In this document: positions 1-64,000 of the stretch, one piece after another | Numbering within the stretch: the first letter of the stretch is position 1 | Layout of the letters: every line of letters begins with the position of its first letter | NCBI GenBank assembly: GCA_965648905.1 | Contig: CBFGIT010000001.1 | Coordinates: 8,704-72,703, forward strand | Reading direction: 5' to 3' | Length of the DNA: 64,000 bases | DNA from: a candidate division WOR-3 bacterium | Lineage (GTDB): Bacteria > Hydrothermota > Tepidihabitantia > Tepidihabitantales > Tepidihabitantaceae | Notes under the pieces: model-generated | Told to the model about the DNA's origin: nothing | The model's input: only the letters and a program-made list of their open reading frames with translations | Databases searched by the model: none | Program-made: the position numbers and the translations under genes

Positions 1-1
1 T

Positions 2-511
2 GCCCTTGTCAGTCGCCGCATCACACCCGAGACGGTCTTGGAAAAGGCCACGCTGCTTGACCAGTTCCTGCGCCAATCTGCAATCTGCAATCTGCAATCT
101 GCAATGCCGAAACGTCCCCGCCTCTGCGTCCTCGCCTTCAACCCACACAGCTTTGAGTTCAGCCGCGGAGAAGAAGAGCGGATTGCCGCCGGGGTCAAAC
201 TCTGCCGCGATTCCGGCATCGATGCCTCTGGCCCGGTCCCGGCCGACGCTGCCTTTGCCGGCCTGCTTTCGCCCGGTGGTTCGGCGATGCGGTTCGACGG
301 CTACGTCTCCATGTATCATGACCAGGCGATGATTCCGGCCAAACTGCTTGCGCGTGGCCGGGGTGTGAACGTGACCCTGGGCCTTGGCCACGTCCGCACC
401 TCGCCCCTGCACGGCACCGCGTTCGACATCTCGGGCAAAGGCATCGCCTCGCCCGACTCGATGACCGCGGCGATCCGCCTTGCGGCAAAGCTGGCCGGAG
501 TCGGCAGTTGA
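2..511 (+). CDS. pdxA: 4-hydroxythreonine-4-phosphate dehydrogenase PdxA, C-terminal part (5' end outside window)
   Basis: Frame-2 translation has the PdxA C-terminal motifs (LAFNPH..GEEE..GPVPADAAF; HVRTSPLHGTAFDISGKGIA). The ORF runs from the window edge and contains heptad repeat 72-106. Confidence 0.75.
   Translation, partial: ALVSRRITPETVLEKATLLDQFLRQSAICNLQSAMPKRPRLCVLAFNPHSFEFSRGEEERIAAGVKLCRDSGIDASGPVPADAAFAGLLSPGGSAMRFDGYVSMYHDQAMIPAKLLARGRGVNVTLGLGHVRTSPLHGTAFDISGKGIASPDSMTAAIRLAAKLAGVGS
72..106 (+). repeat. heptanucleotide tandem repeat (TGCAATC)x~5 inside pdxA coding sequence
   Basis: gccaatc tgcaatc tgcaatc tgcaatc tgcaatg; translated in-frame as QSAICNLQSAM. Confidence 0.9.
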
Positions 512-592
512 GCTCGGTACCGTCGCCCGGGTTGCGAATCGGCTTGTGTTCGATATAGTCTCTGCCGTGAAGTACCTGTCGGCCGGTCGCGG

Positions 593-2002
593 GTGAGCGG
601 CAGTATGCGCCACCACCGTTCGACCCCTAATCCGCTGTTGATTCCCGAACTGCGCGAGGCGATCGCGAACGGGGATTCGGCCGAGCTGCGTGAGTTCCTG
701 ACCCACACCCACCCGCAGGCCGTGGCCGACTTTCTCGCCGCGCTGGAACCGGCCGAACTGGTGGCCGTGCTCAAGCCGGCGCCGTCCGCGACCCGGGCCG
801 AGGTATTCACTCATCTTGACTCGGAACTCCAGTTGGCCCTGGTCGAGTTGATGCCGCGCGACGAGCTGGGCCGGCTGCTCTCCGACATGCCGCCGGACGA
901 CCGCGTTGACCTGCTCCGTCAGCTTCCCGAGGACCGGCGCGAGACCCTGCTGCCGGCCATGGCTCAGGCCGAGCGCGAGGATGTCCGGCGTCTGATGTCC
1001 TACCCGGAGGGGACAGCCGGGGCGATCATGACCTCGGAGTACGCAACCCTTTCCCCGGACGAAACCGTGGCCGACGCACTGGCCCGGCTCCGCCGCGAAG
1101 CTCCGGACAAGGAGACTATCTACTACAGCTACGTGATCGACGGCCAGCGTCACCTGCTCGGCAGCGTCTCGCTCAAAGACCTGATTCTTGCCCGGCCCGA
1201 GGCCCGGGTGCGCGACATCATGGGGCCGGACCCAATTGCGGCCCGGGTTACTGACGACCAGGAGACCGCAGCCCGAACCATCCAGAAGTACGACCTGATT
1301 GCGCTGCCCGTGGTTGACGAAGGAAACGCGCTGGTCGGGATTATCACGCACGACGACGCTGCCGACGTGTTGACTCAGGAGCAGACCGAGGACGTCGAGA
1401 AGTTGATGGGTATCAGCGGCCAGCACGAGTCATACGTCTACATGAAGACGACGCCGCTCGAGCATTTCCGCAATCGGGTCGGCTGGATTCTTGGGCTGGC
1501 CGTGCTCGGTCTGGTCTCCGGGTTCATCGTTCAGCGGTTCGAGGCGCTCCTGGCTCAGGTCGCTCTGCTCGCGACCTTCATGCCGATGCTCGCCGACACC
1601 GGCGGCAACACCGGCAGTCAGTCGGCCACGCTCGTGATTCGGGCCCTGGCCCTGGGCGAGATTGTGCCGCGCGACTCGGTGCGCGTGCTCGTGCGGGAGT
1701 TTCTGACCGCACTGCTGCTGGCGGTCGTACTTGGGTTGTTCGCATTCGGCCGGGTGATGCTGTTTCACGGCGGTCGGACCCTGCCGCCGGGCGTGACGCC
1801 GATTGGCGTCGGCGTGGCCATCGCCTGCGCACTTGGCATTCAGGTCGTGACCTCGACGCTGATTGGTGCAGTCCTGCCGCTGGCTGCAGCCCGGTTGCGG
1901 GTTGACCCGGCGGTCGTGGCCAGTCCGGCTCTGACGACGATTGTCGACATCACGGGCCTGCTCATCTTCTTCACAACGGCGAAGCTGATGCTCGGTTTGT
2001 AG
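593..2002 (+). CDS. mgtE: magnesium transporter MgtE (MgtE_N + CBS pair + MgtE TM domain)
   Basis: 469-aa ORF with MgtE N-domain, CBS region and C-terminal TM helices. The start may be GTG 593 or ATG 605. Confidence 0.9.
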   Translation: MSGSMRHHRSTPNPLLIPELREAIANGDSAELREFLTHTHPQAVADFLAALEPAELVAVLKPAPSATRAEVFTHLDSELQLALVELMPRDELGRLLSDMPPDDRVDLLRQLPEDRRETLLPAMAQAEREDVRRLMSYPEGTAGAIMTSEYATLSPDETVADALARLRREAPDKETIYYSYVIDGQRHLLGSVSLKDLILARPEARVRDIMGPDPIAARVTDDQETAARTIQKYDLIALPVVDEGNALVGIITHDDAADVLTQEQTEDVEKLMGISGQHESYVYMKTTPLEHFRNRVGWILGLAVLGLVSGFIVQRFEALLAQVALLATFMPMLADTGGNTGSQSATLVIRALALGEIVPRDSVRVLVREFLTALLLAVVLGLFAFGRVMLFHGGRTLPPGVTPIGVGVAIACALGIQVVTSTLIGAVLPLAAARLRVDPAVVASPALTTIVDITGLLIFFTTAKLMLGL

Positions 2003-3707
2003 ACGGCCGCCGCCCGACGAGCACGGTCTCAAAGACCATCCAGAGTTCGAGCAGCAGACAGGCAGCGCTGACTCCGAACAAGAGCCAGTTGCCGACCGAC
2101 ACGAACTGCCGTATCTTCAAGACAAGGGCCCAACTTGTCATCACCAGCATGAACAGCGCCGGCCCGAGCGCCAGCCAGTAGAACTTCGTTCTGGGCCGGA
2201 GCCAGACCGCCACGACCAGCAGGGCCAGTCCGGCCAGAAGCTGGTTGACGGCACCGAACACCGGCCAGAGCTTCAGTGCACCGGCGCCGTTCGCGCCGGT
2301 GGCGAATGCCAGCGCACCGGCGCTCACCACCGCCAGGGTTGTCGCAATCCAGGGCTTGCCCAGGACCGGTACCCGGGCCGCAGTTGCCAGCTCGCTGATG
2401 ACGTAGCGCTGAAGCCTGGTTGCGGTATCCAGGGTCGTACCGGCAAAGCTGGCAACCAGCACGCCCATCACCGCAATTGCTGCGCCGGTCGGAATCCCGA
2501 GACTGCCCAGGAGGTTGGCCGCGCCGGTGACAAAGGCGTCAAGGTTGGCGTTCATCCCTTCGGCCGCGCCCCAGCTCGCATAGTGCCGGGTCCAGGCTGC
2601 AACCCCGGTAAGCACGCTGCCGTCCGCGGTCCGATAGGCCAGGCCGATGCCGGCGCAGCAGGCGATGATGACGAGCACGGCCAGGGCCGACTCGACCAGC
2701 ATCGCGCCGTAACCGACAAAGAACGCATCCGGCTCGCGCGCGACCTGTTTCGACGAAGTGCCGGACGACACCAGCGAGTGGAAGCCGGAGATGGCGCCGC
2801 AGGCAATGGTAATGAACAGCACGGGCCAGAGCGACGGCGCACCGGGCACGGCCGGGCGGAACGCCGGCGCGACCAGATTCATGTTGCGGAAAAGCCCGGC
2901 GGCAAACACCCCAAGTGTCATGAGCCCGAGCGCGACAACCAGCTCCCAGGCATTGATGTAGTCGCGCGGCTGGAGCAGAGTCGTGACCGGCAGCACCGAC
3001 GCGACAAAGGCATAGACGAGCAGGATGATGGTCCAGACTCCGGTGGCCGGAATGCCGAACAACGGAGGCATGACCAGCGGGAACCGCCAGCCGAGCGCGA
3101 TCGTGCCGTACATCAGGAGGATTGCCGCGATGTCGAAAAAGAGCAGTCGGCTGGCCAGGTGCCGACGATACACCAGCCAGCCGAGCGCAACCGCAATCGG
3201 AATCTCGGCCCAGACCGGAATCACCGAAGCAGGAAACCGGTTGAAGATGAGCGCGATGACCAGACCGAAGATGGCAATCACGACCCAGAGAATCAGCAGT
3301 ACCACCAGGAAGAAGATTGTCCGTACCCGCGGACCGATGAGCTCGCGGGTGATATCGGCAATCGAGCGGCCCTGATTGCGCAGGGAGACAACCAGCGAGC
3401 CGAAATCGTGGACTCCACCCATGACAATCGAGCCGACAAAGACCCAGATGAAAGCCGGGACCCAGCCCCAGATGACGCCGATTGCCGGTCCGACAATCGG
3501 GCCGGTTCCGGCAATCGAGGTGAAGTGGTGACCGAAGACGATGATGCGGCGGGTCGGGACAAAGTCAACGTCGTCGCGCCGAGTTACCGCCGGAACCGCG
3601 GCATTCGGGTCAATCCGGAAGATGCGCCGGGCCAGAAACCGGCCGTAGGTACGGTAGGCCACAATGTAGCCGACAAACGCACCGACCATCAGCAGAATCG
3701 TGTTCAT
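1971..3707 (-). CDS. cstA: carbon starvation protein CstA (peptide/pyruvate transporter family)
   Basis: Translation MNTILLMVGAF..FGHHFTSIAGTGPIVGP matches the CstA N-terminus, and the protein is polytopic. The internal ATG was chosen over the ORF-track start 3818. Its 3' end converges on and overlaps mgtE by 32 nt. Confidence 0.85.
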   Translation of the reverse strand: MNTILLMVGAFVGYIVAYRTYGRFLARRIFRIDPNAAVPAVTRRDDVDFVPTRRIIVFGHHFTSIAGTGPIVGPAIGVIWGWVPAFIWVFVGSIVMGGVHDFGSLVVSLRNQGRSIADITRELIGPRVRTIFFLVVLLILWVVIAIFGLVIALIFNRFPASVIPVWAEIPIAVALGWLVYRRHLASRLLFFDIAAILLMYGTIALGWRFPLVMPPLFGIPATGVWTIILLVYAFVASVLPVTTLLQPRDYINAWELVVALGLMTLGVFAAGLFRNMNLVAPAFRPAVPGAPSLWPVLFITIACGAISGFHSLVSSGTSSKQVAREPDAFFVGYGAMLVESALAVLVIIACCAGIGLAYRTADGSVLTGVAAWTRHYASWGAAEGMNANLDAFVTGAANLLGSLGIPTGAAIAVMGVLVASFAGTTLDTATRLQRYVISELATAARVPVLGKPWIATTLAVVSAGALAFATGANGAGALKLWPVFGAVNQLLAGLALLVVAVWLRPRTKFYWLALGPALFMLVMTSWALVLKIRQFVSVGNWLLFGVSAACLLLELWMVFETVLVGRRPSTNRASASPL

Positions 3708-3913
3708 CGCGCTCCTGCCCGATGCCGGTAGAGAGACGGCTCTGGTCCTTCGATGGTCAAAGGCAATCGGCGGCCGGAAAACACGGCGTGATGATAGTCG
3801 GAAGCAGCCGGAAGTCAACCTGTTGGCAGTCGCCCCTTTCGCCTCTCGCTTCCTGCCCTTTGACTTACCTCGGCTTCAAGGTCGGTTTGACTTCGGAGCC
3901 GCGCCGGATATAG

Positions 3914-5437
3914 TTGACACCAATGACCACTAATCGGCCCGAACCAGCACCAGCCAGCGGCCATGACCGGGAAGTGCGGCTCGGCAAGCTCGGACGGCTG
4001 CGCGAGCAGGGTGTCAACCCCTATGCCTACCGGTATGACCGCACGCATTCATGCCAGGCGGTCATCGAACGATTTGCCGAGCTGGAGAACAGCGAAGTGC
4101 GGGTCGCGGGACGGCTGATGTCGCGCCGTGAGCATGGCAAGACCCAGTTCGGCCACATTCAGGATGCTTCAGGCCGGCTTCAGCTCTACCTGCGCCAGGA
4201 TACGCTCGGCGACGAAGCATTCTCCCGCCTCAACCTGCTCGACCTCGGCGACTTCGTCGGCGCCCAAGGCCAAGTATTCCGCACGCGGACCGGCGAGGTG
4301 ACGGTCAACGTCAAGGAACTGGTCTTGCTCGGCAAGTCTCTGCGGCCTTTGCCTGAGAAGTTCCACGGCCTGCGTGACATCGAAACCAGATACCGGCAGC
4401 GCCATGTTGACCTGCTGGTCAACGAAGAGTCGCGGCGCGTGCTGCTGGCGCGCAGCCGCATCGTCGGGCTGGTGCGGGAGTTTCTTACCGAGCGCGGTTT
4501 CATTGAGGTCGAAACACCGGTGCTTCAGCCCATCTACGGCGGTGCCGCGGCCCGGCCGTTCACCACTTACTACGACGTGCTTGAGCAGCAGATGTTTCTG
4601 CGCATCTCGGACGAGCTGTATCTGAAGCGGCTGATTGTCGGCGGACTGGAGAAGGTGTTTGAGATTGGTCGTGACTTCCGCAACGAGGGCCTGGACCGAA
4701 CCCACAACCCTGAGTTCACTCAGATGGAGCTGTACTGGGCCTTTGTTGACTACCACGACGTGATGAAGCTGACCGAAGAGCTGTTTGCCTTCCTGGCCGT
4801 GAAGCTGCACGGCCGGACCGAGGTCCGGTTCGGCAACCACATCGTTGACCTCGGTCGGTGGCGGCGCCTGAAGTTCGTTGACGCGCTGGCCGAGCGCATT
4901 GCGGCCGACCCGCTTGAGCTTTCCCTGCCGATGCTCAAGCAGGTTGCCGACCGGGCCGGCGTTGCAGCAGGCGAGGGCATCTCCCGGGCCAAGCTTCTGG
5001 ACAAGCTGTTCACCGAGCTGGTTCAGGACCGGATCGTCGAACCGACGTTCGTCATCGACCATCCCAAGGTCACGACGCCGTTGGCTAAGACCCACCGCGA
5101 CAATCCGAACCTAGTCGAGCGGTTCGAACCGGTGGTCTGCGGCATGGAGCTCGGCAACGCCTTCTCCGAACTCGCCGACCCGCTTGAGCAGCGGCAGCGG
5201 TTTGAAGAAGGCGTGGCGCAGAACGAGGAGTTTGCTACGGTCGACGAGGACTACTGCGAAGCACTCGAATTCGGCATGCCGCCGACCGGCGGGCTGGGCA
5301 TCGGCATCGACCGGCTGACCATGCTTCTGACCAACTCGCCCAACATCCGGGATGTGATTCTGTTTCCGCAGCTCCGGCCCAACCGGGATTCAAAGAATCA
5401 AGGAGACGAGGAGTTCTGCCCGGCTCCCGAACCCTAG
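3914..5437 (+). CDS. lysS: lysine--tRNA ligase (class II)
   Basis: 507-aa ORF with an N-terminal OB anticodon-binding domain and class II aaRS core motifs (FRNEG.., GGLGIGIDRL). Confidence 0.95.
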   Translation: MTPMTTNRPEPAPASGHDREVRLGKLGRLREQGVNPYAYRYDRTHSCQAVIERFAELENSEVRVAGRLMSRREHGKTQFGHIQDASGRLQLYLRQDTLGDEAFSRLNLLDLGDFVGAQGQVFRTRTGEVTVNVKELVLLGKSLRPLPEKFHGLRDIETRYRQRHVDLLVNEESRRVLLARSRIVGLVREFLTERGFIEVETPVLQPIYGGAAARPFTTYYDVLEQQMFLRISDELYLKRLIVGGLEKVFEIGRDFRNEGLDRTHNPEFTQMELYWAFVDYHDVMKLTEELFAFLAVKLHGRTEVRFGNHIVDLGRWRRLKFVDALAERIAADPLELSLPMLKQVADRAGVAAGEGISRAKLLDKLFTELVQDRIVEPTFVIDHPKVTTPLAKTHRDNPNLVERFEPVVCGMELGNAFSELADPLEQRQRFEEGVAQNEEFATVDEDYCEALEFGMPPTGGLGIGIDRLTMLLTNSPNIRDVILFPQLRPNRDSKNQGDEEFCPAPEP

Positions 5438-5459
5438 GCCCCTGGGCCTTGCCCGCGGC

Positions 5460-6680
5460 ATGAGATTCGAGCTCTTCATGGCCGGACGGTACCTGCGCGG
5501 CCGCGGACGCCGAATGCTCTCCGGGATTACCGCGATTGCCATCGGCGGAGTGTTTGTCGGCGTCGCGGCAATCATCATCGTCCTCTCGGTCGAAAACGGC
5601 TTCCACAAAGAACTCAAAGACCGGATTCTCGGCGCCACGCCCCACATCGTTGTCACCCAGTTTAACTACGCGCCCCTGCCGTACGCCGGGCCGCTTGATA
5701 CCCTGCAGGCGCGCATCGGCCGGATTCCCGGGGTCCTAGAGGTAGCTCCATTTGTCTATGCCAAGACCCTGGTTCGCTCTGAGAACGGTGTCGAAGGCGT
5801 CGTGATTCGCGGCATCGACCCGAACAAGGAGAGCGAGATTACCGACGTCGGCGGCACTGTGGTTCAGGGCGGGTTCAGGTTCGATTCGGCCGGGGTCGTG
5901 CTCGGAGTCGAACTCGCCCGGGTACTGGGGCTTGCGGTTGGCGACCGGGTTAACCTCGCCTCGCCGTTCGGCGGAACGAGCACGCCGCTCGGATTCGTGC
6001 CGCGCACGCGCCATTTCCGGGTCAACGGTATCTTCGACTGCGGCATGTACGAGTACAATTCGAGCTTCATCTACTTGGCGCTGGCCGATATCCAGGAGTT
6101 CCTGGACATGAAAGGCTCAATCACCGGTTACGAGGTCCGGGTCCGGGACGTGTACGCTTCGGGCGCTATTGCCAAGCGAATTATGATGACCCTGGGCTAC
6201 CCGTTTCGGACGACCGACTGGATTGCTCAGAATCGCAACCTCTTCACCGCGCTGCGGCTGGAGAAGGTCGTGACGTTCATCGTGCTCGTCCTGATTGTTC
6301 TGGTGGCCGCGTTCAACATCATCGGCATGCTGATGATGATGGTCATGCGTAAGACCCGCGAAATCGGCATTCTCAAGGCGATTGGAGCCCGCCCCGAAAC
6401 CGTGACGCGCATCTTTGTTGCCGCGGGCGGGCTGATCGGTGTCATCGGCACAACGCTGGGCGCGGCGTTCGGGTTTGTCATCTCCTGGGCCCTGAATCAC
6501 TACCGGATTGTCTCTCTGCCCGGCGACGTCTACTTCATCAAGAACCTGCCGGTCCAGATGCAGTGGCAGGACTTTGTTATCGTCTGTCTGGCCGCGCTCG
6601 TCATCACGTTCGCGGCAACCATTTACCCGGCGCTCCGTGCGGCCCGGCTCATACCGCTGGAAGCAATCAGATATGAATAG
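5460..6680 (+). CDS. lipoprotein-releasing system permease, LolC/LolE family (FtsX-like, MacB_PCD)
   Basis: 406 aa with an N-terminal TM helix, a periplasmic domain and a C-terminal FtsX-like 3-TM domain. It is immediately followed by lolD. Confidence 0.85.
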   Translation: MRFELFMAGRYLRGRGRRMLSGITAIAIGGVFVGVAAIIIVLSVENGFHKELKDRILGATPHIVVTQFNYAPLPYAGPLDTLQARIGRIPGVLEVAPFVYAKTLVRSENGVEGVVIRGIDPNKESEITDVGGTVVQGGFRFDSAGVVLGVELARVLGLAVGDRVNLASPFGGTSTPLGFVPRTRHFRVNGIFDCGMYEYNSSFIYLALADIQEFLDMKGSITGYEVRVRDVYASGAIAKRIMMTLGYPFRTTDWIAQNRNLFTALRLEKVVTFIVLVLIVLVAAFNIIGMLMMMVMRKTREIGILKAIGARPETVTRIFVAAGGLIGVIGTTLGAAFGFVISWALNHYRIVSLPGDVYFIKNLPVQMQWQDFVIVCLAALVITFAATIYPALRAARLIPLEAIRYE

Positions 6681-7392
6681 CAGTCCGGCAGTCGAGGAAC
6701 CAGCCGGGCCCGCGCCGGTGCTTGTCGCCGAGGACGTCTGGCGCGTGTTCGACTCCGGGCCCGAACAACTGACGGTTCTGCGCGGCGTCAACCTGTCGGT
6801 CCGTCCTGGCGAACTGGTGGCCATCCTCGGCCCCTCAGGAACCGGGAAATCGACCTTGCTGCACATTCTGGGTGCACTCGACCGGCCCACGCGCGGTCGT
6901 GTCTTCCTTGATTCCGAAGACGTTTTCCGGTACTCTGAATATCAACTGCCGGACCTGCGGAACCAGAAGGTCGGATTCGTCTTCCAGTTCCACCACCTGC
7001 TGGTCGAGTTCACGGTCCTAGAAAACGCGGCCATGCCTCTGCTCGTGGCCGGCCGGAGCCGGCGGGAAGCACTTCGCCGGGCCGAGGAGGTTCTGACTGA
7101 GGTCGGATTCGCCTCGCGGCTGAACCATCGGCCCGGCGAACTTTCGGGCGGCGAGCGGGCCAAGGTCGCCCTGGCCCGTGCGCTCGTGAACCGGCCGGCA
7201 GTCGTCCTGGCTGATGAGCCGACCGGAAACCTGGACTCAGCCTCGGCCGCGGCACTGATGGACCTGTTCGCTCGACTGCGCGAAGAAAGGAAGATGACCG
7301 CACTGGTAGTAACTCACAACCGGGCAGTGGCCGAACGTGCCACCCGACGTCTGCTTCTTTCTGACGGAGTACTCCAAGATGAAGAAATGTGA
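6673..7392 (+). CDS. lolD: lipoprotein-releasing ABC transporter ATP-binding protein LolD
   Basis: Has Walker A GPSGTGKST, signature LSGGERAKVALARAL and Walker B VVLADEPTGNLD. Internal ATG at 6673 overlaps the permease stop by 8 nt. Confidence 0.85.
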   Translation: MNSSPAVEEPAGPAPVLVAEDVWRVFDSGPEQLTVLRGVNLSVRPGELVAILGPSGTGKSTLLHILGALDRPTRGRVFLDSEDVFRYSEYQLPDLRNQKVGFVFQFHHLLVEFTVLENAAMPLLVAGRSRREALRRAEEVLTEVGFASRLNHRPGELSGGERAKVALARALVNRPAVVLADEPTGNLDSASAAALMDLFARLREERKMTALVVTHNRAVAERATRRLLLSDGVLQDEEM

Positions 7393-7876
7393 TCTCTGCC
7401 GCGAGAACGAAGCCAGCATCAAGGTCCATCAGATGGACTCGGGCGGTAAGGTGACCGAACTTGCCGTCTGCACCGAGTGCGCCCGGCAACGGGGCCTGGC
7501 CGAGGTCAAGCCGGCCAAGACCGCGTCGGTCGAGGTAATGGCCGAACTCAAGGCCGGACTCAAGGAAAAAGACGCCGCGCTGGTCTGCTCGCACTGCGGC
7601 ACGACACTGGCCGACTTCAAGCGCCAGGGCCGGCTTGGCTGTGACTACTGCTACATCGCCTTCCGCGAAGAACTCCTGCCCCTGATTCGGCGCCTGCACG
7701 GCGCAACCCAGCACCTGGGCCGGACAACCAGAACCGGCCGCAAAGACGCTCATGTCCGGCTGACCACAGACCGGATCCGGGATGCCCTCTCTGCCGCGAT
7801 CAAGAACGAGGACTACGAGAAAGCTGCGGCACTGCGCGATGAACTGCGCAAGGTGGAAGATGAAGCTGGGAAGTAA
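7379..7876 (+). CDS. mcsA: McsA-like protein (zinc-finger CxxC pairs + C-terminal UVR motif), activator of protein-arginine kinase
   Basis: Two CxxC..CxxC zinc-ribbon motifs and a UVR motif (DYEKAAALRDELRKVE). It lies directly upstream of and overlaps mcsB. Confidence 0.6.
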   Translation: MKKCDLCRENEASIKVHQMDSGGKVTELAVCTECARQRGLAEVKPAKTASVEVMAELKAGLKEKDAALVCSHCGTTLADFKRQGRLGCDYCYIAFREELLPLIRRLHGATQHLGRTTRTGRKDAHVRLTTDRIRDALSAAIKNEDYEKAAALRDELRKVEDEAGK

Positions 7877-8903
7877 CGGCGTTGGCCGCTGGCTCACAGC
7901 CTCAGGCCCGGACTCGGACGTCGTCATCTCCTCGCGCATCCGACTGGCCCGCAACCTCGCCGGCGTGCCGTTTGTCCCGCGCGCCAAGAAAACCGAGCAG
8001 GAACAGGTCATCGACGCAGTCCGCTGGGCACTCAACGCCGCCGGACTTGACAACTCAGGCCGGTTCATCGACGACCCGCTCCTCTCAGAAAACCAGGGCC
8101 AGTATCTCCTCGAACGGCACATTATTTCCCCGGACTTCCTCTCCTCCAAAGCGCGACGCGGCCTGTACGTCAACACCGACGAGACCCTCAGTCTCATGGT
8201 CAACGAAGAAGACCATCTCCGGCTCCAGGTCCTGGCCTCAGGCCTGGCGCTCCTTGACGCGCTCCAAACCGCGCTCAGCCTCGACGACAAACTCGAAGCC
8301 CAGGTTCAGTACGCCTTCTCGCCCGAATTCGGGTTCCTCACCGCGTGCCCGACCAACGTCGGCACCGGCCTGCGGGCCTCGGTCCTGGTCCACCTGCCCG
8401 GCCTGGTCCTGACCCGGGAAATCGACAAAGTCCTGCGCGGCGCACTCCACATCGGACTCGCCGTACGTGGACTCTACGGCGAAGGCAGCGAAACCAGAGG
8501 CAACTTCATCCAGATCTCCAACCAGAAAACGCTGGGCCAGTCCGAACAGGAAATCGTCGACTCGGTCGCCGACATCAGCCGTCAGGTCGTGGATTACGAG
8601 CGCAAGGCCCGCGAGTACCTGATGAAGAACCTGCGCATCGAGCTTGAAGACAAAGTCTTCCGATCCTTCGCCATTCTCAAGGGCGCGCGCATCCTCTCAT
8701 CCGACGAAGCGATCAACCTGATTGCGACCCTGCGGCTCGGAGTCGCGCTGGGAATCGTCAATGAGATTGACCTGGCAGGGGTGAGCCGGTTGCTGATTCT
8801 GGTGCGGCCGGCCAATCTGCAGGCAATGCTCGGTGAGACTCTTGAGGCTGCCCAGCGTGATGAACGGCGGGCGGCGTTTGTCCGCGAGACCCTGGTGCGG
8901 TGA
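7860..8903 (+). CDS. mcsB: protein-arginine kinase McsB (ATP:guanido phosphotransferase family)
   Basis: N-terminus MKLGSNGVGRWLTASGPDSDVVISSRIRLARNLAGVPF and a phosphagen-kinase catalytic domain are typical of McsB. Confidence 0.8.
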   Translation: MKLGSNGVGRWLTASGPDSDVVISSRIRLARNLAGVPFVPRAKKTEQEQVIDAVRWALNAAGLDNSGRFIDDPLLSENQGQYLLERHIISPDFLSSKARRGLYVNTDETLSLMVNEEDHLRLQVLASGLALLDALQTALSLDDKLEAQVQYAFSPEFGFLTACPTNVGTGLRASVLVHLPGLVLTREIDKVLRGALHIGLAVRGLYGEGSETRGNFIQISNQKTLGQSEQEIVDSVADISRQVVDYERKAREYLMKNLRIELEDKVFRSFAILKGARILSSDEAINLIATLRLGVALGIVNEIDLAGVSRLLILVRPANLQAMLGETLEAAQRDERRAAFVRETLVR

Positions 8904-10285
8904 TGAATGATAAGGGCGTGATGTTTCGTTCCCTGCCTTCGGTCGACAGGTTGCTTGCCGATGCCCGGCTCGGCCCGGTCCTTGGCCGGGTGCACCGACG
9001 GATGGCGGTGCGGGCGGTAAGGGAGTATCTGGAGGAGGTGCGGGCCGACATCACTGCGGGACGAACTCGGGAGTTCTGTATCGAGGAACTGCGGGAGCGG
9101 CTTGAAGGCGAGATTCGGCCGACTCTGGTCCGTGCAATCAACGGCCTCGGTGTCATCCTGCACACCGGTCTCGGTCGGGTTCCTTTGTCGCGCGCAGCGC
9201 ATGAAGCGCTGGCCGATGCGGCCGAGCACTTCTGCTGTCTCGAGATTGACCGCACCACCGGTCGCCGCGGCAGCCGGTACCGGCACATCGAGCCTCTTCT
9301 CTGCGAGCTGACCGGCGCGGAAGCGGCCATGGTCGTGAACAACAACTGCGCGGCAACGCTCCTAATTCTCACCGGCCTGGCGCGCGGCCGGGAGGTTGTG
9401 GTCTCGCGCGGCCAGCTTATCGAAATCGGCGGTGCGTTCCGGATTCCGGAGGTGATGCTTCAGAGTGGTTGTCGAATGGTCGAGGTTGGCACGACCAACC
9501 GTACCCATCTGCGTGACTACCGCAGCGCCATTAGCGCCGATACGGCACTGCTGTTGCGCGTCCACACTTCGAACTACCGGATCACCGGTTTCACCAAAGA
9601 AGTCGGGCTTGACGAGTTGGTCGCGCTCGGGAAAGAGCACTCGATCCCGGTTGTCGACGACCTGGGCTCGGGCGCACTCATCGACCTTTCGAAGTACGGT
9701 CTGCCCAAGGAGCCGCTGGTACAGGAGTCGGTTGCGGCGGGCGCAGACCTGGTCTGCTTCTCCGGCGACAAACTCATCGGCGCATCCCAGGCCGGGATCA
9801 TTGTCGGCCGGAAGAAGTACGTTGACCTGCTCAAGAAACACCCATTGACCCGGGCCCTGCGCTGCGGCAAGCTCACCTATGCGGTACTTGAACGTACTCT
9901 CCTGCTTTTTCTCGACGAGGAGCAGGCCGTGAAGGAGCACGCTTTGTTCCAGTTGCTTCTGAAGCCGGTGGCGCAGTTGCAGACTGAGGCGACCGCACTG
10001 AAACGCCGGGTCGGCCCGGCCCTGGCTGGTAAGGCTGAACTGCGGGTCCGGCCGTGCCGGGCTGAAGTCGGCGGCGGTTCGCTTGCGACCGAGAGCCTTG
10101 AATCCCGTTGCCTGGCCCTGAAGCCAAGAGCCATTTCTGTGGACGAGCTTGCCCGCCGGATGCGGCGCAACCGCCCGCCGGTGTTCGGTCGGGTCGAGCA
10201 CGACGAATACCTGCTCGACTTTCGCACGATTCGCCGGGATGAAATCCCCTTGATCGCTCAAGCCCTGCTTGCCGCGCTGAGCTAG
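8900..10285 (+). CDS. selA: L-seryl-tRNA(Sec) selenium transferase SelA
   Basis: 461 aa with N-terminal LPSVDRLL and a PLP fold-type I core typical of SelA. ATGA overlap with mcsB. Confidence 0.9.
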   Translation: MMNDKGVMFRSLPSVDRLLADARLGPVLGRVHRRMAVRAVREYLEEVRADITAGRTREFCIEELRERLEGEIRPTLVRAINGLGVILHTGLGRVPLSRAAHEALADAAEHFCCLEIDRTTGRRGSRYRHIEPLLCELTGAEAAMVVNNNCAATLLILTGLARGREVVVSRGQLIEIGGAFRIPEVMLQSGCRMVEVGTTNRTHLRDYRSAISADTALLLRVHTSNYRITGFTKEVGLDELVALGKEHSIPVVDDLGSGALIDLSKYGLPKEPLVQESVAAGADLVCFSGDKLIGASQAGIIVGRKKYVDLLKKHPLTRALRCGKLTYAVLERTLLLFLDEEQAVKEHALFQLLLKPVAQLQTEATALKRRVGPALAGKAELRVRPCRAEVGGGSLATESLESRCLALKPRAISVDELARRMRRNRPPVFGRVEHDEYLLDFRTIRRDEIPLIAQALLAALS

Positions 10286-10304
10286 GGACCGACCGGCAGT
10301 CCGA

Positions 10305-11204
10305 ATGCTCCACCTTTCGGTTGACGTCGCTTCCCGGTCAGGCCGGGGCCTGCGCACTGCAGGCCCGCTGGTTGCTTTGGCCCTTGCAACCGCGGCCGCG
10401 GTCGCAAGTGTTTTCGGACTAGACGAGGTACAGAAGGTTGCTGGTTCCTGGTGGTTCGTTGCCGCCGCGTGTCTGTGCGGGCTGAGTGGTCTTGTCGGTG
10501 CGGTCAGACTGATTGGGCAGCGAAGACGGACGGCTGCGCTGTCACACTTCGGACTCGCACTCGGAATCGTCGGCATCCTTCTGAACCAGACCTTGAGTCG
10601 CGGCGGCTACCTGTTCCTGCCGGTTGGAGCCGGAGCACGGAACTACTGCCTAGCACAGAACCTGAAGGGGGTTGTTGAGCTGCCGTTCTCGGTTCGGCTC
10701 GACTCGCTCGGGGTGCGGACCAGCCGTGGCTTCAGACCTGCGCCCGCGGCACTTATCCGCGCCACGGCCGGCACGAAAGCTTTCGCCGCATCACTGACTT
10801 GGAACCATACCGTCACGGTCGATGGTTACCGGCTGGTGCTGTCCCGTGTCGTTGAGCAAGGGTTCCTTGAAGAGTACGAACTGGCGGTGGGCGAAGACGA
10901 ATACTCGCTCCTGCACAACCAGCGTGTCCGTCTCCGGCCCGGACTGGAAGTCACAAGCTTCGGCTTCGACGTCGAACACAAACAGGTCGGTCTGGTCGTG
11001 AACAATACCCGGCAGTGGCTTGCAGTCGGCGATTCGGCAGCGGTCGAAGGCGCACGTCTGCGACTGACTGCGGCATCTTTCGCACCAGCAGTTGGGGCGG
11101 TATTCGTCGCTAACGACGTCCGGCTGCGGCCGGTGCTGTTCATCGGCTTTGGTCTTGTGCTTCTGGGACTGCTGGGCGAGGCTCTTAGGAGAGCCGAACC
11201 GTGA
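10305..11204 (+). CDS. short ResB/CcsB-like cytochrome c biogenesis membrane protein (putative)
   Basis: 299-aa membrane protein whose stop overlaps the ccsA start (ATGA). It is called by position and topology only and is much shorter than canonical ResB. Confidence 0.4.
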   Translation: MLHLSVDVASRSGRGLRTAGPLVALALATAAAVASVFGLDEVQKVAGSWWFVAAACLCGLSGLVGAVRLIGQRRRTAALSHFGLALGIVGILLNQTLSRGGYLFLPVGAGARNYCLAQNLKGVVELPFSVRLDSLGVRTSRGFRPAPAALIRATAGTKAFAASLTWNHTVTVDGYRLVLSRVVEQGFLEEYELAVGEDEYSLLHNQRVRLRPGLEVTSFGFDVEHKQVGLVVNNTRQWLAVGDSAAVEGARLRLTAASFAPAVGAVFVANDVRLRPVLFIGFGLVLLGLLGEALRRAEP

Positions 11205-11950
11205 CCGAGCCAGTCCTGCTCTGGCTTGCCCTTGGTGCCTATGTTGTGTCAGGCCTTGTGACCGTGCTCGGCCGCAGGCCGGCCTTCTGGCCGGGCGTCG
11301 TACTTTCAGGATTGGGCCTAGTCCTGCAGGTCGTGTTTGTCGTGCTCCGCGCTATCGCAACCGGGTTTTTGCCTTTTGCCTCGCGATTTGAGGCGCTGGC
11401 GCTCTTCGCCCTGGCCGCGCAGGGAGCAGGGCTTCTGGTCTACCTTGGCACGCGCCAAGGCTCGGCCAAGGCCGGCACTGACCTGGCCAGTGTGCTGCTG
11501 CTCGCGGGTGCGCTTGCTCCGGTCGGATTCCATCGTGGCGGTGACCTGAACCCGCTGCTTGACAGCCCGTGGTTCGCCGGACACATTCTCGCCGCGTTCG
11601 CCGGCTACGGCTGTCTGGCTGCCGGCCTGGTCTGGAGCGTTGTCCGACTGTTCGACCGTGCTCTGGACCGAAACCCGTCGGTCCCGCTGCGCCTGGCCCG
11701 GGCCGGGCTTCTCCTGCTCGGAACCGGCATCCTGACCGGTGCGGCCTGGGCCGACACTTCATGGGGCAGCTACTGGAACTGGGACCCGAAAGAGTCATGG
11801 GCCCTGTTTGCCTGGACCGTGATGCTCGTCTACCTGCACTTCCGGTCCGGCCGTGTGCGCGACGTCGTCTTCTATGGTCTAGGCTGCGCCGCGATGATGT
11901 TTACGTTCTTCGGCATCAATCTGCTCAGGTGGGGACTGCACCGATACTGA
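11201..11950 (+). CDS. ccsA: cytochrome c-type biogenesis protein CcsA/ResC (heme exporter)
   Basis: WWD motif WGSYWNWDPKESWALFAW and multi-TM topology. Confidence 0.8.
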   Translation: MTEPVLLWLALGAYVVSGLVTVLGRRPAFWPGVVLSGLGLVLQVVFVVLRAIATGFLPFASRFEALALFALAAQGAGLLVYLGTRQGSAKAGTDLASVLLLAGALAPVGFHRGGDLNPLLDSPWFAGHILAAFAGYGCLAAGLVWSVVRLFDRALDRNPSVPLRLARAGLLLLGTGILTGAAWADTSWGSYWNWDPKESWALFAWTVMLVYLHFRSGRVRDVVFYGLGCAAMMFTFFGINLLRWGLHRY

Positions 11951-11994
11951 TTGACGCTGGCGGTTGCCGCCGGTATCCTCAAGTAGACACCCCC

Positions 11995-13455
11995 ATGACT
12001 ATCGCACAAGCCCTTGCGAACCTGGGCCGGCTCTATGACCGGCTGCTCGAACTCCGGGCTGACCGGAGTCTGTACCTTGTCGGCGGAACCATCCGCGACG
12101 TGCTCATGGGCCGGGAGCCGACCGACTTTGACTTTGCCGTGTCCGGGTCTGGGCTTGGGTTCGCTCGAGCCTTTGCCCGCAAGGCCCGTGGCCGACTGGT
12201 TGTCCTGTCTGAGCCGGATGACGAGGCACGCGTGGTCTGCCGCGAGGACCTGGTCTTTGACTTCACCGGGTTCGGCAATCTATCAATCGAGCACGATATC
12301 CGGCGCCGTGATTTTACGGTCAATGCCCTAGCCGCGGAGATTGACCACGGTCAGCCAGGCCCGATTATCGACCTCGTGCAGGGCCAGGATGATATCCGGG
12401 CACGTGTCATCCGGCCAGTGTCCGAAGACTCATTACGCCTGGACCCGCTGCGTCTCTTGAGAGCAATGCGCTTTGCCCTGGAGCTGGGCTTCGAGGTTGC
12501 CCCGGACGTATACGAGCAGGCACGCTCAGTTACCCTGCGCGAGACCGCGGCTGAGCGGATCGGGGCTGAGCTGCTGCGCATCATGGACCAGCCCGGTTCA
12601 TACCCGTTCATCCTGCGGCTTTTCGAGCTGGGCCGGCTGCAGGAGATTTTGCCCGAGCTTGGGCCGGTGTTCGACGACCCTGAGCTGCGCCACCATACGT
12701 TTCAGACCTGCTACAAGGTCGAGGAGCTCATCGCCCAGCCCGGATTCTTCGCCCGGTATGAGCCGGAGTGGGATGCATACTTTGGGCAGAAGGCAGAATG
12801 CAGAGTGCAGAATGCAGAGTGCAGAACGGCGGACGGCGCGGAGCGAGCAGCGAACAGTGAGCCTGTGCCTTATCGTCGCGCTCTGCTGAAGCTTGCCGGG
12901 CTGGTGCATGACATCGCCAAGCCTGAGACCCGGTTCACAAACACCGAAGGCGAGGTCCATTTCTATGGCCATGACAGCCTGGGCGCGAGGGTCGTCGGCC
13001 GCGTGGCACGCGAGCGCCTGCGCTTGTCCCGGGCCCAGACCACGATGCTCAAGACGCTCACTGCCGAGCACATGCGCCTGCACCTGCTTGCCACGACGCC
13101 TGACCTGACCGATCGTGCTGTTCGGCGTTACTTCCGTGATTTGGGCCCGGAAGCACTCGGCCTGATGATTCTCTGCGTGGCCGACGGCTGGGCGACCGCG
13201 GGTCGAACCTCGCATCTTGAGGATACCATCGCGCGGATGTTTGACCAGAAGCGGGCTGAGGACTCGGCCCGTCGCGTCCGGCGGCTGGTTACAGGCGACG
13301 ACCTGATTGAGCTTGGACTCAAGCCCGGCCCGGCGTTCAAGGTGATTCTGCAGGAGCTTGAGGACCTGCAGGTTGAAGGCCGGATTACGTCGAAAGAGCA
13401 GGGAATCGAGTATCTGAAAACCCACCTGACCGGCCTGGCCCGGACTGACTCATAG
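11995..13455 (+). CDS. cca: CCA-adding tRNA nucleotidyltransferase / poly(A) polymerase family protein with HD domain
   Basis: PolyA_pol head (GGTIRDVLMGREPTDFDFAV) and HD motif (HDIAKPET). Internal ATG at 11995 chosen; the upstream ORF part would overlap ccsA. Contains heptad repeat 12793-12862 in-frame. Confidence 0.8.
   Translation: MTIAQALANLGRLYDRLLELRADRSLYLVGGTIRDVLMGREPTDFDFAVSGSGLGFARAFARKARGRLVVLSEPDDEARVVCREDLVFDFTGFGNLSIEHDIRRRDFTVNALAAEIDHGQPGPIIDLVQGQDDIRARVIRPVSEDSLRLDPLRLLRAMRFALELGFEVAPDVYEQARSVTLRETAAERIGAELLRIMDQPGSYPFILRLFELGRLQEILPELGPVFDDPELRHHTFQTCYKVEELIAQPGFFARYEPEWDAYFGQKAECRVQNAECRTADGAERAANSEPVPYRRALLKLAGLVHDIAKPETRFTNTEGEVHFYGHDSLGARVVGRVARERLRLSRAQTTMLKTLTAEHMRLHLLATTPDLTDRAVRRYFRDLGPEALGLMILCVADGWATAGRTSHLEDTIARMFDQKRAEDSARRVRRLVTGDDLIELGLKPGPAFKVILQELEDLQVEGRITSKEQGIEYLKTHLTGLARTDS
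12793..12862 (+). repeat. heptad repeat tract (GCAGAAT/GCAGAGT)x5 degenerating into AGCGAAC-type heptads, inside cca
   Basis: 10 consecutive 7-nt units, translated in-frame as AECRVQNAECRTADGAERAANSE. Confidence 0.9.
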
Positions 13456-13463
13456 CGCAGGAC

Positions 13464-14423
13464 ATGACTCCGTCTTTCGTCTACGGCCCGGTTCCCAGCC
13501 GCCGTCTCGGTCTTTCCCTAGGCATCAATATCATCCCCCACAAGACCTGCACTCTCGACTGCGTCTACTGCCAGTGCGGCCGCACCACGGACAAGGCCGT
13601 GCAGAGAAGGTCTTTCTTTCCGGTTGATGAAGTTGTCGCCCAGGTGCGCGCCGCGGTCAAGCGTTCGCGGCCGTCATACCTTACTTTCTCCGGTGAAGGC
13701 GAGCCGACGCTCAACAAGGACATCGGTCGAATCATCCGCCGGCTCAAGGCCGAGACGAGCATTCCGGTCGCGGTGATAACCAACTCGACCCTCCTGACCG
13801 ATCCGGTGGTCCGGCGCGACCTGTCCGCGGCTGACCTGGTCGTGCCGTCGCTCGACGCTGCCGACCAGCGCGTATTCTCTTGGATTGACCGGGGCCGCCG
13901 GGAACTCGCGGTGAGTGATATCATCGACGGTCTGGTTCGGTTCCGACGGCACTTTCGTGGTCAGATGTGGCTTGAGATTATGCTTGTCAAGGACGTGAAC
14001 GATTCGGTCGAGCATCTGATGAAGCTCCGGCTTGCTGCGGAGCGGATCCGGCCTGACCGGGTGCACCTGAACACGGTTGTCCGGCCGCCGGCCGAAAAGT
14101 GGGCCCGGCCGCTTACCCGGGACGACCTTGAACAGGTTCAGATGCTTTTCGGACCGGGTGCAGAGGTCGTTGCGTCCTCGGTCCCGGTCAGGTCCAGGAC
14201 ACTCTCTGGCGACCCGGCACCGGCGCTGGTCGCGCTTGTCTCATCACGGCCGGTGACCGAGGAGGATGTTGTGCGCGCCCTGAGGCTTGAGCCGGGCCGG
14301 GCGCGTCAGGCCCTTGCCCGCCTGGTCGCCCAAGGTCGAATCCGGCGCGTTCGGTTCCAGGGCAAGGTCTACTTCGAGAAGCCGCAGGCGAAAGGCGAGA
14401 GGCGAACGGCGAATGGCGAATAG
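13464..14423 (+). CDS. radical SAM protein (CxxxCxxC) with C-terminal winged-helix-like tail
   Basis: CTLDCVYC cluster motif and GEGEPTL glycine-rich SAM motif. Its C-terminus is encoded by heptad repeat 14387-14442. Confidence 0.7.
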   Translation: MTPSFVYGPVPSRRLGLSLGINIIPHKTCTLDCVYCQCGRTTDKAVQRRSFFPVDEVVAQVRAAVKRSRPSYLTFSGEGEPTLNKDIGRIIRRLKAETSIPVAVITNSTLLTDPVVRRDLSAADLVVPSLDAADQRVFSWIDRGRRELAVSDIIDGLVRFRRHFRGQMWLEIMLVKDVNDSVEHLMKLRLAAERIRPDRVHLNTVVRPPAEKWARPLTRDDLEQVQMLFGPGAEVVASSVPVRSRTLSGDPAPALVALVSSRPVTEEDVVRALRLEPGRARQALARLVAQGRIRRVRFQGKVYFEKPQAKGERRTANGE

Positions 14424-14442
14424 CGAACGGCGAACGGCGAGC
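14387..14442 (+). repeat. heptad repeat (GGCGAAN)x8 spanning the radical-SAM stop codon and the start codon of the downstream lipoprotein gene
   Basis: ggcgaaa ggcgaga ggcgaac ggcgaat ggcgaat agcgaac ggcgaac ggcgagc; ATG 14413 and TAG 14421-14423 both lie within it. Confidence 0.9.
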
Positions 14443-16293
14443 TTGGTTGGAGTCCTGGCCTTTGCGGTCGGGCTCGTCTGCTGTGCTCGAAATGACCGGT
14501 TGGAAAGCAGGAGCGGAGAGAAGGAAAGGCCGCTCGTCTATCCTCGAGTGTTGTTTCTGACCACCGGCTCTGATGGTGCTGGCACACTGCCGTCAGGAGC
14601 CAATATCTGTCTTGAGACATTCAGCAGCCTGGGCGCGATTGTTGAAATCGCCGACAAGACGGTACTGCTCGACTCGGCCCGGCTCGCGTCAGCCCGCATC
14701 ATTGTCGCGCCGACCATTGCCGGGTATCACGATGCGGACCGGACCTTCTCGCTTTCGTTCCTGGACGACGCATCGATGAGGAATCTTGCCGCCTGGGTTG
14801 AGGCCGGCGGCATCCTCATCGCCGGCGAGAATGTCGGCCGGAACACAATCGAGGGCGAGGACCGGGTGACGTCCGGGGGAATCCTTGATGGCGAGGAGTG
14901 GCCGCTGGCCCGGGTCTTCGGCTATTCACTGGCAGAGACTAACCTCAAGGGGTTCTGGATGGTCAAGGACTCTGCTGCCCTGCTGCTTGCCGGCTTCCGT
15001 ACCGAGCTGGCGCCGGTCCTGCCCGAAGCGTGGCTGCTCGTGCCGGTCGACTCGACCGTGGCCAGCGGCGTCCAGGTGCTTTCTTACTGGGTGCGCGACC
15101 GCACGCGTCATCCGGCCATCACTCTGAATCGCTGCGGCCGCGGCTGGGGCATCCTGGTGCCGCTCTTTCTTCTGCTTCAGCCCGCCTTTGACGGCGGGGC
15201 CGGCGACGTGCCGGCCATCGCCGAGTTCTACGCCCGCGTCTTTGCGCTGGCGTTCGACGGACCAGCGGTCTACGTCAACCCATGGCCGGGCGCGCATCGA
15301 AGTGCTCTGGCCGTAACCCTGAATGAAGCCGAGGTCGCCGATTCGATTGCCGAACTGAAGCTGCGGACAACGCTTTCCCGCTTGCTCGCCGCGCCGGGCG
15401 TGGCTCGGCTTGATGTTTTCGTCACCGGGCTGCTGCCCGATTCGGTTGTCGCCCGGCTGAAGAAGGAACCGAAGGTGAAGCTGGCGAGTCTCAGTTACAG
15501 CCATCGATTTTTCACCGAACTCGACTTCTGCCGCACGATGTGGGAAATCGTCCGACTCGAAGACCGCCTGCGCCTGCCCTTGACCGGGTTTCGTTTCCCG
15601 TTCAGCCGCCGCACCCCGGCCGGGCTGTTCAGCCTGGCCCGGCGGGGTTACCGGTACGAGTCGTCGGTGTATATCAATCATGTTTCGGGACTTGCCGGTG
15701 CGCTGTTTCCCTACAATCTGCCGGTCTGGGTCAAGGGCCAGTACTGCCTGGTTACCGACATGCTCGAGCTTTCGCCGACGATTGAGGACTGGGACTTCTA
15801 CGGCGCAGGGGTTGCTTCGACGGTCTACGGCGATTCGGCCCAGGCCCGTGATGCGCGCCGGTTCGCGGCCCGGCTTGAATCCCACTGGCAGAGCCTCGTG
15901 CGTGCCCGGCGCGGAATGATGATCCTGACCCTGCACTCGGCGTACAGCGGGCACTCGGGAATAACCCTCGCACCGGTGACAGATTTCCTGGCCGCTGCGG
16001 CCCGGGCCGGAGACGTCTGGCTTGCCGGCATGGACGACATCGCCAACTGGTGGAACGCCCGGCGTAACGTCGAGATCAGAGTGACCAGCTCAAACCAGAA
16101 GACCGTACTCAGGTTCGCCAACAATAATCCTGAGCCGGTGCGCAATCTCGCGGTTCGACTGACCGAGCCCGGTCTGAACATCCAGACCCGGGGTACGGTG
16201 GTCAGCCGCGTTGAGCGCACCGAAGAAGATGGGACCTTCACCTATCTTGTCTTCGACCTGGACAAGACCGCTGAACTGGAGGTTACAAGATGA
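14413..16293 (+). CDS. hypothetical lipoprotein/secreted protein (possible polysaccharide-modifying, CE4-like?) of EPS locus
   Basis: ATG at 14413 lies inside the heptad repeat and is followed by the signal/lipobox-like LAFAVGLVCCA. 626 aa with no confident domain call from sequence alone. Confidence 0.55.
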   Translation: MANSERRTASLVGVLAFAVGLVCCARNDRLESRSGEKERPLVYPRVLFLTTGSDGAGTLPSGANICLETFSSLGAIVEIADKTVLLDSARLASARIIVAPTIAGYHDADRTFSLSFLDDASMRNLAAWVEAGGILIAGENVGRNTIEGEDRVTSGGILDGEEWPLARVFGYSLAETNLKGFWMVKDSAALLLAGFRTELAPVLPEAWLLVPVDSTVASGVQVLSYWVRDRTRHPAITLNRCGRGWGILVPLFLLLQPAFDGGAGDVPAIAEFYARVFALAFDGPAVYVNPWPGAHRSALAVTLNEAEVADSIAELKLRTTLSRLLAAPGVARLDVFVTGLLPDSVVARLKKEPKVKLASLSYSHRFFTELDFCRTMWEIVRLEDRLRLPLTGFRFPFSRRTPAGLFSLARRGYRYESSVYINHVSGLAGALFPYNLPVWVKGQYCLVTDMLELSPTIEDWDFYGAGVASTVYGDSAQARDARRFAARLESHWQSLVRARRGMMILTLHSAYSGHSGITLAPVTDFLAAAARAGDVWLAGMDDIANWWNARRNVEIRVTSSNQKTVLRFANNNPEPVRNLAVRLTEPGLNIQTRGTVVSRVERTEEDGTFTYLVFDLDKTAELEVTR

Positions 16294-16937
16294 AAGCGAT
16301 GCCACTTGTCTGTGCCGGCCTGGCTGCGCTGCTGGCTGGTTGTGCCGACCTGACCTACGACGCGACCGCGCCGACCGTCACGATTGTCTACCCGGTATCG
16401 TGGTCGACATTTGCCCGCGAGACTATCGAAATCCGGGCCGACGCTTACGACAACGTTGAACTTGACCGGGTTGTGTTCCATGTCGACGGTGAGTCGGCAG
16501 GCTCGGTCCAGACCAAGCCTTACCACCTGCGCTGGTACCCGGACACAACCGGGGGGCATTCGATTCACTGCGTGGCATACGACGCCGCGGGCAACGAAGC
16601 TCACTCCAGCCCGGTCGTAGTGACGATTACCTCCAGCGAGCCGCCGCCTGACCTGGAGCCGCCGTACGTCGCCCTGGTACGGCCCGCATCCTGGTCCGTG
16701 GTGCAGGAGACGGTGAGGATTGAGGCGATTGCCGGGGACAACCGGGGAGTACGCCGGGTCGTTTTCTTCCTCGACGGCGATACGCTGGCCGTGCCGGGTG
16801 GCCCGCCGTGGGTTCATTATTGGGACAGCCGCTCGGTCGGGAATGGCTACCATACCATCTACGCCGCGGCCGCAGACAGCTCGGGCAATCTCGGCTACTC
16901 GGCCGTGCTCACGGTCGACGTGCGCAACGCGCCGTGA
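16290..16937 (+). CDS. lipoprotein with two tandem Ig-like (Big-type) domains
   Basis: Signal + lipobox LLAGCAD followed by two ~100-aa internal repeats (VTIVYPVSWSTF.. / YVALVRPASWSVV..). Confidence 0.6.
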   Translation: MKAMPLVCAGLAALLAGCADLTYDATAPTVTIVYPVSWSTFARETIEIRADAYDNVELDRVVFHVDGESAGSVQTKPYHLRWYPDTTGGHSIHCVAYDAAGNEAHSSPVVVTITSSEPPPDLEPPYVALVRPASWSVVQETVRIEAIAGDNRGVRRVVFFLDGDTLAVPGGPPWVHYWDSRSVGNGYHTIYAAAADSSGNLGYSAVLTVDVRNAP

Positions 16938-16965
16938 GCCGTAATGGCTTGAAGGACCGCGGCAG

Positions 16966-18420
16966 TTGACACTGCTCTGGCTGGCAGTTGACATCCTTGC
17001 CGTCTACTTCGGCTTGGACGTGGTCATCAACCTGATATTCCTTGCCGTATTTCTGGTCGTCTTCCGCCGCGGTCGGATCAGCCGGCAGCAGTCCGGCCAG
17101 ACGCCCGGCGTGGCGATTCTCGTGCCGGCGTACAACGAAAGTGCGACCGTGGCCGAGAGTGTCCGTTCGCTCCTGGCGCTCGACTACCCTGAGTTCGAGG
17201 TGATTGTCATCAACGACGGCTCGGTCGACGCGACGCTCGAGGCGGTCAAAGACGCGTTCCGGCTGCAGCCCGACAATCGGGAATATCTGGACCTGCTCGG
17301 CACCGTGCCGGTGCGGGGTATCTACCGGTCACGCGTCGACCCGCGGCTGCTAGTCGTGGATAAACCCAACTCGGGCAAGGCCGACTCGCTCAACGTCGGG
17401 CTTGCTCTTACCGACATGCCGCTGGTCGTCACAATCGACTCCGATTCGCTGCTCGCGCCATCGGCCCTCGGTCGGCTGGCCGGGCTGTTTCTTGAGCGCA
17501 ATGCCGCTGCTGCGGGCGGGCTCATTACCGCGGCCAACGAGGTCCGGGTCGAGCAGGGCCGGGTTGTTGCCAGTTGCCTGCCGCGCCGTGGGCTGGTGAT
17601 GTTCCAGCTCGTCGAGTATCTTGTTTCCTACACGGTCGGCCGCATCGCGTTTTCCTCGGTCAACGCCTTGATGGTTCTGTCCGGTGCGTTCACGATGTTT
17701 GACCGAAGGCTGCTGCTTGAGTGCGGCGGTTTTCTGACCCGGCACAACCGGCATCCCTATGTCGCGGGGGTCACCGGCGGCCGGTCGGTCGGCACGGTCT
17801 GCGAGGACATGGAGGTAATCGTACGCCTGCACCGGTACGTCCGCGAGCAGAAGCTCCGGCGCCCGATCGTCTTTGACCCATGGCCGGTGGCCTGGACCGA
17901 GGTTCCTTCGACCGTACGTCAGCTTGCTCGGCAGCGCAATCGCTGGCAGCGCGGCCTGCTTGAGTCACTCGCTCTCCATCGGCAGATGTGGTTTGAGCCT
18001 GGTTATGGCACAGCCGGACTGATCGGCATCCCCTACCAGCTCGTCTTCGTTGCCCTTTCTCCTGTCCTGCAGGTGCTCGGCACCGGACTTCTGGTCTGGC
18101 TGCTTGCCGTGCGGCAGGCCAGTGCTCTGTGGCTGGCCGGTGCGCTGGGCGCGACCGCGCTCGCAGGCGGAGCCATCACCGCCATGGTCACGACTGCGGT
18201 GGAGCGACGGTTTGCCCGCGACTCGGCGGTGAATGTCCAGGCGATGCGTTATCACACGTTCGGCGACTGGCTCCGGCTTGTCGGATTTGCCGTTATCAGC
18301 GGCCCGGTGTACGGGCCGCTCAGAACTGCTTTTCAGCTCTGGGGCACATGGGACTGGATTGTTGGCCAGAAGTCGTGGTACAAGTTCGAACGCACCGGTT
18401 TTAGCCAGGCCAAGCCATGA
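16966..18420 (+). CDS. processive family-2 glycosyltransferase (PgaC/cellulose-synthase-like exopolysaccharide synthase)
   Basis: GT2 motifs ILVPAYNE, VINDGS, D..D and Q(R)xRW (RQRNRWQRG), plus N- and C-terminal TM helices. The start codon (TTG 16966) is uncertain. Confidence 0.85.
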   Translation: MTLLWLAVDILAVYFGLDVVINLIFLAVFLVVFRRGRISRQQSGQTPGVAILVPAYNESATVAESVRSLLALDYPEFEVIVINDGSVDATLEAVKDAFRLQPDNREYLDLLGTVPVRGIYRSRVDPRLLVVDKPNSGKADSLNVGLALTDMPLVVTIDSDSLLAPSALGRLAGLFLERNAAAAGGLITAANEVRVEQGRVVASCLPRRGLVMFQLVEYLVSYTVGRIAFSSVNALMVLSGAFTMFDRRLLLECGGFLTRHNRHPYVAGVTGGRSVGTVCEDMEVIVRLHRYVREQKLRRPIVFDPWPVAWTEVPSTVRQLARQRNRWQRGLLESLALHRQMWFEPGYGTAGLIGIPYQLVFVALSPVLQVLGTGLLVWLLAVRQASALWLAGALGATALAGGAITAMVTTAVERRFARDSAVNVQAMRYHTFGDWLRLVGFAVISGPVYGPLRTAFQLWGTWDWIVGQKSWYKFERTGFSQAKP

Positions 18421-19919
18421 CCGCACTGCTGCTTGCTCTCATCGCCGCGCCCATCACCGTGGCCGAGGTCCACGAACTGGTGGAGGCGGGTCGCGCCGCC
18501 GAGGCCTTGCCCCGGGCCGAGTCGGCCGCACAGGCCGCGCCCGACGACCGACCAATTCAGAAGGCTTTCGCGCTCATCCTCCGTAACATCGGCGAGCTCG
18601 ACTCCGCGGTTCGAGTGTACGACCGGCTGCTGGCATCTGACTCGTCCGACGACGATACGCGCCTCGGCAAGGCGCTGGCCGTCTCATGGCAGGGCCGGCT
18701 GGCCGAGGCGCTCGCAATTTACGAAGAAATCCGGCCCGGCACCGAGCACTACTTTGATGCCGTAGTCGGCAAAGGCCGCGTCACCGGCTGGATGGGACGA
18801 TACCGCGAGGCCCTGCGCTGGTTCAAGGTGGCCGACTCGATTCTTCCCGGCAACCGCGAGGTACTCGAACGCCGGGCCCAAGTGACCGGTTGGTCCGGCG
18901 ACCACGGTCGCGCCATCCAGCTATACCAGCAATTGCACAGCCTCGACCCGGACAACGCCGACTACGTCCTCGCCTTGGGGCAGAACCATGAGTGGTCAGG
19001 CCTGGCCGTGACTGCGCAGAGTTATTACCGGCAGGCGGCGAGACTCGCGCCCGGCCGCAAGGATGTGCACGAGGCGCTCGGCCGGGTTGAGGAGGCGGCA
19101 GCCTGGCGGGCATCGCTCACCTGCGTTGACGCCGCGGACTTTGACGGCGACGTGCAGGGGCGATACCGTGAGTACCGGCTCCGGTTGGAGCCGCGGTTCG
19201 GCGACCGGTTCCGACCAAGCGGCAGCGCGTCGTGGTCAGGCAACCGGCGCGGAACGCTGGGCCGCAACTATCTTTTCTGCCGGGCCGGGCTCTCGTTTCA
19301 GCCACTCTCTTGGCTCGAACTCGCCGGGCAGGTGCAGGGCGACGCGTTCACGTTCGCCTTCAAAACCGCGACGGTGCGCTGGGAAGCCGAGCGCGGGCGG
19401 CTGACGTGGTCGGGCGACCTTGGGCGCGTGCTGTACGAACCGGCCCAGAACATCGGCGCACTCACCGGCTCTACCCAACTAGCACTCCGGCCAGGTGCGG
19501 GCTTCAGGCTCTCCGGCCGTGCCGTTCGGACCCACATCATCGACGACGGCAACGGGAAGAACGCGCTCTTCGCATGCGCCGGGTACGATGTTCTGTCCAG
19601 ACCGCGGGTGGGAGTACAGTACACCCTGAGCTACGATGACTTCCGCGTCCGGTCCCCGCGCTACTACTCCCCTCAGAACCTCGTCACTCACCAGGTCGGT
19701 GTTGTCTTCTCCGCACGCCGGGGCGGCACAGGCCTATCGGCGGATGCGGCCGGCGGCGTGAATACGGTCGGCGAATGGGTGGCCCGCGCCAACGCCGCCC
19801 TGGACCAGCGCATCCTGCCCAGGACCAGTCTGTCGCTTGAGATTGACTATGCCCAGACCATGGTACGCGGTCGGTACCTGTACGCAAGCGTCGCGGTCGG
19901 GCTCTCCCGTTCACTCTAA
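18417..19919 (+). CDS. TPR-repeat + predicted beta-barrel outer-membrane protein (PgaA-like exporter/scaffold)
   Basis: The N-terminal half has TPR-like helical repeats. The C-terminal half has alternating hydrophobic beta-strand patterning. ATGA overlap with the GT2 gene. Confidence 0.55.
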   Translation: MTALLLALIAAPITVAEVHELVEAGRAAEALPRAESAAQAAPDDRPIQKAFALILRNIGELDSAVRVYDRLLASDSSDDDTRLGKALAVSWQGRLAEALAIYEEIRPGTEHYFDAVVGKGRVTGWMGRYREALRWFKVADSILPGNREVLERRAQVTGWSGDHGRAIQLYQQLHSLDPDNADYVLALGQNHEWSGLAVTAQSYYRQAARLAPGRKDVHEALGRVEEAAAWRASLTCVDAADFDGDVQGRYREYRLRLEPRFGDRFRPSGSASWSGNRRGTLGRNYLFCRAGLSFQPLSWLELAGQVQGDAFTFAFKTATVRWEAERGRLTWSGDLGRVLYEPAQNIGALTGSTQLALRPGAGFRLSGRAVRTHIIDDGNGKNALFACAGYDVLSRPRVGVQYTLSYDDFRVRSPRYYSPQNLVTHQVGVVFSARRGGTGLSADAAGGVNTVGEWVARANAALDQRILPRTSLSLEIDYAQTMVRGRYLYASVAVGLSRSL

Positions 19920-19920
19920 G

Positions 19921-22900
19921 ATGCACGGCAAGTACCTGGTCATCGCACTGCTTCTGGCCGTGCTGGCCGTGCTGGTCGTCGGCCTGACCCGGCTCGAACA
20001 GCGCCGGTCTCGGCCCGTGGTCGTGATAGCAGCCCAGCCACCACCGCCCCCCTTCGAAATCACCGCGACCCGCGAGGAACTTGCGGCCCGGGCCGCTCAG
20101 GCAAAGGTCTTGTTCCGGTGCGCGGGCGACGAATTTGAGCACCTGACGACTGCGAGCAGCCTGCGCGGCGAGAAGCGTGAGGCCTGGCAGAAGTTCTTCG
20201 CGGCCGGCGTCAACCTTGGCGTTGCCCTGCCCGGCCACTATCCGACCGAGTTCGGCGCCACGTTTGAAGACTACTCCCGCTGGCTGTGCCAGATGGGCGA
20301 CGTGAGGCTGAACGTCCTCCGCACCTACACCATTCTGCCGCCTGAGTTCTACCAAGCGCTGGCACAATACAATTTCAACCATTCGGACCGGCCGGTATAC
20401 CTTATCCAGGGTGTCTGGGCTGAGCCCCCGGCGTCGGGTAATCTCTTCGAGCCGGGATACACCGATTCACTCAAACGGGAGATATGCAACGCTGTGGATG
20501 TCGTCTTCGGCCGTGCGGTTCTGCCCGAGCGGGCAGGCCATGCCCACGGCGCGTATTCGGCCGATGTGTCGGCGTTCACCCTCGGTTTTCTCTTCGGTCG
20601 CGAGTGGGAGAGTGAAGTGGTCCGGCATACTGATACCGTCAATGCGACGGTTCGCCGCTACGAAGGGCGCTTCATCGGCATGCCGGTCGGCAGTCCGACC
20701 GAGGTCTGGCTTGCCGGCATGATGGACTACCTGACAAGCTACGAGGTGCTCACCTGCTCGACCATGCATCCGGTTGCGTTCGTCACCTGGTTGCCGCTCG
20801 ACCCGCTCCACCATTCGACCGAGTACACGAGTCGCGGGCGCCCCGGTGACCACGACAACGACCTGGTCGTCCTCGACCCGATGCACATCCAGACCACACC
20901 GGCGATGCGGGCCGGGGTCTACGCCGCCTACCATGTCTACCCCTACTACCCGGACTACATCTTTCTCGAACCGGCCTATCGCAACTACCGCAACCGCCAC
21001 GGCGAGCCCGACAACTATGCCGGGTACCTGCATTACCTGAAGCAGCACCATGCCGGCATGCCGCTGGTCGTCGCCGAGTACGGCGTACCCTCGGCGCGCG
21101 GCAACTCACACCACAGCGGCCTAGGCATGGATCACGGCGGCCACAACGAGGAAGAACAGGGACAACTCAATCTGAGGATGCTTACCGCCATCTATGACGA
21201 AGGCCTGGCCGGCGGCATCGCGTTTTCCTGGCTCGACGAATGGTTCAAGCGCAACTGGCTGGTCGACGATTTCGCGGTTCCGGCCGACCGGGTCCGGCTC
21301 TGGCACAACGTCCAGAACCCGGAGCAGTGCTTCGGTATGGTGAAGTTCGGTCGTGAGCTCGTTGCCCTCGACGGCCGGACCGACGACTGGCACGGCCGAC
21401 CGTACGCCCGGAGTGACGCGACCCTGCTGCGCGCCCTGTGGCTTCAGGCCGACGAAGAATATCTCTATCTCCGGCTCGACCTGAAACGGTCCCCGGACTG
21501 GTCGCACCAGCGGGTCGGCATCGCCATCGACACCTACGACCCGCGCCTCGGCAACACCCGGCTCGGACCGGTCGGCCTCGAGTGCACCAACGGCACTGAG
21601 TTCCTCGTGCTGCTCGACGACACGAACCGGGCCCAGGTGCTGGTCGACAGCGCCTACTCCCTTTTCTCTGACCCGACCTCGCCGGTCGAGCCGCGCTACC
21701 GCACGCTGGCCGGCAACGACGGCAGCTTCATCACCCAGCAACTGATGAACAACCATCCCCGGTTCACCGCCACCGGTGAGACAGTCCCGGCACAGGTGAC
21801 CGAGTATGGCCGGCTGGTCTTTGGCCGCTCGGCCGACAACTCCCTTGCTGACTGGTACGAGCGGTATGGAATCATCGAACTGCGCCTGCCCTGGGGAGTG
21901 CTGTCCGTTTCCGACCCCTCGTCGTTTCAGGTCATCCAGAATGATACCCTGACCCCGGGCATTGAGAGTGCGACCACCAATGGTTTCGCCTTCTCGGCGT
22001 TCATCATGCACGATACGACCACCGGCGCTACTGGGCTCGTTTCATCTCTGCCGGCCGCGACCGGAGCCCGACTCGGCTTTACCCGTCGCTGGCGCTGGTC
22101 CGGCTGGGAGATGCCGCGGTGTGTCGAAAGATTGAAGCAGGGCTATCATGTGTTTGCCGCCGGGCTGGCAGGGATTACGGCCGACTCTGCTCTGCGGCGG
22201 ACAAGCCTCGACCGCCTTGCCGGCATCAGCACCAAAGGCATCGTGGCGCGCATCGCCCGGTTTCGCGACGATGCGCCGCTCGCGGTTTCCCTTACTTTTG
22301 ACGACGGCTCCTATGACCTCTTCACCAACGCGCTTCCGTTCCTTTCGGTCTACGGATTCAAGGCGAACTTCGGGCTCGTGTCCGACTGGACCGGGCCTGA
22401 CGCCGACTGGCACACGGAAAAGAATGGCACCTCGTTCAAGCGCTTGGGAATACCTGAGGTCAAAGCGCTCCTGGCTGATGGCCACCGCGTGTCGGCCCAC
22501 GGCGTGTCGCACGAGCCCGACGAGATGAGCGGCAACGCGGCCGAAGTACTCGATGTCGTGCGCTCATCCAAGGCCGCGCTGGAGCAGGCACTCGGCACGC
22601 CGGTGAGAAGCTTTCACTACCCCTACAGCGTGGTTCGGCCCGAGAACCTGGCCGCAGTGCGCCGCAGCGGGTTCTGGTTCGGCCGCACCGCCGGCGACCG
22701 GCATAACATTCCGGCCAGCTTCGACCGATTCCTGCTCACGAGCTTTGCGTTCTACAACGACACCCTGCCCGACCTGGCCGGGCTCGTCCGTATCCTCGAA
22801 CAGGGCCGCGGTCAATGGACGGTCATGCTCCACCATCATGTCCTCGACTCGACTGCGCCCGAGCTTGCGACCATGGCCCGGCACGGCGTGATTCATACTT

Positions 22901-23232
22901 ACTCGGTCACGCCGCTGACCTTCGGCCGGCAGATGCGACTTGTCCGCAACAGCGGCGCCTGGGTTGGTCCGCTTGAGGAAGTGGGCCGCTACCTGCTCCA
23001 GTACCGAAAGGCACGGCTCGACCTGCGCCAGTCACCGCAGTCGGCCACGCTGCGCATCGACGCTGCGGCCCGAGACCTGCCGCCGGTACCAATGACGGTC
23101 GTACTCGAGATTCCGTGGCACTGGGTCCGGGTCACGGGTTCGTTGGCTGACGGCACCTATTCGCCCTATGCGGGCCGGTTGTCGCTCGATGTCCTGCCCG
23201 GCAAGGATGTGAATCTGAGCCGCGCCGACTAG
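19921..23232 (+). CDS. membrane-anchored bifunctional glycoside hydrolase-like / NodB-type polysaccharide deacetylase (CE4) protein (PgaB/PelA-like)
   Basis: N-terminal TM anchor (MHGKYLVIALLLAVLAVLVV), a central glycosidase-like region and a C-terminal CE4 motif region (SLTFDDG.., HGVSHEP). The internal ATG chosen lies 1 nt after the upstream stop. Confidence 0.7.
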   Translation: MHGKYLVIALLLAVLAVLVVGLTRLEQRRSRPVVVIAAQPPPPPFEITATREELAARAAQAKVLFRCAGDEFEHLTTASSLRGEKREAWQKFFAAGVNLGVALPGHYPTEFGATFEDYSRWLCQMGDVRLNVLRTYTILPPEFYQALAQYNFNHSDRPVYLIQGVWAEPPASGNLFEPGYTDSLKREICNAVDVVFGRAVLPERAGHAHGAYSADVSAFTLGFLFGREWESEVVRHTDTVNATVRRYEGRFIGMPVGSPTEVWLAGMMDYLTSYEVLTCSTMHPVAFVTWLPLDPLHHSTEYTSRGRPGDHDNDLVVLDPMHIQTTPAMRAGVYAAYHVYPYYPDYIFLEPAYRNYRNRHGEPDNYAGYLHYLKQHHAGMPLVVAEYGVPSARGNSHHSGLGMDHGGHNEEEQGQLNLRMLTAIYDEGLAGGIAFSWLDEWFKRNWLVDDFAVPADRVRLWHNVQNPEQCFGMVKFGRELVALDGRTDDWHGRPYARSDATLLRALWLQADEEYLYLRLDLKRSPDWSHQRVGIAIDTYDPRLGNTRLGPVGLECTNGTEFLVLLDDTNRAQVLVDSAYSLFSDPTSPVEPRYRTLAGNDGSFITQQLMNNHPRFTATGETVPAQVTEYGRLVFGRSADNSLADWYERYGIIELRLPWGVLSVSDPSSFQVIQNDTLTPGIESATTNGFAFSAFIMHDTTTGATGLVSSLPAATGARLGFTRRWRWSGWEMPRCVERLKQGYHVFAAGLAGITADSALRRTSLDRLAGISTKGIVARIARFRDDAPLAVSLTFDDGSYDLFTNALPFLSVYGFKANFGLVSDWTGPDADWHTEKNGTSFKRLGIPEVKALLADGHRVSAHGVSHEPDEMSGNAAEVLDVVRSSKAALEQALGTPVRSFHYPYSVVRPENLAAVRRSGFWFGRTAGDRHNIPASFDRFLLTSFAFYNDTLPDLAGLVRILEQGRGQWTVMLHHHVLDSTAPELATMARHGVIHTYSVTPLTFGRQMRLVRNSGAWVGPLEEVGRYLLQYRKARLDLRQSPQSATLRIDAAARDLPPVPMTVVLEIPWHWVRVTGSLADGTYSPYAGRLSLDVLPGKDVNLSRAD

Positions 23233-23795
23233 CCGGTTCTCTGCCAGACTCGGGAACATGGCTGACGGGCCAGACGGGCGCAACCTGGGTCTGGGCAGGA
23301 CCAACTCTCGTCCTCAGTTCATTAGGCCTCGGTTCTACCCAATTTATAACGAGTCTTATACAGGCCATCAGCCCGAATGCCTCGTCTAACTGACGAGTTG
23401 ATAAGAAGATACGATGAACGGCGCATCCCGTCCTCCTGCCTTCCCGGTACTATCTGACACAGCATCGGTCATGTCATCGTCCAACCCATGCTGCACGCGA
23501 ATTCCAGTGCGACCCCAACGGGCGAGGCGCAACGCATGCTGTCCAGTATCATGCTGACCATGCCACCTGCGGTTCCAAAGAGCACAGCGCCCCGCACCCG
23601 GCATTGCGCCGGCACCTGCACCCGAAACGCTACGGCCGCCTCCGCTCGTAGCCGCATCAGCAGCAGCACGGCTGACGACGCGCTGAAATCCAAAGGCCGA
23701 CTCGTGCCGAGCCCAGATTGTGTGTCGCCGGCTTCGTCATTGTGCAGACGTGAATTGCGGCATAGCCTTTTCTGCACCTGCAGTCTGGCGGTACC

Positions 23796-25178
23796 GTGGC
23801 CGGTGCGGCAGCAACGGCCGCAGTCTATCTCTTGACCTTTTGTTGGCCGCGGCTACGATGGCCGGTGGTCAAGCACTTCGCCCCGGTGCTCAAGATCCGC
23901 AACTTCGCACTGCTCGTTTCAAGCGCCAGCGTTTCCCAGTTCGGAGACCGGTTGACCCACATGTTGCTGATTACGGTCATCGGCGCCACCCGGCCGGGCA
24001 GCCTGCTGGCGTTTTCTGCCGGGTCGCTTGTCTTCATCGTTCCGACCATGGTTCTTGCACCGCTGGCCGGGGTGCTGGCCGACCGCTGGGACAAACGCCG
24101 GGTCGTGTTTCTGGCTCACTTCGCCCAGTCTGCTCTGCTTGTGGTTGCCGCCCTGCTGATTGCCTGGTCGGGAAGCTTCGCACCTTTCTGGGTCGCCCTG
24201 TTTCTGTTCTTCGGACTGGACGTGTTCAACAACACCGCTCTGCCTGCGCTTGTACCCGGGATTGTTGCCCGGCGCAAGCTGCTCTTGGCCAACTCGGTGA
24301 ATCTGACGTTTGGCCGGGTCGCAACTATTCTCGGCATGGTTGCGGGCGGGTTTCTGCTCCGCTGGACCGGCTGGAAGTACGGGATGTTCATCAATGCGTC
24401 TACCCATCTCTGCGCCGGGCTGCTGGCATTCTCCATGTCCGGCGGTACGCGAAAGCGGGGACAGTCCCAAGGAGCGCGAGAACGCGCGGGACCGGCCCGC
24501 CTGCGCGCGACGCGCGGGCAGGCCCCGCTTTCGACCGGCTTGGCCGGACTGGTGCGCGATTCGGTCCGACGACTGGTCTTTGACCTGGCCGAGCTGGTTC
24601 GGGTCGTGGCCGTGAATCGGGTGGTCGCGTTCGTCATGGCTTCGGTCGTTGTCGCCACGTTTGTCTCTTCGGTTTCGTACACCGTGCTCGTGTTCGTGGT
24701 CCAGCAGGTACTCGGACTGGGCACTGCGGGCGTGGGCCTGGCCGCCGGGGTCATGGCGGTCGGGATGGTGGCTGGTGCCGCGGGCATGGGTCTGCTCCGG
24801 GCAAGGGTGAACCGGCCGATGGTTGTGGTTGTAGTCATTGCCGGGTATGGGCTGTTGTTCCTTGCCGGCCCGCTGCTGCTCTCGATTCCTTTTGTCGTGG
24901 TTGTCGCCCTGGCTGCCGGAGTGATGTTCTCTTTGCTGGGCATTGTGCAGAACACGATGCTGCACGAGACGGTCGAGCCCGAGGTTCAGGGCCGGGTCTT
25001 CTCAACCCGGGAGTTCGTGGTCAATCTGACGTTTCTTCTGAGCACGCTTCTGGTCGGCGCACTCGGCGACCTGACTTCCTATCGGGTGGTCTTTGTTGTT
25101 ATCGGGCTGGTCTTGACCGGGCTTGGTGTGCTCGGCTGGTTTGCAGCCCGGAAACTGGGACGGGCCGGGTACGGATGA
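23796..25178 (+). CDS. MFS transporter (EntS/macrolide-efflux-like, 12 TM)
   Basis: Polytopic, with MFS motif-A-like VLADRWDKRRV. The start is ambiguous (GTG 23796, TTG 23829 or GTG 23865). Confidence 0.75.
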   Translation: MAGAAATAAVYLLTFCWPRLRWPVVKHFAPVLKIRNFALLVSSASVSQFGDRLTHMLLITVIGATRPGSLLAFSAGSLVFIVPTMVLAPLAGVLADRWDKRRVVFLAHFAQSALLVVAALLIAWSGSFAPFWVALFLFFGLDVFNNTALPALVPGIVARRKLLLANSVNLTFGRVATILGMVAGGFLLRWTGWKYGMFINASTHLCAGLLAFSMSGGTRKRGQSQGARERAGPARLRATRGQAPLSTGLAGLVRDSVRRLVFDLAELVRVVAVNRVVAFVMASVVVATFVSSVSYTVLVFVVQQVLGLGTAGVGLAAGVMAVGMVAGAAGMGLLRARVNRPMVVVVVIAGYGLLFLAGPLLLSIPFVVVVALAAGVMFSLLGIVQNTMLHETVEPEVQGRVFSTREFVVNLTFLLSTLLVGALGDLTSYRVVFVVIGLVLTGLGVLGWFAARKLGRAGYG

Positions 25179-26007
25179 TGGTGTTGTCAATCAGACGGGT
25201 GCTGCCGAAGCGGACTGCCAGGGCGATGAGGACCCTGCCTTTGATTCGGGCTACGGGCCTCAGTTCGTCAGTGTCCACCAGCTCGATATAGTCAATCCGG
25301 CCGCTGGACCGGCGCTCGATAAGCCGCCGCATTGCCGCCTTGATTGTCCCGGGTCGCTCGACCCCGCGCCGAACCATCTTGCGGGCAAGGACAAGGGAGT
25401 GATACAGGACCGGTGCTTCGGCCCGCTGAACCGGAGTGAGATAGGTGTTACGCGAGCTCATGGCCAGACCGTCCGGCTCGCGCACGGTCGGCACGATAAC
25501 GAGCTTCAGGTTGTAACCCAGGTCGCGAACCATACGCCGAATGACAAATGCCTGCTGCGCGTCTTTCTGGCCGAACACGGCAACATCGGGTTGCACGATG
25601 TTGAGCAGCTTGGCAACGATGGTTGTCACCCCGCGGAAGTGGCCGGGCCGGGACCGTCCGCAAAGGCCTTGGGTGAGTCGTTCGACTTCGACAAAGGTAG
25701 CATATCCGGCCGGATAGACGTCGCGGACAGTCGGACAGAAAAGGATGTCGGCGCCGGCCTGCTTAAGGAGCGTGCGGTCACGGGCAACGTCGCGGGGATA
25801 GCGCTCGTAGTCCTCGTTCGGGCCGAACTGAGTTGGGTTGACGAACAGCGAGACGACGACAAGGTCGGCGTGGCGACGGCATACCCGGACCAGTTCGAGA
25901 TGGCCTTGGTGCAGGTAGCCCATGGTCGGGACCAGGCCGATGCGGCCGCGGCAGCGTAATGCGCGGGAGCGGCGCTGCATCCCGGCAACCGTTCGAACAA
26001 CAATCAA
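25099..26007 (-). CDS. panC: pantoate--beta-alanine ligase
   Basis: LVPTMGYLHQGH (HIGH-like) motif with strong PanC similarity throughout. The N-terminus aligns best with a TTG start at 26007; the alternative ATG is at 25980. Confidence 0.85.
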   Translation of the reverse strand: MIVVRTVAGMQRRSRALRCRGRIGLVPTMGYLHQGHLELVRVCRRHADLVVVSLFVNPTQFGPNEDYERYPRDVARDRTLLKQAGADILFCPTVRDVYPAGYATFVEVERLTQGLCGRSRPGHFRGVTTIVAKLLNIVQPDVAVFGQKDAQQAFVIRRMVRDLGYNLKLVIVPTVREPDGLAMSSRNTYLTPVQRAEAPVLYHSLVLARKMVRRGVERPGTIKAAMRRLIERRSSGRIDYIELVDTDELRPVARIKGRVLIALAVRFGSTRLIDNTIIRTRPVPVSGLQTSRAHQARSRPAR

Positions 26008-26011
26008 GGCT

Positions 26012-26851
26012 TCAGGGCTGTCTGGAGGGCGGGGTGTGGAAAGTATGTTCTTCGTCGGGAAAACGTCCACAGCGGACGTCGTCGCAGTAGCGTGCGACCG
26101 CAGACTCGATTTCCGGCCCGAGCCGGGCGTACTGGCGCACAAACTTGAGCGGCGGGGAGTCAGACAGGCCGAGCATGTCCTGGAGTACGAGTATCTGGCC
26201 ATCGCACTCAGGTCCGGCGCCGATGCCGATTACCGGAATCGCCAGCTCCTTGGTCACCCGGGCCGCGGCCTCGGCCGGCACCTTTTCGACTACGATTGAG
26301 AAGCAGCCGGCGGCCTGCAGCTCTTTAGCGTCGGCAACAAGCCGGTCCTGCTCCTCGAGGCGGCGGGCCTGGAGCCGGTAGCCGCCCAGTTGATGGACCG
26401 ACTGCGGCGTCAGGCCCAGATGTCCCATGACCGGGATGCCGAGCGTGACCAGGCGCTGGACCGCAGGGAGAACCGGGCCCGCGCCTTCGAGCTTAACCGC
26501 CTGCGCACCGACCTTGAGCAGCCGGCCGGCATTGTCGACCGCAGACTCAAGAGACACCTGATAGGAAAGAAAAGGCATGTCGGCCACAACCAGGGCCCGA
26601 GCCACGGCCGAAGCCACGGCCCGCGTGTGGAAAAGCATCTCTTCCATGCCGATGGGTAGAGTCGTTTCCATGCCGTGCCAGACATTGGCCGCCGAGTCAC
26701 CGACAAGAATGAGGTCAACCCCGGCCTGGTCGAGAATCCTCGCGGTCGGATAGTCGTAGGCGGTGAGACAGGCGAGTTTCTCGCCCCGTCGCTTCTTACG
26801 GACCAGCTCGACCGTGGTCAGTCGTTCTGGTTTCTGCTCGTGAGTTGACAT
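26012..26851 (-). CDS. panB: 3-methyl-2-oxobutanoate hydroxymethyltransferase
   Basis: PanB motifs (LTAYDY, LVGDS, VKLEGG-like) identified. Internal ATG at 26851 chosen over the ORF-track start. Confidence 0.9.
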   Translation of the reverse strand: MSTHEQKPERLTTVELVRKKRRGEKLACLTAYDYPTARILDQAGVDLILVGDSAANVWHGMETTLPIGMEEMLFHTRAVASAVARALVVADMPFLSYQVSLESAVDNAGRLLKVGAQAVKLEGAGPVLPAVQRLVTLGIPVMGHLGLTPQSVHQLGGYRLQARRLEEQDRLVADAKELQAAGCFSIVVEKVPAEAAARVTKELAIPVIGIGAGPECDGQILVLQDMLGLSDSPPLKFVRQYARLGPEIESAVARYCDDVRCGRFPDEEHTFHTPPSRQP

Positions 26852-26873
26852 CGTGCCGTGCCCTGGTGCAGTC

Positions 26874-27506
26874 TCATCCCCGGCTGCGCGGTGAGTAGAA
26901 CCGGCGTCCGGTCTTGGTCGTCTCGATCGCCCGGAACAGCTCTTCGAAGTCGTCACGGTTGGTGACAATGTCAAGCCGCTCGGTATTGACGATGAGCAGC
27001 GGGGTTGAGTCGTAACGCAGAAAGAAATGGTTGTAGGCATCGGCCAGCCCGGCCAGGTAGTCATAGTCGATTGCGACCTCAAACCGTTGCCCACGCTCGC
27101 GGATTCGAGCCATGAGCACGTCAACGTGCGCCTGGAGGTAGATGACCAGGTCCGGCCGCGTCACCTCGGCAATCAGTGCCTGGTAGAGCCGTTCGTACAG
27201 AGCGAGCTCATGGTCGGTAAGGTTGTAGGCCGCGTAGATGCGGTCTTTCTCGAAGAAGTAGTCGGTGACAACGTTCTGGTCGAACAGCTCGGGCTGTCTG
27301 AGCTCCTGCTGCTGCTTGTGGCGCGCAAGCAGGAAGAACACCTGGGCCTGAAACGCATAGCCGCGCATGTCGGCATAGAACCGCTCAAGGAACGGGTTCT
27401 CTTCAGTTGCTTCCAGAATCAGGCGGGCATCAAGACGCTTGGCCAGCAGTTGAGCCAGGGCGGTCTTGCCTGCGCCGATCGGCCCCTCAACCGCGATGTA
27501 CTTCAT
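26874..27506 (-). CDS. deoxynucleoside kinase (dAK/dGK/dCK family)
   Basis: P-loop AVEGPIGAGKT and the family motifs ERS/DR-like, 210 aa. Confidence 0.85.
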   Translation of the reverse strand: MKYIAVEGPIGAGKTALAQLLAKRLDARLILEATEENPFLERFYADMRGYAFQAQVFFLLARHKQQQELRQPELFDQNVVTDYFFEKDRIYAAYNLTDHELALYERLYQALIAEVTRPDLVIYLQAHVDVLMARIRERGQRFEVAIDYDYLAGLADAYNHFFLRYDSTPLLIVNTERLDIVTNRDDFEELFRAIETTKTGRRFYSPRSRG

Positions 27507-27976
27507 CAGGTGACCACCCGCCGCACACCGCTGGTCCCGGTCTGTGCCAGGAGGGCCTGCACCGAGAGACCGAGCCGGGGATGGCAGAGCTCTGGTGCCA
27601 GCTCGGCCAGGGGCACGAGTACGAAGGGCCTGGTGTGCATGCGCGGGTGAGGCAGAACCAGACCGGGCAGGGCAAGGACCGAAGATTCGTAGAGCAGCAG
27701 GTCGATGTCTATCACCCTTGGACCCGGGCCCGGCACACGACCAAGACGCTGTTCAATCGCTTTGGTACTTTGGAACAGGCCCTCAGGCGCAAGCCCGGTT
27801 GTCAGTTGGACCACGCCGTTCAGGAACAGTGGGGCACCCGGCATGTCGACCGGCTCGGTCTCGTACCAGGACGAACGCCGGGTCTGGCCCAGGCTGCCGA
27901 GCTCGAGCACGGCTCTTTCAAGGGTGGCCTGACGGTCGCCAAGGTTGGCGCCCAGGCCCAGATACGCTTCGGCCAT
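27506..27976 (-). CDS. folK: 2-amino-4-hydroxy-6-hydroxymethyldihydropteridine pyrophosphokinase
   Basis: YLGLGANLGD..PRVIDIDLLLY is the classic HPPK signature. ATGA overlap with the dNK gene. Confidence 0.9.
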   Translation of the reverse strand: MAEAYLGLGANLGDRQATLERAVLELGSLGQTRRSSWYETEPVDMPGAPLFLNGVVQLTTGLAPEGLFQSTKAIEQRLGRVPGPGPRVIDIDLLLYESSVLALPGLVLPHPRMHTRPFVLVPLAELAPELCHPRLGLSVQALLAQTGTSGVRRVVT

Positions 27977-28016
27977 GAACTAAGAGTAGACAGCCGGAAG
28001 CAACTGTCAAACCCGG

Positions 28017-28226
28017 CTAGGACTGCTCAATCGGCCGGACCTTGAGGGCCCTCGGGCCACGCGGCGTGTCGGTCGTCTCGAACTGAACCCGCTGCTTGGG
28101 TTCAAGCGGCCTGTACTCCTGGCTGACCAGGTCGCCGAAGTGGACAAACACTTCGCGGCTGCCGTCATCCGGGGCGATGAAGCCGTAACCTTTCTGGGCA
28201 TCGAACCACTTCACTGTTCCAGTCAT
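28017..28226 (-). CDS. cspA: cold-shock protein (CspA family, S1-like OB fold)
   Basis: GTVKWFDAQKGYGFI (RNP1) and VFVHF (RNP2), 69 aa. Confidence 0.9.
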   Translation of the reverse strand: MTGTVKWFDAQKGYGFIAPDDGSREVFVHFGDLVSQEYRPLEPKQRVQFETTDTPRGPRALKVRPIEQS

Positions 28227-28303
28227 TCGGAGGTGTGCCTTTCGGTACAGCGCCTACTCTAGACGACCGGCCCGCGAAGTCAAGAACTGCCTTCGGCGAA
28301 CGG

Positions 28304-28331
28304 TTGACCGCTCACGGCCCGCCCCTATAAT
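28304..28331 (+). promoter_or_regulatory. candidate sigma70-type promoter (TTGACC-16 nt-TATAAT) for nnr; would give a near-leaderless transcript
   Basis: TTGACC 28304-28309, TATAAT 28326-28331, ATG at 28341 only ~10 nt downstream of the -10. Confidence 0.35.
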
Positions 28332-28340
28332 CTGACCTGT

Positions 28341-29906
28341 ATGATGCAGCGTATCGTTACCACCGAAGAAATGAAGGGAATTGACCGTCGGGCCACGACC
28401 AGTTGGCACATTCCGGGCATGGTCCTGATGGAGAATGCGGGCCGCTCAGTCGCCGATGCAGTTGAGCGCACATTCGAGAACCTTGCCGGCCACGCGGTTC
28501 TTGTAGTCTGCGGCAAGGGGAACAACGGCGGCGACGGCTTTGTCGCGGCCCGTCATCTGGCCAATCGTGGGATTCTGGCTCACTGCATCCTGCTCGGCCG
28601 GGCCAGCGAGCTGCGTGGTGACGCCCGTGCCAACTACGATATCCTCGTTGCCGGCGGGGCTGAGGTTACCGAGCTCGACTCGGCCGATGACCTTGTGCCG
28701 GCTCTTGTTCTCCACACGGTTGTGGTCGACGCCATCCTCGGCACCGGCCTGGACAAACCGCCCCGCGGACTTGTTGCCCAGGCGATTGAGATGATTGACG
28801 GTGCCGGCCTGTTCACGGTCGCGGTCGACGTTCCGTCCGGTCTCGATTCGACCACTGGCGCAGTTCCGGGCGTTGCCGTCCATGCCGACCTGACCGTGAC
28901 CATGGGCCTAGCCAAGACCGGGCTCTGGCTCTACCCGGGCCGCGAATACGTCGGTCAACTCGAACTGGCTGACATCGGCATTCCGGCGCCCCTGCTTGAT
29001 GGCGGCGACACGTTCCTGCCTGATGACGAGGCGGTTGCCGAACTGCTGCCGCAGCGCACCCGCCACGGTCACAAGGGTACATTCGGTACCTGTCTTGTGG
29101 TTGCCGGTTCCCAGGGATTCTCCGGTGCGGCGTCTCTTGCCGGAGCAGCCGCGGTCCGCTCCGGCTGCGGTCTGGTTCGACTGGCGATTCCGTCCGGCAT
29201 CGCGCCAATCGTCGAGGCGCGAGTGTTCGAGCCGGTGAAGCATCCGCTGCCCGAGACCAGCCTCCATACCATCTCGTCGGATGCAGTTCCGCTCGTGCTC
29301 GAACTTGCCCGGTCGTGCGACGCGATCGCGGTCGGCCCGGGCATCGGCACGAGTGATGAAACCCGCGACTTCCTGCTTCAGCTCCTTCCTGAACTGGATA
29401 AGCCGGTTGTGCTCGACGCTGATGCCCTCAATATCGTCGCCCGTAACCGGGACGTGCTGCGCAGAGTCCGGGCACCGGTTGTCCTCACGCCCCATCCCGG
29501 AGAGTTCAGCCGGCTTACCGACCTTGCGCCGGATTCAATCAATGCCGACCGCATCGGCATCAGCCGCCGGTTCGCCACTGAAAACGGCGTCGTGCTGGTG
29601 CTGAAGGGTGCTTCGACCGTGGTCGCCGGCCGCGACGGCCAGGTCATCATCAACCCGACCGGTAACTCCGGGCTGGCTTCCGGCGGCACCGGTGACGTGC
29701 TCACCGGGCTGTTGGCCGGTCTGCTTGCCCAGGGCATGAAACCGCTCGATGCCGCGACTGCTGCGGTCTATCTCCACGGCCTTGCGGCCGACATCGCGGC
29801 CAAAGATACCACCGAGTACTGCCTCGCTGCCGGCGACCTGCTCGCATTCCTGCCCGACGCCTTCCAGGCGGTCCTCCGTCGTCCCTCTGAACCGCTCGAC
29901 TCCTGA
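28341..29906 (+). CDS. nnr: bifunctional NAD(P)H-hydrate epimerase/dehydratase (YjeF_N + YjeF_C)
   Basis: 521 aa with the LMENAG N-domain motif and a C-terminal ribokinase-like carbohydrate kinase domain (GTGDVLTG). Confidence 0.9.
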   Translation: MMQRIVTTEEMKGIDRRATTSWHIPGMVLMENAGRSVADAVERTFENLAGHAVLVVCGKGNNGGDGFVAARHLANRGILAHCILLGRASELRGDARANYDILVAGGAEVTELDSADDLVPALVLHTVVVDAILGTGLDKPPRGLVAQAIEMIDGAGLFTVAVDVPSGLDSTTGAVPGVAVHADLTVTMGLAKTGLWLYPGREYVGQLELADIGIPAPLLDGGDTFLPDDEAVAELLPQRTRHGHKGTFGTCLVVAGSQGFSGAASLAGAAAVRSGCGLVRLAIPSGIAPIVEARVFEPVKHPLPETSLHTISSDAVPLVLELARSCDAIAVGPGIGTSDETRDFLLQLLPELDKPVVLDADALNIVARNRDVLRRVRAPVVLTPHPGEFSRLTDLAPDSINADRIGISRRFATENGVVLVLKGASTVVAGRDGQVIINPTGNSGLASGGTGDVLTGLLAGLLAQGMKPLDAATAAVYLHGLAADIAAKDTTEYCLAAGDLLAFLPDAFQAVLRRPSEPLDS

Positions 29907-29971
29907 CCATCCTCCTTCTCGTCGCCATCCTCGGCCTGTATCAGCCCGAGCTGTGGCAGGTCTATCCTTCG

Positions 29972-31336
29972 ATGGACGAGATTCGCTGCATCTCAACCAG
30001 CCCCAGCCGCCTGTTTGTCGCCGTGCCTCAGGGTGTCTACATCCTCAACCGGTTTGACTACTCCTATGTCCGCTGCCTGAACCGCGCCGACGGCATCGAC
30101 GGCGATGTGGAGCTCTGTGCCTGGAACCCGGGCCGCGGGAACCTGCTCGTCACCACGGCCGACCGCGTCTACGAGTACTCCGACGTTTCCGACCGGGTCA
30201 GTCAGCTCTTCCCGCCCTTTTCCGAAGTCCGTTCCATCGGCATTGCCGACGCGGCGTACTTTGATACCGACAAAGGGCTGTTCAGGAAACACCGCACTCT
30301 ACCCGAGTTCACCCCGGTCCAGAACTTGCCGCGTGAAGTCGCCTGGTACGGTGAGCGCGACACCTCCCGACCTCAGGACTATGTGTTTCTCAACCCCTAC
30401 TTCGTCGCCGACGAGCACCTCAACCAATACACAATCTCCCAGGTCAGGCCTGACCCGGTGCGCCGCAAGCTCTTTGTCGTGGCACCGGGCTACGGGCTCC
30501 TGGTGTACAGCCTGTCTTCCGGAACTCGTGAAACACTCATTCGGCTTGGACCGGCTGACCGGGCGCGCAACTTCATCCGCTTTGACGGGCAGCTCTGGTT
30601 CCTGACCCCGAACCGCAGCACGGCGCTCGACCCGCTCGGGCATTGGCGCTACTTCCTCACCCGGCCCGGGGACCCACCCCAGACTGCATCCCGCCTCCTG
30701 CAGCGCGGCGTCACCGACCTCATCCGTAACGAACGCCTGTTCTGTGTTCTTTCTGAGTCCGGTCTGCCAGCTCTTGATTCCTCGAGTCATCCTCCTCTGC
30801 TCGTCGGTACCAGTGATGGCATCTATCGCCTTGACGGAAAAGGCAGACTCAGCTCCGTACTCAAGCTCAATCGACCGGTCTACGCGCTCGCCCGGCTTAG
30901 AGACTCGGTGCTTGTCGGCACTGATGTCGGTCTCTTTCTTCTTACCGGCGACTCTCTGCTCAGTATCACCGACCCGTTCGGCCGCTCTGACTGGGGCGTG
31001 TACGACATCGTGCAGAGCCGAGCCGGCCTCTTACTTGCCAACCTCGGCGGCGTCACGATGCGCGCGCCGGACGGAACGTGGCTGCGCCTTGTCCCACCCG
31101 GTTTCGACCTGTCCCAGCCGGTTCGGGCCCTTGCCCAAGGCGGCCACTACCTGTTCGCGGGCACGCCTGCCGGCCTGCTCGCCTGCAACACCAAAGACCA
31201 GTCCTGGACCGTGATTGACTCGAGTCTGGGTCTGCCCGCGCCGGACATCATCGGCCTCTCTGCCGACGACCACTATCTCTGGATTGCCTCGCCCGGCCTG
31301 CTCGCCCGCTTCGACTATACGAAAGCTCTCAAGTAG
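29972..31336 (+). CDS. hypothetical beta-propeller-like protein
   Basis: 454-aa ORF with high coding GC3 bias and no recognisable catalytic motif. An upstream in-frame hydrophobic segment lacks a canonical start codon. Confidence 0.5.
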   Translation: MDEIRCISTSPSRLFVAVPQGVYILNRFDYSYVRCLNRADGIDGDVELCAWNPGRGNLLVTTADRVYEYSDVSDRVSQLFPPFSEVRSIGIADAAYFDTDKGLFRKHRTLPEFTPVQNLPREVAWYGERDTSRPQDYVFLNPYFVADEHLNQYTISQVRPDPVRRKLFVVAPGYGLLVYSLSSGTRETLIRLGPADRARNFIRFDGQLWFLTPNRSTALDPLGHWRYFLTRPGDPPQTASRLLQRGVTDLIRNERLFCVLSESGLPALDSSSHPPLLVGTSDGIYRLDGKGRLSSVLKLNRPVYALARLRDSVLVGTDVGLFLLTGDSLLSITDPFGRSDWGVYDIVQSRAGLLLANLGGVTMRAPDGTWLRLVPPGFDLSQPVRALAQGGHYLFAGTPAGLLACNTKDQSWTVIDSSLGLPAPDIIGLSADDHYLWIASPGLLARFDYTKALK

Positions 31337-31429
31337 GTCCGGCTCCTGCTCGCCCTTCTACACCCTGACCTTTGGCTTGCGCGTCGGGCGCACCGTGTCC
31401 TCTGGTTCAATTTCGGATTCCGTGTGCGA

Positions 31430-31458
31430 CTTGAGCGCCACTCCCAACCCGAGTATAA
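31430..31458 (+). promoter_or_regulatory. candidate promoter TTGAGC-17 nt-TATAAT upstream of the C25 peptidase gene
   Basis: Perfect TATAAT at 31453-31458 with TTGAGC 17 nt upstream, ~120 nt before ATG 31575. Confidence 0.35.
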
Positions 31459-31574
31459 TTATCTGCCAGTCCGCGGGGTGACACTGCGGCTGGCACGGCG
31501 CGTGCGCGAGCAGCAGCGCGGGGCTGCCGTAAGTCGCAGGCGCTCTGGGTCTGCATCCGCATCTGGAGTCTGTC

Positions 31575-34500
31575 ATGCCGAGAACCTTCTCCGCTTGGCT
31601 TGTCTGCACTGTCTGTTTTTCCTCGGCGCTCGCCTTGCCGGGCGCACGTTACCTGATAATCACCGCTGACGCTCTGGCCGGTGCGGTTCAGCCGCTGGCC
31701 GAGTGGAAGACGACAAAGGGAATGGCGGCAAGAGTCGTGCCGCTTTCCGAGGCCGGAACCACGCCCGCCGCAATCAAGGCATACATCCTCAACGCGTATC
31801 AGAACTGGCCGGTTCGACCCGAGTTCGTGCTGCTGGTCGGCAGTCCGACCCTGGTACCAAGCTATCAGAGCTGGGATGACGGCTACTATGGGAACATGGT
31901 CGGTAATCGGCTGGTCGAGTTGCCGGTCGGCCGTCTGCCTGCGGCGACCGCGCGCGAGTGCAGCACCATGGCCGCCAAAATCCTGGCCTATGAGAACCCC
32001 GCACCCGGTGCTGATTCAACGTGGTATCTTAAGGGCACGACCGTGGTGCGCGAAGACGTGCCGCCTGATGCTTACTACATGGCCGACGCCCGGCTCGTGC
32101 ACAACTGGTGGCTCGGTGCCGGTTACACCATGGTCGAGAGTCTGAGCAACGTCTACGGTGATTCCAGCACTGACGTCAATGCGGCCGGAAGTGAAGGTCG
32201 GGCCTTTGTGCTCTATCGCGGTCAGGCAACGGCAACCTGGTACACACCATTTCACCAGGTCACTTTTGGTAGCTGGACCAATGGCACCAAACTGCCAGTC
32301 ATTGTCAGCGCGACCTGCTATACCGTGACCTTAGCACCGGGCGAGTCGTTCTACGGCGACCAGGCAGTGCGGGCCGGGACTCCGGCTGTGCCCGCGGGCG
32401 CAGTCGCATTCTTCGGCCCAAGCCGTGGTGCGAGCAGCGTGTCGCGCTACCGCAGCGCGGCCGCGCGCGGGTTCTTCCGCGCCCTGTTCGAGGAGAACAG
32501 GTTCCGACTGGGCGACGCCTGTCTGCGCGGCAAGTTCGCGGTTGATTCGCTCTACGGCGACTCGGTCCGCTACATCGAGTGGAACCTGCTCGGCGACCCG
32601 GAGCTGAACGTCTGGACCGGTGTACCGCGGCGACCGACTGTTGTTCACGACACGGCCGTGTCTAGAGACAGCACTGTTTTTCAGGTTGAAGTTCGGGCCT
32701 CGGGCGCACCGGTGGCCAATGCCCTGGTCTGCGTCGCCATGGACTCAACGGTCTACGAGTACGGTGAAACCGACGACGCCGGTCGGGTTCAGCTTGTCAT
32801 CTGTCCGCTCCATTCCGGCAACCTGACTGTCACTGTGACCGGCCGGAACCTGAGGCCTTATCAAGGCACCTGCCGCGTGACCGGTCAGGACATTGCGTGC
32901 ACCAGGGTTGTGGCGCCGGTCGGCGTGATTGACTCGGGCACGGTTGTTACTCCCGAATGTGAGCTGTTCAACGCCGGCAGCACAACAGAAACCTACCCGG
33001 TGCGGATGCGCTTTGGCGGCACGTATGACCAGACCGTGGTCGTGGTCGGACACCCGGCCGGAACGACGCGTCGGGTCCAGTTCGCGAGCTGGACCGCCCT
33101 GCGCCGGGGCACGTTTGCGGTCCGTTGCTCGTGTTCTTTGACCGGTGACCGGGACAGCACCAACAATCTCGCGGTTGACTCGGTCTCGGTCCGAGTCAGA
33201 GATGTTGGTGTCGCCGTGCTTGTTGCCCCGCGCGGCGGAGTTCTTGTCGGATTGCCAGTGGTACCGGCCTGTACGGTGCGTAACTACGGGACCAGTACTG
33301 AAGACTACCAGGTGCGGATGACAATCGGTGCCGATTACTGCGAGTCGGTTGCAGTTGCCGGACACCCGGCCGGCACAAGCCAACTAGTCCAGTTTCCGAC
33401 CTGGCTGGCCGGCCCGCCCGGCGCGCTGGCCGTGCGTTGCTCTACCGAGCTCGGGCCGGACCAGGTCAAGGCGAATGACTGGGCCACCGCCCTGATTGCG
33501 GTCGACTTCGTGGATGTGATGGTGAAGGCGGTACTGCGGCCCTTTCTCGTCGGCCGCGTCGGCCAGGTGGTCATTCCGCGTTTGCGCATCGGCAACTCCG
33601 GCGGTGCTGCCAGCGTCTGCGGCCTCAGAGTCGAGATCTATGACCCGGCCAACGTTCTGGTCTATGCTGCGGCCGACACCGGACTTGTGGTTGAACCGGC
33701 TGCGGTGCTGGAGCACGATTTTGCCCGGCCCTGGGTGCCGGCCGCAACCGGTGCCTATCGGATCGTCGCTTTCGTCAGCGCAATGGGCGATACCTGCCAG
33801 GCCAACGATACCCTGCGCTCAACCTGCACGGTTCGCACCGGCACAATCGGCTGGCAGTCCGGCCCGGCCCTTGTGTCGGGTGCCGGCCCGGTTGGTGCCG
33901 GTGGCTGGCTGGCCGGCGCCGAGGGCGACCTGCGCTTCTACGCAGCCAAGGGTAACCGCACCGCCGAGTTCTACTCCTTTGACCCAGTCAGCATTGCTTG
34001 GACCACTCGGCAGTCACTACCGGCCTTGCCGGACGGACAGCTTCCGGGAAAGGGAGCCGCCGGCTGTTCCGACGGTCAGGGCTGGGTCTATGCTGTCAAA
34101 GGCAACAATACCCTGAGCTTCTACCGATACCGGACCAGCGCCGACTCCTGGCAGACACGAGCCGACGTGCCGCTGGGTACCTACCGGAAAAAAGTCAAGG
34201 CCGGAACCGACCTGGTGTTTGCTCCTGGGCCGGACTCGTCCGGGCCCGGCTCTGTCTACCTGCTCAAAGGGCCGAAGGATGAGTTCTATCGCTACGACCC
34301 GGGCCGCGACGCCTGGCAGACACTCGCCTCACCCCCGGCTGGCCGGGCTCCGAAGTGGAACCTCGGGTCCTGGCTGGTCTCTGACGGCGACAGCCTGATC
34401 TACGCGCACAAGGCCAAGTACCACGACTTCTGTGTCTACAACCTGAAGAACAATACGTGGAGCAGCAAACCCTCGGGCATGCCGCTGGTCAGCCGGATTA

Positions 34501-35096
34501 CGGGCAAGAGCAAGGAATCCAAGGACGGCGGCTGCGCAACGTGGTTCGAGTCGAGCATCTATGCGCTCAAAGGCGGCAGCACCCAGGAGTTCTGGCAGTA
34601 CACGCCGCGTTCCGACTCCTGGCATGAGCTTGACACCATGCCTCAGGTCGGCACAGGCGGCAAGAAGAAGAAAGTCAAGGCCGGGGCTGACATCGTCGGA
34701 TTGGGTGGAGTCCTCTACGCCCTCAAGGGCAACAAGACTCTCGAGTTCTGGCAGTACGTGCCGCAGACGCTGGACGCGGTACGCTTGACGCCCGACGCCG
34801 GCGGGGTGGTAACAAACGTGATGCGTGACGCGTCTGATTTCGTGCGTCTGTCACCCAACCCGCTGCGCACCGGCTGCACGACACTGAGGCTGAGTCAACG
34901 GCTGACCCAGTATTCCGATGGTCCGCTAGAGGTCAGTATCATTGACGTCTCCGGTCGTCTCGTTTTCCGTTCGTCATTCGCCACTCGGACTTCGTCATTG
35001 CCTCTTGACCTGCGTGGTTTGAGCGCCGGCGTCTACGCCGTGCGTCTGTCCAGCGGCAGCAACTCGGTGACAAGGAAGCTCGTGGTCCAGCACTGA
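31575..35096 (+). CDS. gingipain-like cysteine peptidase (C25 family) with CARDB/Ig-like repeats, kelch-like beta-propeller and T9SS C-terminal sorting domain
   Basis: Signal peptide, C25 catalytic-domain N-terminus (YLIITADALAGAVQPLAEWKTTKG), several ~100-aa CARDB-like repeats, propeller repeats and a CTD ending VYAVRLSSGSNSVTRKLVVQH. Confidence 0.85.
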   Translation: MPRTFSAWLVCTVCFSSALALPGARYLIITADALAGAVQPLAEWKTTKGMAARVVPLSEAGTTPAAIKAYILNAYQNWPVRPEFVLLVGSPTLVPSYQSWDDGYYGNMVGNRLVELPVGRLPAATARECSTMAAKILAYENPAPGADSTWYLKGTTVVREDVPPDAYYMADARLVHNWWLGAGYTMVESLSNVYGDSSTDVNAAGSEGRAFVLYRGQATATWYTPFHQVTFGSWTNGTKLPVIVSATCYTVTLAPGESFYGDQAVRAGTPAVPAGAVAFFGPSRGASSVSRYRSAAARGFFRALFEENRFRLGDACLRGKFAVDSLYGDSVRYIEWNLLGDPELNVWTGVPRRPTVVHDTAVSRDSTVFQVEVRASGAPVANALVCVAMDSTVYEYGETDDAGRVQLVICPLHSGNLTVTVTGRNLRPYQGTCRVTGQDIACTRVVAPVGVIDSGTVVTPECELFNAGSTTETYPVRMRFGGTYDQTVVVVGHPAGTTRRVQFASWTALRRGTFAVRCSCSLTGDRDSTNNLAVDSVSVRVRDVGVAVLVAPRGGVLVGLPVVPACTVRNYGTSTEDYQVRMTIGADYCESVAVAGHPAGTSQLVQFPTWLAGPPGALAVRCSTELGPDQVKANDWATALIAVDFVDVMVKAVLRPFLVGRVGQVVIPRLRIGNSGGAASVCGLRVEIYDPANVLVYAAADTGLVVEPAAVLEHDFARPWVPAATGAYRIVAFVSAMGDTCQANDTLRSTCTVRTGTIGWQSGPALVSGAGPVGAGGWLAGAEGDLRFYAAKGNRTAEFYSFDPVSIAWTTRQSLPALPDGQLPGKGAAGCSDGQGWVYAVKGNNTLSFYRYRTSADSWQTRADVPLGTYRKKVKAGTDLVFAPGPDSSGPGSVYLLKGPKDEFYRYDPGRDAWQTLASPPAGRAPKWNLGSWLVSDGDSLIYAHKAKYHDFCVYNLKNNTWSSKPSGMPLVSRITGKSKESKDGGCATWFESSIYALKGGSTQEFWQYTPRSDSWHELDTMPQVGTGGKKKKVKAGADIVGLGGVLYALKGNKTLEFWQYVPQTLDAVRLTPDAGGVVTNVMRDASDFVRLSPNPLRTGCTTLRLSQRLTQYSDGPLEVSIIDVSGRLVFRSSFATRTSSLPLDLRGLSAGVYAVRLSSGSNSVTRKLVVQH

Positions 35097-35147
35097 CCCC
35101 GGACTGCCGGTTGCTCACGCCGGACCGAGGTCAGGGCGGCGCTTCGC

Positions 35148-36866
35148 TCAGCGGGTCAGTCGGCCGAATGTGGCAGGGTCGTGTTCGAACGGCACCTGCC
35201 AGACCGCGATGTCGTTGAGCCGGGACTGGAATCGAACCGCGTTCGCCGCCCAGTCTTTGCCGACCGGACCGAACTCAGCGAGCGGACAGGAGAGCTCGGC
35301 AGTCCAGAAGTCCTTGTCCCGGTGCGTAACGACGCACCAGTTGCCGTCCCACCCGTAGTCCTTCCTGCTTTGACTTCCTTGCATGACGCAGCGGCGGTCC
35401 GCGATTGCGCCCGCGGCATTGACGAACAACTGGTAGTACTCACGGTCTGACCCGAAGCTGAGTACGAGGTTGACGTGGTCATCATCGCTCACCCGGCTGT
35501 CGCGCTCGGTGGCGGTGGTTCTGATACGGGCGGTATCTGATTCCTGACACCGGATTGCCATAAAGAGCAGACTGTCATCCGCGCCGAGCCAGACTTCGAC
35601 CGGCTCGATGGCCCGGCGTGCCCCAGTTCTTGCGCCGAAGCCGCGCAGGGACGCAGGAGTCTGCCAGCAGGGGTCGTCGAGCCTGCCGTCAAGCAAAGGG
35701 CGTGCACATACCTGAATCAGCCGGGCCTCGCGCCGGACCGGCAGGCAGGCGCTCAGTTCGGTTCGCCTCCCCGGCAGGTACTCAAACGGCATGGTGTACC
35801 AAGGGAGCGGGTAGGTAATGTCCGACCCGGGCAGGCTGAGCAGAAATGATTGGCTGAGACTGGCGTGGGGTGCCAGAGCAAAGCCCATCCGGCCAGGAAG
35901 GACCTTCCAGGCGCTCGCTGAGTCGTGCCAGACAAACTCGCCCGATGCATGCGCTGCCGTCAAGTTGCGAAGCGTTACCTGCGCGGATGTCGACAGGCGG
36001 TCAGCCTCGGGCACACTCAGACGCTCGATCGTCACAACCTCGCGCCGGGCCTGGTCTAGTGCCTGAACTGCTTCCCATGTCACGACGCTTGCTGGGAGTG
36101 GTGCGTAGCGGCCCGGCTCGCGCACCGTGATGGTCACGGTGTCACCGTTGATGCGGCACCAGAGGTAGTTCTGGAACCCACCCTGTTCCCGATTGTCGAA
36201 TCGCTTGGTGCGGCTGCCGGACGGCCCGACCTGGATGTATCGGATGCTGTCCTGAGTGTGGGTGCAGTAGAAATGGTCGTGGCCGGTGAAGACGTAGTCA
36301 ACACCGTAGCGCAAGAACAAGTCATGCATCGCGTCAGGTTGTCCGGTCTCAAGCGCATGTCGCCACCAGGGCCGGTGCATCAGGACGAACGTGTGCCGGC
36401 TGCGGCGGGCCCGGGCAAGCTCGGATTCAAGCCCGCGCAGCTCAGAACCGGGCATGGATTCAAATGCGGGCCAGCGGCTGTTGTCAACAACGACGAAGCT
36501 GGCGTTACCGAGGCGAATGGTTCGCCGCCGCGGCCCGACCCGTCGAGCAAAGACCGTCTCGCTCGCCGCATCAAAGATGTCGTGGTTGCCCGGGCAGGCG
36601 TAGAACGGCACCCCGACCGAGCGGACCAGACCAAGCACCGAATCCCACTCCTGATTGAGCGCAACCCCATCCTTGGTGTAGCCTTCAATCAGGTCTCCAA
36701 CGCTGAGAACGAAGTCCGGGCCAAGCAGTTTGACCTCGTCGAGTATCTGAGCAAAAACCCTGGGCCGGGCACTGCCGGTTCGGTCGCCGAGCACGGCAAA
36801 GGTGAGTGGAGCTGCAGCGAGGGACCAGCCGCAGGTCAATAGGAGCAGTGCGCTGCGTTTGGGCAC
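35148..36866 (-). CDS. secreted calcineurin-like metallophosphoesterase
   Basis: GTG start, signal peptide, and metallophosphatase motifs GD..D, GNHD, GHDH. Confidence 0.75.
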   Translation of the reverse strand: MPKRSALLLLTCGWSLAAAPLTFAVLGDRTGSARPRVFAQILDEVKLLGPDFVLSVGDLIEGYTKDGVALNQEWDSVLGLVRSVGVPFYACPGNHDIFDAASETVFARRVGPRRRTIRLGNASFVVVDNSRWPAFESMPGSELRGLESELARARRSRHTFVLMHRPWWRHALETGQPDAMHDLFLRYGVDYVFTGHDHFYCTHTQDSIRYIQVGPSGSRTKRFDNREQGGFQNYLWCRINGDTVTITVREPGRYAPLPASVVTWEAVQALDQARREVVTIERLSVPEADRLSTSAQVTLRNLTAAHASGEFVWHDSASAWKVLPGRMGFALAPHASLSQSFLLSLPGSDITYPLPWYTMPFEYLPGRRTELSACLPVRREARLIQVCARPLLDGRLDDPCWQTPASLRGFGARTGARRAIEPVEVWLGADDSLLFMAIRCQESDTARIRTTATERDSRVSDDDHVNLVLSFGSDREYYQLFVNAAGAIADRRCVMQGSQSRKDYGWDGNWCVVTHRDKDFWTAELSCPLAEFGPVGKDWAANAVRFQSRLNDIAVWQVPFEHDPATFGRLTR

Positions 36867-36872
36867 AGGCGG

Positions 36873-37517
36873 TCAGGGGACGATGACATGCACGGTGCGG
36901 GACACAGACCAGTCGCCGAAACCGTGCGCCTCGTCTCGTACCCGCACCCGGACCTGATATGCACCCGGTTCGCGCCAGACATGGACTGCCCGACAAATTG
37001 CGCCCGAGGCATAGCCGGCCGCAACATAGGTCTCGCCATCACCCCAGTCGAACTCATAGGTGACAAGGTCGGATTCAGGGTCAGTGACCGTGGCTGAGTA
37101 CTCGGTGATTGTGTCAAGAAACGTCGTGTCCGGGCCGAGCACACGCCCGGGCGTGCCCGGAGCGGAATTGATGACCGTGACGGTCAGTGCTTCAGACCAG
37201 TCTGAGAGCCGGCCCGTGTTGTCGAGCGCCCGGGCACGCACTGGAAAGCAGCCCGTGTCAGCCCAGGCGTGGTCGAACCAGACCGTGTCGCCCGAGCGTA
37301 CTGCCGGGCCGGTATCCACCGTGCCGTCACCCCAATGGCAGAGATACTGCACCCGCTCCGGTCTCTCGCTTTGCCCCGTGATTCGAAACCGGCCCAGTGC
37401 CCGCTGACCCAGGGTGTCGGGCCCGACCGGCCGGTAAGGCATGCTCGGCAGCCTGGTCTGGCAAGAGGGCAGGAGCGCTGCCCAGATGAGCAGCGCTCCT
37501 GCAACTAGCTGACGCAA
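36873..37517 (-). CDS. secreted protein with two PKD-like domains
   Basis: Signal peptide plus repeated WGDG/FDWGDGE PKD signature. Confidence 0.6.
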   Translation of the reverse strand: MRQLVAGALLIWAALLPSCQTRLPSMPYRPVGPDTLGQRALGRFRITGQSERPERVQYLCHWGDGTVDTGPAVRSGDTVWFDHAWADTGCFPVRARALDNTGRLSDWSEALTVTVINSAPGTPGRVLGPDTTFLDTITEYSATVTDPESDLVTYEFDWGDGETYVAAGYASGAICRAVHVWREPGAYQVRVRVRDEAHGFGDWSVSRTVHVIVP

Positions 37518-37529
37518 GCGAACCCGCGC

Positions 37530-39677
37530 CTAGCGCCGGCCTCCGTACTTGCCGGTATGGCGGACGTCGTGCCGGAACATCGGCCACGGGGTCGTTGCCA
37601 GACCTTGGTTGAGTCGGCCGGCAATCGCAAAGATGCCGGATGAGGCCGAGATGTAGATGATACCGTACTGGTCAACCATTGCCGACGGTTGGCCGTCAAA
37701 ACCCAGCCGCCGCGGTTGCGGGGTCTTACCGTTCCGGCGCATCATCGCAGGAACAACCAGGTCGAGCGCCCAGCGCTGGGTACCATCGGAGTTGATGGCC
37801 CGCAGGGTGTCGGCGTCGTCGGCCACGTAGAAGACGCCGTCGAGGCAAAGGCACGGCGTCGAGCTGATTGACCAACTGCTGATTGTCGCCGGCCAGCCGG
37901 GCACGGTGTCGTGCGTTGCCGGGTCAATCCGGTACAGCCTGCCGTCGTCCGCGGCAAAGTAGACGTGACCATCGGTGCCGAAGATGGGTGAAGATGAAAT
38001 CGGGGTGCGCGGGCTGGGTGGATTCCACGGAATCTCAAAGCTCCAGAGAACCTGGCCATCCTTGATGGCGTGCAACCGTCCGGCCTCGGTTCCGACATAG
38101 ATGGTGCCGTCGGTCCAGACCGCGGGCGAGGAAACGACCCCGGCCGAATCGCCGGTCCAGACAGTCCAGTTCTCATCGCCGTTCGCCGTGAACGAATAGA
38201 CATAGCCCGAGTCGTCACAGACGACGATGTTGCCCGAGGGGTCCATGACCGGCGAGGAGATAAGCTCGCTGCGCAGGGTCTTGCTCCACGGCTCGGTCCA
38301 GCTCGAACCGTTGTCAATCACCTTGTGGAGCTTCTTGTCTTCACCGCCGAAGTAGACCGCATTGCCGTCAACCAAGGGCGAGGTCGCAACGTCGTCGCCG
38401 GTCAGGGCCGTGGCCGGCCAGTGCCAGATGGTGTCTCCGGCCGGGCCAAAGGCATAAAGCGCGCCGTCGCCGCAGCCGGCGTAGAACCGACCGTTGGCAC
38501 CGACCGCGGGCGAGGAGCTGAACGCATCCGGGTCGGCCGTGGTCCACTCGTTGAGCAGCTCGGACTGGTAGGCATCGAAGAAGTACATCTTGCCTTCGTC
38601 GCTGCCGCAGACTATGCCCGGCCAGGTGCCGCCGTGGGCGTTGAGGGTAGTCAATGCCGGCGAGGCGAAGAACGCATCGTCCAGGGCCCAGATAATCTGG
38701 CCTTCATCAACGATGATGAGCGTATCGACCGCCGGGTTCTGAACCGCGGCGCCGAGTTGGTCGACCGCCCGCACCCGGTACTCATACGCGCCCGGCGCGC
38801 CGGTCGGCAGCCACTGCGCAACCGCGTAGGCACCCGATGCGGTAAGCGGCGAGACGACCGAGTCGCCGGTCGGGAAGTAGAACGTGTAGCGGATGCTGTC
38901 ACCCTGCAGGTCGGTTGCCTGGGCGTAGAACCGGTAGGTCGGGCCGTTGGCGATGCCGCGGCGCGGATTGGCGCTGCGGACGAACCCGAGGTTAATCGGC
39001 GGAGTGTTCACCGCGTCGATGTAGATGCTCTCCGGTTCAGACCAGGCCGACGTATCGCCGGCCGGGTCGATCGCCATACAATAGACCTTCTTGCTGCCCC
39101 GTATGCTGTAGCGTATGGAATCGCGGGCTTCGGCGCCGCTGCGCACCAGCCGGGTGGTAGTAACCATCCCATCACCCCAGTAGAACTTGATGCGCACCGA
39201 GTCGCCATCCGGGTCGGTCGCCGAGGCCCGGGCATAGACCAGCGAGTCGATCCAGAACTTGCCGCTCAGCGCCGGCTTGGTCGGCCGGTTCGGCGGTTCG
39301 TTCACGCCCGGCGTGGTATCGCCGACCACGCGCACCGTGCACGGGTCAGACCAGTCCGCCGACCAGTTGCCCTTGGCGTCCTTGGCTTTGACGCGAATGG
39401 CGTAGTAGCCGGCTTCAGTCCAGGCGTGGGTCTTGCTCATTGTGTCGCCGGACTTGATGAGGTCGCTCGTATCAAACGAGCCGTCTTTCCAGTCGAACAC
39501 GTAGAGAATGTCATCCTTGTTCGGGTCGGTCGTCACCGACTTGTAGGTGGCGCTGTCGTCAACCTGAACAAGCACCGGCCCAATTGGCTTGGCCGGAATG
39601 CGAGGCGGCTTGTTCTTGCAACCGGTGAGTGCAACCAGGGCCACAAGGACAAGCACGACGGCAAGGCTTCTGCGCAT
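37530..39677 (-). CDS. lipoprotein with PKD-like domains and PQQ-type beta-propeller repeats
   Basis: Lipobox LTGC; FDWKDG and FYWGDG PKD motifs; multiple PQQ-like propeller blades. Internal ATG 39677 chosen. Confidence 0.65.
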   Translation of the reverse strand: MRRSLAVVLVLVALVALTGCKNKPPRIPAKPIGPVLVQVDDSATYKSVTTDPNKDDILYVFDWKDGSFDTSDLIKSGDTMSKTHAWTEAGYYAIRVKAKDAKGNWSADWSDPCTVRVVGDTTPGVNEPPNRPTKPALSGKFWIDSLVYARASATDPDGDSVRIKFYWGDGMVTTTRLVRSGAEARDSIRYSIRGSKKVYCMAIDPAGDTSAWSEPESIYIDAVNTPPINLGFVRSANPRRGIANGPTYRFYAQATDLQGDSIRYTFYFPTGDSVVSPLTASGAYAVAQWLPTGAPGAYEYRVRAVDQLGAAVQNPAVDTLIIVDEGQIIWALDDAFFASPALTTLNAHGGTWPGIVCGSDEGKMYFFDAYQSELLNEWTTADPDAFSSSPAVGANGRFYAGCGDGALYAFGPAGDTIWHWPATALTGDDVATSPLVDGNAVYFGGEDKKLHKVIDNGSSWTEPWSKTLRSELISSPVMDPSGNIVVCDDSGYVYSFTANGDENWTVWTGDSAGVVSSPAVWTDGTIYVGTEAGRLHAIKDGQVLWSFEIPWNPPSPRTPISSSPIFGTDGHVYFAADDGRLYRIDPATHDTVPGWPATISSWSISSTPCLCLDGVFYVADDADTLRAINSDGTQRWALDLVVPAMMRRNGKTPQPRRLGFDGQPSAMVDQYGIIYISASSGIFAIAGRLNQGLATTPWPMFRHDVRHTGKYGGRR

Positions 39678-39766
39678 ACGTCCTCCAGATTTGATGCTTA
39701 CAGGTGCCAATTTGATATAGAACATACCCAATCGTCCACCGGAGTCAATAGCGACCGAGGCCCGGA

Positions 39767-40390
39767 TTACGGGGCTACCAGCTCAACGCTCTCAATCCGC
39801 TCCCACACCCGGCCGTCACGGGTGCGCGTGCGTCGGTGTTCCCACCTGACCGGACCGCGCTCAGGCGCGAACCAGATAGAACCGGGCCAGGCTTCTTCCG
39901 CGGTGTGAACTAGGACTCTGAGGCAGTCGGCGAACCTGCCGGCCGGGACCAAAACGGTCTGGCGGCCCACGACCTCGAAAAGCTGCTCGCGCCGGGCGTT
40001 GCCGAACCATGCCCGACCCGACCGGGGCCGCGCCGCCAAGAGCAGAATCCAGTCCGCATCGGCCGAGCCGAAGTCGGTGACAAGCCAGGGCAGGAGCAGG
40101 AAGACACCGGCCGGACGTCGCTGGAAGAAAAGAGTGTAGAGCTGGGTCGGGCCGCGACTGATTTCCATGACAAAGTAGTGGCCGAGCTGCTGCTCGTTTC
40201 GTTCCGCGACAATCTGTGCTGCACCAGGCAAACGTGAGACCTCGACCGTCTCACCATCGGCGACCTCGCAGGCCCGGAACAGCAGCTCCCAGTGCGAGTT
40301 GCGGGTGAGCGGGAAGTAGTCAGGCTGCCGGCAACCAGGGCCCGTGAGCACGACCGAAAACAGGACGGCCAGACGAGCACCGCAACTCAC
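39767..40390 (-). CDS. hypothetical lipoprotein
   Basis: Signal + LTGPGC lipobox-like sequence, 207 aa, no domain recognised. Confidence 0.45.
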   Translation of the reverse strand: MSCGARLAVLFSVVLTGPGCRQPDYFPLTRNSHWELLFRACEVADGETVEVSRLPGAAQIVAERNEQQLGHYFVMEISRGPTQLYTLFFQRRPAGVFLLLPWLVTDFGSADADWILLLAARPRSGRAWFGNARREQLFEVVGRQTVLVPAGRFADCLRVLVHTAEEAWPGSIWFAPERGPVRWEHRRTRTRDGRVWERIESVELVAP

Positions 40391-40485
40391 AGACAGAGCC
40401 TAAGCCGCCGCGGTACAGGAGTCAACACCGCCGGAAGCAACGCAAGTGTTCCTTGACTTGGCCCGGGCCGCGGGTTGAATTAGAC

Positions 40486-41865
40486 ATGCGTGTGCTCGGC
40501 TGCCTGGCTCTGGTGGTGTCAGTCGCGTTGAGCGACTTCGAACCCGATTGCCAGATCGATAGCGGCCTGGTCAGTGCCTTCAGTGCCGCGGCTGACCCAG
40601 CCGGCAAGGTCTGGGTCGCGGTTGCCCGTGATAACGGCGAGGTGCGTTTGCTGCGGTCCGCGGACTACTGCCGGACCTGGGATAATGTCTTCCAAGTTCA
40701 GTTCGATTCAGGAGTGGGTCAGCTCCAGGTCCTCCCGGTATTTGGCGAGTCGAGTTTCATCCATGTGTTTGTGCTCAGCCGACAGGGTTCGGGCGACCTC
40801 TGGCTCTGGCGCGTCCGGCCTGACGATTCGGACTGGGAATTGCTGCCGCTGGCGGTTGGTCCGGACACGGTCGATGACTTCTCGACAACTGCGGACAAGG
40901 ACAGCTTCTACTACTTGTACTGTCTCTACGCCAACGAACATCGCACTGGTCAGACCGGCCGATTCGTCCGTTCCACTGATTTCGGCCGGACCTGGGGCAT
41001 GGCGACCGACTGGTGGAACTGCTGGGACCCATACATCAGCCATACCCGAGGTTCGACCATCCACTGCGTCTGGCGCTACGCCTTGACCGGAACCGAGATT
41101 CACTATCAGTCGAACCGGCACTACGGTGCTGCCCGTTACTGGTCGCCCAGGCGCGTGCTGTCGAGCGGTCACGACCGATGCTGGGACCCGGTTGTGGTTC
41201 AGGCCGATACTACCGACGAGTGGGATGCAACCGTCTGGGCGTTCTACACGGTAGGGCGGCGCGACACAAGTCACACCGACATCGGCTACGCAAGAAGCTG
41301 GAACTGCGGCTGGGACTGGACCCCCGGCCGTTCTTTCAGTGACCCCTACCGGGACGAGAGCCCGGCCGATGCAGCGATGGGGCTCGCCGGTGCTCGTGGT
41401 TTCGCGAGCCTGCTCTACGCCTTCGGCGGCGACCGCTACGGTGACACGGTCGTCCTCTGCCGCCGCGTATCCTGCGCTCTCCATCCGACCGTGTGGTCGG
41501 CACCGGTTCAGGTAAGTCAGATACCGGTGGCTCGAGGCCCGGCGTCAGTCAAAGCGCAACTGGTCCACTGCCCAGGAGCACCCGACCCGCTTCCGGTTGT
41601 GTTCTACTGCGGACAGAGTCAGGATGGCCCGCGCGGCGTCTACTGCTCGGCCCCGTGGCTCGAGCGCATGCCGGACCAGTCCGGACGCAGCCCGACTGCC
41701 CTCGGGCGTCGGTCGCCGGTGCTGTCCGGCCGAGTATACGATGTCAACGGCAGACTGGTCGGCCGCGTCCTGCCCGGCGCGCGGCAGTGCGCTCCGGTGC
41801 TGCGGCCGGGTGTCTACATTGTGCAGGACAACACCAGCCGTTCCCGGCTGACAATCGTGCACTGA
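40486..41865 (+). CDS. secreted BNR/sialidase-like repeat protein, possible T9SS cargo
   Basis: Signal peptide from the internal ATG, SxDxGxTW BNR motifs (STDFGRTWG) and a C-terminal CTD-like tail. The start is 40453 or 40486. Confidence 0.5.
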   Translation: MRVLGCLALVVSVALSDFEPDCQIDSGLVSAFSAAADPAGKVWVAVARDNGEVRLLRSADYCRTWDNVFQVQFDSGVGQLQVLPVFGESSFIHVFVLSRQGSGDLWLWRVRPDDSDWELLPLAVGPDTVDDFSTTADKDSFYYLYCLYANEHRTGQTGRFVRSTDFGRTWGMATDWWNCWDPYISHTRGSTIHCVWRYALTGTEIHYQSNRHYGAARYWSPRRVLSSGHDRCWDPVVVQADTTDEWDATVWAFYTVGRRDTSHTDIGYARSWNCGWDWTPGRSFSDPYRDESPADAAMGLAGARGFASLLYAFGGDRYGDTVVLCRRVSCALHPTVWSAPVQVSQIPVARGPASVKAQLVHCPGAPDPLPVVFYCGQSQDGPRGVYCSAPWLERMPDQSGRSPTALGRRSPVLSGRVYDVNGRLVGRVLPGARQCAPVLRPGVYIVQDNTSRSRLTIVH

Positions 41866-41909
41866 ACCAGACGGTGCGCCCGACCGCGAACCGCCTGATT
41901 ATCCCGCCC

Positions 41910-43685
41910 ATGTCGGCCGAGGAGATGGCGGCGCTCGGCTGGAACCGATGTGATGTAATAATCGTCACCGGTGATGCCTTTGTTGACCACCCGGCATTCG
42001 GCAGCGCGGTCATTGCCCGTGTGCTTCTCGCCGCCGGATACCGGGTCGGCATCATTGCCCAGCCTGACTGGCGCAAGCCTGATTCGGTCACGCAACTCGG
42101 TCGGCCCCGGCTCTGCTTCGGCGTGACTGCGGGCAACGTCGACTCAATGCTCGCCAATCGCGGCCCATCGTCCGTACCCCGGCGCAAGGACGACTACTCG
42201 CCTGCTGGCCAGCCTCTCAGACGGCCGGACCGGGCAACCCTGGTCTACTGCAATCTGCTCCGCCAGGCCTACAGAGACGTCCCCCTGGTCATCGGCGGTA
42301 TCGAAGCCAGCCTGCGCCGGCTCGCCCATTATGACTACTGGGAAGATGCCGTGCGCCGGTCGATACTGCTCGATGCGCGCGCCGGTATCCTGCTCTACGG
42401 TATGGCCGAGCGGTCAATGGTCGAGGTCTGCCGGCGCCTGGCCGTTGCCCGGGAAGCCGACCTCACCGGCATCCCTGGTTCGGTCGTTGCTCTGAAGAAC
42501 CTGCCGACGAACCTGCGGCACGTGCTGATTCCCTCATATGATGAATGCAGCGCGAACAAGGACCGGTTCAATCAAGCGTTTCAACGCTGGCACCGCGAGG
42601 CCGACAATCCGGCCGGCAGCGCGGTTGTCCAGCCGCACGGTGACCGGCTGGTTGTTCAGCACCCTCCGCCTGCGCCGATGACCGAACGCGAACTGGACGC
42701 GGTCTACGACCTGCCTTTTACCCGGCAGCCACACCCGAGCTATCATGACCGGATTCCGGCGCTCGAGACGGTCAGGTTCTCAATCACCTCGCACCGGGGC
42801 TGTGTCGGCTCCTGCACATTCTGCTCACTTGCTGCTCATCAGGGCCGCATCATTCAACGCCGCAGTCCTGGCTCGATTGTCCGTGAGGCCGCGGCGATTG
42901 TGCAGATGCCTGAGTTCAAGGGTCACGTCACCGATGTCGGCGGTCCGACCGCGAACATGTACGCGGCAACCTGCCGACCGATGGCAGCCGGCCGGGTCTG
43001 CCCGGAACGAAGCTGCACCTGGCCCAGACCCTGTCCGAACTTGAGACTCAACCTCAAACAGGAGCTCGCGGTACTTGAGGCGGTGCGGCGCGTGCCCGGA
43101 GTGAAGAAAGTCTCGGTTGGAACTGGTGTCCGTTACGACCTGCTTGCCGACCAGGCCGGAGAAAGCTACCTTGAACAACTGTGCCGCCGGTTCGTGTCTG
43201 GTCAGCTTCGCGTCGCGCCCGAGCACGTCTCGAACCGCGTGCTCGCGGCAATGCGCAAGGCAGACCACGCAAGCTACCAGCGGTTCCGGTCGCAGTTCAG
43301 CCGGCTGAACCAGAAGCTCGGCCAGAAGCAGTACCTGATACCGTACTTCATCTCCGGCCATCCGGGTGCGACCCTCGACGATGCGGTTGAGCTGGCCGAG
43401 TTTCTGGTTCGCATCGAACGGTTCCGTATTCGCCAGGTCCAGCAGTTCACACCCCTGCCGATGACCGCAGCCGCGGCGATGTACCATACCGGCAAAGACC
43501 CGTTCACTGGTCAGGCGCTGCACGTTGCCGGTGAACGGGAACAACGCCTGCAGCGTCTTCTGCTCCAGTTGCACTCGACCGACGACATCGAACGAGCAAC
43601 GCGGGCGCTGCGTGCCTTTGGCCGGCCCGACCTCGCGGCAAGAATCGGTCGGCTGTGGTCAGCCCGCACCCGGCCCCGACATTGA
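41910..43685 (+). CDS. ygiQ: YgiQ-family radical SAM protein (UPF0313)
   Basis: N-terminal VIIVTGDAFVDHPAFG and radical-SAM CxxxCxxC (CVGSCTFC). ATG 41910 chosen; the ORF-track 5' extension overlaps the previous gene. Confidence 0.8.
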   Translation: MSAEEMAALGWNRCDVIIVTGDAFVDHPAFGSAVIARVLLAAGYRVGIIAQPDWRKPDSVTQLGRPRLCFGVTAGNVDSMLANRGPSSVPRRKDDYSPAGQPLRRPDRATLVYCNLLRQAYRDVPLVIGGIEASLRRLAHYDYWEDAVRRSILLDARAGILLYGMAERSMVEVCRRLAVAREADLTGIPGSVVALKNLPTNLRHVLIPSYDECSANKDRFNQAFQRWHREADNPAGSAVVQPHGDRLVVQHPPPAPMTERELDAVYDLPFTRQPHPSYHDRIPALETVRFSITSHRGCVGSCTFCSLAAHQGRIIQRRSPGSIVREAAAIVQMPEFKGHVTDVGGPTANMYAATCRPMAAGRVCPERSCTWPRPCPNLRLNLKQELAVLEAVRRVPGVKKVSVGTGVRYDLLADQAGESYLEQLCRRFVSGQLRVAPEHVSNRVLAAMRKADHASYQRFRSQFSRLNQKLGQKQYLIPYFISGHPGATLDDAVELAEFLVRIERFRIRQVQQFTPLPMTAAAAMYHTGKDPFTGQALHVAGEREQRLQRLLLQLHSTDDIERATRALRAFGRPDLAARIGRLWSARTRPRH

Positions 43686-43717
43686 CAGGCGACCGGTTTC
43701 CAAGGATATTACTGATT

Positions 43718-44347
43718 ATGAAGTCGCGTCAACTCGTATTCCTTGTTCCGGTCCTGTTGGCCTTTGTCGCCTGCGACGAAATGGTGCCGGACGACGGCCT
43801 CACCGACCTGACCGGCGATCCGTTCAACCTGAACAGCAACATCAACGTCGTAGCGATTACCGGCAATGCCGGCTTGAGCCCCAAGGGTCCGTTCACGCTC
43901 GGCATGACCATCTCATCGAAGAGCTCCAATGTCGAGACCGATGTGCTGCCCGCCGGTCTGCTGCTCAAACGGCGCAAGAGAGATACGCAGCACATGCTGC
44001 TCCTCAAGGCACATACCGTGACAACCGGCACCGGCACCAAGACCGAACTGCTCGGAACGTTCTGCTGCAACAAGAACCGGCCCTCGCCCGACGCCGGCGA
44101 TACCTTTGACCTCGGGCCGGTCACCAACAACGCCGGACTGAAACAGATCGTCAATCTCGTGCAGGACAAAGACATCTCCGGGGGCACGGCGATGTGGCTG
44201 GTGCAGCGCGCCGTGTACCTGGTGACCGATTCGACCGGCCTGACTCAGGCCTACATCGATTCACTCGAGGCATTACCTGACGAAAACAGGCAGGCGCGCC
44301 GGTACGACGCGGTCGTCAATTCACCCGGGCGTGCATGTTTTCGTTGA
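43718..44347 (+). CDS. hypothetical lipoprotein
   Basis: MKSRQLVFLVPVLLAFVAC signal/lipobox, 209 aa. Confidence 0.5.
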   Translation: MKSRQLVFLVPVLLAFVACDEMVPDDGLTDLTGDPFNLNSNINVVAITGNAGLSPKGPFTLGMTISSKSSNVETDVLPAGLLLKRRKRDTQHMLLLKAHTVTTGTGTKTELLGTFCCNKNRPSPDAGDTFDLGPVTNNAGLKQIVNLVQDKDISGGTAMWLVQRAVYLVTDSTGLTQAYIDSLEALPDENRQARRYDAVVNSPGRACFR

Positions 44348-44515
44348 CAAGCGCGCCAGGATTCGTAATCTTACCGCGATGGATTCTACGACCCCGAGCC
44401 TGCGGGTCGCATCTGGACCGCTCCTTAGCTCTGACATCACGCACGACAATTGTCCGTTCCGTACGACCGCAGCCGCGAGTGCGGCGCGGTCAAGCTCTAA
44501 ACCAAAGGAGGTCTG

Positions 44516-44560
44516 ATGCCTGTAAAGAAGAAGAAGGCCGCGAAGAAAAAGAAGAAGTAG
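44516..44560 (+). CDS. candidate 14-aa poly-lysine micro-ORF (MPVKKKKAAKKKKK)
   Basis: AAAGGAGG SD 4 nt upstream of ATG; followed by a GC-rich hairpin 44578-44617. Very short, so speculative. Confidence 0.2.
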   Translation: MPVKKKKAAKKKKK

Positions 44561-44577
44561 GCTGCTCGAAAGCAGAC

Positions 44578-44617
44578 GCCGCTCGCCGGTGTGGCCGAGG
44601 CCACCAAGGCGAGCGGC
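44578..44617 (+). terminator. GC-rich nested hairpin (GCCGCTCGCC...GGCGAGCGGC) downstream of the micro-ORF and upstream of ruvX
   Basis: 10-bp outer stem enclosing a second inner stem (GGTGTGGCC/GGCCACC), with a weak U tract. Confidence 0.3.
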
Positions 44618-44666
44618 CGTTTCTACCATGTCCTGCGCTGCGGGCCTTCTGTCCTGATTCGGTTCC

Positions 44667-45110
44667 GTGAGCCGCATCCTCTGTCTCGACTACGGTGAAC
44701 GCCGCACCGGTGTGGCCGTGTCCGACGAAACCGGAACGATTGCCCGGGGTCTGTCGACCATAGCCTGCCGGTCCGATACCGAGCTGCTCAATGCAGTTCA
44801 GCAACTCGTCGCCGACTACGCCATTGCCGAGATTGTCCTCGGACTGCCGCTGAGCCTTTCGGGAAAGCCGAGCGCCCGCTCGGAAAAGGTCAAGGCCTTT
44901 GCCGCACGACTCACTCAGTCAACCGGAATCCGAGTGACGCTGGTCGACGAGCGGCTTACGACCGCGATGGCGAATCGGGCACTTTCAGAAACGCAGCAGC
45001 CGGAGCAGAGTCGCGAGAAGCGTCGTGTACGGTCCAGGCCGCGCGGCGATGCCGACCGGGTCGCTGCCACGATCATTCTCGAAGATTATCTGGCCCGGAT
45101 GAGAAGCTAG
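44667..45110 (+). CDS. ruvX: Holliday junction resolvase-like protein YqgF/RuvX
   Basis: GTG start; ILCLDYGERRTGVAVSD N-terminal motif. Confidence 0.85.
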   Translation: MSRILCLDYGERRTGVAVSDETGTIARGLSTIACRSDTELLNAVQQLVADYAIAEIVLGLPLSLSGKPSARSEKVKAFAARLTQSTGIRVTLVDERLTTAMANRALSETQQPEQSREKRRVRSRPRGDADRVAATIILEDYLARMRS

Positions 45111-46055
45111 ATGAGATTCGTTCGCCTGGTTCAGTTGGCTGCGTTCCTGCTTGCCTGCCGGACAACCAGTCCGCAACCCGGACCCCGGGTCGAAGTTCGG
45201 GTCCGGGCCGGGATGTCCGCAACTGAACTGGCTGACACCCTGCTCGCCCGCGGGGTCATCAGGAACCGGTTTCGGTTCATGACCCTGGCACGCTTCCATT
45301 CCTATGAATCGCGCATCGTCTCCGGCCGGTACCACCTGCGCCTGGGAACAGATGAAGCGCGGGTCCTGCGACTGTTGAGCCGGGAAGTGCCGGCACTGGT
45401 GATGGTCACTGTTCCTGAGGGACTCACCTGCCGGCAGGTGGCCGAGCTTCTGTCAGAATGCGGCATCTGTCGTGCCGAGCAGTTCCTGGCCGCCTGCTTC
45501 GACACCGTGCTGCTGCGCGAACTCGGCATTCCGGCAACTTCGGCCGAAGGTTTTCTCTTCCCGGAAACCTACCAGTTAAGCACAACTGAGCCGCCGGCCG
45601 ACATCATCCGACGGATGGTGCAGCAGTTCTTTGCCGTACTCAAAGACTCATCCGGCCCAGACCTGCTCGCCGCGGTCACGCTCGCCTCGATTGTCGAGAA
45701 GGAAGCGCGGTTGCCCGAAGAGTTCCCGCGGATTGCCGGCGTGTTTGTCAACCGGCTGAGACGCCACCTGCCTCTGCAATCCTGCGCCACGGTTCAGTAT
45801 GTGCTGCCTGAGCGCAAGAACGTGCTCGCAGTTGAGGACACCAGGTACCCCTCACCCTACAACACCTATCTCCACGTCGGACTGCCGCCCGGCCCAATCT
45901 GCAATCCGGGGCGGCGTGCGCTGGCCGCAGCCAAGAATCCCGAGCGTCACGACTACGTCTTCTTTGTTGCCCGCGGAGACGGCAGTCACGTCTTCTCCCG
46001 CACTGCGGCCGAGCACGACGCCGCCTGTGCCCGTGTGCGCCGCGGTCGCTCTTAG
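45111..46055 (+). CDS. mltG: endolytic murein transglycosylase MltG (YceG-like)
   Basis: YceG domain with conserved C-terminal region (RYPSPYNTY..GLPPGPI). Conserved ruvX-mltG adjacency. Confidence 0.85.
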   Translation: MRFVRLVQLAAFLLACRTTSPQPGPRVEVRVRAGMSATELADTLLARGVIRNRFRFMTLARFHSYESRIVSGRYHLRLGTDEARVLRLLSREVPALVMVTVPEGLTCRQVAELLSECGICRAEQFLAACFDTVLLRELGIPATSAEGFLFPETYQLSTTEPPADIIRRMVQQFFAVLKDSSGPDLLAAVTLASIVEKEARLPEEFPRIAGVFVNRLRRHLPLQSCATVQYVLPERKNVLAVEDTRYPSPYNTYLHVGLPPGPICNPGRRALAAAKNPERHDYVFFVARGDGSHVFSRTAAEHDAACARVRRGRS

Positions 46056-46109
46056 GTCGTTGTCGACTTCTGGGCTTGACCAACTGCGAGTTGGGCCTAA
46101 TATGGAGCA

Positions 46110-47450
46110 GTGAAGACCATCCGCGACGCGGTCCACGGTGACCTTGATTTCACTGACGACGAGCTTCAGGTCATCAACACCGCCTGCTTCCAGCGCCTGC
46201 GCGGCATCAAACAGCTCGGCGCCGCGTATCTTGTCTACCCGAGCGCAACCCATACCCGGTTCGAGCACAGCCTGGGTACGTGCGGTGTCGCCCGACAGAC
46301 AATCGCCCATATCCGGCGCAACTGCGGGGCACGGTCGGTGAGCGCGGACGACGAACGGCTCATCGCCATCTACGCCCTGGTCCACGACCTGACCCACATC
46401 CCGTTCGGGCATACCATCGAAGACGAACGTCGGGTGTTTCCCCGTCACGACCAGAACACGGCGCGGATTGACTACTTCCTTACCCGGACCGATACCGGCC
46501 GCGCTCTAGCAAAACTCGGCTTGGCACGACCGGTCGAAGAGCTGATGAAACGCAAGCGGCTGGAGAGGGGTGGGCCGACGTTCCACTACGACATTGTGTC
46601 GGGCACAATCTGTGCAGACCTGCTCGACTACCTCGAGCGCGACTCCTACTTCACCGGGCTCTCTCAGAGGTACGATGAGCGGCTCTACAAGTACTTCGTC
46701 ATTGAACAGGGCGGTCTGGCAATCAACCTGATTCGTTCCGGATTGTTTCGCACGGACGGACTTTCCGAGACCCTGAACGTACTCCGCATGCGCTACGTCC
46801 TCTCTGAGCGCTGCTACTACCACCCGGCCAAGAACGCCGCCTCGGCCATGGTCTCAAAGGCGCTCGAGCTGTGCGTTGACTCGGGCAAGATGCGGCTTTC
46901 CGAACGCTCGTTCTACGATGTCGGCGACGAAGGGTTCCTGCGCATCCTCCAGGCCGGGCCTGGCCCGGCAAAGTATCTGGTTGATGCCTTTCTTGCCCGG
47001 CGGCTGTACAAGAAAGTCTATCTTGTGTCGCGCCGGAGCATCCCTTCAACCGAGCGGTTCGCTGCTTATCATCTCGACCCGGGCAAGCGGGCCGAAGCCG
47101 AGGCCTGGCTGGCGCGTAAGCTCAAGGTGCCGTTCCGCTCTGTGGTCGTCTACTGCCCCTCCTCCACGATGCAATTGCGCGAGGCGAATGCGCAATTCAA
47201 GCTCGCTCCGGGCGAACCGCCGCGCCGACTTGAAGGCAATCAGGAAATCGAGAACCTCAAGCGCCAGCAGGAGAATCTCTGGAAGTTCTTTGTTTTCCTC
47301 GACCCGGCGCACGCGGACAGATCCGCAACTGCTGGTCAACTGTGTGAAGAGTATTTCGGGCAGGCCAACGAACTGCCTGAGCTGGGCCTGGCTCAACCCT
47401 GTGGCCCAACCGATCCGTTACGCAAGAACAGAACCGAAACGGAGGTCTAG
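46110..47450 (+). CDS. HD-domain dNTP triphosphohydrolase-like protein (dGTPase/SAMHD1 family)
   Basis: HD motif region (RFEHSLGT..HDLTHIPFGH), 446 aa. Confidence 0.75.
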   Translation: MKTIRDAVHGDLDFTDDELQVINTACFQRLRGIKQLGAAYLVYPSATHTRFEHSLGTCGVARQTIAHIRRNCGARSVSADDERLIAIYALVHDLTHIPFGHTIEDERRVFPRHDQNTARIDYFLTRTDTGRALAKLGLARPVEELMKRKRLERGGPTFHYDIVSGTICADLLDYLERDSYFTGLSQRYDERLYKYFVIEQGGLAINLIRSGLFRTDGLSETLNVLRMRYVLSERCYYHPAKNAASAMVSKALELCVDSGKMRLSERSFYDVGDEGFLRILQAGPGPAKYLVDAFLARRLYKKVYLVSRRSIPSTERFAAYHLDPGKRAEAEAWLARKLKVPFRSVVVYCPSSTMQLREANAQFKLAPGEPPRRLEGNQEIENLKRQQENLWKFFVFLDPAHADRSATAGQLCEEYFGQANELPELGLAQPCGPTDPLRKNRTETEV

Positions 47451-47836
47451 TGCACTGTCGAAGTTGTGGTAAAGAGGTCGTTGACACGGCCGAGGTCTGC
47501 GTCGGCTGCGGTAGCAAGCCCAATGCCGGCACCAAGTACTGCCAGAACTGCGGGGTCGAAACCGATCCCAGGGCCGAAGTCTGCGTCAAGTGCGGGGTCA
47601 GACTCGCGACCGCGGCGGCAGTTCAGAAAGAAGGCAAAGACTGGCTCGTGGCCCTGCTGCTTTCCATCTTCCTGGGTAAGCTGGGTGTGGACCGGTTCTA
47701 TCTCGGCTACATTGGTCTTGGAATCCTCAAGCTCGTCACCGTGGGCGGCTGCGGCATCTGGTGGCTTGTTGACCTGATTCTCATCGCCTCCCATAAGCTG
47801 AAGGATTCAGACGGGCGAGAACTGGTCAGGAAGTAG
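47450..47836 (+). CDS. zinc-ribbon + TM2-domain membrane protein
   Basis: Two CxxC..CxxC ribbons at the N-terminus and the TM2-domain signature (LLSIFLGKLGVDRFYLGYIGLGILKL). Confidence 0.65.
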   Translation: MHCRSCGKEVVDTAEVCVGCGSKPNAGTKYCQNCGVETDPRAEVCVKCGVRLATAAAVQKEGKDWLVALLLSIFLGKLGVDRFYLGYIGLGILKLVTVGGCGIWWLVDLILIASHKLKDSDGRELVRK

Positions 47837-47849
47837 CAACCGCCGGAGA

Positions 47850-48182
47850 GTGTCAAGAACGACAAACGGTTCCAGGCCCGGAAGACTTGTTCTCGGCCTG
47901 GTCCTGCTTGCCGTTCTTGCCGCCCTGGCTCTGGTTCCGGTTGAGCTGGTCGAGCGCCTGCCTTCTCTCTGCCTGAACCGCCGCCTGTTCGGATTCTGCC
48001 CAGGCTGCGGTACAGTGCGTGCGCTCTCGCACCTGCTCCACGGCGACGTAGCCGGAGCACTCAGATACAACCTCAACTGCCTGATTGTCGCGCCGCTCCT
48101 GGTCGGACTCGCGGCTTGGCATGTCGTGACTGCCATGAAGCCGCGCGACCCGAGAAGAAAGGCTCAAATACCCGCAGCTTGA
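47850..48182 (+). CDS. DUF2752-like small membrane protein (CPGCG motif)
   Basis: GTG start, CPGCGTVRA motif and two TM helices. Frequent partner of TM2-domain proteins. Confidence 0.5.
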   Translation: MSRTTNGSRPGRLVLGLVLLAVLAALALVPVELVERLPSLCLNRRLFGFCPGCGTVRALSHLLHGDVAGALRYNLNCLIVAPLLVGLAAWHVVTAMKPRDPRRKAQIPAA

Positions 48183-48261
48183 GTTCGGCCAGTGCGCCTT
48201 GGTCGCTCGCGCCCGGACATGACCATTGACCGACCGCCATCCGGCTTTGTTTCTGCTCGCG

Positions 48262-48537
48262 TCATCTGGTCCAAGGTGCAGCGATAGCCCGCGTCAGCAC
48301 TGAAACCGAAGCCGCGACGCACGCCAAGACAGCGACCGGTCCAAACAGGCAAGAACCGGCACGCACAACTGCCTGAGCAACTGCTTGGGCAGCGGGCTCG
48401 GCGTTTGCTTCTGCCACCGCGCGCGATGCCGCTGGCGACAACGCCCGAAGTAGCTGTCCGACTTGCACTTGCGGCATCACGCCGCGCACGACCCAGAAGA
48501 GCGCCTGCCCAACTTCACTTCTTTTCATGCTAGCAGT
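48262..48537 (-). CDS. possible small hypothetical protein (Ala-rich, ~91 aa)
   Basis: ORF on the minus strand in an otherwise unassigned 560-bp region. Low-complexity, so weak. Confidence 0.2.
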   Translation of the reverse strand, partial: TASMKRSEVGQALFWVVRGVMPQVQVGQLLRALSPAASRAVAEANAEPAAQAVAQAVVRAGSCLFGPVAVLACVAASVSVLTRAIAAPWTR

Positions 48538-48745
48538 CATGGCGTGGGGGACGGCCTCCCCCCTGTCCACCTCCACGGTAGTATGAAGAAACAGCGGCAA
48601 ATCCGGCCCACAGAACCGTATAACACAGTGAAGACACCGGGACACGACCGGAAATGCGCGGGACTGTGCCTTGGTCTGGTGCGTCCAACGCACTGGCTGT
48701 CCCGCAAGTTCCGCACTGACCTGACCCGACTGGAGAAGTAACATC

Positions 48746-49126
48746 GTGAACAACAAAGACAGGCCGTTTCCCTCACCCGCAGCCGAACGCGCGGTGAACC
48801 GCTATGCCGCAAAGCTTGAACGCGGACTCGCCGACACACGCAGCGACCGGGACCTGGCCGCTCAGACCGGGCGCTATCGCGCCGCCGCCGAACACGCCGA
48901 CCTGCGCACCGTGCAACTGCGCCGGGTCCTGTGGGACATGGGCGTGCATTCCACGCTCTACTGCGTCTACCGTGCCTTCACTCTGCACGTCGACAGACAG
49001 GTCCGCAACTACGAACACGAGACCCTGCGAATCCTGGTCAACCACGCCATCGAGCGCTGGACCCGCCGCGGCTGCGACCCGGTTGTACTGAAGGCAATCT
49101 GCGTCCGCGTCTTCGCGTTGGGATGA
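48746..49126 (+). CDS. hypothetical protein
   Basis: 126-aa ORF with GTG start and reasonable codon bias; no motif recognised. Confidence 0.4.
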   Translation: MNNKDRPFPSPAAERAVNRYAAKLERGLADTRSDRDLAAQTGRYRAAAEHADLRTVQLRRVLWDMGVHSTLYCVYRAFTLHVDRQVRNYEHETLRILVNHAIERWTRRGCDPVVLKAICVRVFALG

Positions 49127-49620
49127 GTCGAGGCTTCAGTACCGCCGAGCTCGGGTCTGAGACTTGACTGGCCACTGGCGCTTGTTCCTTGGTCATTCCC
49201 CGCATTCTGCCCGTTGACCTGCCTCCTCGCCTCTCGCTCTCTGCCATCTTGACCTTTGATACTTACCCTTTGCCCTTTGACTTATCTCCTCGCCCTTCCA
49301 CGCCGGGTTCTCTGCCCAGAGCGGATTCAGGAGCCCCGGCCCAGACCGCAGCCGCAGTGACTGGCGCAGTGCCGGGCGCAGCGACAAGCGAAGCTCAAGC
49401 GGAACCAGCGGCCCCAACTTCTTCTCCGGCCAGCGCACCGATTAGGGCAACCCTGACCGTCTGGGTAGCCATGCAGGGAATGGTCACGCCGGCCCGCGTG
49501 AAGTCGGCGCGCTCGGTTAGAACGTCTGGTGGCGTTCAAACGCAGACGGAAGAGAGGACTCACGTAGCTGAAACTGCCGCCGCGCCCCAGCTTCCTTCAC
49601 TCAGTCCGGGCGCTGACGGG

Positions 49621-49648
49621 TCGGGGCGGCCCGAAGGCCGCCCCGAAT
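49621..49648 (-). terminator. perfect GC hairpin (GGGGCGGCC-cgaa-GGCCGCCCC) 25 nt downstream of the S8 protease stop
   Basis: 9-bp stem with a 4-nt loop. No U tract, which is common in high-GC genomes. Confidence 0.35.
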
Positions 49649-49673
49649 GAATCGGCGTCCGTGTCGGTTCGAG

Positions 49674-52600
49674 CTAGCGCTGGAGCACGAGTTTCTGACT
49701 GACTGAGTAAACGCCTGCGTTCAGACGCACCGTGTATACGCCGGCACTCAAGCCACGCAGGTCGAGCGGCAATGACGAAGTCCGAATGCCGAATGACGAG
49801 CGGAGGACGCGGCGGCCTGAGGCGTCGTAGATGCTGATGCTCGGGACACGATCCGAAATGCCGGGCACTTGGGTCATGTCCCAGCACAGCGTGGCGAAGC
49901 CGGAGCGGAGCGGGTTGGGCGTGATGGTGAACCCGGCCGGTCGCCTATCGAACGCCGAGGCCAGTACGCCAGACCGGGCTGCCCGGCCCGTGGCCAGGGG
50001 CAGTACGGTTGAGCCCGGTGTGTACATCCAGAACTCCTGGGTCTTGTTGCCCTTGAGCGCAAAGCACATGCCGGATCGGCCTGATACGTAGGGCGTGATG
50101 TCGCCGCCGAGCTTGACCTTCTTCTTCTTGCCGGTCGAGCCAAGCTCGGGCATCGCTTCCTGTTCCTGCCAGGAGTCGGCGGCAGCCAGGTATTTCCACA
50201 GCTCGGTTGTGTTACCGCCTTTGAGCGCGTAGACGCCGTCGTGCAACCACGCACCGGCCGCGCCGTCTTTCGACTTCTTGGACTTGCCCAGTCGGCCGAT
50301 GAGCGGCATGCCCGGCCGATTCGGACCCCAGGCATCGTCGATGATGTCATAGGCGAAGAGGACGTGATACTTGGCCTGGTGCACAAACACGGTCCGGTCG
50401 TCGTCATAGACCGCAAACGAGCCCGGGCCGAGCTTAAGTACGGGCGCGGGAATTGAGGCAAGTGGAGTCCAAGAGTCACTCACCGGGTCATAGCGGTAGA
50501 ACTCGTTCTTGTCGCCCTTGACAAGGTAGACCTTGCCCTGGGCATACGCGACATCAGCGCCGCCTTTGACCCGCCGGTTTGAGGTGCCGAGCGGGACCGG
50601 CTCAAGGGCTGACCAGGAGTCGTGTGCCGCATCGTACCGGTAGAAGCCCTGGGTGTTGTTGCCTTTGACCATGTAGACCAGGCCGTTACCGTCAGCGCAG
50701 GCATTGGCGCCTTTGCCGACCAACTTGTTCTCAACTCCGGCCGGAATCGGGCGGCGTGCGCTCCAGGAGTCGCCGACCGGGTCATAGGCGTAGAAGTCCG
50801 CGGTCTTGCCCCCGGCCGCAGCGTAGACCTTCATCGTTGCCGGCTCACCGACAACAAACGCACCAGCCTTGGCCGCAAGGGGCAGGCGGGCACGTTCAAG
50901 CCAGGGCGGCGGCGGCGGCCCGGTGATGAAGCTGAACTGACCGGTGAGCGTATCGTTGGCCGGGTTACCGTCGTAGGCAACACTGGTCGAGCAACGAGTC
51001 GTGTAGCTGCCTGGATCGTGTGGTTTGGGCAGAGTATCAAAGCCTACCATCACCGAACTGCCCGGAGCCAGACTGGTGACCGTGCGGCTGCTTGAGTAGA
51101 TGACCGAGTTGGCCTGGTCCAGAATCCGGAAGAACACGGTCGGCGCAGCGGCAAAGTTGCCCTGGTTGCGCACGGTTGCTGCCGGCACAACGACTGCGCC
51201 GGTATCGACACTGCCGACCGGAGAGTTGATTGCGCTCACGCCCACGTCCACCCGGCCGACGGTGAATGCCTGAGCTAGCGAATCGTTCGCCGGCACTTGA
51301 TCACCGCTCATCCTTGAGCGGCAGACCGCAGTGTACGATCCGGTCCAGGCATCCCAGTTCGGGAAGGTCGCGGTTGTATCGACACCCGAGGGCAGACCCA
51401 GAGGCAGGTCCAGGCTCTCAAGATACGCGGGCGATGAGTTGATGGCGAAGAACAGGCGGACCGGGTCGCGCTGCGTGCCGTAGTTGTGCACGACCGCGGC
51501 TGGCATGGTCGGCCCGGGCGGCACCATGCCTGAGGGCGACACAATCTGCGTTACACCGACATCACGCACCGCAACATAGACCGTGCCAAGCACCGTGTCG
51601 TTCGCGGCTACCATGTCTGCGGCGAGCATGGTCGTGCATCTTGTTGCTAGGGCACCGCGCTGGAGCGCGGTCCAGGACGCAAAGTTCACCGCCTGCGATG
51701 CACCGGCAGCCAGATTGGTCACGGTCTGGGTGTTCGAGTAGCCAGAGCCGATGTTGAGCCGGACATTGAACGTCGCCGCCTGAGTCCCGTTGTTCCGGAC
51801 TGTGGCCTGGGGCGCAATCACTGCGCCCGAATCGACCGTGCCGGTCGGAGCATTGATCGATACTGCCTCGGCGTCGAGCACGCGGACAAACACGTTCCCG
51901 GTCGCGATGTTGTTAGCCGGAACCATGTCACCAGTCAGCATCGTGGTGCATCTTGTCGCCAGAGTGCCGCGCTGGAGCGCGGTCCAGGACGCAAAGTTCA
52001 CCGCCTGTGACGCACCGGCGGCCAGATTGGTCACGGTCTGGGTGTTCGAGTAGCCGGAGCCGATGTCGAACCGGACATTGAATGTCGCCGCCTGAGTCCC
52101 GTTGTTCCGGACTGTGGCCTGGGGCGCAATCACTGCGCCCGAATCGACCGTGCCGGTCGGCACATTGATTGATACTGCTTCAGCATCGAGCACGCGCACA
52201 AGAACTGACCCGGTGTCACGGTCATTAGCCGGGGCAATGTCACCCGGGAGTTCGGTCGAGCATCGCACCACCTGGATACCGCGCGGCCAGTTCGAGCCGG
52301 CCAAGAAGGTCACATAGCGTGCCGTGCCCGGCGCATGAGCGGTGATGGCTGCGATCTGGTTGTAGCTCGACCCGATTCTCATCCGCACCTGGTAATCAAC
52401 CGTGCTCGAGCCGTAGTTGTACACTGTGCAGGCCGGAACCACCGACTGGGTCGAGTCGATCGTGCCGGTTGGTACTATGATGCGGCGCACGCCGACGTCG
52501 CCGACCTGGCGGCTGACGTCACCGGTAATGGTCCAGGCAAAGGGCTGGCGCGCGCTCGTTGCCACTTGGAAACCGTAAACCCGGATCGTCCAGACCCCGG

Positions 52601-54605
52601 TCGCCGGTGAGTTGACGCGGACGCACTCCTCAACGTTCAGCGTATCCCAGACAGTCGGGTTCGGCGTTGACTGGCCCCCAGAATACTGGTTGCCGCGATA
52701 GACTGTTCCGCCCGGAGCAATCACTTCGAGGTTCAGGTTGTTGACCAGGGTGCGCGACGCGCTGGGCGCGGCTGCAGTGTCGGTCCAGGCCAGGGCAACT
52801 CGCAGCGGAATCGAGGAGTTCACCACGAACTGCTCTTCCTTGTACTGGCCGGTGCTCACGCCCGAGGTGTCGTCTTTGATAATCAGCTTGCGCGTATCAC
52901 CAGCAAAATAGAGCACCGAGTCAGCATCAATCCGGCCCCAGCCGATATCGAAGCTAGGCACGACGTACGACCCGATGTTCGGGTCAGCCGAAGCAACGGC
53001 CATCGAACGCAGCAGGGCCGCGCTGATATACGAGATGCTGTCAGCCGGGTTCGCAGTTCCGGTCGGATAGTAGCCCTCACGCAGATAGCAGCGCATCAAA
53101 CCGACCGTGCCGTTGACTGCTGGCGTTGCCATTGAAGTTCCGGACATCTGCTGGTAGGTATTGGTCCCGGACGACGTCGCCGAGTACAGATTCACCCCTG
53201 GCGCGCAGACCGTCGGCTTCAGCCGATTGTCCGCGGTCGGCCCGCGGCTGGAAAAACTGGCAATGGCGTTCGACGAAGTGCCGTTCTGGGTCGCACCGAC
53301 CGTAATCACGTTCTTGGCAATACCGGGATTGCGGATCCGCCGCGTGCTCGTCTCGTTGCCGGCAGCCATGATATTGAGGAAATCCTTGTATACCCAGGAG
53401 TAGTTGTCGGTCGAGGCGTCCATCAGCAGATAGGTTCCGCTCGAGTTGGACCAGCCCCAACTTCCCGAGTGCTGACGAATCGGCCGCAGCGAGTCAGGCA
53501 GACCCCGGCCAAGATAGACCGAGTCCCAGAGCGGAGTCAGGTCATCGCTGATGACGAAGGTCCCGGAGCTGTTGGTCAGGTCAACAAAGTAGAGGCGTCC
53601 CTTGATTGACATGCCATCGTAGTAGCTGGTCCCGCCCGTGACCGAGTCGTCGCCCGCCACCGTGCCGTTGACGTGGCTGCCGTGGTAGGGCGTTTCACCC
53701 TGTTGTGCGCCCTGATACAGCTTGAACGCAACGACTTTGCGGTGCGTCGGCCATATCCCGGGCGCAGTCACCGACAGGTTCGGGTCACGGAAAAGGTTAT
53801 GGCCAAGGTTCAGTCCGGTGTCGGTCGTTGATAGAATCACCCGCTGGCCGCGCACACCTTTCGCCCAGACCTTGCGCGCCGTCATGCTCGTGTCCGGCGG
53901 CGCAGTTGACTGCCAGCCGGTCTGCACGACCCACTGGCAGTTGTTGTTACACAGCTCAGGCTCGGTCCAGAGCTGAACCCAGATAACCTCCTGCAGCCGG
54001 GCAATCGCCGGTATTGCCGAGGCCGGAACCGTCACCGTTATCGACGTGCAGAACTCAGACTCGACCACATCGGCATACGCCGCACCCTGGTCAGCCAGCA
54101 CCTGAAGAATGGGTCGGTGCTCCTCGCCCGGGGTCACGACGATGACCAGTTTGACGCTGCCCGAAGCACTAAGCAGTACGTCCTGTAACTTGTACGCCGG
54201 CTGAAACAGACCGACCCAGTGCACCATCGGCAATGCCTGGACTGCGGCCTTCTGGGCCGGTTCGAGCTTGGCCAGAACCGCGTAGCTCGGCAGGTAGCCG
54301 AAAGGCCGGACATCAATTCGCCTGAGCTCCTGATACCACTCCGGCCTTATCGGGCCGTTGAACTGGATGATGTGGTAGGCAGGGCCGGGCTGGTGTTCGG
54401 AAAGCGCCAGCTCCGGCGGGATTGCAGACACGCCGGTTCGGGTATCGACCACGAACCCGTTGGAAAAACTGACTTCGTTCAGCTCATTTCCTGCCACCGG
54501 GTCAAAGTGCCGCGCCGGGCCCATGCTGTAGTGCGATGACGGTCGGGCAGAACCGTTGCTGGCCAGCGCGCAAAGAACGGACAGGCAAACGACGAGCGCT
54601 TTCAT
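49674..54605 (-). CDS. subtilisin-like serine protease (S8) with I9-like propeptide, tandem CARDB domains, kelch-like beta-propeller and T9SS C-terminal sorting domain
   Basis: Catalytic triad motifs TDTGLNLGHNLF (Asp), HGSHVNGTVAG (His) and MSGTSMATP (Ser). Signal peptide from ATG 54605 with an AGGAGG SD. CTD ends VYTVRLNAGVYSVSQKLVLQR. Contains a tandem 312-bp duplication. Confidence 0.9.
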   Translation of the reverse strand: MKALVVCLSVLCALASNGSARPSSHYSMGPARHFDPVAGNELNEVSFSNGFVVDTRTGVSAIPPELALSEHQPGPAYHIIQFNGPIRPEWYQELRRIDVRPFGYLPSYAVLAKLEPAQKAAVQALPMVHWVGLFQPAYKLQDVLLSASGSVKLVIVVTPGEEHRPILQVLADQGAAYADVVESEFCTSITVTVPASAIPAIARLQEVIWVQLWTEPELCNNNCQWVVQTGWQSTAPPDTSMTARKVWAKGVRGQRVILSTTDTGLNLGHNLFRDPNLSVTAPGIWPTHRKVVAFKLYQGAQQGETPYHGSHVNGTVAGDDSVTGGTSYYDGMSIKGRLYFVDLTNSSGTFVISDDLTPLWDSVYLGRGLPDSLRPIRQHSGSWGWSNSSGTYLLMDASTDNYSWVYKDFLNIMAAGNETSTRRIRNPGIAKNVITVGATQNGTSSNAIASFSSRGPTADNRLKPTVCAPGVNLYSATSSGTNTYQQMSGTSMATPAVNGTVGLMRCYLREGYYPTGTANPADSISYISAALLRSMAVASADPNIGSYVVPSFDIGWGRIDADSVLYFAGDTRKLIIKDDTSGVSTGQYKEEQFVVNSSIPLRVALAWTDTAAAPSASRTLVNNLNLEVIAPGGTVYRGNQYSGGQSTPNPTVWDTLNVEECVRVNSPATGVWTIRVYGFQVATSARQPFAWTITGDVSRQVGDVGVRRIIVPTGTIDSTQSVVPACTVYNYGSSTVDYQVRMRIGSSYNQIAAITAHAPGTARYVTFLAGSNWPRGIQVVRCSTELPGDIAPANDRDTGSVLVRVLDAEAVSINVPTGTVDSGAVIAPQATVRNNGTQAATFNVRFDIGSGYSNTQTVTNLAAGASQAVNFASWTALQRGTLATRCTTMLTGDMVPANNIATGNVFVRVLDAEAVSINAPTGTVDSGAVIAPQATVRNNGTQAATFNVRLNIGSGYSNTQTVTNLAAGASQAVNFASWTALQRGALATRCTTMLAADMVAANDTVLGTVYVAVRDVGVTQIVSPSGMVPPGPTMPAAVVHNYGTQRDPVRLFFAINSSPAYLESLDLPLGLPSGVDTTATFPNWDAWTGSYTAVCRSRMSGDQVPANDSLAQAFTVGRVDVGVSAINSPVGSVDTGAVVVPAATVRNQGNFAAAPTVFFRILDQANSVIYSSSRTVTSLAPGSSVMVGFDTLPKPHDPGSYTTRCSTSVAYDGNPANDTLTGQFSFITGPPPPPWLERARLPLAAKAGAFVVGEPATMKVYAAAGGKTADFYAYDPVGDSWSARRPIPAGVENKLVGKGANACADGNGLVYMVKGNNTQGFYRYDAAHDSWSALEPVPLGTSNRRVKGGADVAYAQGKVYLVKGDKNEFYRYDPVSDSWTPLASIPAPVLKLGPGSFAVYDDDRTVFVHQAKYHVLFAYDIIDDAWGPNRPGMPLIGRLGKSKKSKDGAAGAWLHDGVYALKGGNTTELWKYLAAADSWQEQEAMPELGSTGKKKKVKLGGDITPYVSGRSGMCFALKGNKTQEFWMYTPGSTVLPLATGRAARSGVLASAFDRRPAGFTITPNPLRSGFATLCWDMTQVPGISDRVPSISIYDASGRRVLRSSFGIRTSSLPLDLRGLSAGVYTVRLNAGVYSVSQKLVLQR
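51597..52220 (-). repeat. near-perfect tandem duplication (2 x ~312 bp) encoding two almost identical CARDB domains inside the S8 protease gene
   Basis: Landmark gctggagcgcggtccaggacgcaaagttcaccgcctg recurs 312 bp apart. The translated repeats are >95% identical. Confidence 0.8.
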
Positions 54606-54689
54606 GGTGCCTCCTGGATTATTGCTCTGGACCGGGTGAAGTAATCCTACCGGGCATACCATGAAGTGTCAAAATCGGCCGGGCCGATG

Positions 54690-54717
54690 TTGAACCTCTG
54701 CCGGACTTGGCTAGAAT
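54690..54717 (+). promoter_or_regulatory. candidate promoter TTGAAC-16 nt-TAGAAT for the mttB-like operon
   Basis: Located in the 150-bp divergent intergenic region, ~35 nt upstream of ATG 54756. Confidence 0.35.
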
Positions 54718-54755
54718 CGCTTTCTATCCGCCGAACCTGCCCGAAAGGACCACTC

Positions 54756-56210
54756 ATGCGACCCGTACTGCGCCTGTTATCCGACAGCCTGGTTGAACAG
54801 GTCCTGGCCGAAGCCCGGACTCTCCTCTGCGGTCTGGGAATGATCGTGCACAACGACGCGGTGTTGCGACTGCTTGGTGAGCACGGTGCCGAAGTTGACC
54901 TTGCCCGCCACCATGTTCGGTTCAACAACGACATTATCGACTATGGCCTCAAATCCGCTCCCCGCTCATTCAAGCTGTTCGACCTGCTCGGCAACCAGAC
55001 CCATGAGTTTGCTGGCGACAACGTCTATTTCACCCCTGGCTCGGCCGCCTTGAATATCCTTGACTCCAGCACCGGCCAGATGCGGCGACCGAAGACTCCG
55101 GACTATGTCGAGTACGTTAAGCTCGTAAGCGGGCTTGACCACCTTGCGGCTCAGAGTACGGCGCTGATTCCTGATGACGTGCCGGAGCGCATCTCGGACA
55201 GCTATCGGCTGTATCTGAGCCTGCTCTTTGGCGAGAAGCCGGTTGTCACCGGCTGCTTCACTATCGAGTCGTTCGCGGTGATGCGTGACATGCAGGTCAC
55301 GGTCCGGGGTTCAATTGAGGCGCTTGCAGCCAAGCCGCTCACCATTTTCTCCTGCTGCCCGACTGCCCCGCTCAAGTGGAGCGATGTTACTTCTCAGAAC
55401 CTGGTCGACTGCGCAACCTGCGGCATTCCGGTCGAGTTCATCTCGATGCCTTTGTCCGGGTTCATGGCTCCGGTCACGCTCGTGGGAACACTGGTACAGC
55501 ACACGGCTGAGACCCTGAGCGGAGTAGTCATCAGTCAACTTGCCCGGCCGGGTACGCCGGTCCTCTATGGCGGCTCGCCGGCAATCTTCGACGTGCGGCG
55601 CGAAACCACGCCGATGGGTGCAATCGAGACGATGATGACCGACTGCGCTTACTCGGAAATCGGCAAGCATCTTGGCCTGCCGACCCAGGCCTATATTTCC
55701 TTGAGTGATGCCAAACTGCTCGATGCGCAGGCCGGACTTGAGACCGGGGTCGGCGCAATTCTCGCTGCCCTTTCTGGGATCAACAGCGTCTCCGGCCCGG
55801 GTATGCTCGACTTCGAAAGCTGCCAGAGCCTTGAGAAGCTCGTGCTCGACAACGAAGTCTGCGGCATGGCTGTGCGTCTTGTGCAGGGCATCGAGCCGAA
55901 GGACGACTTTCCAGCGCTGCCGCTCTTTGAGGAGCTGCTCAAAGAAGGTCATCTGCTCATCAGCCGCCATACCCGGCGCTGGCTCAAGACCGAGCACTTT
56001 TTCCCGGGTCCGGTTATTGATCGCGCCAACCACGGCCGCTGGCTTTCCGAGGGTGCTCTGACTCTGGCTGAGCGTGCCCGGCAGGAGAAAGAGCGTATCA
56101 TCAGTCGCTGGCAGCCGACAAGACTGCCTGAGGATGTGAAGAGAGAGCTGACCCGTCTGATGAGTGCTGAAGCCCGTCGCTGCGGGATGGAGCGCCTGCC
56201 CGCACTGTGA
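54756..56210 (+). CDS. MttB-superfamily (trimethylamine methyltransferase-like, non-pyrrolysine) substrate:corrinoid methyltransferase
   Basis: 484 aa with full-length similarity to the MttB/MtgB family (COG5598) and no in-frame UAG. Internal ATG with an aaagga SD. Confidence 0.85.
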   Translation: MRPVLRLLSDSLVEQVLAEARTLLCGLGMIVHNDAVLRLLGEHGAEVDLARHHVRFNNDIIDYGLKSAPRSFKLFDLLGNQTHEFAGDNVYFTPGSAALNILDSSTGQMRRPKTPDYVEYVKLVSGLDHLAAQSTALIPDDVPERISDSYRLYLSLLFGEKPVVTGCFTIESFAVMRDMQVTVRGSIEALAAKPLTIFSCCPTAPLKWSDVTSQNLVDCATCGIPVEFISMPLSGFMAPVTLVGTLVQHTAETLSGVVISQLARPGTPVLYGGSPAIFDVRRETTPMGAIETMMTDCAYSEIGKHLGLPTQAYISLSDAKLLDAQAGLETGVGAILAALSGINSVSGPGMLDFESCQSLEKLVLDNEVCGMAVRLVQGIEPKDDFPALPLFEELLKEGHLLISRHTRRWLKTEHFFPGPVIDRANHGRWLSEGALTLAERARQEKERIISRWQPTRLPEDVKRELTRLMSAEARRCGMERLPAL

Positions 56211-56929
56211 GAGCTATCTGCCGATTCGCTGCCACCGACTGCATTCCAGACCGGAGAGACGTGCTTTCAGCCGAAGGCATGGCTGGTTCGAGCCCGGCTT
56301 CAGCCGTGACCGAAGAGCTTCTTACCCGCGCCTTGGCCATGTTCAGCGCGAAGGCAACTCCGGTCGGTGTCTACGCCGACATCAGTATTCCAGAGTTCAG
56401 CGCGGTCTTTGCCGGCGAAGGTCAGAACGACCCTGAGGCGCCGCTTCGTAATATCTTCCCGAGAGCAGACAAGCTCGCCTTGTTTGCCTGTACGGTCGGC
56501 CCAGAGCTGAACCGGCAAATAGCTGACCTGTTCGAGCAGCACGAGTACGCGCTCGGGTATGTGCTTGACGCGGTTTCATCCTGCGGTACCGAGCGTCTTG
56601 CCGACCTGGTTCAGGCTGGCTGGGCGCGGGACATGAACGAATTGTCCGACAATTCGTATCGTGTCCCAAGCCCGCTGGTCGCCCTCGCCTACAGCCCGGG
56701 CTACTGCGGCTGGCACGTTTCTGCTCAGCGGCAGCTGTTCCGGTTTCTGAGGCCGGAGGAGATCGGCATCACCCTCAGGGAAAGCTGCCTGATGGAGCCG
56801 CTCAAGTCGGTTTCGGGCGTGTTCGTTCTTGGCCCGAGAGAGATTCACCAGTTCGACAACACTCTTGGTTTCTGCACCGAGTGTCGGTCTGCCACCTGTC
56901 GCGGCCGGCAGCAATCAGCAAAGGAGTAA
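56207..56929 (+). CDS. MetH-type AdoMet-binding reactivation domain protein (Met_synt_B12-like)
   Basis: C-terminal region AYSPGYCGW..ITLRESCLMEPLKSVSGVFVLGP matches the MetH activation domain signature (RYSxGY..LTESxAMxPxxSVSG). The start is GTG 56207 (overlapping the MttB stop) or ATG 56279. Confidence 0.6.
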   Translation: MRAICRFAATDCIPDRRDVLSAEGMAGSSPASAVTEELLTRALAMFSAKATPVGVYADISIPEFSAVFAGEGQNDPEAPLRNIFPRADKLALFACTVGPELNRQIADLFEQHEYALGYVLDAVSSCGTERLADLVQAGWARDMNELSDNSYRVPSPLVALAYSPGYCGWHVSAQRQLFRFLRPEEIGITLRESCLMEPLKSVSGVFVLGPREIHQFDNTLGFCTECRSATCRGRQQSAKE

Positions 56930-56930
56930 G

Positions 56931-57566
56931 ATGGAACTACTAGCTCAACTTGGTCAGGCACTGGAGCAGGGCGATGAAGAACGCACTGCCGAACTTGCCC
57001 GGCAGGCGGTCGCAGCCGGCATCCCGGCCAAAGCAATACTCAACCAGGGGCTGATTGCGGGCATGAACAGCGTCGGCGTTCTGTTCCGCGACGGCGAGAT
57101 ATTCCTGCCTGACGTGCTGCTTGCGGCCCGGGCAATGTATGCCGGACTGGACGTAGTCAAACCTCTGCTCGTCGAACAGAAGGTCGAGCCGCTCGGCCGG
57201 GTTGTCATCGGCACGGTTCAGGGCGACCTGCACGACATCGGCAAGAACCTGGTCGGCATCATGCTGCGGGGCGCCGGGTTCGAAGTCATCGACCTGGGCA
57301 ACGACGTTGCACCCGAGCGGTTTGTCGACACGGCGGAAAAAGAAGGCGCACGGGTCATCGGCCTCTCGGCTTTGCTGACGACCACGATGCCGGTGATGAA
57401 AAAGGTATGCGACCTGGTGACGCAGCGCAACCTGCACGACCGCATCAAGGTCATCATCGGCGGCGCACCGGTGACCGAGGAGTATGCCCGACAGATACAG
57501 GCTGATGCCTACGGCTTTGACGCCGCAGCCGCAGTCGATCGGGTCAAACAGCTCATGGGGACATGA
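56931..57566 (+). CDS. cobalamin-binding corrinoid protein (B12-binding_2 + B12-binding, DxHxxG)
   Basis: GDLHDIGKN motif and a Rossmann B12-binding domain, 211 aa. SD aaggag; starts 1 nt after the upstream stop. Confidence 0.85.
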   Translation: MELLAQLGQALEQGDEERTAELARQAVAAGIPAKAILNQGLIAGMNSVGVLFRDGEIFLPDVLLAARAMYAGLDVVKPLLVEQKVEPLGRVVIGTVQGDLHDIGKNLVGIMLRGAGFEVIDLGNDVAPERFVDTAEKEGARVIGLSALLTTTMPVMKKVCDLVTQRNLHDRIKVIIGGAPVTEEYARQIQADAYGFDAAAAVDRVKQLMGT

Positions 57567-57604
57567 CCAAATCTCGCCTGGGAGATTCGGATCGTGTCCC
57601 CGGA
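57559..57604 (+). repeat. mini-repeat copy 1 (ACATG..AATCTCGCCyGGGAGATTCGGATCGTGTCCCCGGA) with internal 9-bp inverted repeat
   Basis: Spans the start codon of the Hcy-methyltransferase gene and encodes MTKSRLGDSDRVPG. Confidence 0.7.
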
Positions 57605-58519
57605 CCGCTGCTTGCTGACGGCGCGCTCGGTTCGTTGCTGATGGAGCGCGGACTTGCGCCTGGTGAGCCGCCTGAGACGTTTTGCCTTTTTCGACCGGAC
57701 GTGCTGACCGAAATCGTGCGCCAGTACGCTGCCGCTGGTGCTAAGGTGTTCCAGGCCAACACGTTTGGTGCTTCGCCCTTGAAGCTCGCCCGTCACGGAC
57801 TCGAATCCCGCTGCGAAGAAATCAACCAGACAGCGGTTCGTATCGTGCGCGAAGCAGTAGCCGGCAAAGGTCTTGTCTGGGCCTCAGTGGGCCCGAGCGG
57901 TTGCCTGCTTAAGCCATACGGTGACACCGACCCGGAGCGTGTCTGCAGGAGCTTTCTTGCACAGGCGCAGGCACTGGCTCGGGCCCGGCCTGATATCGTC
58001 GCGGTCGAGACCATGACCGACCTTGCCGAAGCAGTACTGGCAGTCAGGGCAGTGCGCACAGCCATGCCGGCGGTGCAACTGGCAGCAACCATGGTCTTTG
58101 ACAAGCGCAGGCGAGGCTTCTTCACGGTCATGGGCAACACGATTGCGGACTGTGTGCAGGCACTGGCTGACGCTGGTGCGAACATGGTCGGCTCCAACTG
58201 CGGCAACGGTATCGAGACCATGGTACAAATCGCCCGCGAGTTCAGGCAGGTGACCAGCCTGCCGCTTGTAATTCGCCCGAACGCCGGCCTGCCCCAGGTC
58301 ACTGCTGGCAGGGACACGGGAGACATGCCCGAATCTCGCCCGGGAGATTCGGATCGTGTCCCCGGAACGCACAAGGTGACGTATCCTGAGACACCGGAAT
58401 TCATGGCTGCGCACCTGCCGGAGCTGCTCGAACAGGGCCTGGCGATTGTCGGCGGCTGCTGCGGCACAACACCAGACCACATCCGTGCGTTCCGCGCCGT
58501 GCTCACGGGAATGTCCTGA
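57563..58519 (+). CDS. homocysteine S-methyltransferase domain protein (MetH N-terminal Hcy-binding module)
   Basis: Zinc-ligand motifs NCG and GGCCGTTPDHI plus ADGALGSLL (DGAMGT-like). ATGA overlap with the corrinoid gene. Carries two copies of a ~46-bp mini-repeat in-frame. Confidence 0.8.
   Translation: MTKSRLGDSDRVPGPLLADGALGSLLMERGLAPGEPPETFCLFRPDVLTEIVRQYAAAGAKVFQANTFGASPLKLARHGLESRCEEINQTAVRIVREAVAGKGLVWASVGPSGCLLKPYGDTDPERVCRSFLAQAQALARARPDIVAVETMTDLAEAVLAVRAVRTAMPAVQLAATMVFDKRRRGFFTVMGNTIADCVQALADAGANMVGSNCGNGIETMVQIAREFRQVTSLPLVIRPNAGLPQVTAGRDTGDMPESRPGDSDRVPGTHKVTYPETPEFMAAHLPELLEQGLAIVGGCCGTTPDHIRAFRAVLTGMS
58320..58366 (+). repeat. mini-repeat copy 2 (same ~46-bp element, ~90% identical) inserted in-frame in a loop of the Hcy-methyltransferase
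   Basis: Encodes DMPESRPGDSDRVPG, a ~20-aa insertion relative to MetH between the NAGLP and GGCCGT regions. Stem CCGAATCTC/GAGATTCGG. Confidence 0.7.
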
Positions 58520-58553
58520 CTGCGGCTGCGGTATATCGCCGCGGAGGTAGTCA

Positions 58554-60902
58554 ATGCTCATACTGAAAAAACTCGTGCCCGTGCTCGGCCTGTTCCTGGG
58601 CAATCTGGCCCTGGCCCAGTTGACCGAACTGTCAGAAGAAGACAAGACCCTGTCGCCCTATTTCTTTGTCCAGAGCGACGACCCGTCAGTTGACCGACTG
58701 CCGCTGCTCAAGACCGAAGCGACAGTTGACATCGCCGGCGTCATCGCCGATGTGAAAGTCACCCAGGTTTACAAGAACGACGGCAAGCGGCCGATTGAGG
58801 CAGTTTACACGTTCCCGGCCTCGACCCGCGCCGCAGTCTACGCCATGAAGATGACCATCGGTGACCGGACCATTGTTGCCCGGATCAAGGAACGTGATGA
58901 GGCCCGCCTCGACTACGAAGCGGCCAGACAGCAGGGCAAGAGCGCCTCGCTCTTAGAGCAGCAGCGGCCCAACGTGTTCCAGATGAACGTGGCGAATATC
59001 ATGCCCGGCGACTACATCAAAGTCGAGATGAGTTATACTGAGCTGCTCGTGCCTGTCTCCGGCGTGTATGAGTTTGTCTACCCGACCGTGGTTGGCCCGC
59101 GCTACAACGGCAAGGCCGGGTCCGAGTCGCACAAGCCAGAGCAGTGGGTCAAGAGTCCCTACACCCGCGAGGGCGACGCACCGAGCTACGAGTTCGGCCT
59201 GACGGTCAATATCGTGGCCGGGATGCCACTACAGGACGTCTCCTGCCCGACCCATAAGACAATGATTGCTTTCAACGGCTTGAATGAGGCGAGCGTGCGG
59301 CTCGACCCGTCAGAGAAAGCCGGCGGCAACCGCGACTTCATCCTGCGCTACCGACTCGCCAGCAGCGGAATCCAGACCGGCCTCTTGCTCTACCCGGGCA
59401 AGGACGAGCAGTTCTTCCTCCTTATGCTGCAGCCGCCCAAAAGGGTTGAGGTCAGCCAGATTCCAGCGCGCGAGTACATCTTCATACTCGACGTGTCCGG
59501 CTCGATGCACGGGTTCCCTTTAGACATCTCCAAGAAGCTGATGCGGAACCTGCTCTCCAACCTGCGGCCCAAAGACTGCTTCAACATCCTGTTCTTCTCC
59601 GGCGGCAACTTCGCACTTTCGGAAAAGTCGCTGCCTGCGACCGAGAAGAACGTTGCGGATGCGCTTGCGACAATCGAAAAGCAGCGGGGCAGCGGCGGAA
59701 CTGAACTCTTGCCCGCGCTCAGGCACGCGCTGGCGCTGCCGCGTACTGAAGGCGCGTCGCGCACCGTGGTCATTGCCACCGACGGCTACGTGACGGTCGA
59801 AACCGAGGCGTTCGACCTGATTCGGGACAATCTGGACAAGGCCAACCTGTTTGCTTTCGGCATCGGCTCCAGCGTCAACCGGTACATCATCGAAGGCATG
59901 GCCCATGTCGGAATGGGCGAGCCATTCATCATCGACAAGCCGGAACGAGCCGAGGCCCAGGCCGAGAAGTTCCGAGCGTACATCGAAACTCCGGTGCTCA
60001 CCGGTATCGACATCGACTTCCCCGGATTCGACGCCTATGACGTCGAGCCGAAGACTGTTCCGGACGTGACTGCGGACCGGCCCATCATCGTCTTCGGCAA
60101 GTACCGCGGCAGAGCCTCGGGTGCAATTACGGTACGCGGCTGGGCTGGCAAGGGCGGATACTCTGAGGCCGTCAAAGTCACTGACTTCCCGCCGGACAAG
60201 AGGAACGCGGCCTTGCGCTACCTCTGGGCGCGACACCGGATTCAGCTTCTTGCTGACTACAACAACCTCGACGAGGACAAAGAGCGGGCCAAGGAAGTCA
60301 CCAGGCTTGGCCTTGAGTACAACCTGCTGACCCGATACACCTCGTTTGTTGCCATTGACCAGCAGGTGCGTAATGTCGGCGGTAGACCAGAAGTTGTGGA
60401 GCAGCCGCTGCCCATGCCCGAAGGCGTATCCGACTATGCAGTCAGTGGCCGTGGGGTTGCCGGGTACTCTGGTTTGTACAAAGTCGGACGTCCATTTCTC
60501 GGTTCCACCAGTGCGCCGACCAGTGGTGGAGCGCTCATGCCCGAACCTGAAGCCGCATCCCAGTCCCCGGTGCTGCGTGGTACAGTCCGGCTTGTCAAGC
60601 TCGAGGCAATTGGCGGTCGGTCCGAGCAGTCGGTCAAAGGCGTCATCGAGAAGAAGCTTGCGGACATCCGGGCCGCATACGTACAGGAGCTTGCGACCGA
60701 CCCAACGCTCGCGGGCAGGCTCGCGCTTGAGTTCACCATCGGGCCTGACGGCACGGTACGCGAAGCCAGGGCGGTGCGCAACGAACTGAGCCCCGGACTT
60801 GAGCGCAAGGTGCTCGAACTCGTGAGAAGCCTTCGCTTCCAGAAGTTTCAGGGCCGCACTACAACCGTATCGCTGGCCCTTGATCTAAGGCCATGGCCAT
60901 GA
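58554..60902 (+). CDS. secreted VIT + von Willebrand factor type A domain protein
   Basis: Signal peptide, VIT-like N-domain, vWA MIDAS motif DVSGSM, and a C-terminal domain of unknown type. Confidence 0.8.
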   Translation: MLILKKLVPVLGLFLGNLALAQLTELSEEDKTLSPYFFVQSDDPSVDRLPLLKTEATVDIAGVIADVKVTQVYKNDGKRPIEAVYTFPASTRAAVYAMKMTIGDRTIVARIKERDEARLDYEAARQQGKSASLLEQQRPNVFQMNVANIMPGDYIKVEMSYTELLVPVSGVYEFVYPTVVGPRYNGKAGSESHKPEQWVKSPYTREGDAPSYEFGLTVNIVAGMPLQDVSCPTHKTMIAFNGLNEASVRLDPSEKAGGNRDFILRYRLASSGIQTGLLLYPGKDEQFFLLMLQPPKRVEVSQIPAREYIFILDVSGSMHGFPLDISKKLMRNLLSNLRPKDCFNILFFSGGNFALSEKSLPATEKNVADALATIEKQRGSGGTELLPALRHALALPRTEGASRTVVIATDGYVTVETEAFDLIRDNLDKANLFAFGIGSSVNRYIIEGMAHVGMGEPFIIDKPERAEAQAEKFRAYIETPVLTGIDIDFPGFDAYDVEPKTVPDVTADRPIIVFGKYRGRASGAITVRGWAGKGGYSEAVKVTDFPPDKRNAALRYLWARHRIQLLADYNNLDEDKERAKEVTRLGLEYNLLTRYTSFVAIDQQVRNVGGRPEVVEQPLPMPEGVSDYAVSGRGVAGYSGLYKVGRPFLGSTSAPTSGGALMPEPEAASQSPVLRGTVRLVKLEAIGGRSEQSVKGVIEKKLADIRAAYVQELATDPTLAGRLALEFTIGPDGTVREARAVRNELSPGLERKVLELVRSLRFQKFQGRTTTVSLALDLRPWP

Positions 60903-61441
60903 ACGGACCAGACACAAACGACCTGATTGTCGGGTTCTACTCAGGCGCGTGCCCTGATCATGCTGGCCGCACATTGGACCAGATTCTGGGCTGGGACGAT
61001 GAACGCCTGGAAGAAGTCCACGACTACATCCAGTGGCTCTTTCCCATGGAACAGCCCAGCCCGGTCAACCCATCTGCTCCAGTGGTTCGGGAGGGGACCC
61101 GGCGTGCGTTCAAAACAAGCCCGCTCCTGCGCGACAACCTGTGTCGCGCCTGTGCGCGGATGCTTGCCTTCTACGGTCTTGAGTGCGACCACGATGCTCT
61201 GAGTCCAGATGTCGTGCCCGGAGAAGACTTCGCCGACAAGTCGGGCCACTGGATGCATCCCGGTAACCACAATCTGCTCCGGCTTACAAGGATTCTGACC
61301 AGTCTGCGCCTGCTCGGCCGAAGTCAGTGCTCAAAGAGCATCCATGCATGCTTGTCCCGACTCGCTGCCGAACACCCCACGCGCATCCCGACTATGACCT
61401 TGCGCTTCTGGGATAGCACCCAGTCAGCGCCCGAGCCGTAA
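60893..61441 (+). CDS. hypothetical protein, possibly OGFr-N-like conserved domain
   Basis: HDYIQWLFP motif region; 182 aa; overlaps the upstream gene by 10 nt. Confidence 0.45.
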   Translation: MAMNGPDTNDLIVGFYSGACPDHAGRTLDQILGWDDERLEEVHDYIQWLFPMEQPSPVNPSAPVVREGTRRAFKTSPLLRDNLCRACARMLAFYGLECDHDALSPDVVPGEDFADKSGHWMHPGNHNLLRLTRILTSLRLLGRSQCSKSIHACLSRLAAEHPTRIPTMTLRFWDSTQSAPEP

Positions 61442-61474
61442 GCTCCGGGTGACCCGGCGCGGTCTAGACCAAGA

Positions 61475-63325
61475 CTACAGCTTGACCAGCGTTACCGGAC
61501 CTGGGCGAGCTGCTGAATCGACGCGGCGCACAACATAGGTGCCGGCAGGAAGTTCACTCAGGTCCAGCTCGATGCTGACGTCAGTTCCAGAACAGCCTAC
61601 TGCCATGAGGAGCTGGCCGGCTATGTCGTAGATACCGAATGTCTTGCGGCCTGGCCCGGTCACGCGCAACAGAGCGCGCGACCCAGTGACCGGGTTGGGC
61701 CAAAGCGATAGCCGCTCCGGCCGAGTCGGGGCAGCCGGTGCTTCCACGCCGGGCACCGGACCAGCAATAACCAGCTTGCCATAAGCCGATGACGCAAGCA
61801 GGGAGTCTCCAGACAGCTCGGTCCGCCACCAGCCCGGCCAGGTACTGTCGCCGAGCATGCCGAGGAAAGCAACTCCAACCGTATCGCCGGTCGGGTCAAT
61901 GTCCAGCTTGTACGGCAAAGTGCCGACGGGAACCGCGGCCTCGAACACAAGGCTTCCACCCGCCACGCTCACCGCAGCCTGTGAGCCCGCGACCGGCGAA
62001 GGCGGCCCCATGACACCGGCGCGGACATAGCGGTACAGGAGCTGGCTGACGCCCTGCTCGTTCACCAAGGCAAAGTAAGCGCCCTCGCTCATGTCAGCCG
62101 GCCACCGGCCGTCGTTGTTCTCATCGCAGAGCAGGACCACCTGGTCGAACGTGTCACGCCGATGCACTGCTGGCATCTCCGCGGCGATGTAGAGGTAAGC
62201 CGAATCGTGCACGGACCAGCCGCGGACACTGCCAGCCGGGAACGAAAGTCCGTAGACACCGCCGACATTGGAGGCGTCAAAGAAAGCTGCCTGGTCCCAT
62301 TCATCCGGCATGAGCACGCCGTCAATCAACGGCGCCGGGCCCGCCGAGAATGAGGAACCGATAGTATCGGTCGAGACCATCAAGTGGGTTCGCATCGTGT
62401 CGTTACCCGGAACCTGGTCGCCAGGCAAACTGGTGAAGCACTCGACCTTGTATCCGGACCAGAGCTCGGCATTGGGAGTCCATGTGCCGGTGCACGTGAC
62501 CACGGCCGAGTCAGAAGGCGCAATCGAGCCCAGGACCAGGTTCTCGCTGAATATCCGGTTGCCGGCTGAGTCGATGCGTACCGTTACCGGCACGTTGGTC
62601 TGGGCCGCAGTGCCGAGGTTCGCCACCAGGCAGCTCGGCGTAACCGGAATGCTGCTGTGGAGCCGACCGCCTGCAGGTGCGATGATGCGGCTGACGGCAA
62701 CGTCGTTGGCCGGACGGGACAGAATGATGTCGTCGGCGAAGACCTTCGCCCAGGGCGTCCCTCAGCCGCCGCTGGTCCAGGCGTACAGCGCGACCCCGAC
62801 CTTGCGCACCCGTGCACGGCTGACTCCGCGCAGATTCTGCGCCAGCTCGTCAGCCAGATTCATCTCGTACTGCTGCCAGCCCGGATTGGTCACTTCAATC
62901 AGATGGAAGGTATCGGACGGGGCCCACGTGCAGTACTGGTTGTGGTAGTAGAAGTAGGTTTCACCCAGGACCGCGCCGGAAGAGTCAAGAAAACTGACCA
63001 TGATGCTTGCGACCGGCCAGCACGTGGACGAACCGCCACCCAGTTCGAATGCTGCCCAGAACGACAGGTCCATGGACAAAGTCGTGACCGGCACGACCTG
63101 ACGCAGAGCCAACCAGCCTGGCCCGGCGTAAAGGTAGCCTTGAGCTTCGTAGTCCGGGTCAGGATGGTAGGTGACGTCGCGGCCGAACGTGACCGTGCCG
63201 CTGCCGCCCTGTTCCTGATTCCAGCCCACGGTCAACTCCTGCTCAAAGTCACCGTTGGTGAGCAGATTCTGGGCTGGGGTCAGGCCCAGAGCGAGCAACG
63301 AGCAGACGATTACTCGGGCAATCAT
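61475..63325 (-). pseudogene. T9SS cargo gene (signal peptide + CBM4/9-like domain ... CARDB-like ... T9SS CTD) interrupted by one in-frame TGA at 62762-62764; pseudogene or candidate selenoprotein
   Basis: ORFs 62762..63325 and 61475..62626 are in the same frame and separated only by a TGA. The N-terminal part has a signal peptide and the C-terminal part ends in CTD GTYVVRRVDSAARPGPVTLVKL. Confidence 0.6.
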
Positions 63326-63388
63326 AGAACCTCCAGTAGCATCTCTAGGACTCTATGCCGGTCCGGTCGGAAGTCAACTGCGGAAGGT

Positions 63389-63967
63389 CTACTTCTTCTG
63401 GCTTCCTCGACCCGGTGCTTCGAGCGGTACGCCGCTCCGGCACAAGGGACACCGAGCCGGCTCAAAGGTCGCGACCGGCTGCCGATACGCGGCAAAGAAC
63501 GGTACGCCGAAATCTACGCCCGTACTCCGGTCAATGTACACGCCGACGCCTGCGATATTGGTCGGGAACGACTGAAGCGCTTCCATGGTCTCCCTGATTG
63601 ACCCGCCTGTGGTCATGACATCATCAACCACGAGCACACGGTCGTGCGGCCCGACCTCGAACCCACGGCCAATCCTGCGGCCGGTCTCAGCCTTTTCCGC
63701 AATAATCGAGCGGCAGCCAAGCTGACGGGCGACTTCGTAGGCGATGATGATGCCGCCGGTGGTCGGCCCGCAGACCACGGTGATGCCTGAGGCGCGGAAG
63801 TGCTCGGCGACCGAGCGGGCAAACTGCTCGCACACCGGCGGGTGCTCGAGAATCCGGAACTTCTCGAAGTACTTGTCCGAATGCCGACCCGAGGTCAGAA
63901 GAAAGTGACCCTCGCGCAGCACGCCATACCGCTTCATCGCCTCAATGAGTGCGTCACTCACCTGCAC
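63389..63967 (-). CDS. pyrE: orotate phosphoribosyltransferase
   Basis: PRPP-binding motif VLVVDDVMTTGGSI, 192 aa. Confidence 0.9.
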   Translation of the reverse strand: MQVSDALIEAMKRYGVLREGHFLLTSGRHSDKYFEKFRILEHPPVCEQFARSVAEHFRASGITVVCGPTTGGIIIAYEVARQLGCRSIIAEKAETGRRIGRGFEVGPHDRVLVVDDVMTTGGSIRETMEALQSFPTNIAGVGVYIDRSTGVDFGVPFFAAYRQPVATFEPARCPLCRSGVPLEAPGRGSQKK

Positions 63968-64000
63968 CTCCGAGTTGTGCTCGAATCTCAGCCACTGCCT

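Follow-up and report, generated by a model that had tools for sequence, protein, structure and literature searches.

A class-II tRNA nucleotidyltransferase gene of a candidate division WOR-3 bacterium contains a tract of eleven heptanucleotide units that is translated in frame, and this tract is probably a composite simple sequence repeat (SSR) that grew by slippage, is tolerated in a disordered loop of the enzyme, reflects a habit of the whole lineage, and represents a liability rather than a switch. The evidence came from the window, the 64-kb stretch of DNA in which the gene lies, from the loop of orthologous enzymes, and from censuses of tandem repeats around the corresponding genes of relatives.

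The heptad tract

The earlier note on this DNA had described ten in-frame heptads at 12793-12862, and both the sequence and the translation of the open reading frame (end at 13455) confirmed them. The units read GCAGAAT, GCAGAGT, GCAGAAT, GCAGAGT, GCAGAAC, GGCGGAC, GGCGCGG, AGCGAGC, AGCGAAC and AGTGAGC, and their in-frame translation is AECRVQNAECRTADGAERAANSE. The array begins one unit further 5', with GCAGAAG at 12786, and thus comprises eleven heptads (12786-12862), of which the 5' half consists of six near-perfect GCAGARN units and the 3' half of five degenerate RGCGRRC units. Array A (12786-12826, + strand), identified by TRF and by its lag-7 score, runs from that GCAGAAG to a final GCAGAA, and array B (12827-12862, + strand), identified by lag-7 statistics and belonging to the GGCGAAN family, runs from the following C through the last five units listed. 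Array A is the reverse-complement orientation of an NNTCTGC family (ATTCTGC/ACTCTGC).

Both halves are periodic far above chance. TRF reported a period of 7 for 12786-12826 (5.9 copies, 85% matches) and a period of 14 for 12793-12826 (2.4 copies, 100% matches), the latter being 34 nt of perfect 14-nt periodicity. No two adjacent units of the tract are identical, the sole perfect repeat being the 14-mer in its 2.4 copies. For the 5' half, the local score at lag 7 was 22, whereas 100 shuffles of the 64 kb under a first-order Markov model gave a mean of 8.6 and at most 14, and the GCAGARN half had 29/34 matches at lag 7 and 25/27 at lag 14. The 3' half (12827-12862) had 20/29 lag-7 matches versus a background of 0.259 (binomial P = 1.5e-6). 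The tract thus has well over the three head-to-tail 7-nt copies, above chance, that define a tandem SSR, although a sliding-window scan at 86% identity misses it owing to its alternating units, and it was a local-score scan that detected it. A 21-nt repeat at the level of the peptide was also considered but discarded, since the periodicity at 7 and 14 nt was the stronger and the peptide lacked conservation.

The host gene and its product

The tract lies in a gene of 486 codons (11995-13455, + strand) whose product was assigned by Pfam, by PDB sequence match and by Foldseek to the class-II tRNA nucleotidyltransferases with an HD domain. Pfam placed PolyA_pol at residues 26-140 (PF01743, E = 1.7e-20), PolyA_pol_RNAbd at 166-222 (PF12627) and HD at 277-397 (PF01966), the head, RNA-binding neck and HD domain expected of such an enzyme. 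The top PDB sequence match was 3wfo (E = 2.5e-45, residues 22-481), and Foldseek returned the fold of solved CC- and CCA-adding enzymes, with 3wfp/3wfo/3wfr at TM 0.65-0.76 and E about 1e-20, followed by 3h37/5hc9. As 3WFR is a CC-adding enzyme (PMC4810234), the nearest solved relative of the window protein is a CC-adding enzyme. None of the NCBIfam equivalog cut-offs was reached, the best being TIGR02692 with 160.3 bits versus a cut-off of 438.8. As judged from these similarities the family assignment is secure, and "cca" would be a family-level name for an enzyme of the CCA- or CC-adding type, because the protein scores below every equivalog cut-off and its nearest structure is CC-adding. 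The cca of the earlier note therefore stood as a family and did not stand as an exact CCA-adding identity.

A promoter-like sequence, TTGACG-17 nt-TATCCT, was found by exact string match at 11951-11979 (+ strand), immediately after the stop of ccsA, and 16 nt 5' of the cca start codon. TTGACGC...TATCCT is also conserved upstream of the gene in L065, the locus of the closest relative, and in L002, L003, L004, L013 and L017, and we regard 11951-11979 as a putative promoter. No tRNA genes were found within the 64-kb window, and so the encoding of CCA was judged on five tRNA genes of related loci, all five of which lacked a following encoded CCA. Because of this the nucleotidyltransferase gene is probably indispensable, in keeping with the suggestion that it was essential.

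A disordered loop that accepts heptamer arrays

Alignment delimited a hypervariable insert of 28 codons, GQKAECRVQNAECRTADGAERAANSEPV, at 12784-12867 (+ strand), between EWDAYF and PYRRALLKL, and the tract encodes residues 264-290. These lie inside the HD-domain region, between a conserved His (H233/H234) and the HD dyad (H305 D306), and not between the nucleotidyltransferase head and the HD domain as had been proposed. In the AlphaFold model (mean pLDDT 89.7, pTM 0.83) residues 264-290 were the sole internal stretch that was disordered and of low confidence: pLDDT fell below 50 at residues 266-287, residues 264-293 had no secondary structure, and helices 250-263 and 294-304 flanked the stretch. 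The tract is thus predicted to encode a floppy, structurally permissive surface loop. The solved enzymes 3WFO-3WFS and 3H37 share the head, neck, body and HD architecture of the WOR-3 protein, but the GC-rich clade of WOR-3 differs from them in having a repeat-derived disordered insert between the conserved His and the HD dyad.

Orthologues of the basal WOR-3 have just 2-3 residues between EWxxYF and P[YF]RRxLLKL, versus 28 in the window, which bears out the idea that the tract is an insertion. Loop inserts are also missing from AT-rich WOR-3 lineages. Members of the GC-rich clade have 13-69 unalignable residues at this position (2-69 aa over all loci), and the DNA of these inserts is often 7-periodic, with a lag-7 identity of 0.44-0.61 versus a background of about 0.26. 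The insert of one member (L005) is a mosaic of GGACAAA-like units, CAATCTG x4, CCCCYGA x4 and CTCCTCC x4. Since the inserts of the GC-rich clade are mosaics of different heptamer arrays, the cca loop appears to be a long-standing landing pad for them, and nearly all clade members have in-frame arrays at this site. The closest relative, L065, which is syntenic and has 89% aa identity, has at the corresponding position a degenerate form of the tract (GCAGAAG GCGAAGT GCAGGAG...), and for this reason the array of the window seems to have expanded in situ. Its loop peptide, VKAEGEVQEGQVET, has no Cys, and there is no conservation among the orthologues at the peptide level. The difference in length between the window and L065 could not be expressed in whole heptads, being a net +12 nt in the window with a 9-nt loss (DAW), and so other indels must have taken part. 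In the one scan of metagenomes that used the window protein as query, no relative exceeded 77% identity, and its 90% cluster had one member, from one contig.

Heptamer arrays in the window and in the lineage

Strong arrays in the window appeared at lags of 7, 14 and 21 and at no others, and lay at 74-105, 12785-12826 and 14386-14440. That at 74-105 (+ strand) is a perfect CAATCTG x4.6 (TRF, 100% matches) which, from the translation of its open reading frame, is in frame in pdxA (TIGR00557, E = 7.8e-43) and encodes the peptide RQSAICNLQSAM; its units and those of array A belong to one family and are oppositely oriented. At 14386-14442 (+ strand) TRF found GGCGAAN x8, which extends from the 3' end of a radical-SAM gene (13464-14423, stop TAG at 14421-14423) into the beginning of the gene that follows, whose ATG is at 14413, as the translations in both frames showed. 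L065 has the same arrangement. The likeness that had been noticed between the 3' units of the cca tract and the repeat at 14387-14442 is real, for the two have AGCGAAC in common, and a single mismatch separates each of GGCGGAC and AGCGAGC from units of the latter. A shared repeat-generating process, as the earlier note had suggested for these two arrays, gained support, with the other arrays included in it. Each of the three strong arrays lies at least partly in coding DNA, in pdxA, in the cca loop, or across the radical-SAM stop and the start of the following gene, and they do not have the predominantly intergenic location of the heptamer arrays of Xanthomonas, Nostoc and Beggiatoa. An Rfam scan of the window had no match at or near the arrays.

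Period 7 proved to be the dominant class of tandem repeat in the sampled WOR-3 DNA, the censuses being drawn from about 1.1 Mb around cca loci rather than from whole genomes. The TRF search for period-7 arrays that had been proposed for the genome found, in 952 kb around these loci, that period 7 was modal with 49 arrays, to which can be added 17 of period 14; there were 35 arrays of period 12 and at most 16 of any other period. Among exact arrays of at least 3 copies in 1.13 Mb, 21 had 7-nt units and none had units of 6, 8, 9, 10 or 11 nt. Period 7 is therefore over-represented in the sample of about 1.1 Mb. Like those of the window, the heptamer arrays of relatives are coding as well as intergenic, and one is in frame in the radical-SAM gene of L004. 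The supposition that such a tract is unexpected in a housekeeping gene was not upheld, because in-frame heptamer arrays are the norm in housekeeping genes of this lineage.

Certain units were favoured at unrelated loci. AATCTGC was the canonical unit of 10 of the 21 exact arrays, among which there were 11 distinct canonical units, and its arrays occurred at no fewer than 3 non-orthologous coding sites (the cca loop, the cca/radical-SAM junction and pdxA) and also between genes. At the coding sites they had 4-5 units, lay on one strand with respect to the gene, and shared the peptide register (Q/K)SAICNLQS. The reverse complement of array A (ATTCTGC/ACTCTGC) matches intergenic units of L065 (7716-7808) that stand beside AATCTGC units. 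The units tested, CAATCTG, GCAGART and GGCGAAN, are stop-free on both strands; of all heptamers, about 69% lack stops on one strand and 50% on both. No flanking signature or target-site duplication was evident around the CAATCTG arrays, and a literature search for WOR-3 heptamer repeats found no paper. The recurrence of NNTCTGC at unrelated loci, with like copy number, orientation and peptide phase, is something that slippage alone leaves unexplained.

Explanations for the tract

Our preferred explanation is that the tract is a young array (the six GCAGARN units) beside an older, decaying one (the five RGCGRRC units), and that both would have grown by replication slippage inside the permissive loop of the HD-domain region. 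The tract would be translated merely as a low-complexity linker, with a neutral peptide, and clade-wide 7-nt arrays would accumulate wherever they are tolerated, whether in protein loops, in spacers or at the ends and junctions of genes. Since each step of 7 nt shifts the frame, net changes in multiples of three would persist and frameshifted variants would be purged, and because that purging would occur in a needed gene, the tract would be a mutational liability under selection, not a regulatory switch. The earlier note had pointed instead to phase variation. As a contingency locus, the tract would by gain or loss of a heptad or 14-mer reversibly toggle the nucleotidyltransferase in a subpopulation. 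The unit is indeed indivisible by three, slippage is physically possible in 34 nt of perfect 14-nt periodicity, and intragenic heptanucleotide frameshifts are documented in hmw1A and a TonB-dependent receptor gene of H. influenzae (PMC2651432), but we consider this reading very improbable. The long run of identical units typical of SSR contingency loci is lacking, for adjacent heptads are never identical, and the 5.9 copies with 85% matches compare poorly with the 13-38 perfect copies mostly documented. Nor is the gene one for a surface, host-interaction or restriction-modification function, but encodes a tRNA 3'-end nucleotidyltransferase, a product that the cell would require where its tRNA genes do not encode CCA, as was true of 5/5 in relatives. 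The loop is hypervariable in all relatives and predicted to be disordered, in-frame arrays are present at the site in nearly all clade members, and the arrays of relatives were the same from assembly to assembly: assemblies 96.6-100% identical (L003/L073/L074, L005/L076/L090, L067/L068, L071/L091) had, at the consensus level, no +/-7, 14 or 21 indels in them. Given a floppy surface loop and a lineage-wide habit of heptamer arrays, the tract is probably not an on/off switch. It is as hard to credit a selected peptide (AECRVQN AECRTAD ...) that serves as a metal or redox sensor, or as a linker with a regulatory role in the HD domain, despite its two Cys, 7 apart, and the proximity of the loop to the metal-binding HD dyad, for peptide conservation is zero, the 89%-identical L065 lacks Cys, the periodicity resides at the 7-nt level and the loop is disordered in prediction.

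A different origin, which we think unlikely, is that NNTCTGC heptamers are seeded by a sequence-specific or copy-paste process and that the cca tract marks the landing of a mobile, STRR-like cassette. Ectopic gene conversion between arrays, template switching or an unknown enzyme would be candidates for such a process, with local slippage secondary. What speaks for it is that a single canonical unit, AATCTGC, accounts for so many of the exact arrays in 1.13 Mb, that its non-orthologous coding sites agree in strand, copy number and peptide register, and that the intergenic tract of L065 contains the units of array A in reverse complement. Yet the orthologous site of L065 already has degenerate GCAGAAG-like units, which fits growth in situ, many other units form arrays, and neither a candidate enzyme nor a flanking signature came to light; moreover, the 10 AATCTGC arrays include some that are orthologues of one another or lie on duplicate contigs, and independent events therefore number fewer than 10. 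There is thus a small chance that the clade has a sequence-biased mechanism which writes or copies NNTCTGC cassettes, typically of 4-5 units, at many loci in either orientation, and routinely in frame in housekeeping proteins because the units are stop-free on both strands. If true, the cassettes would stack into mosaic disordered linkers and provide a dedicated, ongoing source of novelty in protein loops and gene junctions, beyond passive slippage. That the tract is an artefact of assembly at a short repeat is barely conceivable: its source is evidently a contig of a metagenome-assembled genome (a single NCBI contig, 213 kb), but within the 77 nt of the tract the perfect repeat covers 34 nt, a length that typical reads and k-mers exceed, the open frame is unbroken, and dozens of assemblies made independently in different studies have equivalent arrays at this site.

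Comparison with known repeat systems

Repeats of this kind have precedents, and no new regulatory mechanism for cca is revealed. Heptanucleotide SSRs are over-represented in many bacteria, for which slippage was proposed (Mrazek, Guo and Shah 2007, as cited in PMC4692102 and PMC4679880), and by comparison with that work such over-representation can be regarded as already established. As described in those citing papers, the long SSRs of prokaryotes resemble those of WOR-3 in their few-copy 7-nt units and in the excess of period 7 over neighbouring periods, whereas their coding DNA usually has units divisible by three, and in WOR-3 7-nt arrays occupy housekeeping genes and junctions. Surveys of this type, as so described, did not include WOR-3.

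The documented phase-variable heptanucleotide tracts of H. influenzae comprise, for the most part, 13-38 copies and are found within surface-protein genes or upstream of them; examples are TGAAAGA and AATTTTG of hmw1A/hmw2A and AACAACC in a TonB-dependent receptor (PMC2651432). They share with the cca tract the heptanucleotide unit and, where intragenic, the frameshift that results from +/-1 unit, but their units are identical, their genes are those of the surface and of uptake, and they vary among strains, while the cca tract has imperfect units, a housekeeping host gene and no observed variation. The tandem repeats of Borg elements, which make intrinsically disordered regions (PMC9879509), are similar to the cca tract in arising de novo inside ORFs and giving fast-evolving, disordered, low-complexity protein segments. 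Borgs are archaeal extrachromosomal elements and the cca tract is in a bacterial chromosome; unlike in Borgs, its 7-nt unit is read in all three frames by turns, so that only net changes of multiples of three would survive. Non-triplet SSRs, it would seem, can persist for long in essential genes if confined to disordered loops. For annotation, SAICNLQS, AECRVQN and GERRTAN in WOR-3 proteins should be recognised as translated heptamer arrays, not as motifs or sequencing errors, and differences in length among orthologues at the cca loop should not be taken as domain gain.

The favoured heptamer arrays of other bacteria, i.e., the STRR of cyanobacteria (Calothrix/Nostoc), GGGAATC of Xanthomonas and TAACTGA of Beggiatoaceae (PMC4692102, PMC4679880), are like those of WOR-3 in having a few preferred heptamers in 2-6 repeats at many loci across a lineage, a fast turnover of length and sequence between close relatives, and no assigned function. 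They differ in being mostly intergenic, whereas the WOR-3 units tested are often translated and are stop-free on both strands, and the WOR-3 heptamers have no G-quadruplex potential. Lineage-favoured heptamers of the STRR, TAACTGA and GGGAATC kind are thereby extended to an uncultivated phylum, with an unusual bias to coding regions that could help to separate mutational from selective accounts of heptamer enrichment.

A tract of two heptamer arrays

Read directly, positions 12786-12862 of the window, in frame in cca, consist of GCAGAAG, GCAGAAT, GCAGAGT, GCAGAAT, GCAGAGT, GCAGAAC, GGCGGAC, GGCGCGG, AGCGAGC, AGCGAAC and AGTGAGC. Ten heptads had been picked out in the earlier note, and all of them are present, together with an eleventh directly upstream. 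Tandem Repeats Finder (TRF) returned a period of 7 for 12786-12826 (5.9 copies, 85% matches) and a period of 14 for 12793-12826 (2.4 copies, 100% matches), so that the 5' half strictly alternates two heptads one base apart. The local lag-7 match score at 12785-12825 was 22; when the full window was shuffled 100 times under a first-order Markov model, the scores averaged 8.6 and reached at most 14. Although degenerate, the 3' half (12827-12862) is also periodic, with 20 of 29 lag-7 matches (P = 1.5e-6 on the window-wide background of 0.259), and its units AGCGAAC, AGCGAGC and GGCGGAC either recur in the array at 14387-14442 or differ by a single base from units there, a resemblance that had been remarked on before and that holds. 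Since a near-perfect 5' half adjoins a degenerate 3' half with other units, the tract is, judged by its sequence, two arrays of different families side by side, one young and one decayed. Strong arrays in the window occur at lag 7 and its multiples only, at 74-105, 12785-12826 and 14386-14440.

The cca product and its loop

The best start of the cca reading frame is the ATG at 11995 (MTIAQALANLG...), which gives a protein of 486 aa ending at 13455. Upstream lies a promoter-like motif, TTGACG-17-TATCCT (11951-11979), also conserved in orthologues; in several database cca proteins the start is placed too far upstream, so that the motif is translated as "LTPASPGAILSLNV" or "LTPAEVAAILT", and these N-terminal extensions are probably mis-called starts. 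Domain matches placed the PolyA_pol head at residues 26-140, the RNA-binding neck at 166-222 and the HD domain at 277-397. The best solved relative by sequence was 3wfo (E = 2.5e-45, residues 22-481), and the best fold matches were 3wfp/3wfo/3wfr (TM 0.65-0.76), entries titled "tRNA processing enzyme", with the Thermotoga CCA-adding enzyme next. The protein reached none of the NCBIfam equivalog cut-offs (best TIGR02692, 160 bits vs 438.8), and PMC4810234 lists 3WFR as a CC-adding enzyme; thus its identity as a class-II tRNA nucleotidyltransferase with an HD domain is secure, but "CCA-adding" rather than "CC-adding" activity is not. All five tRNA genes detected in related WOR-3 loci, a small sample from genomes other than the window's, lack CCA directly after them, which supports the nucleotidyltransferase activity being indispensable.

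The tract encodes residues 264-290. In the AlphaFold2 model obtained from 37 aligned sequences (mean pLDDT 89.7, pTM 0.83), residues 266-287 form the sole internal low-confidence segment, and residues 264-293 are without secondary structure, lying between a helix at 250-263 and one at 294-304 that leads into the HD dyad H305 D306. With the invariant H234 of the alignment upstream and the dyad downstream, the loop lies within the HD-domain region, and not, as had been proposed, between the nucleotidyltransferase head and the HD domain.

An insertion hotspot in the orthologues

A database search gave 1,605 cca relatives, the nearest all from candidate division WOR-3 (458 to 562 aa), and their alignment varied in length mainly between two invariant motifs, EWxxYF and P[YF]RRxLLKL. 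In 64 genome and 31 metagenome loci, this segment comprised 2-3 residues in the more distantly related WOR-3 orthologues (57-62% aa identity; L014, L016, L019, L021, L023, L024, L029, L033 and L035) and 13-69 in the GC-rich clade, window included, and the tract is accordingly an insertion. The insert DNA of many GC-rich-clade orthologues is itself 7-periodic (lag-7 identity 0.44-0.61) and made of several different arrays in series, e.g., GTCCAAA/GGACAAA units followed by CAATCTG x4, CCCCYGA x4 and CTCCTCC x4 in L005, or GACAGCC x5 followed by CCCCGAC-like units in L082. On these comparisons, the cca loop is evidently an old insertion hotspot built from heptamers. A different short element (PNPGDSPRSGTVP) occurs in frame in the cca head domain of several orthologues (L003 2083-2124; L004 10250-10291; L005 1468-1509; L013 1839-1880; others) and is absent from the window's cca; it consists of the palindrome GGGGACAGTCCCC in two direct copies, looks REP- or hairpin-like, and in L004 and L017 is also found just before the start of cca.

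The closest relative, L065, has 89% protein identity to the window's cca product (a database search and a metagenome scan found none closer) and shares its gene order: selA, resB-like, ccsA, cca, radical SAM and a lipoprotein-like gene. At the tract position it reads GCAGAAG, GCGAAGT, GCAGGAG, GGTCAAG, TCGAGAC, CGAGAGC and GCTGAGC, and because this degenerate version lies at the same place, the window's perfect 14-mer repeat is best read as having expanded locally and recently from an array already in the common ancestor. Just upstream, at the array edge (12781-12792), the window has lost the D-x-W codons (9 nt); it reads YFGQK where relatives have YFDAWGVK, the D-x-W-G after EWxAYF being present in almost every orthologue of the GC-rich clade. 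L065 carries, between selA and the resB-like gene, a 93-nt graded heptamer tract (7716-7808) running GCCCTTC ... TGCAATC ... TGCATTC TGCACTC ... TGCCTTT, whereas the window's spacer at this point is only 20 nt long (10285-10305), so the presence of an array differs between close relatives.

Heptamer arrays across WOR-3

In 952 kb, comprising the window and 64 loci, 7 was the modal TRF period (49 arrays, with 17 more of period 14), followed by 12 (35), all others having at most 16 each. In 1.13 Mb, 21 exact arrays of at least three copies had 7-nt units, and no such array had units of 6, 8, 9, 10 or 11 nt. Array density was highest in the GC-rich clade, AT-rich "Stahlbacteria" loci having them too, and the sites were of several kinds: protein loops, gene junctions and spacers. 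In pdxA, a perfect CAATCTG x4.6 array (74-105) is translated in frame as RQSAICNLQSAM, and in other WOR-3 genomes this unit recurs, in the same register, in cca loops and at the N-termini of radical-SAM proteins; CGCAACT and GACCAAG arrays are in frame in the L004 radical-SAM gene. The GGCGAAN x8 array at 14386-14442 is read in two frames: in one it forms the C-terminal tail of the radical-SAM gene with its TAG stop (14421-14423), and in the other the ATG (14413) and charged leader (MANSERRTAS) of the 626-aa gene that follows. Such an overlapping-frame junction array is present in L065 too, at 11830-11875. The 626-aa gene has a lipoprotein-like signal (LVGVLAFAVGLVCC).

The canonical unit AATCTGC is common to ten of the 21 exact arrays and occurs at no fewer than three non-orthologous coding sites, where it forms runs of 4-5 units that invariably lie on the coding strand and share one peptide register. 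Reverse-complemented, the 5' array of the cca tract gives ATTCTGC/ACTCTGC, each one mismatch from AATCTGC and both adjoining AATCTGC units in the L065 spacer tract, and it can therefore be assigned, on unit sequence, to the AATCTGC family in opposite orientation. The window's units (CAATCTG, GCAGART, GGCGAAN) are stop-free on both strands, as are about half of all heptamers.

Elsewhere in the window, a weak AATGACG/AATGCCG array (49771-49799, TRF score 30), its units resembling reverse-complemented GGCGAAT-family units, lies within a very large minus-strand ORF (1664 aa) and could be either another decayed in-frame array or a product of chance. A long tandem duplication (period 312 nt, 1.8 copies, 92% identity, TRF score 1007) occupies 51625-52201, and a match to Rfam PYLIS_3, the pyrrolysine insertion sequence of mttB (55701-55800, plus strand; 40.6 bits vs gathering score 38), suggests an MttB-family methyltransferase gene there.

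Origin and meaning of the tract

The tract is probably a passive product: replication slippage in the WOR-3 lineage would favour 7-nt steps, a bias described for many bacteria and explained by the footprint of the polymerase (Mrazek et al. 2007, as cited in PMC4692102 and PMC4679880), arrays would build up at sites where they are harmless, and in essential genes selection would retain net in-frame lengths only. The cca loop would be one such permissive site, with a recent expansion in the window. The main rival, in which arrays are seeded sequence-specifically or by copy-paste, draws on the recurrence of CAATCTG-family arrays with uniform size, orientation and register; we consider it unlikely, and if true it would change the origin of the cca tract, not its role. 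Selection for a functional Cys-containing peptide is less probable still, the encoded loop being disordered and its peptide unconserved, and an assembly artefact scarcely credible.

The earlier note had raised phase variation, in which heptad gain or loss would turn cca off and on. Contingency tracts of this kind in Haemophilus have mostly 13-38 identical units and are located within surface-protein genes or upstream of them (PMC2651432). In the cca tract, no two neighbouring units are identical, the gene is a housekeeping one, the peptide is disordered and unconserved, and nearly all clade members keep an in-frame array mosaic at the loop. Moreover, indels of 7, 14 or 21 nt were absent from all arrays between relatives' assemblies 96.6-100% identical over kilobases (sets including L003/L073/L074, L005/L076/L090, L067/L068 and L071/L091). 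At 89% protein identity, between the window and L065, the arrays had changed substantially, so turnover is evolutionary and not visibly population-level. A switch is thus very improbable; the heptamer observation is sound, but the regulatory meaning proposed for it is not supported.

The wider WOR-3 pattern is a modest but real curiosity, and in a literature of incomplete coverage we found no report of it. Among the closest known phenomena are the general excess of heptanucleotide long SSRs in prokaryotes and the favoured heptamers specific to certain lineages, namely cyanobacteria (STRR; GGGGAYT), Xanthomonas (GGGAATC) and Beggiatoaceae (TAACTGA). Arrays of these favoured heptamers are mostly intergenic (PMC4692102, PMC4679880), whereas the WOR-3 arrays are often translated. 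The tandem repeats of Borgs, which create disordered protein regions, are a functional analogue on another type of replicon (PMC9879509).

Follow-up and report, generated by a model that had tools for sequence, protein, structure and literature searches.

The stretch of DNA analysed here (the window; 64,000 nt of a contig from a candidate division WOR-3 bacterium) carries on its forward strand a radical-SAM gene (nt 13464–14423) whose end overlaps the beginning of a gene for a probable lipoprotein (nt 14413–16293), the overlap lying within a tandem array of heptanucleotides (nt 14387–14442, forward strand). The radical-SAM gene, delimited by ORF and domain searches, encodes a protein of 319 aa with a PF04055 domain (E = 3.5e-20) and a winged-helix-like C-terminal region; a COG0731/TYW1-like label was given by one source. 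Homologues of this protein are overwhelmingly from candidate division WOR-3, have a core of about 305–308 aa, and usually end in ...GK(V/T)FYEPA. The protein in the window continues for about 14 residues (KPQAKGERRTANGE) beyond the usual ...FYEPA end, and the last 11–12 of these, together with the TAG stop codon, are encoded by the array.

The array consists of eight imperfect GGCGAAN units, recognised by TRF, self-match counts and reading of the sequence, which in order are GGCGAAA, GGCGAGA, GGCGAAC, GGCGAAT, GGCGAAT, AGCGAAC, GGCGAAC and GGCGAGC. Conservation is fair at six positions of the unit, and the seventh is free to vary. When run on the window, TRF placed the array at nt 14386–14440 with a period of 7, 7.9 copies and 85% matches; periods of 14 and 21 could be fitted as well. 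Self-matches at period 7 number 41 of 49, the top value anywhere in the 64-kb window, compared with at most 29 after shuffling (best of 30 shuffles), and the two-unit pattern GGCGAANGGCGAA, allowing up to one mismatch, is found nine times in the window (0.86 expected), seven of these within the array. The longest perfect period-7 tract is only 18 nt (nt 14423–14440), or 2.6 units, and the next longest is 14 nt. The array is a heptanucleotide long SSR (LSSR/STRR-like), its tandem 7-nt units being well above chance, and the eight units described in an earlier note on this DNA were recovered in full.

Both gene boundaries lie inside the repeat, as that note had also stated, and sequence and ORFs agree on their positions. 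The ATG of the downstream gene (nt 14413–14415, forward strand) is formed from the AAT of unit 4 and the G of unit 5, and the TAG of the radical-SAM gene (nt 14421–14423, forward strand) from the T of unit 5 and the AG of unit 6, the first base of which has changed from G to A. The ATG is situated 8 nt before the TAG and the overlap is 11 nt in length. In one frame the array encodes the C-terminal tail of the radical-SAM protein (...KGERRTANGE) and in the other the n-region of the lipoprotein signal peptide (MANSERRTAS...), and translation gave exactly the two peptides previously reported. Since 7 equals 1 modulo 3, a frame shift of one base is the same as a move of one unit along the array, so that both proteins read the same periodic peptide, (G/S)ERRTA(N/S), and their termini look alike (GERRTAN and SERRTAS).

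The downstream gene encodes a 626-aa protein, a probable lipoprotein according to its ORF and homologues, with the signal peptide MANSERRTASLVGVLAFAVGLVCC and cysteine codons at nt 14479–14484. No Pfam or NCBIfam family was found for it. It has 39 homologues, and those with a labelled source derive from WOR-3 or from unclassified MAGs; they share a variable, Cys-containing N-terminal signal peptide followed by a conserved start of the mature protein (LVYPRVLFLTTG...). Remote members of the family carry PF01522 (polysaccharide deacetylase) or PF08532 (GH42M-like) domains, and the 626-aa protein itself shows a weak PDB match to a polysaccharide deacetylase. Domain searches of the region that follows on the same strand (nt 16290–23232) identified genes for a Big_7 protein (nt 16290–16937), a PgaC/IcaA-like GT2 synthase (nt 16966–18420), a TPR protein (nt 18417–19919) and a protein of 1131 aa with a polysaccharide-deacetylase domain (nt 19837–23232). 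Because of these four genes, the label "EPS locus" given to the region earlier is a fair one, and the 626-aa gene stands at the head of a PNAG-like polysaccharide locus.

The start of the lipoprotein gene was examined by comparison with a sister genome (GCA_039801345.1, L001), in which the radical-SAM protein is 90% and the lipoprotein 89% identical to that of the window. The ATG and the TAG are both conserved there. Over the 240 nt that precede the array, the two genomes differ by 23 substitutions, 17 of which affect third positions in the radical-SAM frame; in that frame 15 of the 23 are synonymous and 8 non-synonymous, as against 2 and 21 in the frame of the lipoprotein. In the 300 nt downstream of the array, third positions of the lipoprotein frame account for 38 of 56 substitutions. 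The coding constraint changes frame within the array, and this excludes a long upstream start at TTG 14287, given that the substitutions preceding the array tend to be synonymous in the radical-SAM frame only. A start at TTG 14443, directly after the array, is less likely, as the Arg-rich n-region seen in homologues would be lost. The start at ATG 14413 is supported, being the called start in the sister genome and giving an Arg-containing n-region that resembles those of homologues. The lipoprotein would accordingly begin within the repeat, as the earlier note had it, rather than at a later ATG.

A possible Shine-Dalgarno-like element, GAGAGG (nt 14397–14402, forward strand), can be read across units 2 and 3, 10 nt upstream of the ATG; it is missing in the sister genome. 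Scans for sigma-70 promoters and for terminators gave nothing at the junction of the two genes, and a promoter-like motif that is conserved upstream of the lipoprotein gene in two more distant relatives (L006 and L009) is absent from the window. No Rfam family was found at the array or junction. Folding of the RNA predicted no stable structure at the junction: the 81-nt region has a z-score of +1.34, 186 of 200 shuffled sequences fold at least as well, and the centroid is fully open. The two genes form an overlapping same-strand pair in which the start adjoins the stop, and the 11-nt ATG...TAG overlap, together with the lack of a detectable promoter or terminator, suggests from its geometry that the lipoprotein gene is co-transcribed with, and translationally coupled to, the radical-SAM gene. 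Overlapping stop/start junctions with translational coupling are a common type in bacterial operons, and the present junction resembles them in having its ATG 8 nt before the upstream stop, an 11-nt overlap, and no intergenic promoter or terminator. It differs from ordinary coupled overlaps in that the overlap is made up wholly of repeat units and appears to have arisen after a recent juxtaposition of genes, the coupling itself being predicted from sequence.

The junction in related genomes

The sister genome retains the 11-nt ATG...TAG overlap and the 626-aa product, and its array is exactly 21 nt (three units) shorter. It is built from two 21-nt superunits which are 95% alike and which provide two in-frame ATG codons, and its variable positions include unit positions 1 and 5. 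The 21-nt step has left both ORFs, the ATG and the TAG in place (one relative, n = 1 in the collections searched). No strain closer than this was found in the protein or contig collections, and looking up the exact sequence of the window's radical-SAM protein gave no record of another strain. The earlier note had suggested a search for repeat-number variants in related MAGs, and this search was productive to the extent that the unit count is not fixed. It had also suggested testing whether the count goes with an intact or a disrupted downstream ORF; the sole variant available keeps both ORFs intact.

At greater distances the two halves of the junction part company. In the relatives L002/L010 (76% identity) the radical-SAM protein has the tail AAQVQGQGRKRPTARHQ, and the DNA encoding it is homologous to the array although decayed, while the gene downstream is unrelated. 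In L004/L005 (78% identity) the radical-SAM protein stops soon after its core. Lipoprotein genes encoding products 62–73% identical to that of the window (L006–L009 and L090) have an intergenic leader of their own and no array, and in L090 the upstream neighbour of the gene also differs from that in the window. A metagenome scan with the 626-aa protein gave four loci of 62–73% identity, none of which has the junction. The next-closest lipoprotein homologue (P0123, 71%) was considered as a further carrier and rejected, since its upstream gene is divergent, it has a leader of its own, and the array is lacking.

Adjacency of the radical-SAM gene and the EPS locus appears from these comparisons to be limited to the sub-lineage of the window and its sister. 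The array-derived tail, being shared with a relative at 76% identity in which the EPS locus is not adjacent, is suggested to be older than this adjacency, and the array units would have been recruited as start codon and signal-peptide n-region after the rearrangement.

Changes in unit number were simulated on either side of the ATG. Upstream of it, loss of one unit or gain of two joins the radical-SAM protein and the lipoprotein frame in a fusion of 940 or 947 aa, and gain of one or loss of two extends the radical-SAM protein to 367 or 360 aa; in all these cases the lipoprotein ORF remains intact. Downstream of the ATG, changes of one or two units truncate the lipoprotein to 22–53 aa. The addition of three units on either side preserves both ORFs. 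The mechanics that had been put forward, in which slippage by a single unit would affect the C-terminus of the radical-SAM protein and the frame or start context of the downstream gene, were thus reproduced in silico.

Period-7 arrays in WOR-3 and published heptanucleotide repeats

No further GGCGAAN array was found in a scan of the window and 89 loci. Arrays of other heptanucleotides are frequent, as seen in a TRF census of arrays of at least three copies in the same set. Eighty of the census loci came from a scan of a genome collection with the radical-SAM alignment (the genome of L001 was not among them), and the WOR-3 share, 428 kb, is biased to the neighbourhood of the radical-SAM gene. 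Within this share there are 61 arrays of period 7, 10 of period 6, and no more than nine of each other period. The loci from other phyla (807 kb) have 20 period-7 arrays, concentrated in a few loci. The arrays are clade-specific and not GC-specific, as several WOR-3 loci of similar GC have none. More than 30 different heptamer units occur in the clade, at many sites. In two loci, L020 and L021, arrays were seen only within some 2 kb surrounding the genes for the CCA-adding enzyme and the radical-SAM protein.

Sixty-three arrays were classified by position using ORF calling (a codon-usage score of the 180-nt flanks was dropped because it called known coding sequence non-coding). Positions inside ORFs account for 37 of these, gene ends or junctions for 13, and intergenic DNA for another 13. 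The ORF-internal arrays peak at a length of 32–38 nt (21/37), and those in intergenic positions are spread over 22–46 nt. The genes affected include housekeeping genes, namely pdxA, the CCA-adding enzyme and the radical-SAM gene. In the window, a perfect (CAATCTG)4.6 array detected by TRF is carried in frame inside pdxA (nt 74–105, forward strand), and a GCAGAAT/GCAGAGT array of 5.9 copies (nt 12786–12826, forward strand) is read in frame within the CCA-adding/HD enzyme gene, at a variable loop, where it encodes AECRVQNAECRTA; at this loop the sister genome differs by in-frame indels. Junction arrays were also seen in relatives, between McsB and SelA, between SelA and the next gene, and between the CCA-adding and radical-SAM genes, the last of these, in the sister genome, making the two genes overlap and lengthening the radical-SAM protein by 8 aa at its N-terminus. 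At orthologous sites, arrays can be present in one genome and absent from another, or can differ in their unit. One cassette, (GCAATCT)~4.6, was met in different genomes at sites that are not homologous, a recurrence for which simple local slippage does not account.

Inserts common to eight species are present at two internal sites of the radical-SAM gene. Site 1 has 21 additional nt in all eight species, made up of CGCAACT, TCGTCAA or TCGTCCC heptamers, with species differing in all copies at once. Site 2 has 9 additional nt in six species and 18 in the other two, with AAGGACN, AAAGTCC or AAATCAC heptamers; here all copies change together in most species, and two species are without a clear array. 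The heptamers evolve in concert, and the lengths of the inserts preserve the reading frame. None of the assemblies, which are consensus MAG sequences blind to minority out-of-frame alleles, shows an ORF interrupted at an array.

Heptameric repeats are over-represented in bacteria, and polymerase slippage has been offered as the cause (PMC4679880, PMC4692102). Prokaryotic heptanucleotide long SSRs were treated by Mrazek et al. 2007, as related in PMC4679880 and PMC4692102, and examples are the cyanobacterial repeats, GGGAATC of Xanthomonas and GGGGAYT of Nostoc. The WOR-3 arrays resemble these published SSRs in that their 7-nt units are arranged head to tail and period 7 exceeds all other periods in the lineage, and also in that arrays vary in length and sequence between close relatives and some units recur at many sites. 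They are unlike the repeats of Xanthomonas, Nostoc and the Beggiatoaceae in their location, since these are mainly intergenic according to the published descriptions, whereas 37 of the 63 WOR-3 arrays are in frame inside ORFs. Unlike the published cases, some WOR-3 arrays also form gene boundaries, supplying stops, starts and signal-peptide residues. An intergenic location describes the published cases; it does not define an SSR. The searchable library turned up no description of heptamer repeats in WOR-3.

Two published systems allow closer comparison. TAACTGA direct repeats occur in marine Beggiatoaceae and in some Cyanobacteria and Bacteroidetes, and a role in translation has been suggested for them (PMC4679880). 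The TAACTGA repeat is a single heptamer, dominant genome-wide, which has stop codons when read forward and lies mostly outside coding sequence (PMC4679880). The WOR-3 clade, by contrast, has many different units, and GGCGAAN is translated in two frames. In Haemophilus influenzae, phase-variable heptanucleotide tracts that reach 13–38 identical copies are found at hmw1A/hmw2A and in a gene for a TonB-dependent receptor, with out-of-frame alleles among strains (PMC2651432). The GGCGAAN array is similar to these in that its unit of 7 nt is not divisible by 3 and it occupies the 5' end of a gene related to the cell surface, so that a change in unit number would alter frame or expression. It is dissimilar in having eight interrupted units, not more than 2.6 of them perfect, and in that its sole variant is in frame.

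Interpretation of the GGCGAAN array

The reading we favour, and hold to be probable if not secure, is that a heptanucleotide SSR has been recruited as coding sequence and gene overlap, with the surviving changes in its length limited to multiples of three bases. A repeat of the type rampant in one WOR-3 clade would have expanded at the 3' end of the radical-SAM gene, where in the frame of that gene it would have provided a short charged tail and the TAG. One base over, it would have offered an ATG and the Arg-rich signal-peptide n-region of the first gene of the PNAG-like locus, a gene apparently brought next to the radical-SAM gene only in the sub-lineage of the window and its sister. The length of the array would still change, presumably by replication slippage or unequal exchange, and selection on both frames would pass only multiples of three bases, here changes of 21 nt (three units). 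Interruption of the units should make single-unit slips rare, and the effect of such a slip would be loss of function or a gene fusion, not the operation of a tuned switch. The array has the look of a coding microsatellite that is tolerated, and not of an on/off switch dedicated to EPS: it is an older, interrupted example of the clade's repeats that now serves as a shared gene boundary.

The earlier note had interpreted the same geometry as a plausible phase-variation switch for EPS production. In an adaptive (contingency) switch of this kind, frequent and reversible one-unit slippage would generate EPS-ON and EPS-OFF subpopulations, a slip downstream of the ATG turning the gene off and one upstream of it fusing or extending the radical-SAM protein and altering the coupling. 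The geometry and the effects of unit changes were borne out, the simulated changes of one or two units having exactly the predicted consequences for frame. There is also much in the setting that would suit a switch. The two closest genomes have different copy numbers, arrays turn over actively in the clade and several of them are perfect, the target is a surface-polysaccharide locus, a classic phase-variable class, and heptanucleotide repeats do mediate phase variation in H. influenzae (PMC2651432). Both findings which the note had named as telling against its proposal, a fixed repeat number and a start outside the repeat, failed to appear, as copy number differs between relatives and the start inside the repeat is supported. 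The functional part of the proposal, however, gained no positive support, and we consider it quite unlikely. The array has no long uninterrupted tract of identical units, its longest perfect stretch of 2.6 units comparing poorly with the 13–38 identical units of known tracts (PMC2651432), and the only relative with the junction carries an allele that differs by three units, in frame, with both ORFs intact. Equivalent arrays are present in pdxA, the CCA-adding enzyme gene and the radical-SAM gene, where switching would be harmful, and the decayed array tail of L002/L010 exists without an adjacent EPS locus. A preferential association with surface genes was not seen in the approximately 0.4 Mb of WOR-3 sequence, the arrays being found in the three genes just named and at SelA/McsB junctions; since period-7 arrays are abundant in the clade, including in housekeeping genes and at other junctions, the one at the EPS locus is not special. 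An out-of-frame allele was present in none of the assemblies, which are consensus sequences. Adaptive switching is therefore probably absent from this array.

Selection for the initiation of translation, or for coupling, could also explain why a repeat of this composition stands at the junction. As a purine-rich leader that is not self-complementary, the array would keep the start region unstructured and position the Shine-Dalgarno-like GAGAGG, and with the stop 8 nt after the ATG, ribosomes would reinitiate on the lipoprotein gene. Conservation of the ATG...TAG overlap in the sister genome, the lack of a promoter-like site between the genes, and the poorer folding of the 81-nt region relative to most shuffles (z = +1.34) all agree with this, and a part in regulating translation has been proposed for the heptamer repeats directly upstream of starts in the Beggiatoaceae (PMC4679880). 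The z-score is nevertheless weak, GAGAGG is missing in the sister genome, and arrays of unrelated units are found inside genes, where initiation is unneeded, and we regard this role as unlikely. Much less credence is given to the array being a protein-binding operator or an RNA-binding platform that controls the EPS operon, occupied by a cooperative regulator or by a cold-shock-type protein, one per heptamer. Arrays of 7-bp heptads are bound by the omega repressor of Inc18 plasmids, and eight contiguous heptads at the head of an operon, with six of seven unit positions fairly conserved and the seventh free, have some similarity to such a site; binding of CspB to heptamer repeats is also discussed in PMC4679880. 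Against it, the array occurs nowhere else in the window or the 89 loci, and it is part of coding sequence that has no promoter in its vicinity. The clade has more than 30 different heptamers, spread over many sites, and these cannot all be operators; in the sister genome, unit positions 1 and 5 are variable too. That the array is an artefact of sequencing or assembly can hardly be entertained. Short repeats are prone to mis-assembly and the source is a metagenome-assembled genome, but the independent assembly GCA_039801345.1 has the junction with an identical ATG/TAG core, both ORFs are intact and show the codon-position substitution patterns of real coding sequence, the array, at 56 nt, is shorter than a read, and arrays recur at orthologous positions across many independent studies.

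What counts against recruitment of a tolerated coding repeat is the level of activity elsewhere in the clade, where the perfect arrays and the concerted evolution imply that slippage continues at a high rate; the GGCGAAN array may therefore give rise to single-unit variants more often than its imperfection suggests. A more far-reaching, and in our estimate improbable, proposal is that a heptamer-specific expansion process beyond ordinary slippage writes arrays of about five units into coding loops, protein termini and junctions, re-homogenises them in frame, and reuses cassettes such as (GCAATCT)~4.6. Such a process would create tails, starts, overlaps and perhaps juxtapositions of genes, and could yield low-frequency ON/OFF or fusion variants of the lipoprotein from the GGCGAAN array.

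On the favoured reading, that of a repeat recruited as coding sequence and gene boundary, the tempting annotation of a phase-variable EPS locus is removed, as unsupported, from an uncultured lineage, and a microsatellite can be recruited as stop codon, start codon and charged signal-peptide n-region following gene rearrangement. The WOR-3 clade offers a natural case in which non-triplet (7-nt) repeats are common inside essential genes, and every length difference that survives is a multiple of three bases, with 21 nt both at the junction and at site 1 of the radical-SAM gene. It also provides material for asking why bacteria favour a period of 7, how low-complexity insertions in proteins derive from repeats, and how gene callers ought to handle starts and stops that fall inside repeats.

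Heptamer arrays within genes

In orthologues of the radical-SAM gene, two internal positions, the same in eight species, bear in-frame heptamer arrays. Among the comparison loci from other genomes (L numbers), site 1 is occupied in L013 (nt 3677–3712), L016 (3344–3379), L020 (3224–3259), L021 (10187–10222), L026 (4343–4373), L011 (3718–3754) and L015 (3157–3184), and site 2 in L020 (3763–3797), L021 (10726–10760), L026 (4885–4919), L015 (3701–3734), L011 (4260–4284) and L025 (3794–3820). The insert at site 1 is +21 nt in all eight species, while that at site 2 is either +9 or +18 nt, with one fixed length per species group, and these in-frame inserts account for the spread of 305–357 aa in family length. 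Length is fixed by group, yet the heptamer unit is species-specific and altered across all copies, a pattern indicative of concerted evolution.

Compound arrays build up in one single loop of the CCA-adding/HD enzyme (L020, nt 2065–2246; L025, 2212–2297; L026, 3349–3473; window, 12786–12826). The loop in L020 contains four back-to-back arrays, each with a different unit, which make the protein about 55 aa longer.

A recurrent cassette and array-built gene junctions

A near-perfect cassette of 32–33 nt, (GCAATCT)~4.6, is shared between different WOR-3 genomes at non-homologous sites (window, nt 74–105; L020, 2125–2156; L015, 2306–2338; L021, 9969–10001; L026, 4135–4167). Its host sites are the interior of pdxA, the CCA-adding enzyme loop and the 5' terminus of the radical-SAM gene, whose ATG in L026 is made up of the last AAT of the cassette together with a G. 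Such recurrence at unrelated sites is unexpected from local slippage off chance seeds.

Further gene junctions made of heptamer arrays occur in relatives. In the sister genome GCA_039801345.1 (L001) one such junction lies between SelA and the next gene (nt 1822–1914, 9–12 copies), and another combines the stop of the CCA-adding enzyme gene with the start of the radical-SAM gene (nt 4998–5035, CTCATAA x5.4, an 11-nt overlap). In L004/L005 the end of McsB and the beginning of SelA are joined in this way (nt 351–388, CGGTGAG x5.4).

Relatives that have their own leader for the 626-aa probable lipoprotein gene carry a conserved promoter-like motif, CTGGACACAGGCA...TA(A/G)GATAT.TTATCCC, before the start (L006, nt ~2900–3000; L009, ~2880–2990; L090, ~870–907); the window lacks this motif.

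Distribution of the arrays

All heptamer arrays of L020 (nt 2065–4155 of 13994) and L021 (nt 9943–11078 of 20966) fall within about 2 kb around the CCA-adding and radical-SAM genes, out of 10–20 kb of flanking genes covered. This clustering may be a sampling effect. Several arrays each are also present in a few non-WOR-3 loci, from Ignavibacteriota, Clostridia, a deltaproteobacterium and Planctomycetota (L054, nt 3748–4001 and 19475–19529; L034; L064; L080). Heptamer arrays thus have a scattered distribution among phyla, in agreement with what the literature on heptameric repeats suggests.

Elsewhere in the window, a 1662-aa ORF (nt 49674–54662, minus strand) contains a 312-nt tandem duplication (nt 51625–52201; 1.8 copies, 92% alike) and, close to its 3' end, a weak AATGACG x4.1 array (nt 49771–49799).

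Follow-up and report, generated by a model that had tools for sequence, protein, structure and literature searches.

A four-gene operon of a candidate division WOR-3 bacterium with a predicted MttB-linked, cobalamin-dependent route to methionine

The cluster analysed here was described in 2022 by Williams et al., who proposed the same hypothesis that is favoured below and left the methyl donor unspecified (PMC9324843). Full-length MetH was reported in the cluster-bearing genomes of that study, so the cluster is not necessarily their sole methionine synthase (PMC9324843). In 2025, the genetics of Ruegeria MtgBCDE revealed that an MttB-family enzyme and a homocysteine methyltransferase can share one corrinoid protein, MtgC and MtgD each being required both to use betaine and to synthesize methionine (PMC12478193). 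However, these genes are scattered in Ruegeria and are served by a RamA-like activator plus DUF1638, whereas the locus reported here is one coupled operon with a MetH-type activator. The initial annotation of this DNA, made from the sequence alone, had matched the operon to no characterised system. This holds for experimental characterization, since a literature search found no experimental test of the cluster in any organism, but not for the cluster and the hypothesis, which had already been published.

The window, i.e., the whole stretch of DNA analysed, comprises 64 kb. The four-gene operon noticed in the initial annotation was confirmed as real, with all four ORFs present on the + strand at the positions first given, and its functional interpretation was partly supported. 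The features discussed in the text are the following:

54690..54717, + strand: promoter-like site TTGAAC-16 nt-TAGAAT, 39 nt upstream of the gene 1 ATG (9/12 matches)
54756-58519, + strand: predicted four-gene MttB-linked cobalamin methionine synthase cluster (ORFs, domains)
54756..56210, + strand: gene 1, non-pyrrolysine MttB-superfamily methyltransferase, predicted donor:corrinoid methyltransferase (MT1), 484 aa (PF06253)
55701..55703, + strand: codon UUG (Leu316), aligned with Pyl334 of M. barkeri MttB (alignment)
56207..56929, + strand: gene 2, stand-alone MetH-type activation-domain protein, 240 aa, GTG start (PF02965, fold)
56690..56716, + strand: YSPGYCGWH motif of gene 2, aligned with SPGY of the AdoMet-binding RxxxGY region (alignment)
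56873..56899, + strand: C-terminal CX2CX4C motif of gene 2, Cys223, Cys226 and Cys231 (alignment)
56931..57566, + strand: gene 3, corrinoid protein, predicted methyl carrier, 211 aa (PF02607 + PF02310)
57557..57608, + strand: copy 1 of a 52-nt hairpin-forming direct repeat, across the gene 3/gene 4 junction
57563..58519, + strand: gene 4, zinc-type homocysteine S-methyltransferase, predicted methylcorrinoid:homocysteine methyltransferase (MT2), 318 aa (PF02574)
58319..58370, + strand: copy 2 of the direct repeat, an in-frame 21-aa insertion (RDTGDMPESRPGDSDRVPGTH, residues 250-270) in a loop of gene 4

The junctions match the translational coupling first described: genes 1 and 2 overlap by GTGA, genes 2 and 3 are joined as TAA-g-ATG with AAGGAG within the 3′ end of gene 2, and genes 3 and 4 overlap by ATGA. 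GAAAGGA precedes the ATG of gene 1. The promoter-like site is weak evidence, since two such sites were observed in the region against 1.5 expected from shuffles, and a riboswitch search of positions 54300-58800 found none. In the NCBI annotation of the 213,106-bp contig, the products of genes 1, 3 and 4 are identical to the ORFs presented here and gene 2 starts at an internal ATG, giving 216 aa; the alignment of 36 homologs favoured the 240-aa GTG start. All the domains expected from the first reading were matched in HMM searches. A domain scan of the window found no pterin module, RamA, metH, metE or metF; PanB is encoded within it, and therefore folates are implied in this genome.

Relatives of gene 2 were found in at least 478 species-representative genomes. 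Synteny was counted in the best 80 of these loci, which cover more than 10 phyla and of which 69 were fully testable. The order MttB-Act-Cob-Hcy (genes 1 to 4) was kept on one strand in 55 of the 69, and the cluster occurs in WOR-3, Zixibacteria, Acidobacteriota, Planctomycetota, Gemmatimonadota, Eisenbacteria, Marinimicrobia and Ignavibacteria/Chlorobi, among others. One or two genes were missing at the expected place in the other 14, in at least one of which the missing gene was merely displaced by 3 kb. Since so many testable loci across many phyla keep the four genes in order, the arrangement is far beyond chance. Among the best 80 loci, no flanking family recurred outside one lineage, no transporter for an external substrate was found among the flanking genes, and no RACo/RamA-type activator lay within 6 kb (0/80). 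A pterin module within 6 kb was likewise found at 0/80 loci among the ORFs scanned, which argues against the possibility, raised at the outset, that this widespread cluster is a known betaine-to-tetrahydrofolate system.

Altogether, the operon most likely makes methionine by moving a methyl group from a methylated amine to the corrinoid protein and then to homocysteine, a reading to which we give roughly two chances in three. This would be a self-contained cobalamin-dependent methyl transfer that dispenses with a methyl-tetrahydrofolate module. As expected from its family, the MttB-family protein would methylate the Co(I) corrinoid protein with an N-methylated compound. The homocysteine S-methyltransferase, given its family and its conserved zinc and homocysteine motifs, would then pass the methyl of methyl-Co(III) on to homocysteine, yielding methionine and Co(I). 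Upon oxidation of the cofactor to inactive Co(II), the activation-domain protein, to judge from its fold, would restore it in the manner of the last MetH module, by reduction coupled to methylation from S-adenosylmethionine, and the electron may be carried by a metal or iron-sulfur centre at the four conserved cysteines of gene 2.

Of the four proteins, gene 1 (PF06253 MTTB, E 6e-73) is the best conserved, with 62-85% identity (median 68%) to orthologs of other phyla. It scored 331 bits against TIGR02369, not reaching the cut-off of 525, and shares 27% identity with MtgB and 28% with MttB (MtgB and MttB with each other: 30%); it belongs to a distinct clade of the MttB superfamily. The view of gene 1 as a non-pyrrolysine member stood, as there is no in-frame TAG and 47 of 52 orthologs have Leu, from differing codons, at the Pyl334-equivalent position. 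Glycine betaine, the donor named first, is disfavoured. The MtgB residues Y97/R312/H348/F356 bind glycine betaine (PMC13080624), and they correspond to S96/Q311/S346/E354 in gene 1, kept in 47, 52, 47 and 47 of the 52 orthologs, respectively. Because all four are replaced, with the same substitutes in nearly all orthologs, glycine betaine is an unlikely methyl donor; this evidence against it from the replaced betaine pocket is new here. Among these residues, the Arg was reported as conserved in those MttB-superfamily members of characterised function that the same study discusses, all of which use acidic quaternary amines (PMC13080624). This Arg is absent from the pocket of gene 1, which is occupied by a conserved Asp and Glu, Asp352-Phe353 being invariant in the 52 orthologs. 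With the MtgB residues lacking and these acidic residues in place, a methylated amine free of acidic groups, for example a cation resembling trimethylamine or choline, is more likely than a betaine.

Gene 2 had been taken for a Met_synt_B12 homolog, and it matched PF02965 with 40.5 bits (cut-off 25; E 3e-10), while its family profile matched T. maritima TM0269 (1j6r) with E 4.7e-9. The top Foldseek match of its AF2 model (pLDDT 91) was also 1j6r, this stand-alone reactivation protein (E 1.7e-12, TM 0.81), followed by the activation domains of E. coli, Thermus and human MetH. Gene 2 thus has a MetH activation-domain fold, and it is predicted to reactivate the corrinoid protein reductively, in an AdoMet-dependent manner. 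The proposal of a MetH-like reactivation was upheld as to this common fold but not in its details. The Arg position of RxxxGY is Ala161 and varies across the family, and AdoMet use is therefore not assured. Besides the conserved Cys167 inside YSPGYCGWH, Cys223, Cys226 and Cys231 are invariant in 36/36 aligned homologs, and the CX2CX4C cysteines are present in 79/79 loci with a readable region. ThiC (PMC4389238) and AcsC/CdhE (PMC4023990) bind [4Fe-4S] through a motif of this spacing, and the four conserved cysteines, which are new here, constitute a candidate metal or [4Fe-4S] site. Given the missing Arg and the four extra cysteines, reactivation may differ from that of MetH.

Gene 3 combines the B12-binding cap (PF02607) and Rossmann (PF02310) domains and carries the DxHxxG motif first noticed (DLHDIG, residues 99-104, 57225-57242), as well as the SxL (SALL, 57366-57377) and GG (IGGA, 57456-57467) motifs. 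Its top NCBIfam match was MtgC_2 (222.7 bits), and it scored 205.3 bits against TIGR02370, slightly below the cut-off of 215.3. Since MetH reached 145 bits against 222 and 205 for MtgC and methylamine-type cognate corrinoid proteins, gene 3 was rejected as a detached MetH module.

The closest PDB relative of gene 4 (PF02574, E 2e-58) is the homocysteine barrel of T. maritima MetH (1q7m, residues 16-288, E 2e-42), whose zinc ligands Cys207 and Cys272/273 align with SNCGNG (58193-58210) and GGCCGT (58451-58468). The MetH homocysteine-barrel motifs DGA.G, NTFGA, ET..D (ETMTD), NCG and GGCCGT are kept in all orthologs. As initially claimed, gene 4 is thus a homocysteine barrel and not a pterin (MtrH) barrel. 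Copy 1 of the repeat (RNA fold -32.9 kcal/mol, z -4.4) provides the ATG and N-terminus of gene 4 (MTKSRLGDSDRVPGP) and is missing from the closest relative (L001) and 14 other orthologs. Copy 2 is 90% identical to it (-31.4 kcal/mol, z -2.9), and no further copies were found in the window. The lineage-specific 21-aa insertion and the replaced N-terminus could impair gene 4, whose frame is intact.

A mis-read ordinary glycine betaine:tetrahydrofolate system (MtgB-MtgC-MtgA with RamA) would agree with an MttB-family gene adjoining a corrinoid protein with MtgC_2 as its top match. However, it retains hardly any probability and is ruled out on both domains and residues: gene 4 encodes a homocysteine barrel and not a pterin barrel, the activator fold is MetH-type and not RamA, the four MtgB betaine-binding residues are all missing, and every NCBIfam score falls below the family cut-off. 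It is more conceivable, though doubtful, that the corrinoid protein acts as a Ruegeria-type hub, shared with a pterin-binding methyltransferase (MtgD or MtgA-like) encoded away from the cluster. Methyl groups from the MttB homolog would then go mainly into tetrahydrofolate for catabolism, methionine would come mostly from methyl-tetrahydrofolate via the same carrier, and direct transfer from donor to methionine would be a side flux. The double requirement for MtgC and MtgD in Ruegeria, the folate use implied by PanB and the MetH of the genomes of Williams et al. (PMC9324843) speak for such a hub. Against it, no pterin-binding gene was found in the window or among the ORFs scanned beside the cluster at other loci, and selection has retained the MttB and homocysteine methyltransferase genes in one coupled operon in 55/69 loci, unlike the dispersed Ruegeria genes.

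Gene 1 might also bind a universal methylated cofactor (N5-methyl-tetrahydrofolate or another methylated pterin) as a non-homologous replacement of the folate barrel, which would turn the operon into a fully split MetH. Its conservation across phyla fits a universal substrate, the cluster has no linked transporter for an external substrate, and MttB and methyl-tetrahydrofolate methyltransferases are both corrinoid-docking TIM barrels and structural neighbours (PMC9842639). This is nevertheless improbable, as all characterised PF06253 members use a small N-methyl amine, the general MttB/MtgB pocket architecture is retained with small-residue changes, and no sign of pterin binding appeared in this analysis. 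Even less credit is due to a purpose other than methionine synthesis, in which gene 4 would methylate another thiol, or the pathway would run backwards, from methionine or another thioether to an amine methylated by the MttB homolog. The URO-D/MtaA-like partners of the corrinoid/homocysteine core belong to the methylcobamide:thiol methyltransferase family, and therefore thiol chemistry is common in these clusters. However, the homocysteine motifs are kept in all gene 4 orthologs, the characterised PF02574 proteins, to our knowledge, all act on homocysteine or selenohomocysteine, and methionine demethylation by Co(I) is thermodynamically unfavourable.

The corrinoid/homocysteine core also occurs in other combinations. 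A URO-D/MtaA-like methyltransferase precedes Act-Cob-Hcy in three loci (L077, L087, L088), URO-D-Cob-Hcy occurs in five (L132, L135, L136, L138, L146), and RACo-URO-D-Hcy in one (L104); a stand-alone PF02574 gene lies at most 4.5 kb away in 17/40 URO-D loci with room. URO-D orthologs adjoin MttB clusters in L036 and L028 and, in L052, an Act-Cob-Hcy trio with no adjacent MttB gene. The replacement of MttB beside this core by a URO-D-type methyltransferase, and of the activation protein by a RACo-type activator, is new here, and because of it the donor module looks exchangeable. Thus, the corrinoid protein and the homocysteine methyltransferase appear to form a common acceptor core for different donor-specific methyltransferases.

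The operon consisted of four forward-strand ORFs, whose positions and junctions were found in the window as the initial annotation had described them:

54756-56210, forward strand: gene 1, MttB-family methyltransferase (MT1), 484 aa, with GAAAGGA seven bases 5′ of the ATG
56207-56929, forward strand: gene 2, MetH-type activation protein (Act), 240 aa, GTG start
56931-57566, forward strand: gene 3, corrinoid protein (Cob), 211 aa
57563-58519, forward strand: gene 4, homocysteine S-methyltransferase (Hcy, MT2), 318 aa

Genes 1 and 2 overlap by 4 nt (GTGA), as do genes 3 and 4 (ATGA), and genes 2 and 3 are separated by a 1-nt gap (TAA-g-ATG), with an AAGGAG found within the 3′ end of gene 2. A Pfam check matched the domain calls of all four genes, namely PF06253, PF02965, PF02607 with PF02310, and PF02574. 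As publicly annotated, the source contig (213,106 bp) has products identical to those described here for genes 1, 3, and 4, and a gene 2 that starts at an internal ATG, giving a protein of 216 aa. The GTG start lies 24 residues earlier (window 56207-56278), and this 240-aa form, which overlaps the gene 1 stop, was preferred because the family N-terminus begins there in an alignment of 36 homologs. All four proteins were singletons in a protein-cluster look-up.

The distribution of the cluster was assessed by scanning one genome per species, comprising 185,579 species, for relatives of gene 2, which were encoded in 478 stretches. The best 80 of these 478 loci were analyzed, and 69 of the 80 had enough sequence for all four positions to be tested. 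The order MttB-Act-Cob-Hcy on one strand was observed in 55 of the 69 testable loci, so that the synteny first noticed in this window was recovered in other genomes. The exceptions were in part cases of displacement, as in locus L081, in which the Hcy gene was placed 3 kb further downstream by an ECF sigma/anti-sigma insertion. The best 80 loci came from WOR-3, Zixibacteria, Acidobacteriota, Planctomycetota, Gemmatimonadota, Eisenbacteria, Marinimicrobia, Ignavibacteria/Chlorobi, Aminicenantes, and others, and the nearest relatives of the operon were found in one unclassified MAG and one WOR-3 MAG. Median identity to the window proteins fell from 68% (gene 1) and 63% (gene 3) to 49% (gene 4) and 44% (gene 2). 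When 1.84 billion representative proteins were searched exhaustively, gene 2 relatives were recovered in 198 clusters at 50% identity (E<=1e-30). At the level of sequence, four predicted activities are encoded together, coupled, and co-inherited.

No transporter, folate, methionine, or B12 gene, nor any other gene family, was conserved as a neighbor across the 80 loci; recurrence was confined to a single WOR-3 lineage and concerned unrelated families (UPF0047, DUF6249, and an ECF sigma/anti-sigma pair). In loci L081 and L082 (7408-10101), ECF sigma, zf-HC2 anti-sigma, and DUF4097 genes lie between the corrinoid and Hcy genes of a cluster that is typical in other respects, and these families also flank the cluster in the WOR-3 lineage. 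A homolog of RACo, an ATP-dependent reductive corrinoid activator, was found within 6 kb of none of the 80 MttB-cluster loci and nowhere in the 64-kb window. By gene linkage, the operon thus falls outside the RamA/RACo-dependent corrinoid systems, although a copy may be present elsewhere in the genome. Likewise, the window contained no metH, metE, metF, pterin-binding methyltransferase, RamA, or B12-synthesis genes. The pterin-binding module PF00809 was absent from the scanned window ORFs and from the scanned neighbors of the related loci, and the operon therefore does not correspond to a canonical MetH (TIGR02082).

The immediate neighbors of the operon are unrelated to it. A secreted protease lies upstream, and a VIT-VWA protein followed by an OGFr_N-like protein lies downstream; panB, panC, selA, mgtE, cstA, and a class II aminoacyl-tRNA synthetase, among others, are found further off. 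Surrounding features are as follows:

7782-10285, forward strand: McsB-like ATP:guanido phosphotransferase gene and, after a 4-nt overlap, the selenocysteine synthase gene selA
49674-54662, reverse strand: S8 protease (secreted subtilase), 1662 aa, upstream of the operon, with CARDB repeats, Kelch motifs, and a T9SS C-terminal sorting domain
60893-61441, forward strand: OGFr_N-like gene, 182 aa, with a 10-nt overlap with the 3′ end of the VIT-VWA gene
61475-62626, reverse strand: second T9SS-tailed protein

The subtilase carries two near-identical internal repeats of ~110 aa, and the OGFr_N-like protein matched PF04664 (E 5e-18), a region conserved in the animal opioid growth factor receptor. 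The two T9SS tails, taken with the nearest relatives of the operon, would suggest a source organism of FCB-group or WOR-3-like affinity. The presence of SelA indicates that the organism uses selenoproteins, and that of PanB implies the use of folates. Regarding regulation, neither the window nor 11 orthologous loci showed a SAM, B12, or THF riboswitch ahead of the operon. A promoter-like site at 54690-54717 showed no excess over shuffled expectation; no terminator was found after gene 4, and the terminator scan likewise gave no excess over shuffled expectation.

[quoted passage not shown] Its score against TIGR02369, the model of MttB proper, was 331 bits, below the cut-off of 525. No in-frame UAG was found in gene 1, and the position of Pyl334 of M. 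barkeri MttB is occupied by a UUG codon (Leu316), being Leu in 47 of 52 gene 1 orthologs; MttB Tyr364 aligned with Ser346. Gene 1 shares 27% identity with MtgB and 28% with MttB, and these two share 30% with each other. By these comparisons, gene 1 is a predicted third branch of the MttB superfamily, and the tree of Williams et al. (2022) likewise puts such MttB homologs on their own branch (PMC9324843). An Rfam match to PYLIS_3 (RF02510) was also detected in gene 1 (window 55701-55800, forward strand, 40.6 bits against a gathering threshold of 38), starting exactly at the Leu316 codon and recurring at the same relative place in 5 of 11 orthologous loci (L002, L004, L009, L011, and L027). It was rejected as a relic or functional Pyl insertion element, and attributed to coding homology with mttB, because the stretches were conserved as coding sequence, four pairs of the model were non-canonical, no UAG was present, and the Leu codon varied among orthologs.

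The betaine site of MtgB was defined by mutagenesis and a ligand-bound structure in a 2026 study, with the quaternary nitrogen held by Y97 and F356 and the carboxylate by R312 and H348 (PMC13080624). R312 is kept in the characterized members of the superfamily discussed there, each of them acting on an acidic quaternary amine (PMC13080624). The corresponding residues of gene 1 were as follows:

MtgB Y97: S96 in gene 1, same residue in 47 of 52 orthologs
MtgB R312: Q311 in gene 1, same residue in 52 of 52 orthologs
MtgB H348: S346 in gene 1, same residue in 47 of 52 orthologs
MtgB F356: E354 in gene 1, same residue in 47 of 52 orthologs

Among the 52 orthologs, T310-Q311, Y313, D352-F353, G347-P348-G349, and F236 were invariant, and Ala312 (50/52) and Cys356 (51/52) nearly so. 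By its betaine-binding residues, gene 1 falls outside MtgB, and glycine betaine, which the initial annotation had put forward, beside other quaternary amines, as the donor, is an unlikely substrate because all four of these residues differ. The loss of the carboxylate-binding Arg together with the gain of conserved Asp/Glu in the alignment would therefore point to a methylated amine lacking an acidic group.

The second gene was the weakest of the four Pfam calls. It matched PF02965 (Met_synt_B12) with E 3e-10 and 40.5 bits (cut-off 25), but only over profile positions 120-250 of 273, and a single-sequence search against PDB sequences gave no significant match (E 0.2). A profile built from 36 family members, however, matched TM0269 (1j6r), the stand-alone reactivation protein of T. 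maritima, over nearly its whole length (E 4.7e-9), followed by MetH activation domains from Thermus and E. coli. In Foldseek, the AlphaFold2 model (mean pLDDT 91) likewise matched TM0269 best (E 1.7e-12, TM 0.81); 19 MetH activation-domain chains were recovered at E<=0.001, and the next match stood at E 0.13. Profile and predicted fold together identify gene 2 as a putative MetH activation domain. Use of AdoMet by this protein is likely, but not assured, because the Arg of the RxxxGY region, the AdoMet-binding motif described for E. coli MetH, is Ala161 here and varies across the family. The family consensus at this position is Arg, with P, G, C, H, S, Q, T, and L also occurring; in contrast to the Arg, neither the Gly-Tyr nor the Ser-Pro before it varies.

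Four cysteines of gene 2 (Cys167, Cys223, Cys226, and Cys231) were invariant in the 36-sequence alignment and were present in 79 of 79 loci in which the region was readable. Cys167 directly follows the SPGY, which lines up with the part of MetH that binds AdoMet, and the other three form a C-terminal CX2CX4C motif; TM0269 lacks both the cysteine after SPGY and the CX2CX4C tail. In ThiC, a C-terminal CX2CX4C binds a [4Fe-4S] cluster and is followed by a helix (PMC4389238), and a helix was also found after the motif in the gene 2 model. In the corrinoid iron-sulfur protein AcsC/CdhE, the cluster is bound by CX2CX4CX16CP (PMC4023990). Since the same spacing binds [4Fe-4S] in both proteins, it is a reasonable hypothesis that the four cysteines may serve as a built-in electron-entry site for Co(II) reduction; the plainer alternative is that they bind zinc in a structural role.

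Gene 3 presented the B12 cap and Rossmann domains (PF02607, E 4e-22; PF02310, E 5e-30), and its motifs DLHDIG, SALL, and IGGA supply all three of DxHxxG, SxL, and GG. In NCBIfam, it scored 222.7 bits against MtgC_2 (cut-off 370), 205.3 against TIGR02370 (cut-off 215.3), and 144.8 against MetH, all under the family cut-offs. Because MtgC/methylamine-type corrinoid proteins score above MetH, gene 3 is not simply a detached MetH module, and the earlier description of the operon as containing three MetH modules is true only in a loose sense. Gene 4, in turn, matched PF02574 with E 2e-58 (198.7 bits) and residues 16-288 of T. maritima MetH, its homocysteine barrel (1q7m), with E 2e-42. The Cys of its SNCGNG and the Cys-Cys of its GGCCGT align to the zinc ligands Cys207 and Cys272/273 of that enzyme, and NTFGA, ETMTD, NCG, and GGCCGT are kept in the orthologs. 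By profile, zinc cysteines, and site motifs, gene 4 is predicted to be a MetH-type homocysteine barrel, and the alignment to this barrel ruled out a pterin barrel. The NCBIfam BHMT model was its second-best match (173 bits, cut-off 338).

Gene 4 also contained two copies of a 52-nt hairpin-forming repeat, 90% identical to each other:

57557-57608, in frame in gene 4: copy 1, fold -32.9 kcal/mol, supplying the ATG and the first ~15 residues
58319-58370, in frame in gene 4: copy 2, fold -31.4 kcal/mol, giving a 21-aa loop insertion (RDTGDMPESRPGDSDRVPGTH) after PNAGLP

Both copies were absent from the closest relative, L001, and from 14 other orthologs, and they were seen in the gene 4 of this genome only. 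A dispersed element was discarded, as only these two copies occur in the 64 kb. The repeats resemble palindromic elements whose insertion into a gene preserves its reading frame, and they may possibly be an assembly artefact.

The composition of related loci also bears on the operon. In an acidobacterial MAG locus (L077) recovered with gene 2, a URO-D-family gene (4871-6013) replaces MttB and overlaps the start of an Act-Cob-Hcy trio. Its product was nearest to the MtaA/CmuA methylcobamide methyltransferases in NCBIfam, under their cut-offs. A metagenome scan with this protein returned 304 relatives, and the best 80 of these were taken. Forty of them have at least 2.2 kb of downstream sequence, and a stand-alone PF02574 gene was found within 4.5 kb in 17 of the 40. 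The arrangements included:

URO-D-Act-Cob-Hcy: L087 and L088, the Act of L088 having the same four cysteines
URO-D-Cob-Hcy, with 4-nt overlaps: L132, and likewise L135, L136, L138, and L146
RACo/AcsV-like activator-URO-D-Hcy: L104

URO-D orthologs also adjoin MttB clusters in L036 (3258-4424) and L028 (7180-8343), and in L052 (10199-11356) the ortholog adjoins an Act-Cob-Hcy trio without an adjacent MttB. In a Candidatus Eisenbacteria MAG (L037, 6001-8788), an Act with the four cysteines lies next to a 678-aa YitJ-type fusion of Hcy-methyltransferase and MTHFR, and no MttB or corrinoid gene adjoins it. These gene orders show Cob with a stand-alone Hcy methyltransferase as a putative common acceptor, around which donor enzyme and activator appear exchangeable, and this constitutes the strongest indirect support for reading the window operon as a donor-to-homocysteine system. 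The URO-D/MtaA-CmuA-like loci would be parallel, putative methionine-forming corrinoid systems, apparently undescribed hitherto.

A cluster of this type is already in print. Williams et al. (Environ Microbiol 2022) reported it in two Candidatus Electryoneota MAGs, stating that it occurs in diverse bacteria, and hypothesized a novel corrinoid-dependent methionine synthesis with an unspecified methyl donor; MAGs with the cluster also encode full-length MetH (PMC9324843). It has the same four parts, namely a non-Pyl MttB/MtgB homolog, an Hcy S-methyltransferase, a corrinoid protein, and an AdoMet-binding activation protein (PMC9324843). The co-location of these four gene types makes the window operon another instance from a different uncultured lineage, with no essential difference. 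The interpretation of the initial annotation is thus qualified by this earlier publication of cluster and hypothesis, and no experimental follow-up was found in the literature searched. Donor-pocket residues, the cysteine motif, and URO-D variants do not appear in the parts of that paper available to us (PMC9324843).

Other known systems share parts of this logic. MetH of T. maritima, made up of TM0268 (Hcy-Fol-Cob) and TM0269, shares with the operon the zinc ligands, a DxHxxG His-on corrinoid, and a separate activation protein of the same fold, TM0268 being the best match of gene 4 and TM0269 the best structural match of gene 2. Unlike MetH, the operon has an MttB-family barrel where the folate barrel would be, and its carrier is nearer to the methylamine/MtgC type. 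Price et al. (2021) described the folate-independent core methionine synthases MesA-D/core-MetE, fed by corrinoid proteins (PMC7857596; PMC7005905). Homocysteine is there also methylated from a corrinoid protein and not from methyl-folate, but these enzymes are MetE-like and of unrelated fold, whereas the acceptor here is a MetH-like PF02574 protein; neither MttB nor the four-gene cluster is mentioned (PMC7857596). BHMT is a PF02574 zinc enzyme with the same net conversion of methylated amine and homocysteine to methionine, but it transfers the methyl group directly, requiring neither cobalamin nor partner proteins.

The reading preferred here is a four-gene donor-corrinoid-homocysteine methionine system, to which we assign a probability of about two in three (0.68), and the general interpretation of the initial annotation was retained as the best one available. 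Gene 1 would transfer an N-methyl group of the donor to Co(I) on the gene 3 corrinoid protein, gene 4 would pass the methyl group from methyl-Co(III) to homocysteine, and gene 2 would use AdoMet and an electron to restore inactive Co(II). An unlikely, although not negligible, alternative is a hub with an unlinked pterin enzyme, as in Ruegeria pomeroyi. Mausz et al. (2025) gave genetic evidence that MtgC and the pterin methyltransferase MtgD of this bacterium serve both betaine demethylation (MtgB) and methionine synthesis (MtgE), with reactivation by a RamA-like DUF4445 protein and DUF1638 (PMC12478193). This work builds on an earlier description of a MetH divided into three parts in Phaeobacter inhibens (Price et al. 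2018, PMC5764234). The likeness to these systems lies in the separate MttB-family enzyme, corrinoid protein, and PF02574 enzyme, one corrinoid protein serving both demethylation and methionine formation. However, in Ruegeria MtgD is essential, the methyl group passes via tetrahydrofolate, the genes are dispersed, PF02965 is absent, and the donor is glycine betaine, whereas the window operon is a single coupled unit with no pterin module in the cluster, a PF02965-type four-Cys activator, and no betaine residues.

It is quite improbable that gene 1 works on methyl-folate or another cofactor instead of a free amine. The MtgB-MtgC-MtgA system of Desulfitobacterium hafniense and the MttB-MttC-MtbA system of methanogens follow the same MT1/corrinoid/MT2 logic, with tetrahydrofolate or coenzyme M as acceptor and the ATP-dependent RamA as activator, but both features are absent here. 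Their donors are betaine (Y97/R312/H348/F356) or trimethylamine (Pyl334), and gene 1 has neither signature. Another thiol as acceptor, or a reversed flow, is given very little weight beside the homocysteine barrel predicted for gene 4, and an ordinary betaine:THF system, the least probable of all, was refuted by the domain and residue tests.

A broader reading, which joins an acceptor core with swappable donors, a Pyl-free MttB clade acting on a non-acidic methylamine, and an iron-sulfur activator, is tentative and, taken as a whole, rather doubtful. In its first part, the operon would belong to a widespread, modular, folate-independent, cobalamin-dependent methionine route, with donor enzymes from the MttB clade or of MtaA/URO-D-like type. 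In its second part, a trimethylamine-like or choline-like cation would be demethylated via the conserved Asp/Glu and an aromatic pocket. In its third part, gene 2 would be a new iron-sulfur MetH reactivation domain with its own electron entry instead of RamA or flavodoxin docking.

As the cluster and its hypothesis were published in 2022 (PMC9324843), the contribution of this analysis is not their discovery but sharper testable predictions, namely the pocket signature, the four-Cys activator, and the exchangeable donors. The donor enzyme is a strongly conserved third MttB branch, whose substrate would widen the known chemistry of the family, and the four-Cys activator may be a third way of corrinoid reactivation, beside the flavodoxin-dependent MetH and the ATP-dependent RamA. 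A recent study interprets such MttB genes as a methyl source for mercury methylation (PMC12484752). In addition, a 2025 sediment study found Zixibacteria and other MAGs with 'MttB' as the only corrinoid methyltransferase and MetH absent; should those genes be part of the present cluster, B12-dependent methionine synthesis might rest on it alone in these organisms. If the proposed function holds, many uncultured bacteria of sediment, soil, and groundwater, among them members of WOR-3, Zixibacteria, Acidobacteriota, Gemmatimonadota, and Planctomycetota, would take the methyl group of methionine and S-adenosylmethionine directly from methylated amines and not from folate. A core biosynthetic step would thereby become tied to methylamine cycling and to the supply of B12, and metagenome calls of methionine auxotrophy and of 'MttB = trimethylamine use' would need revision.
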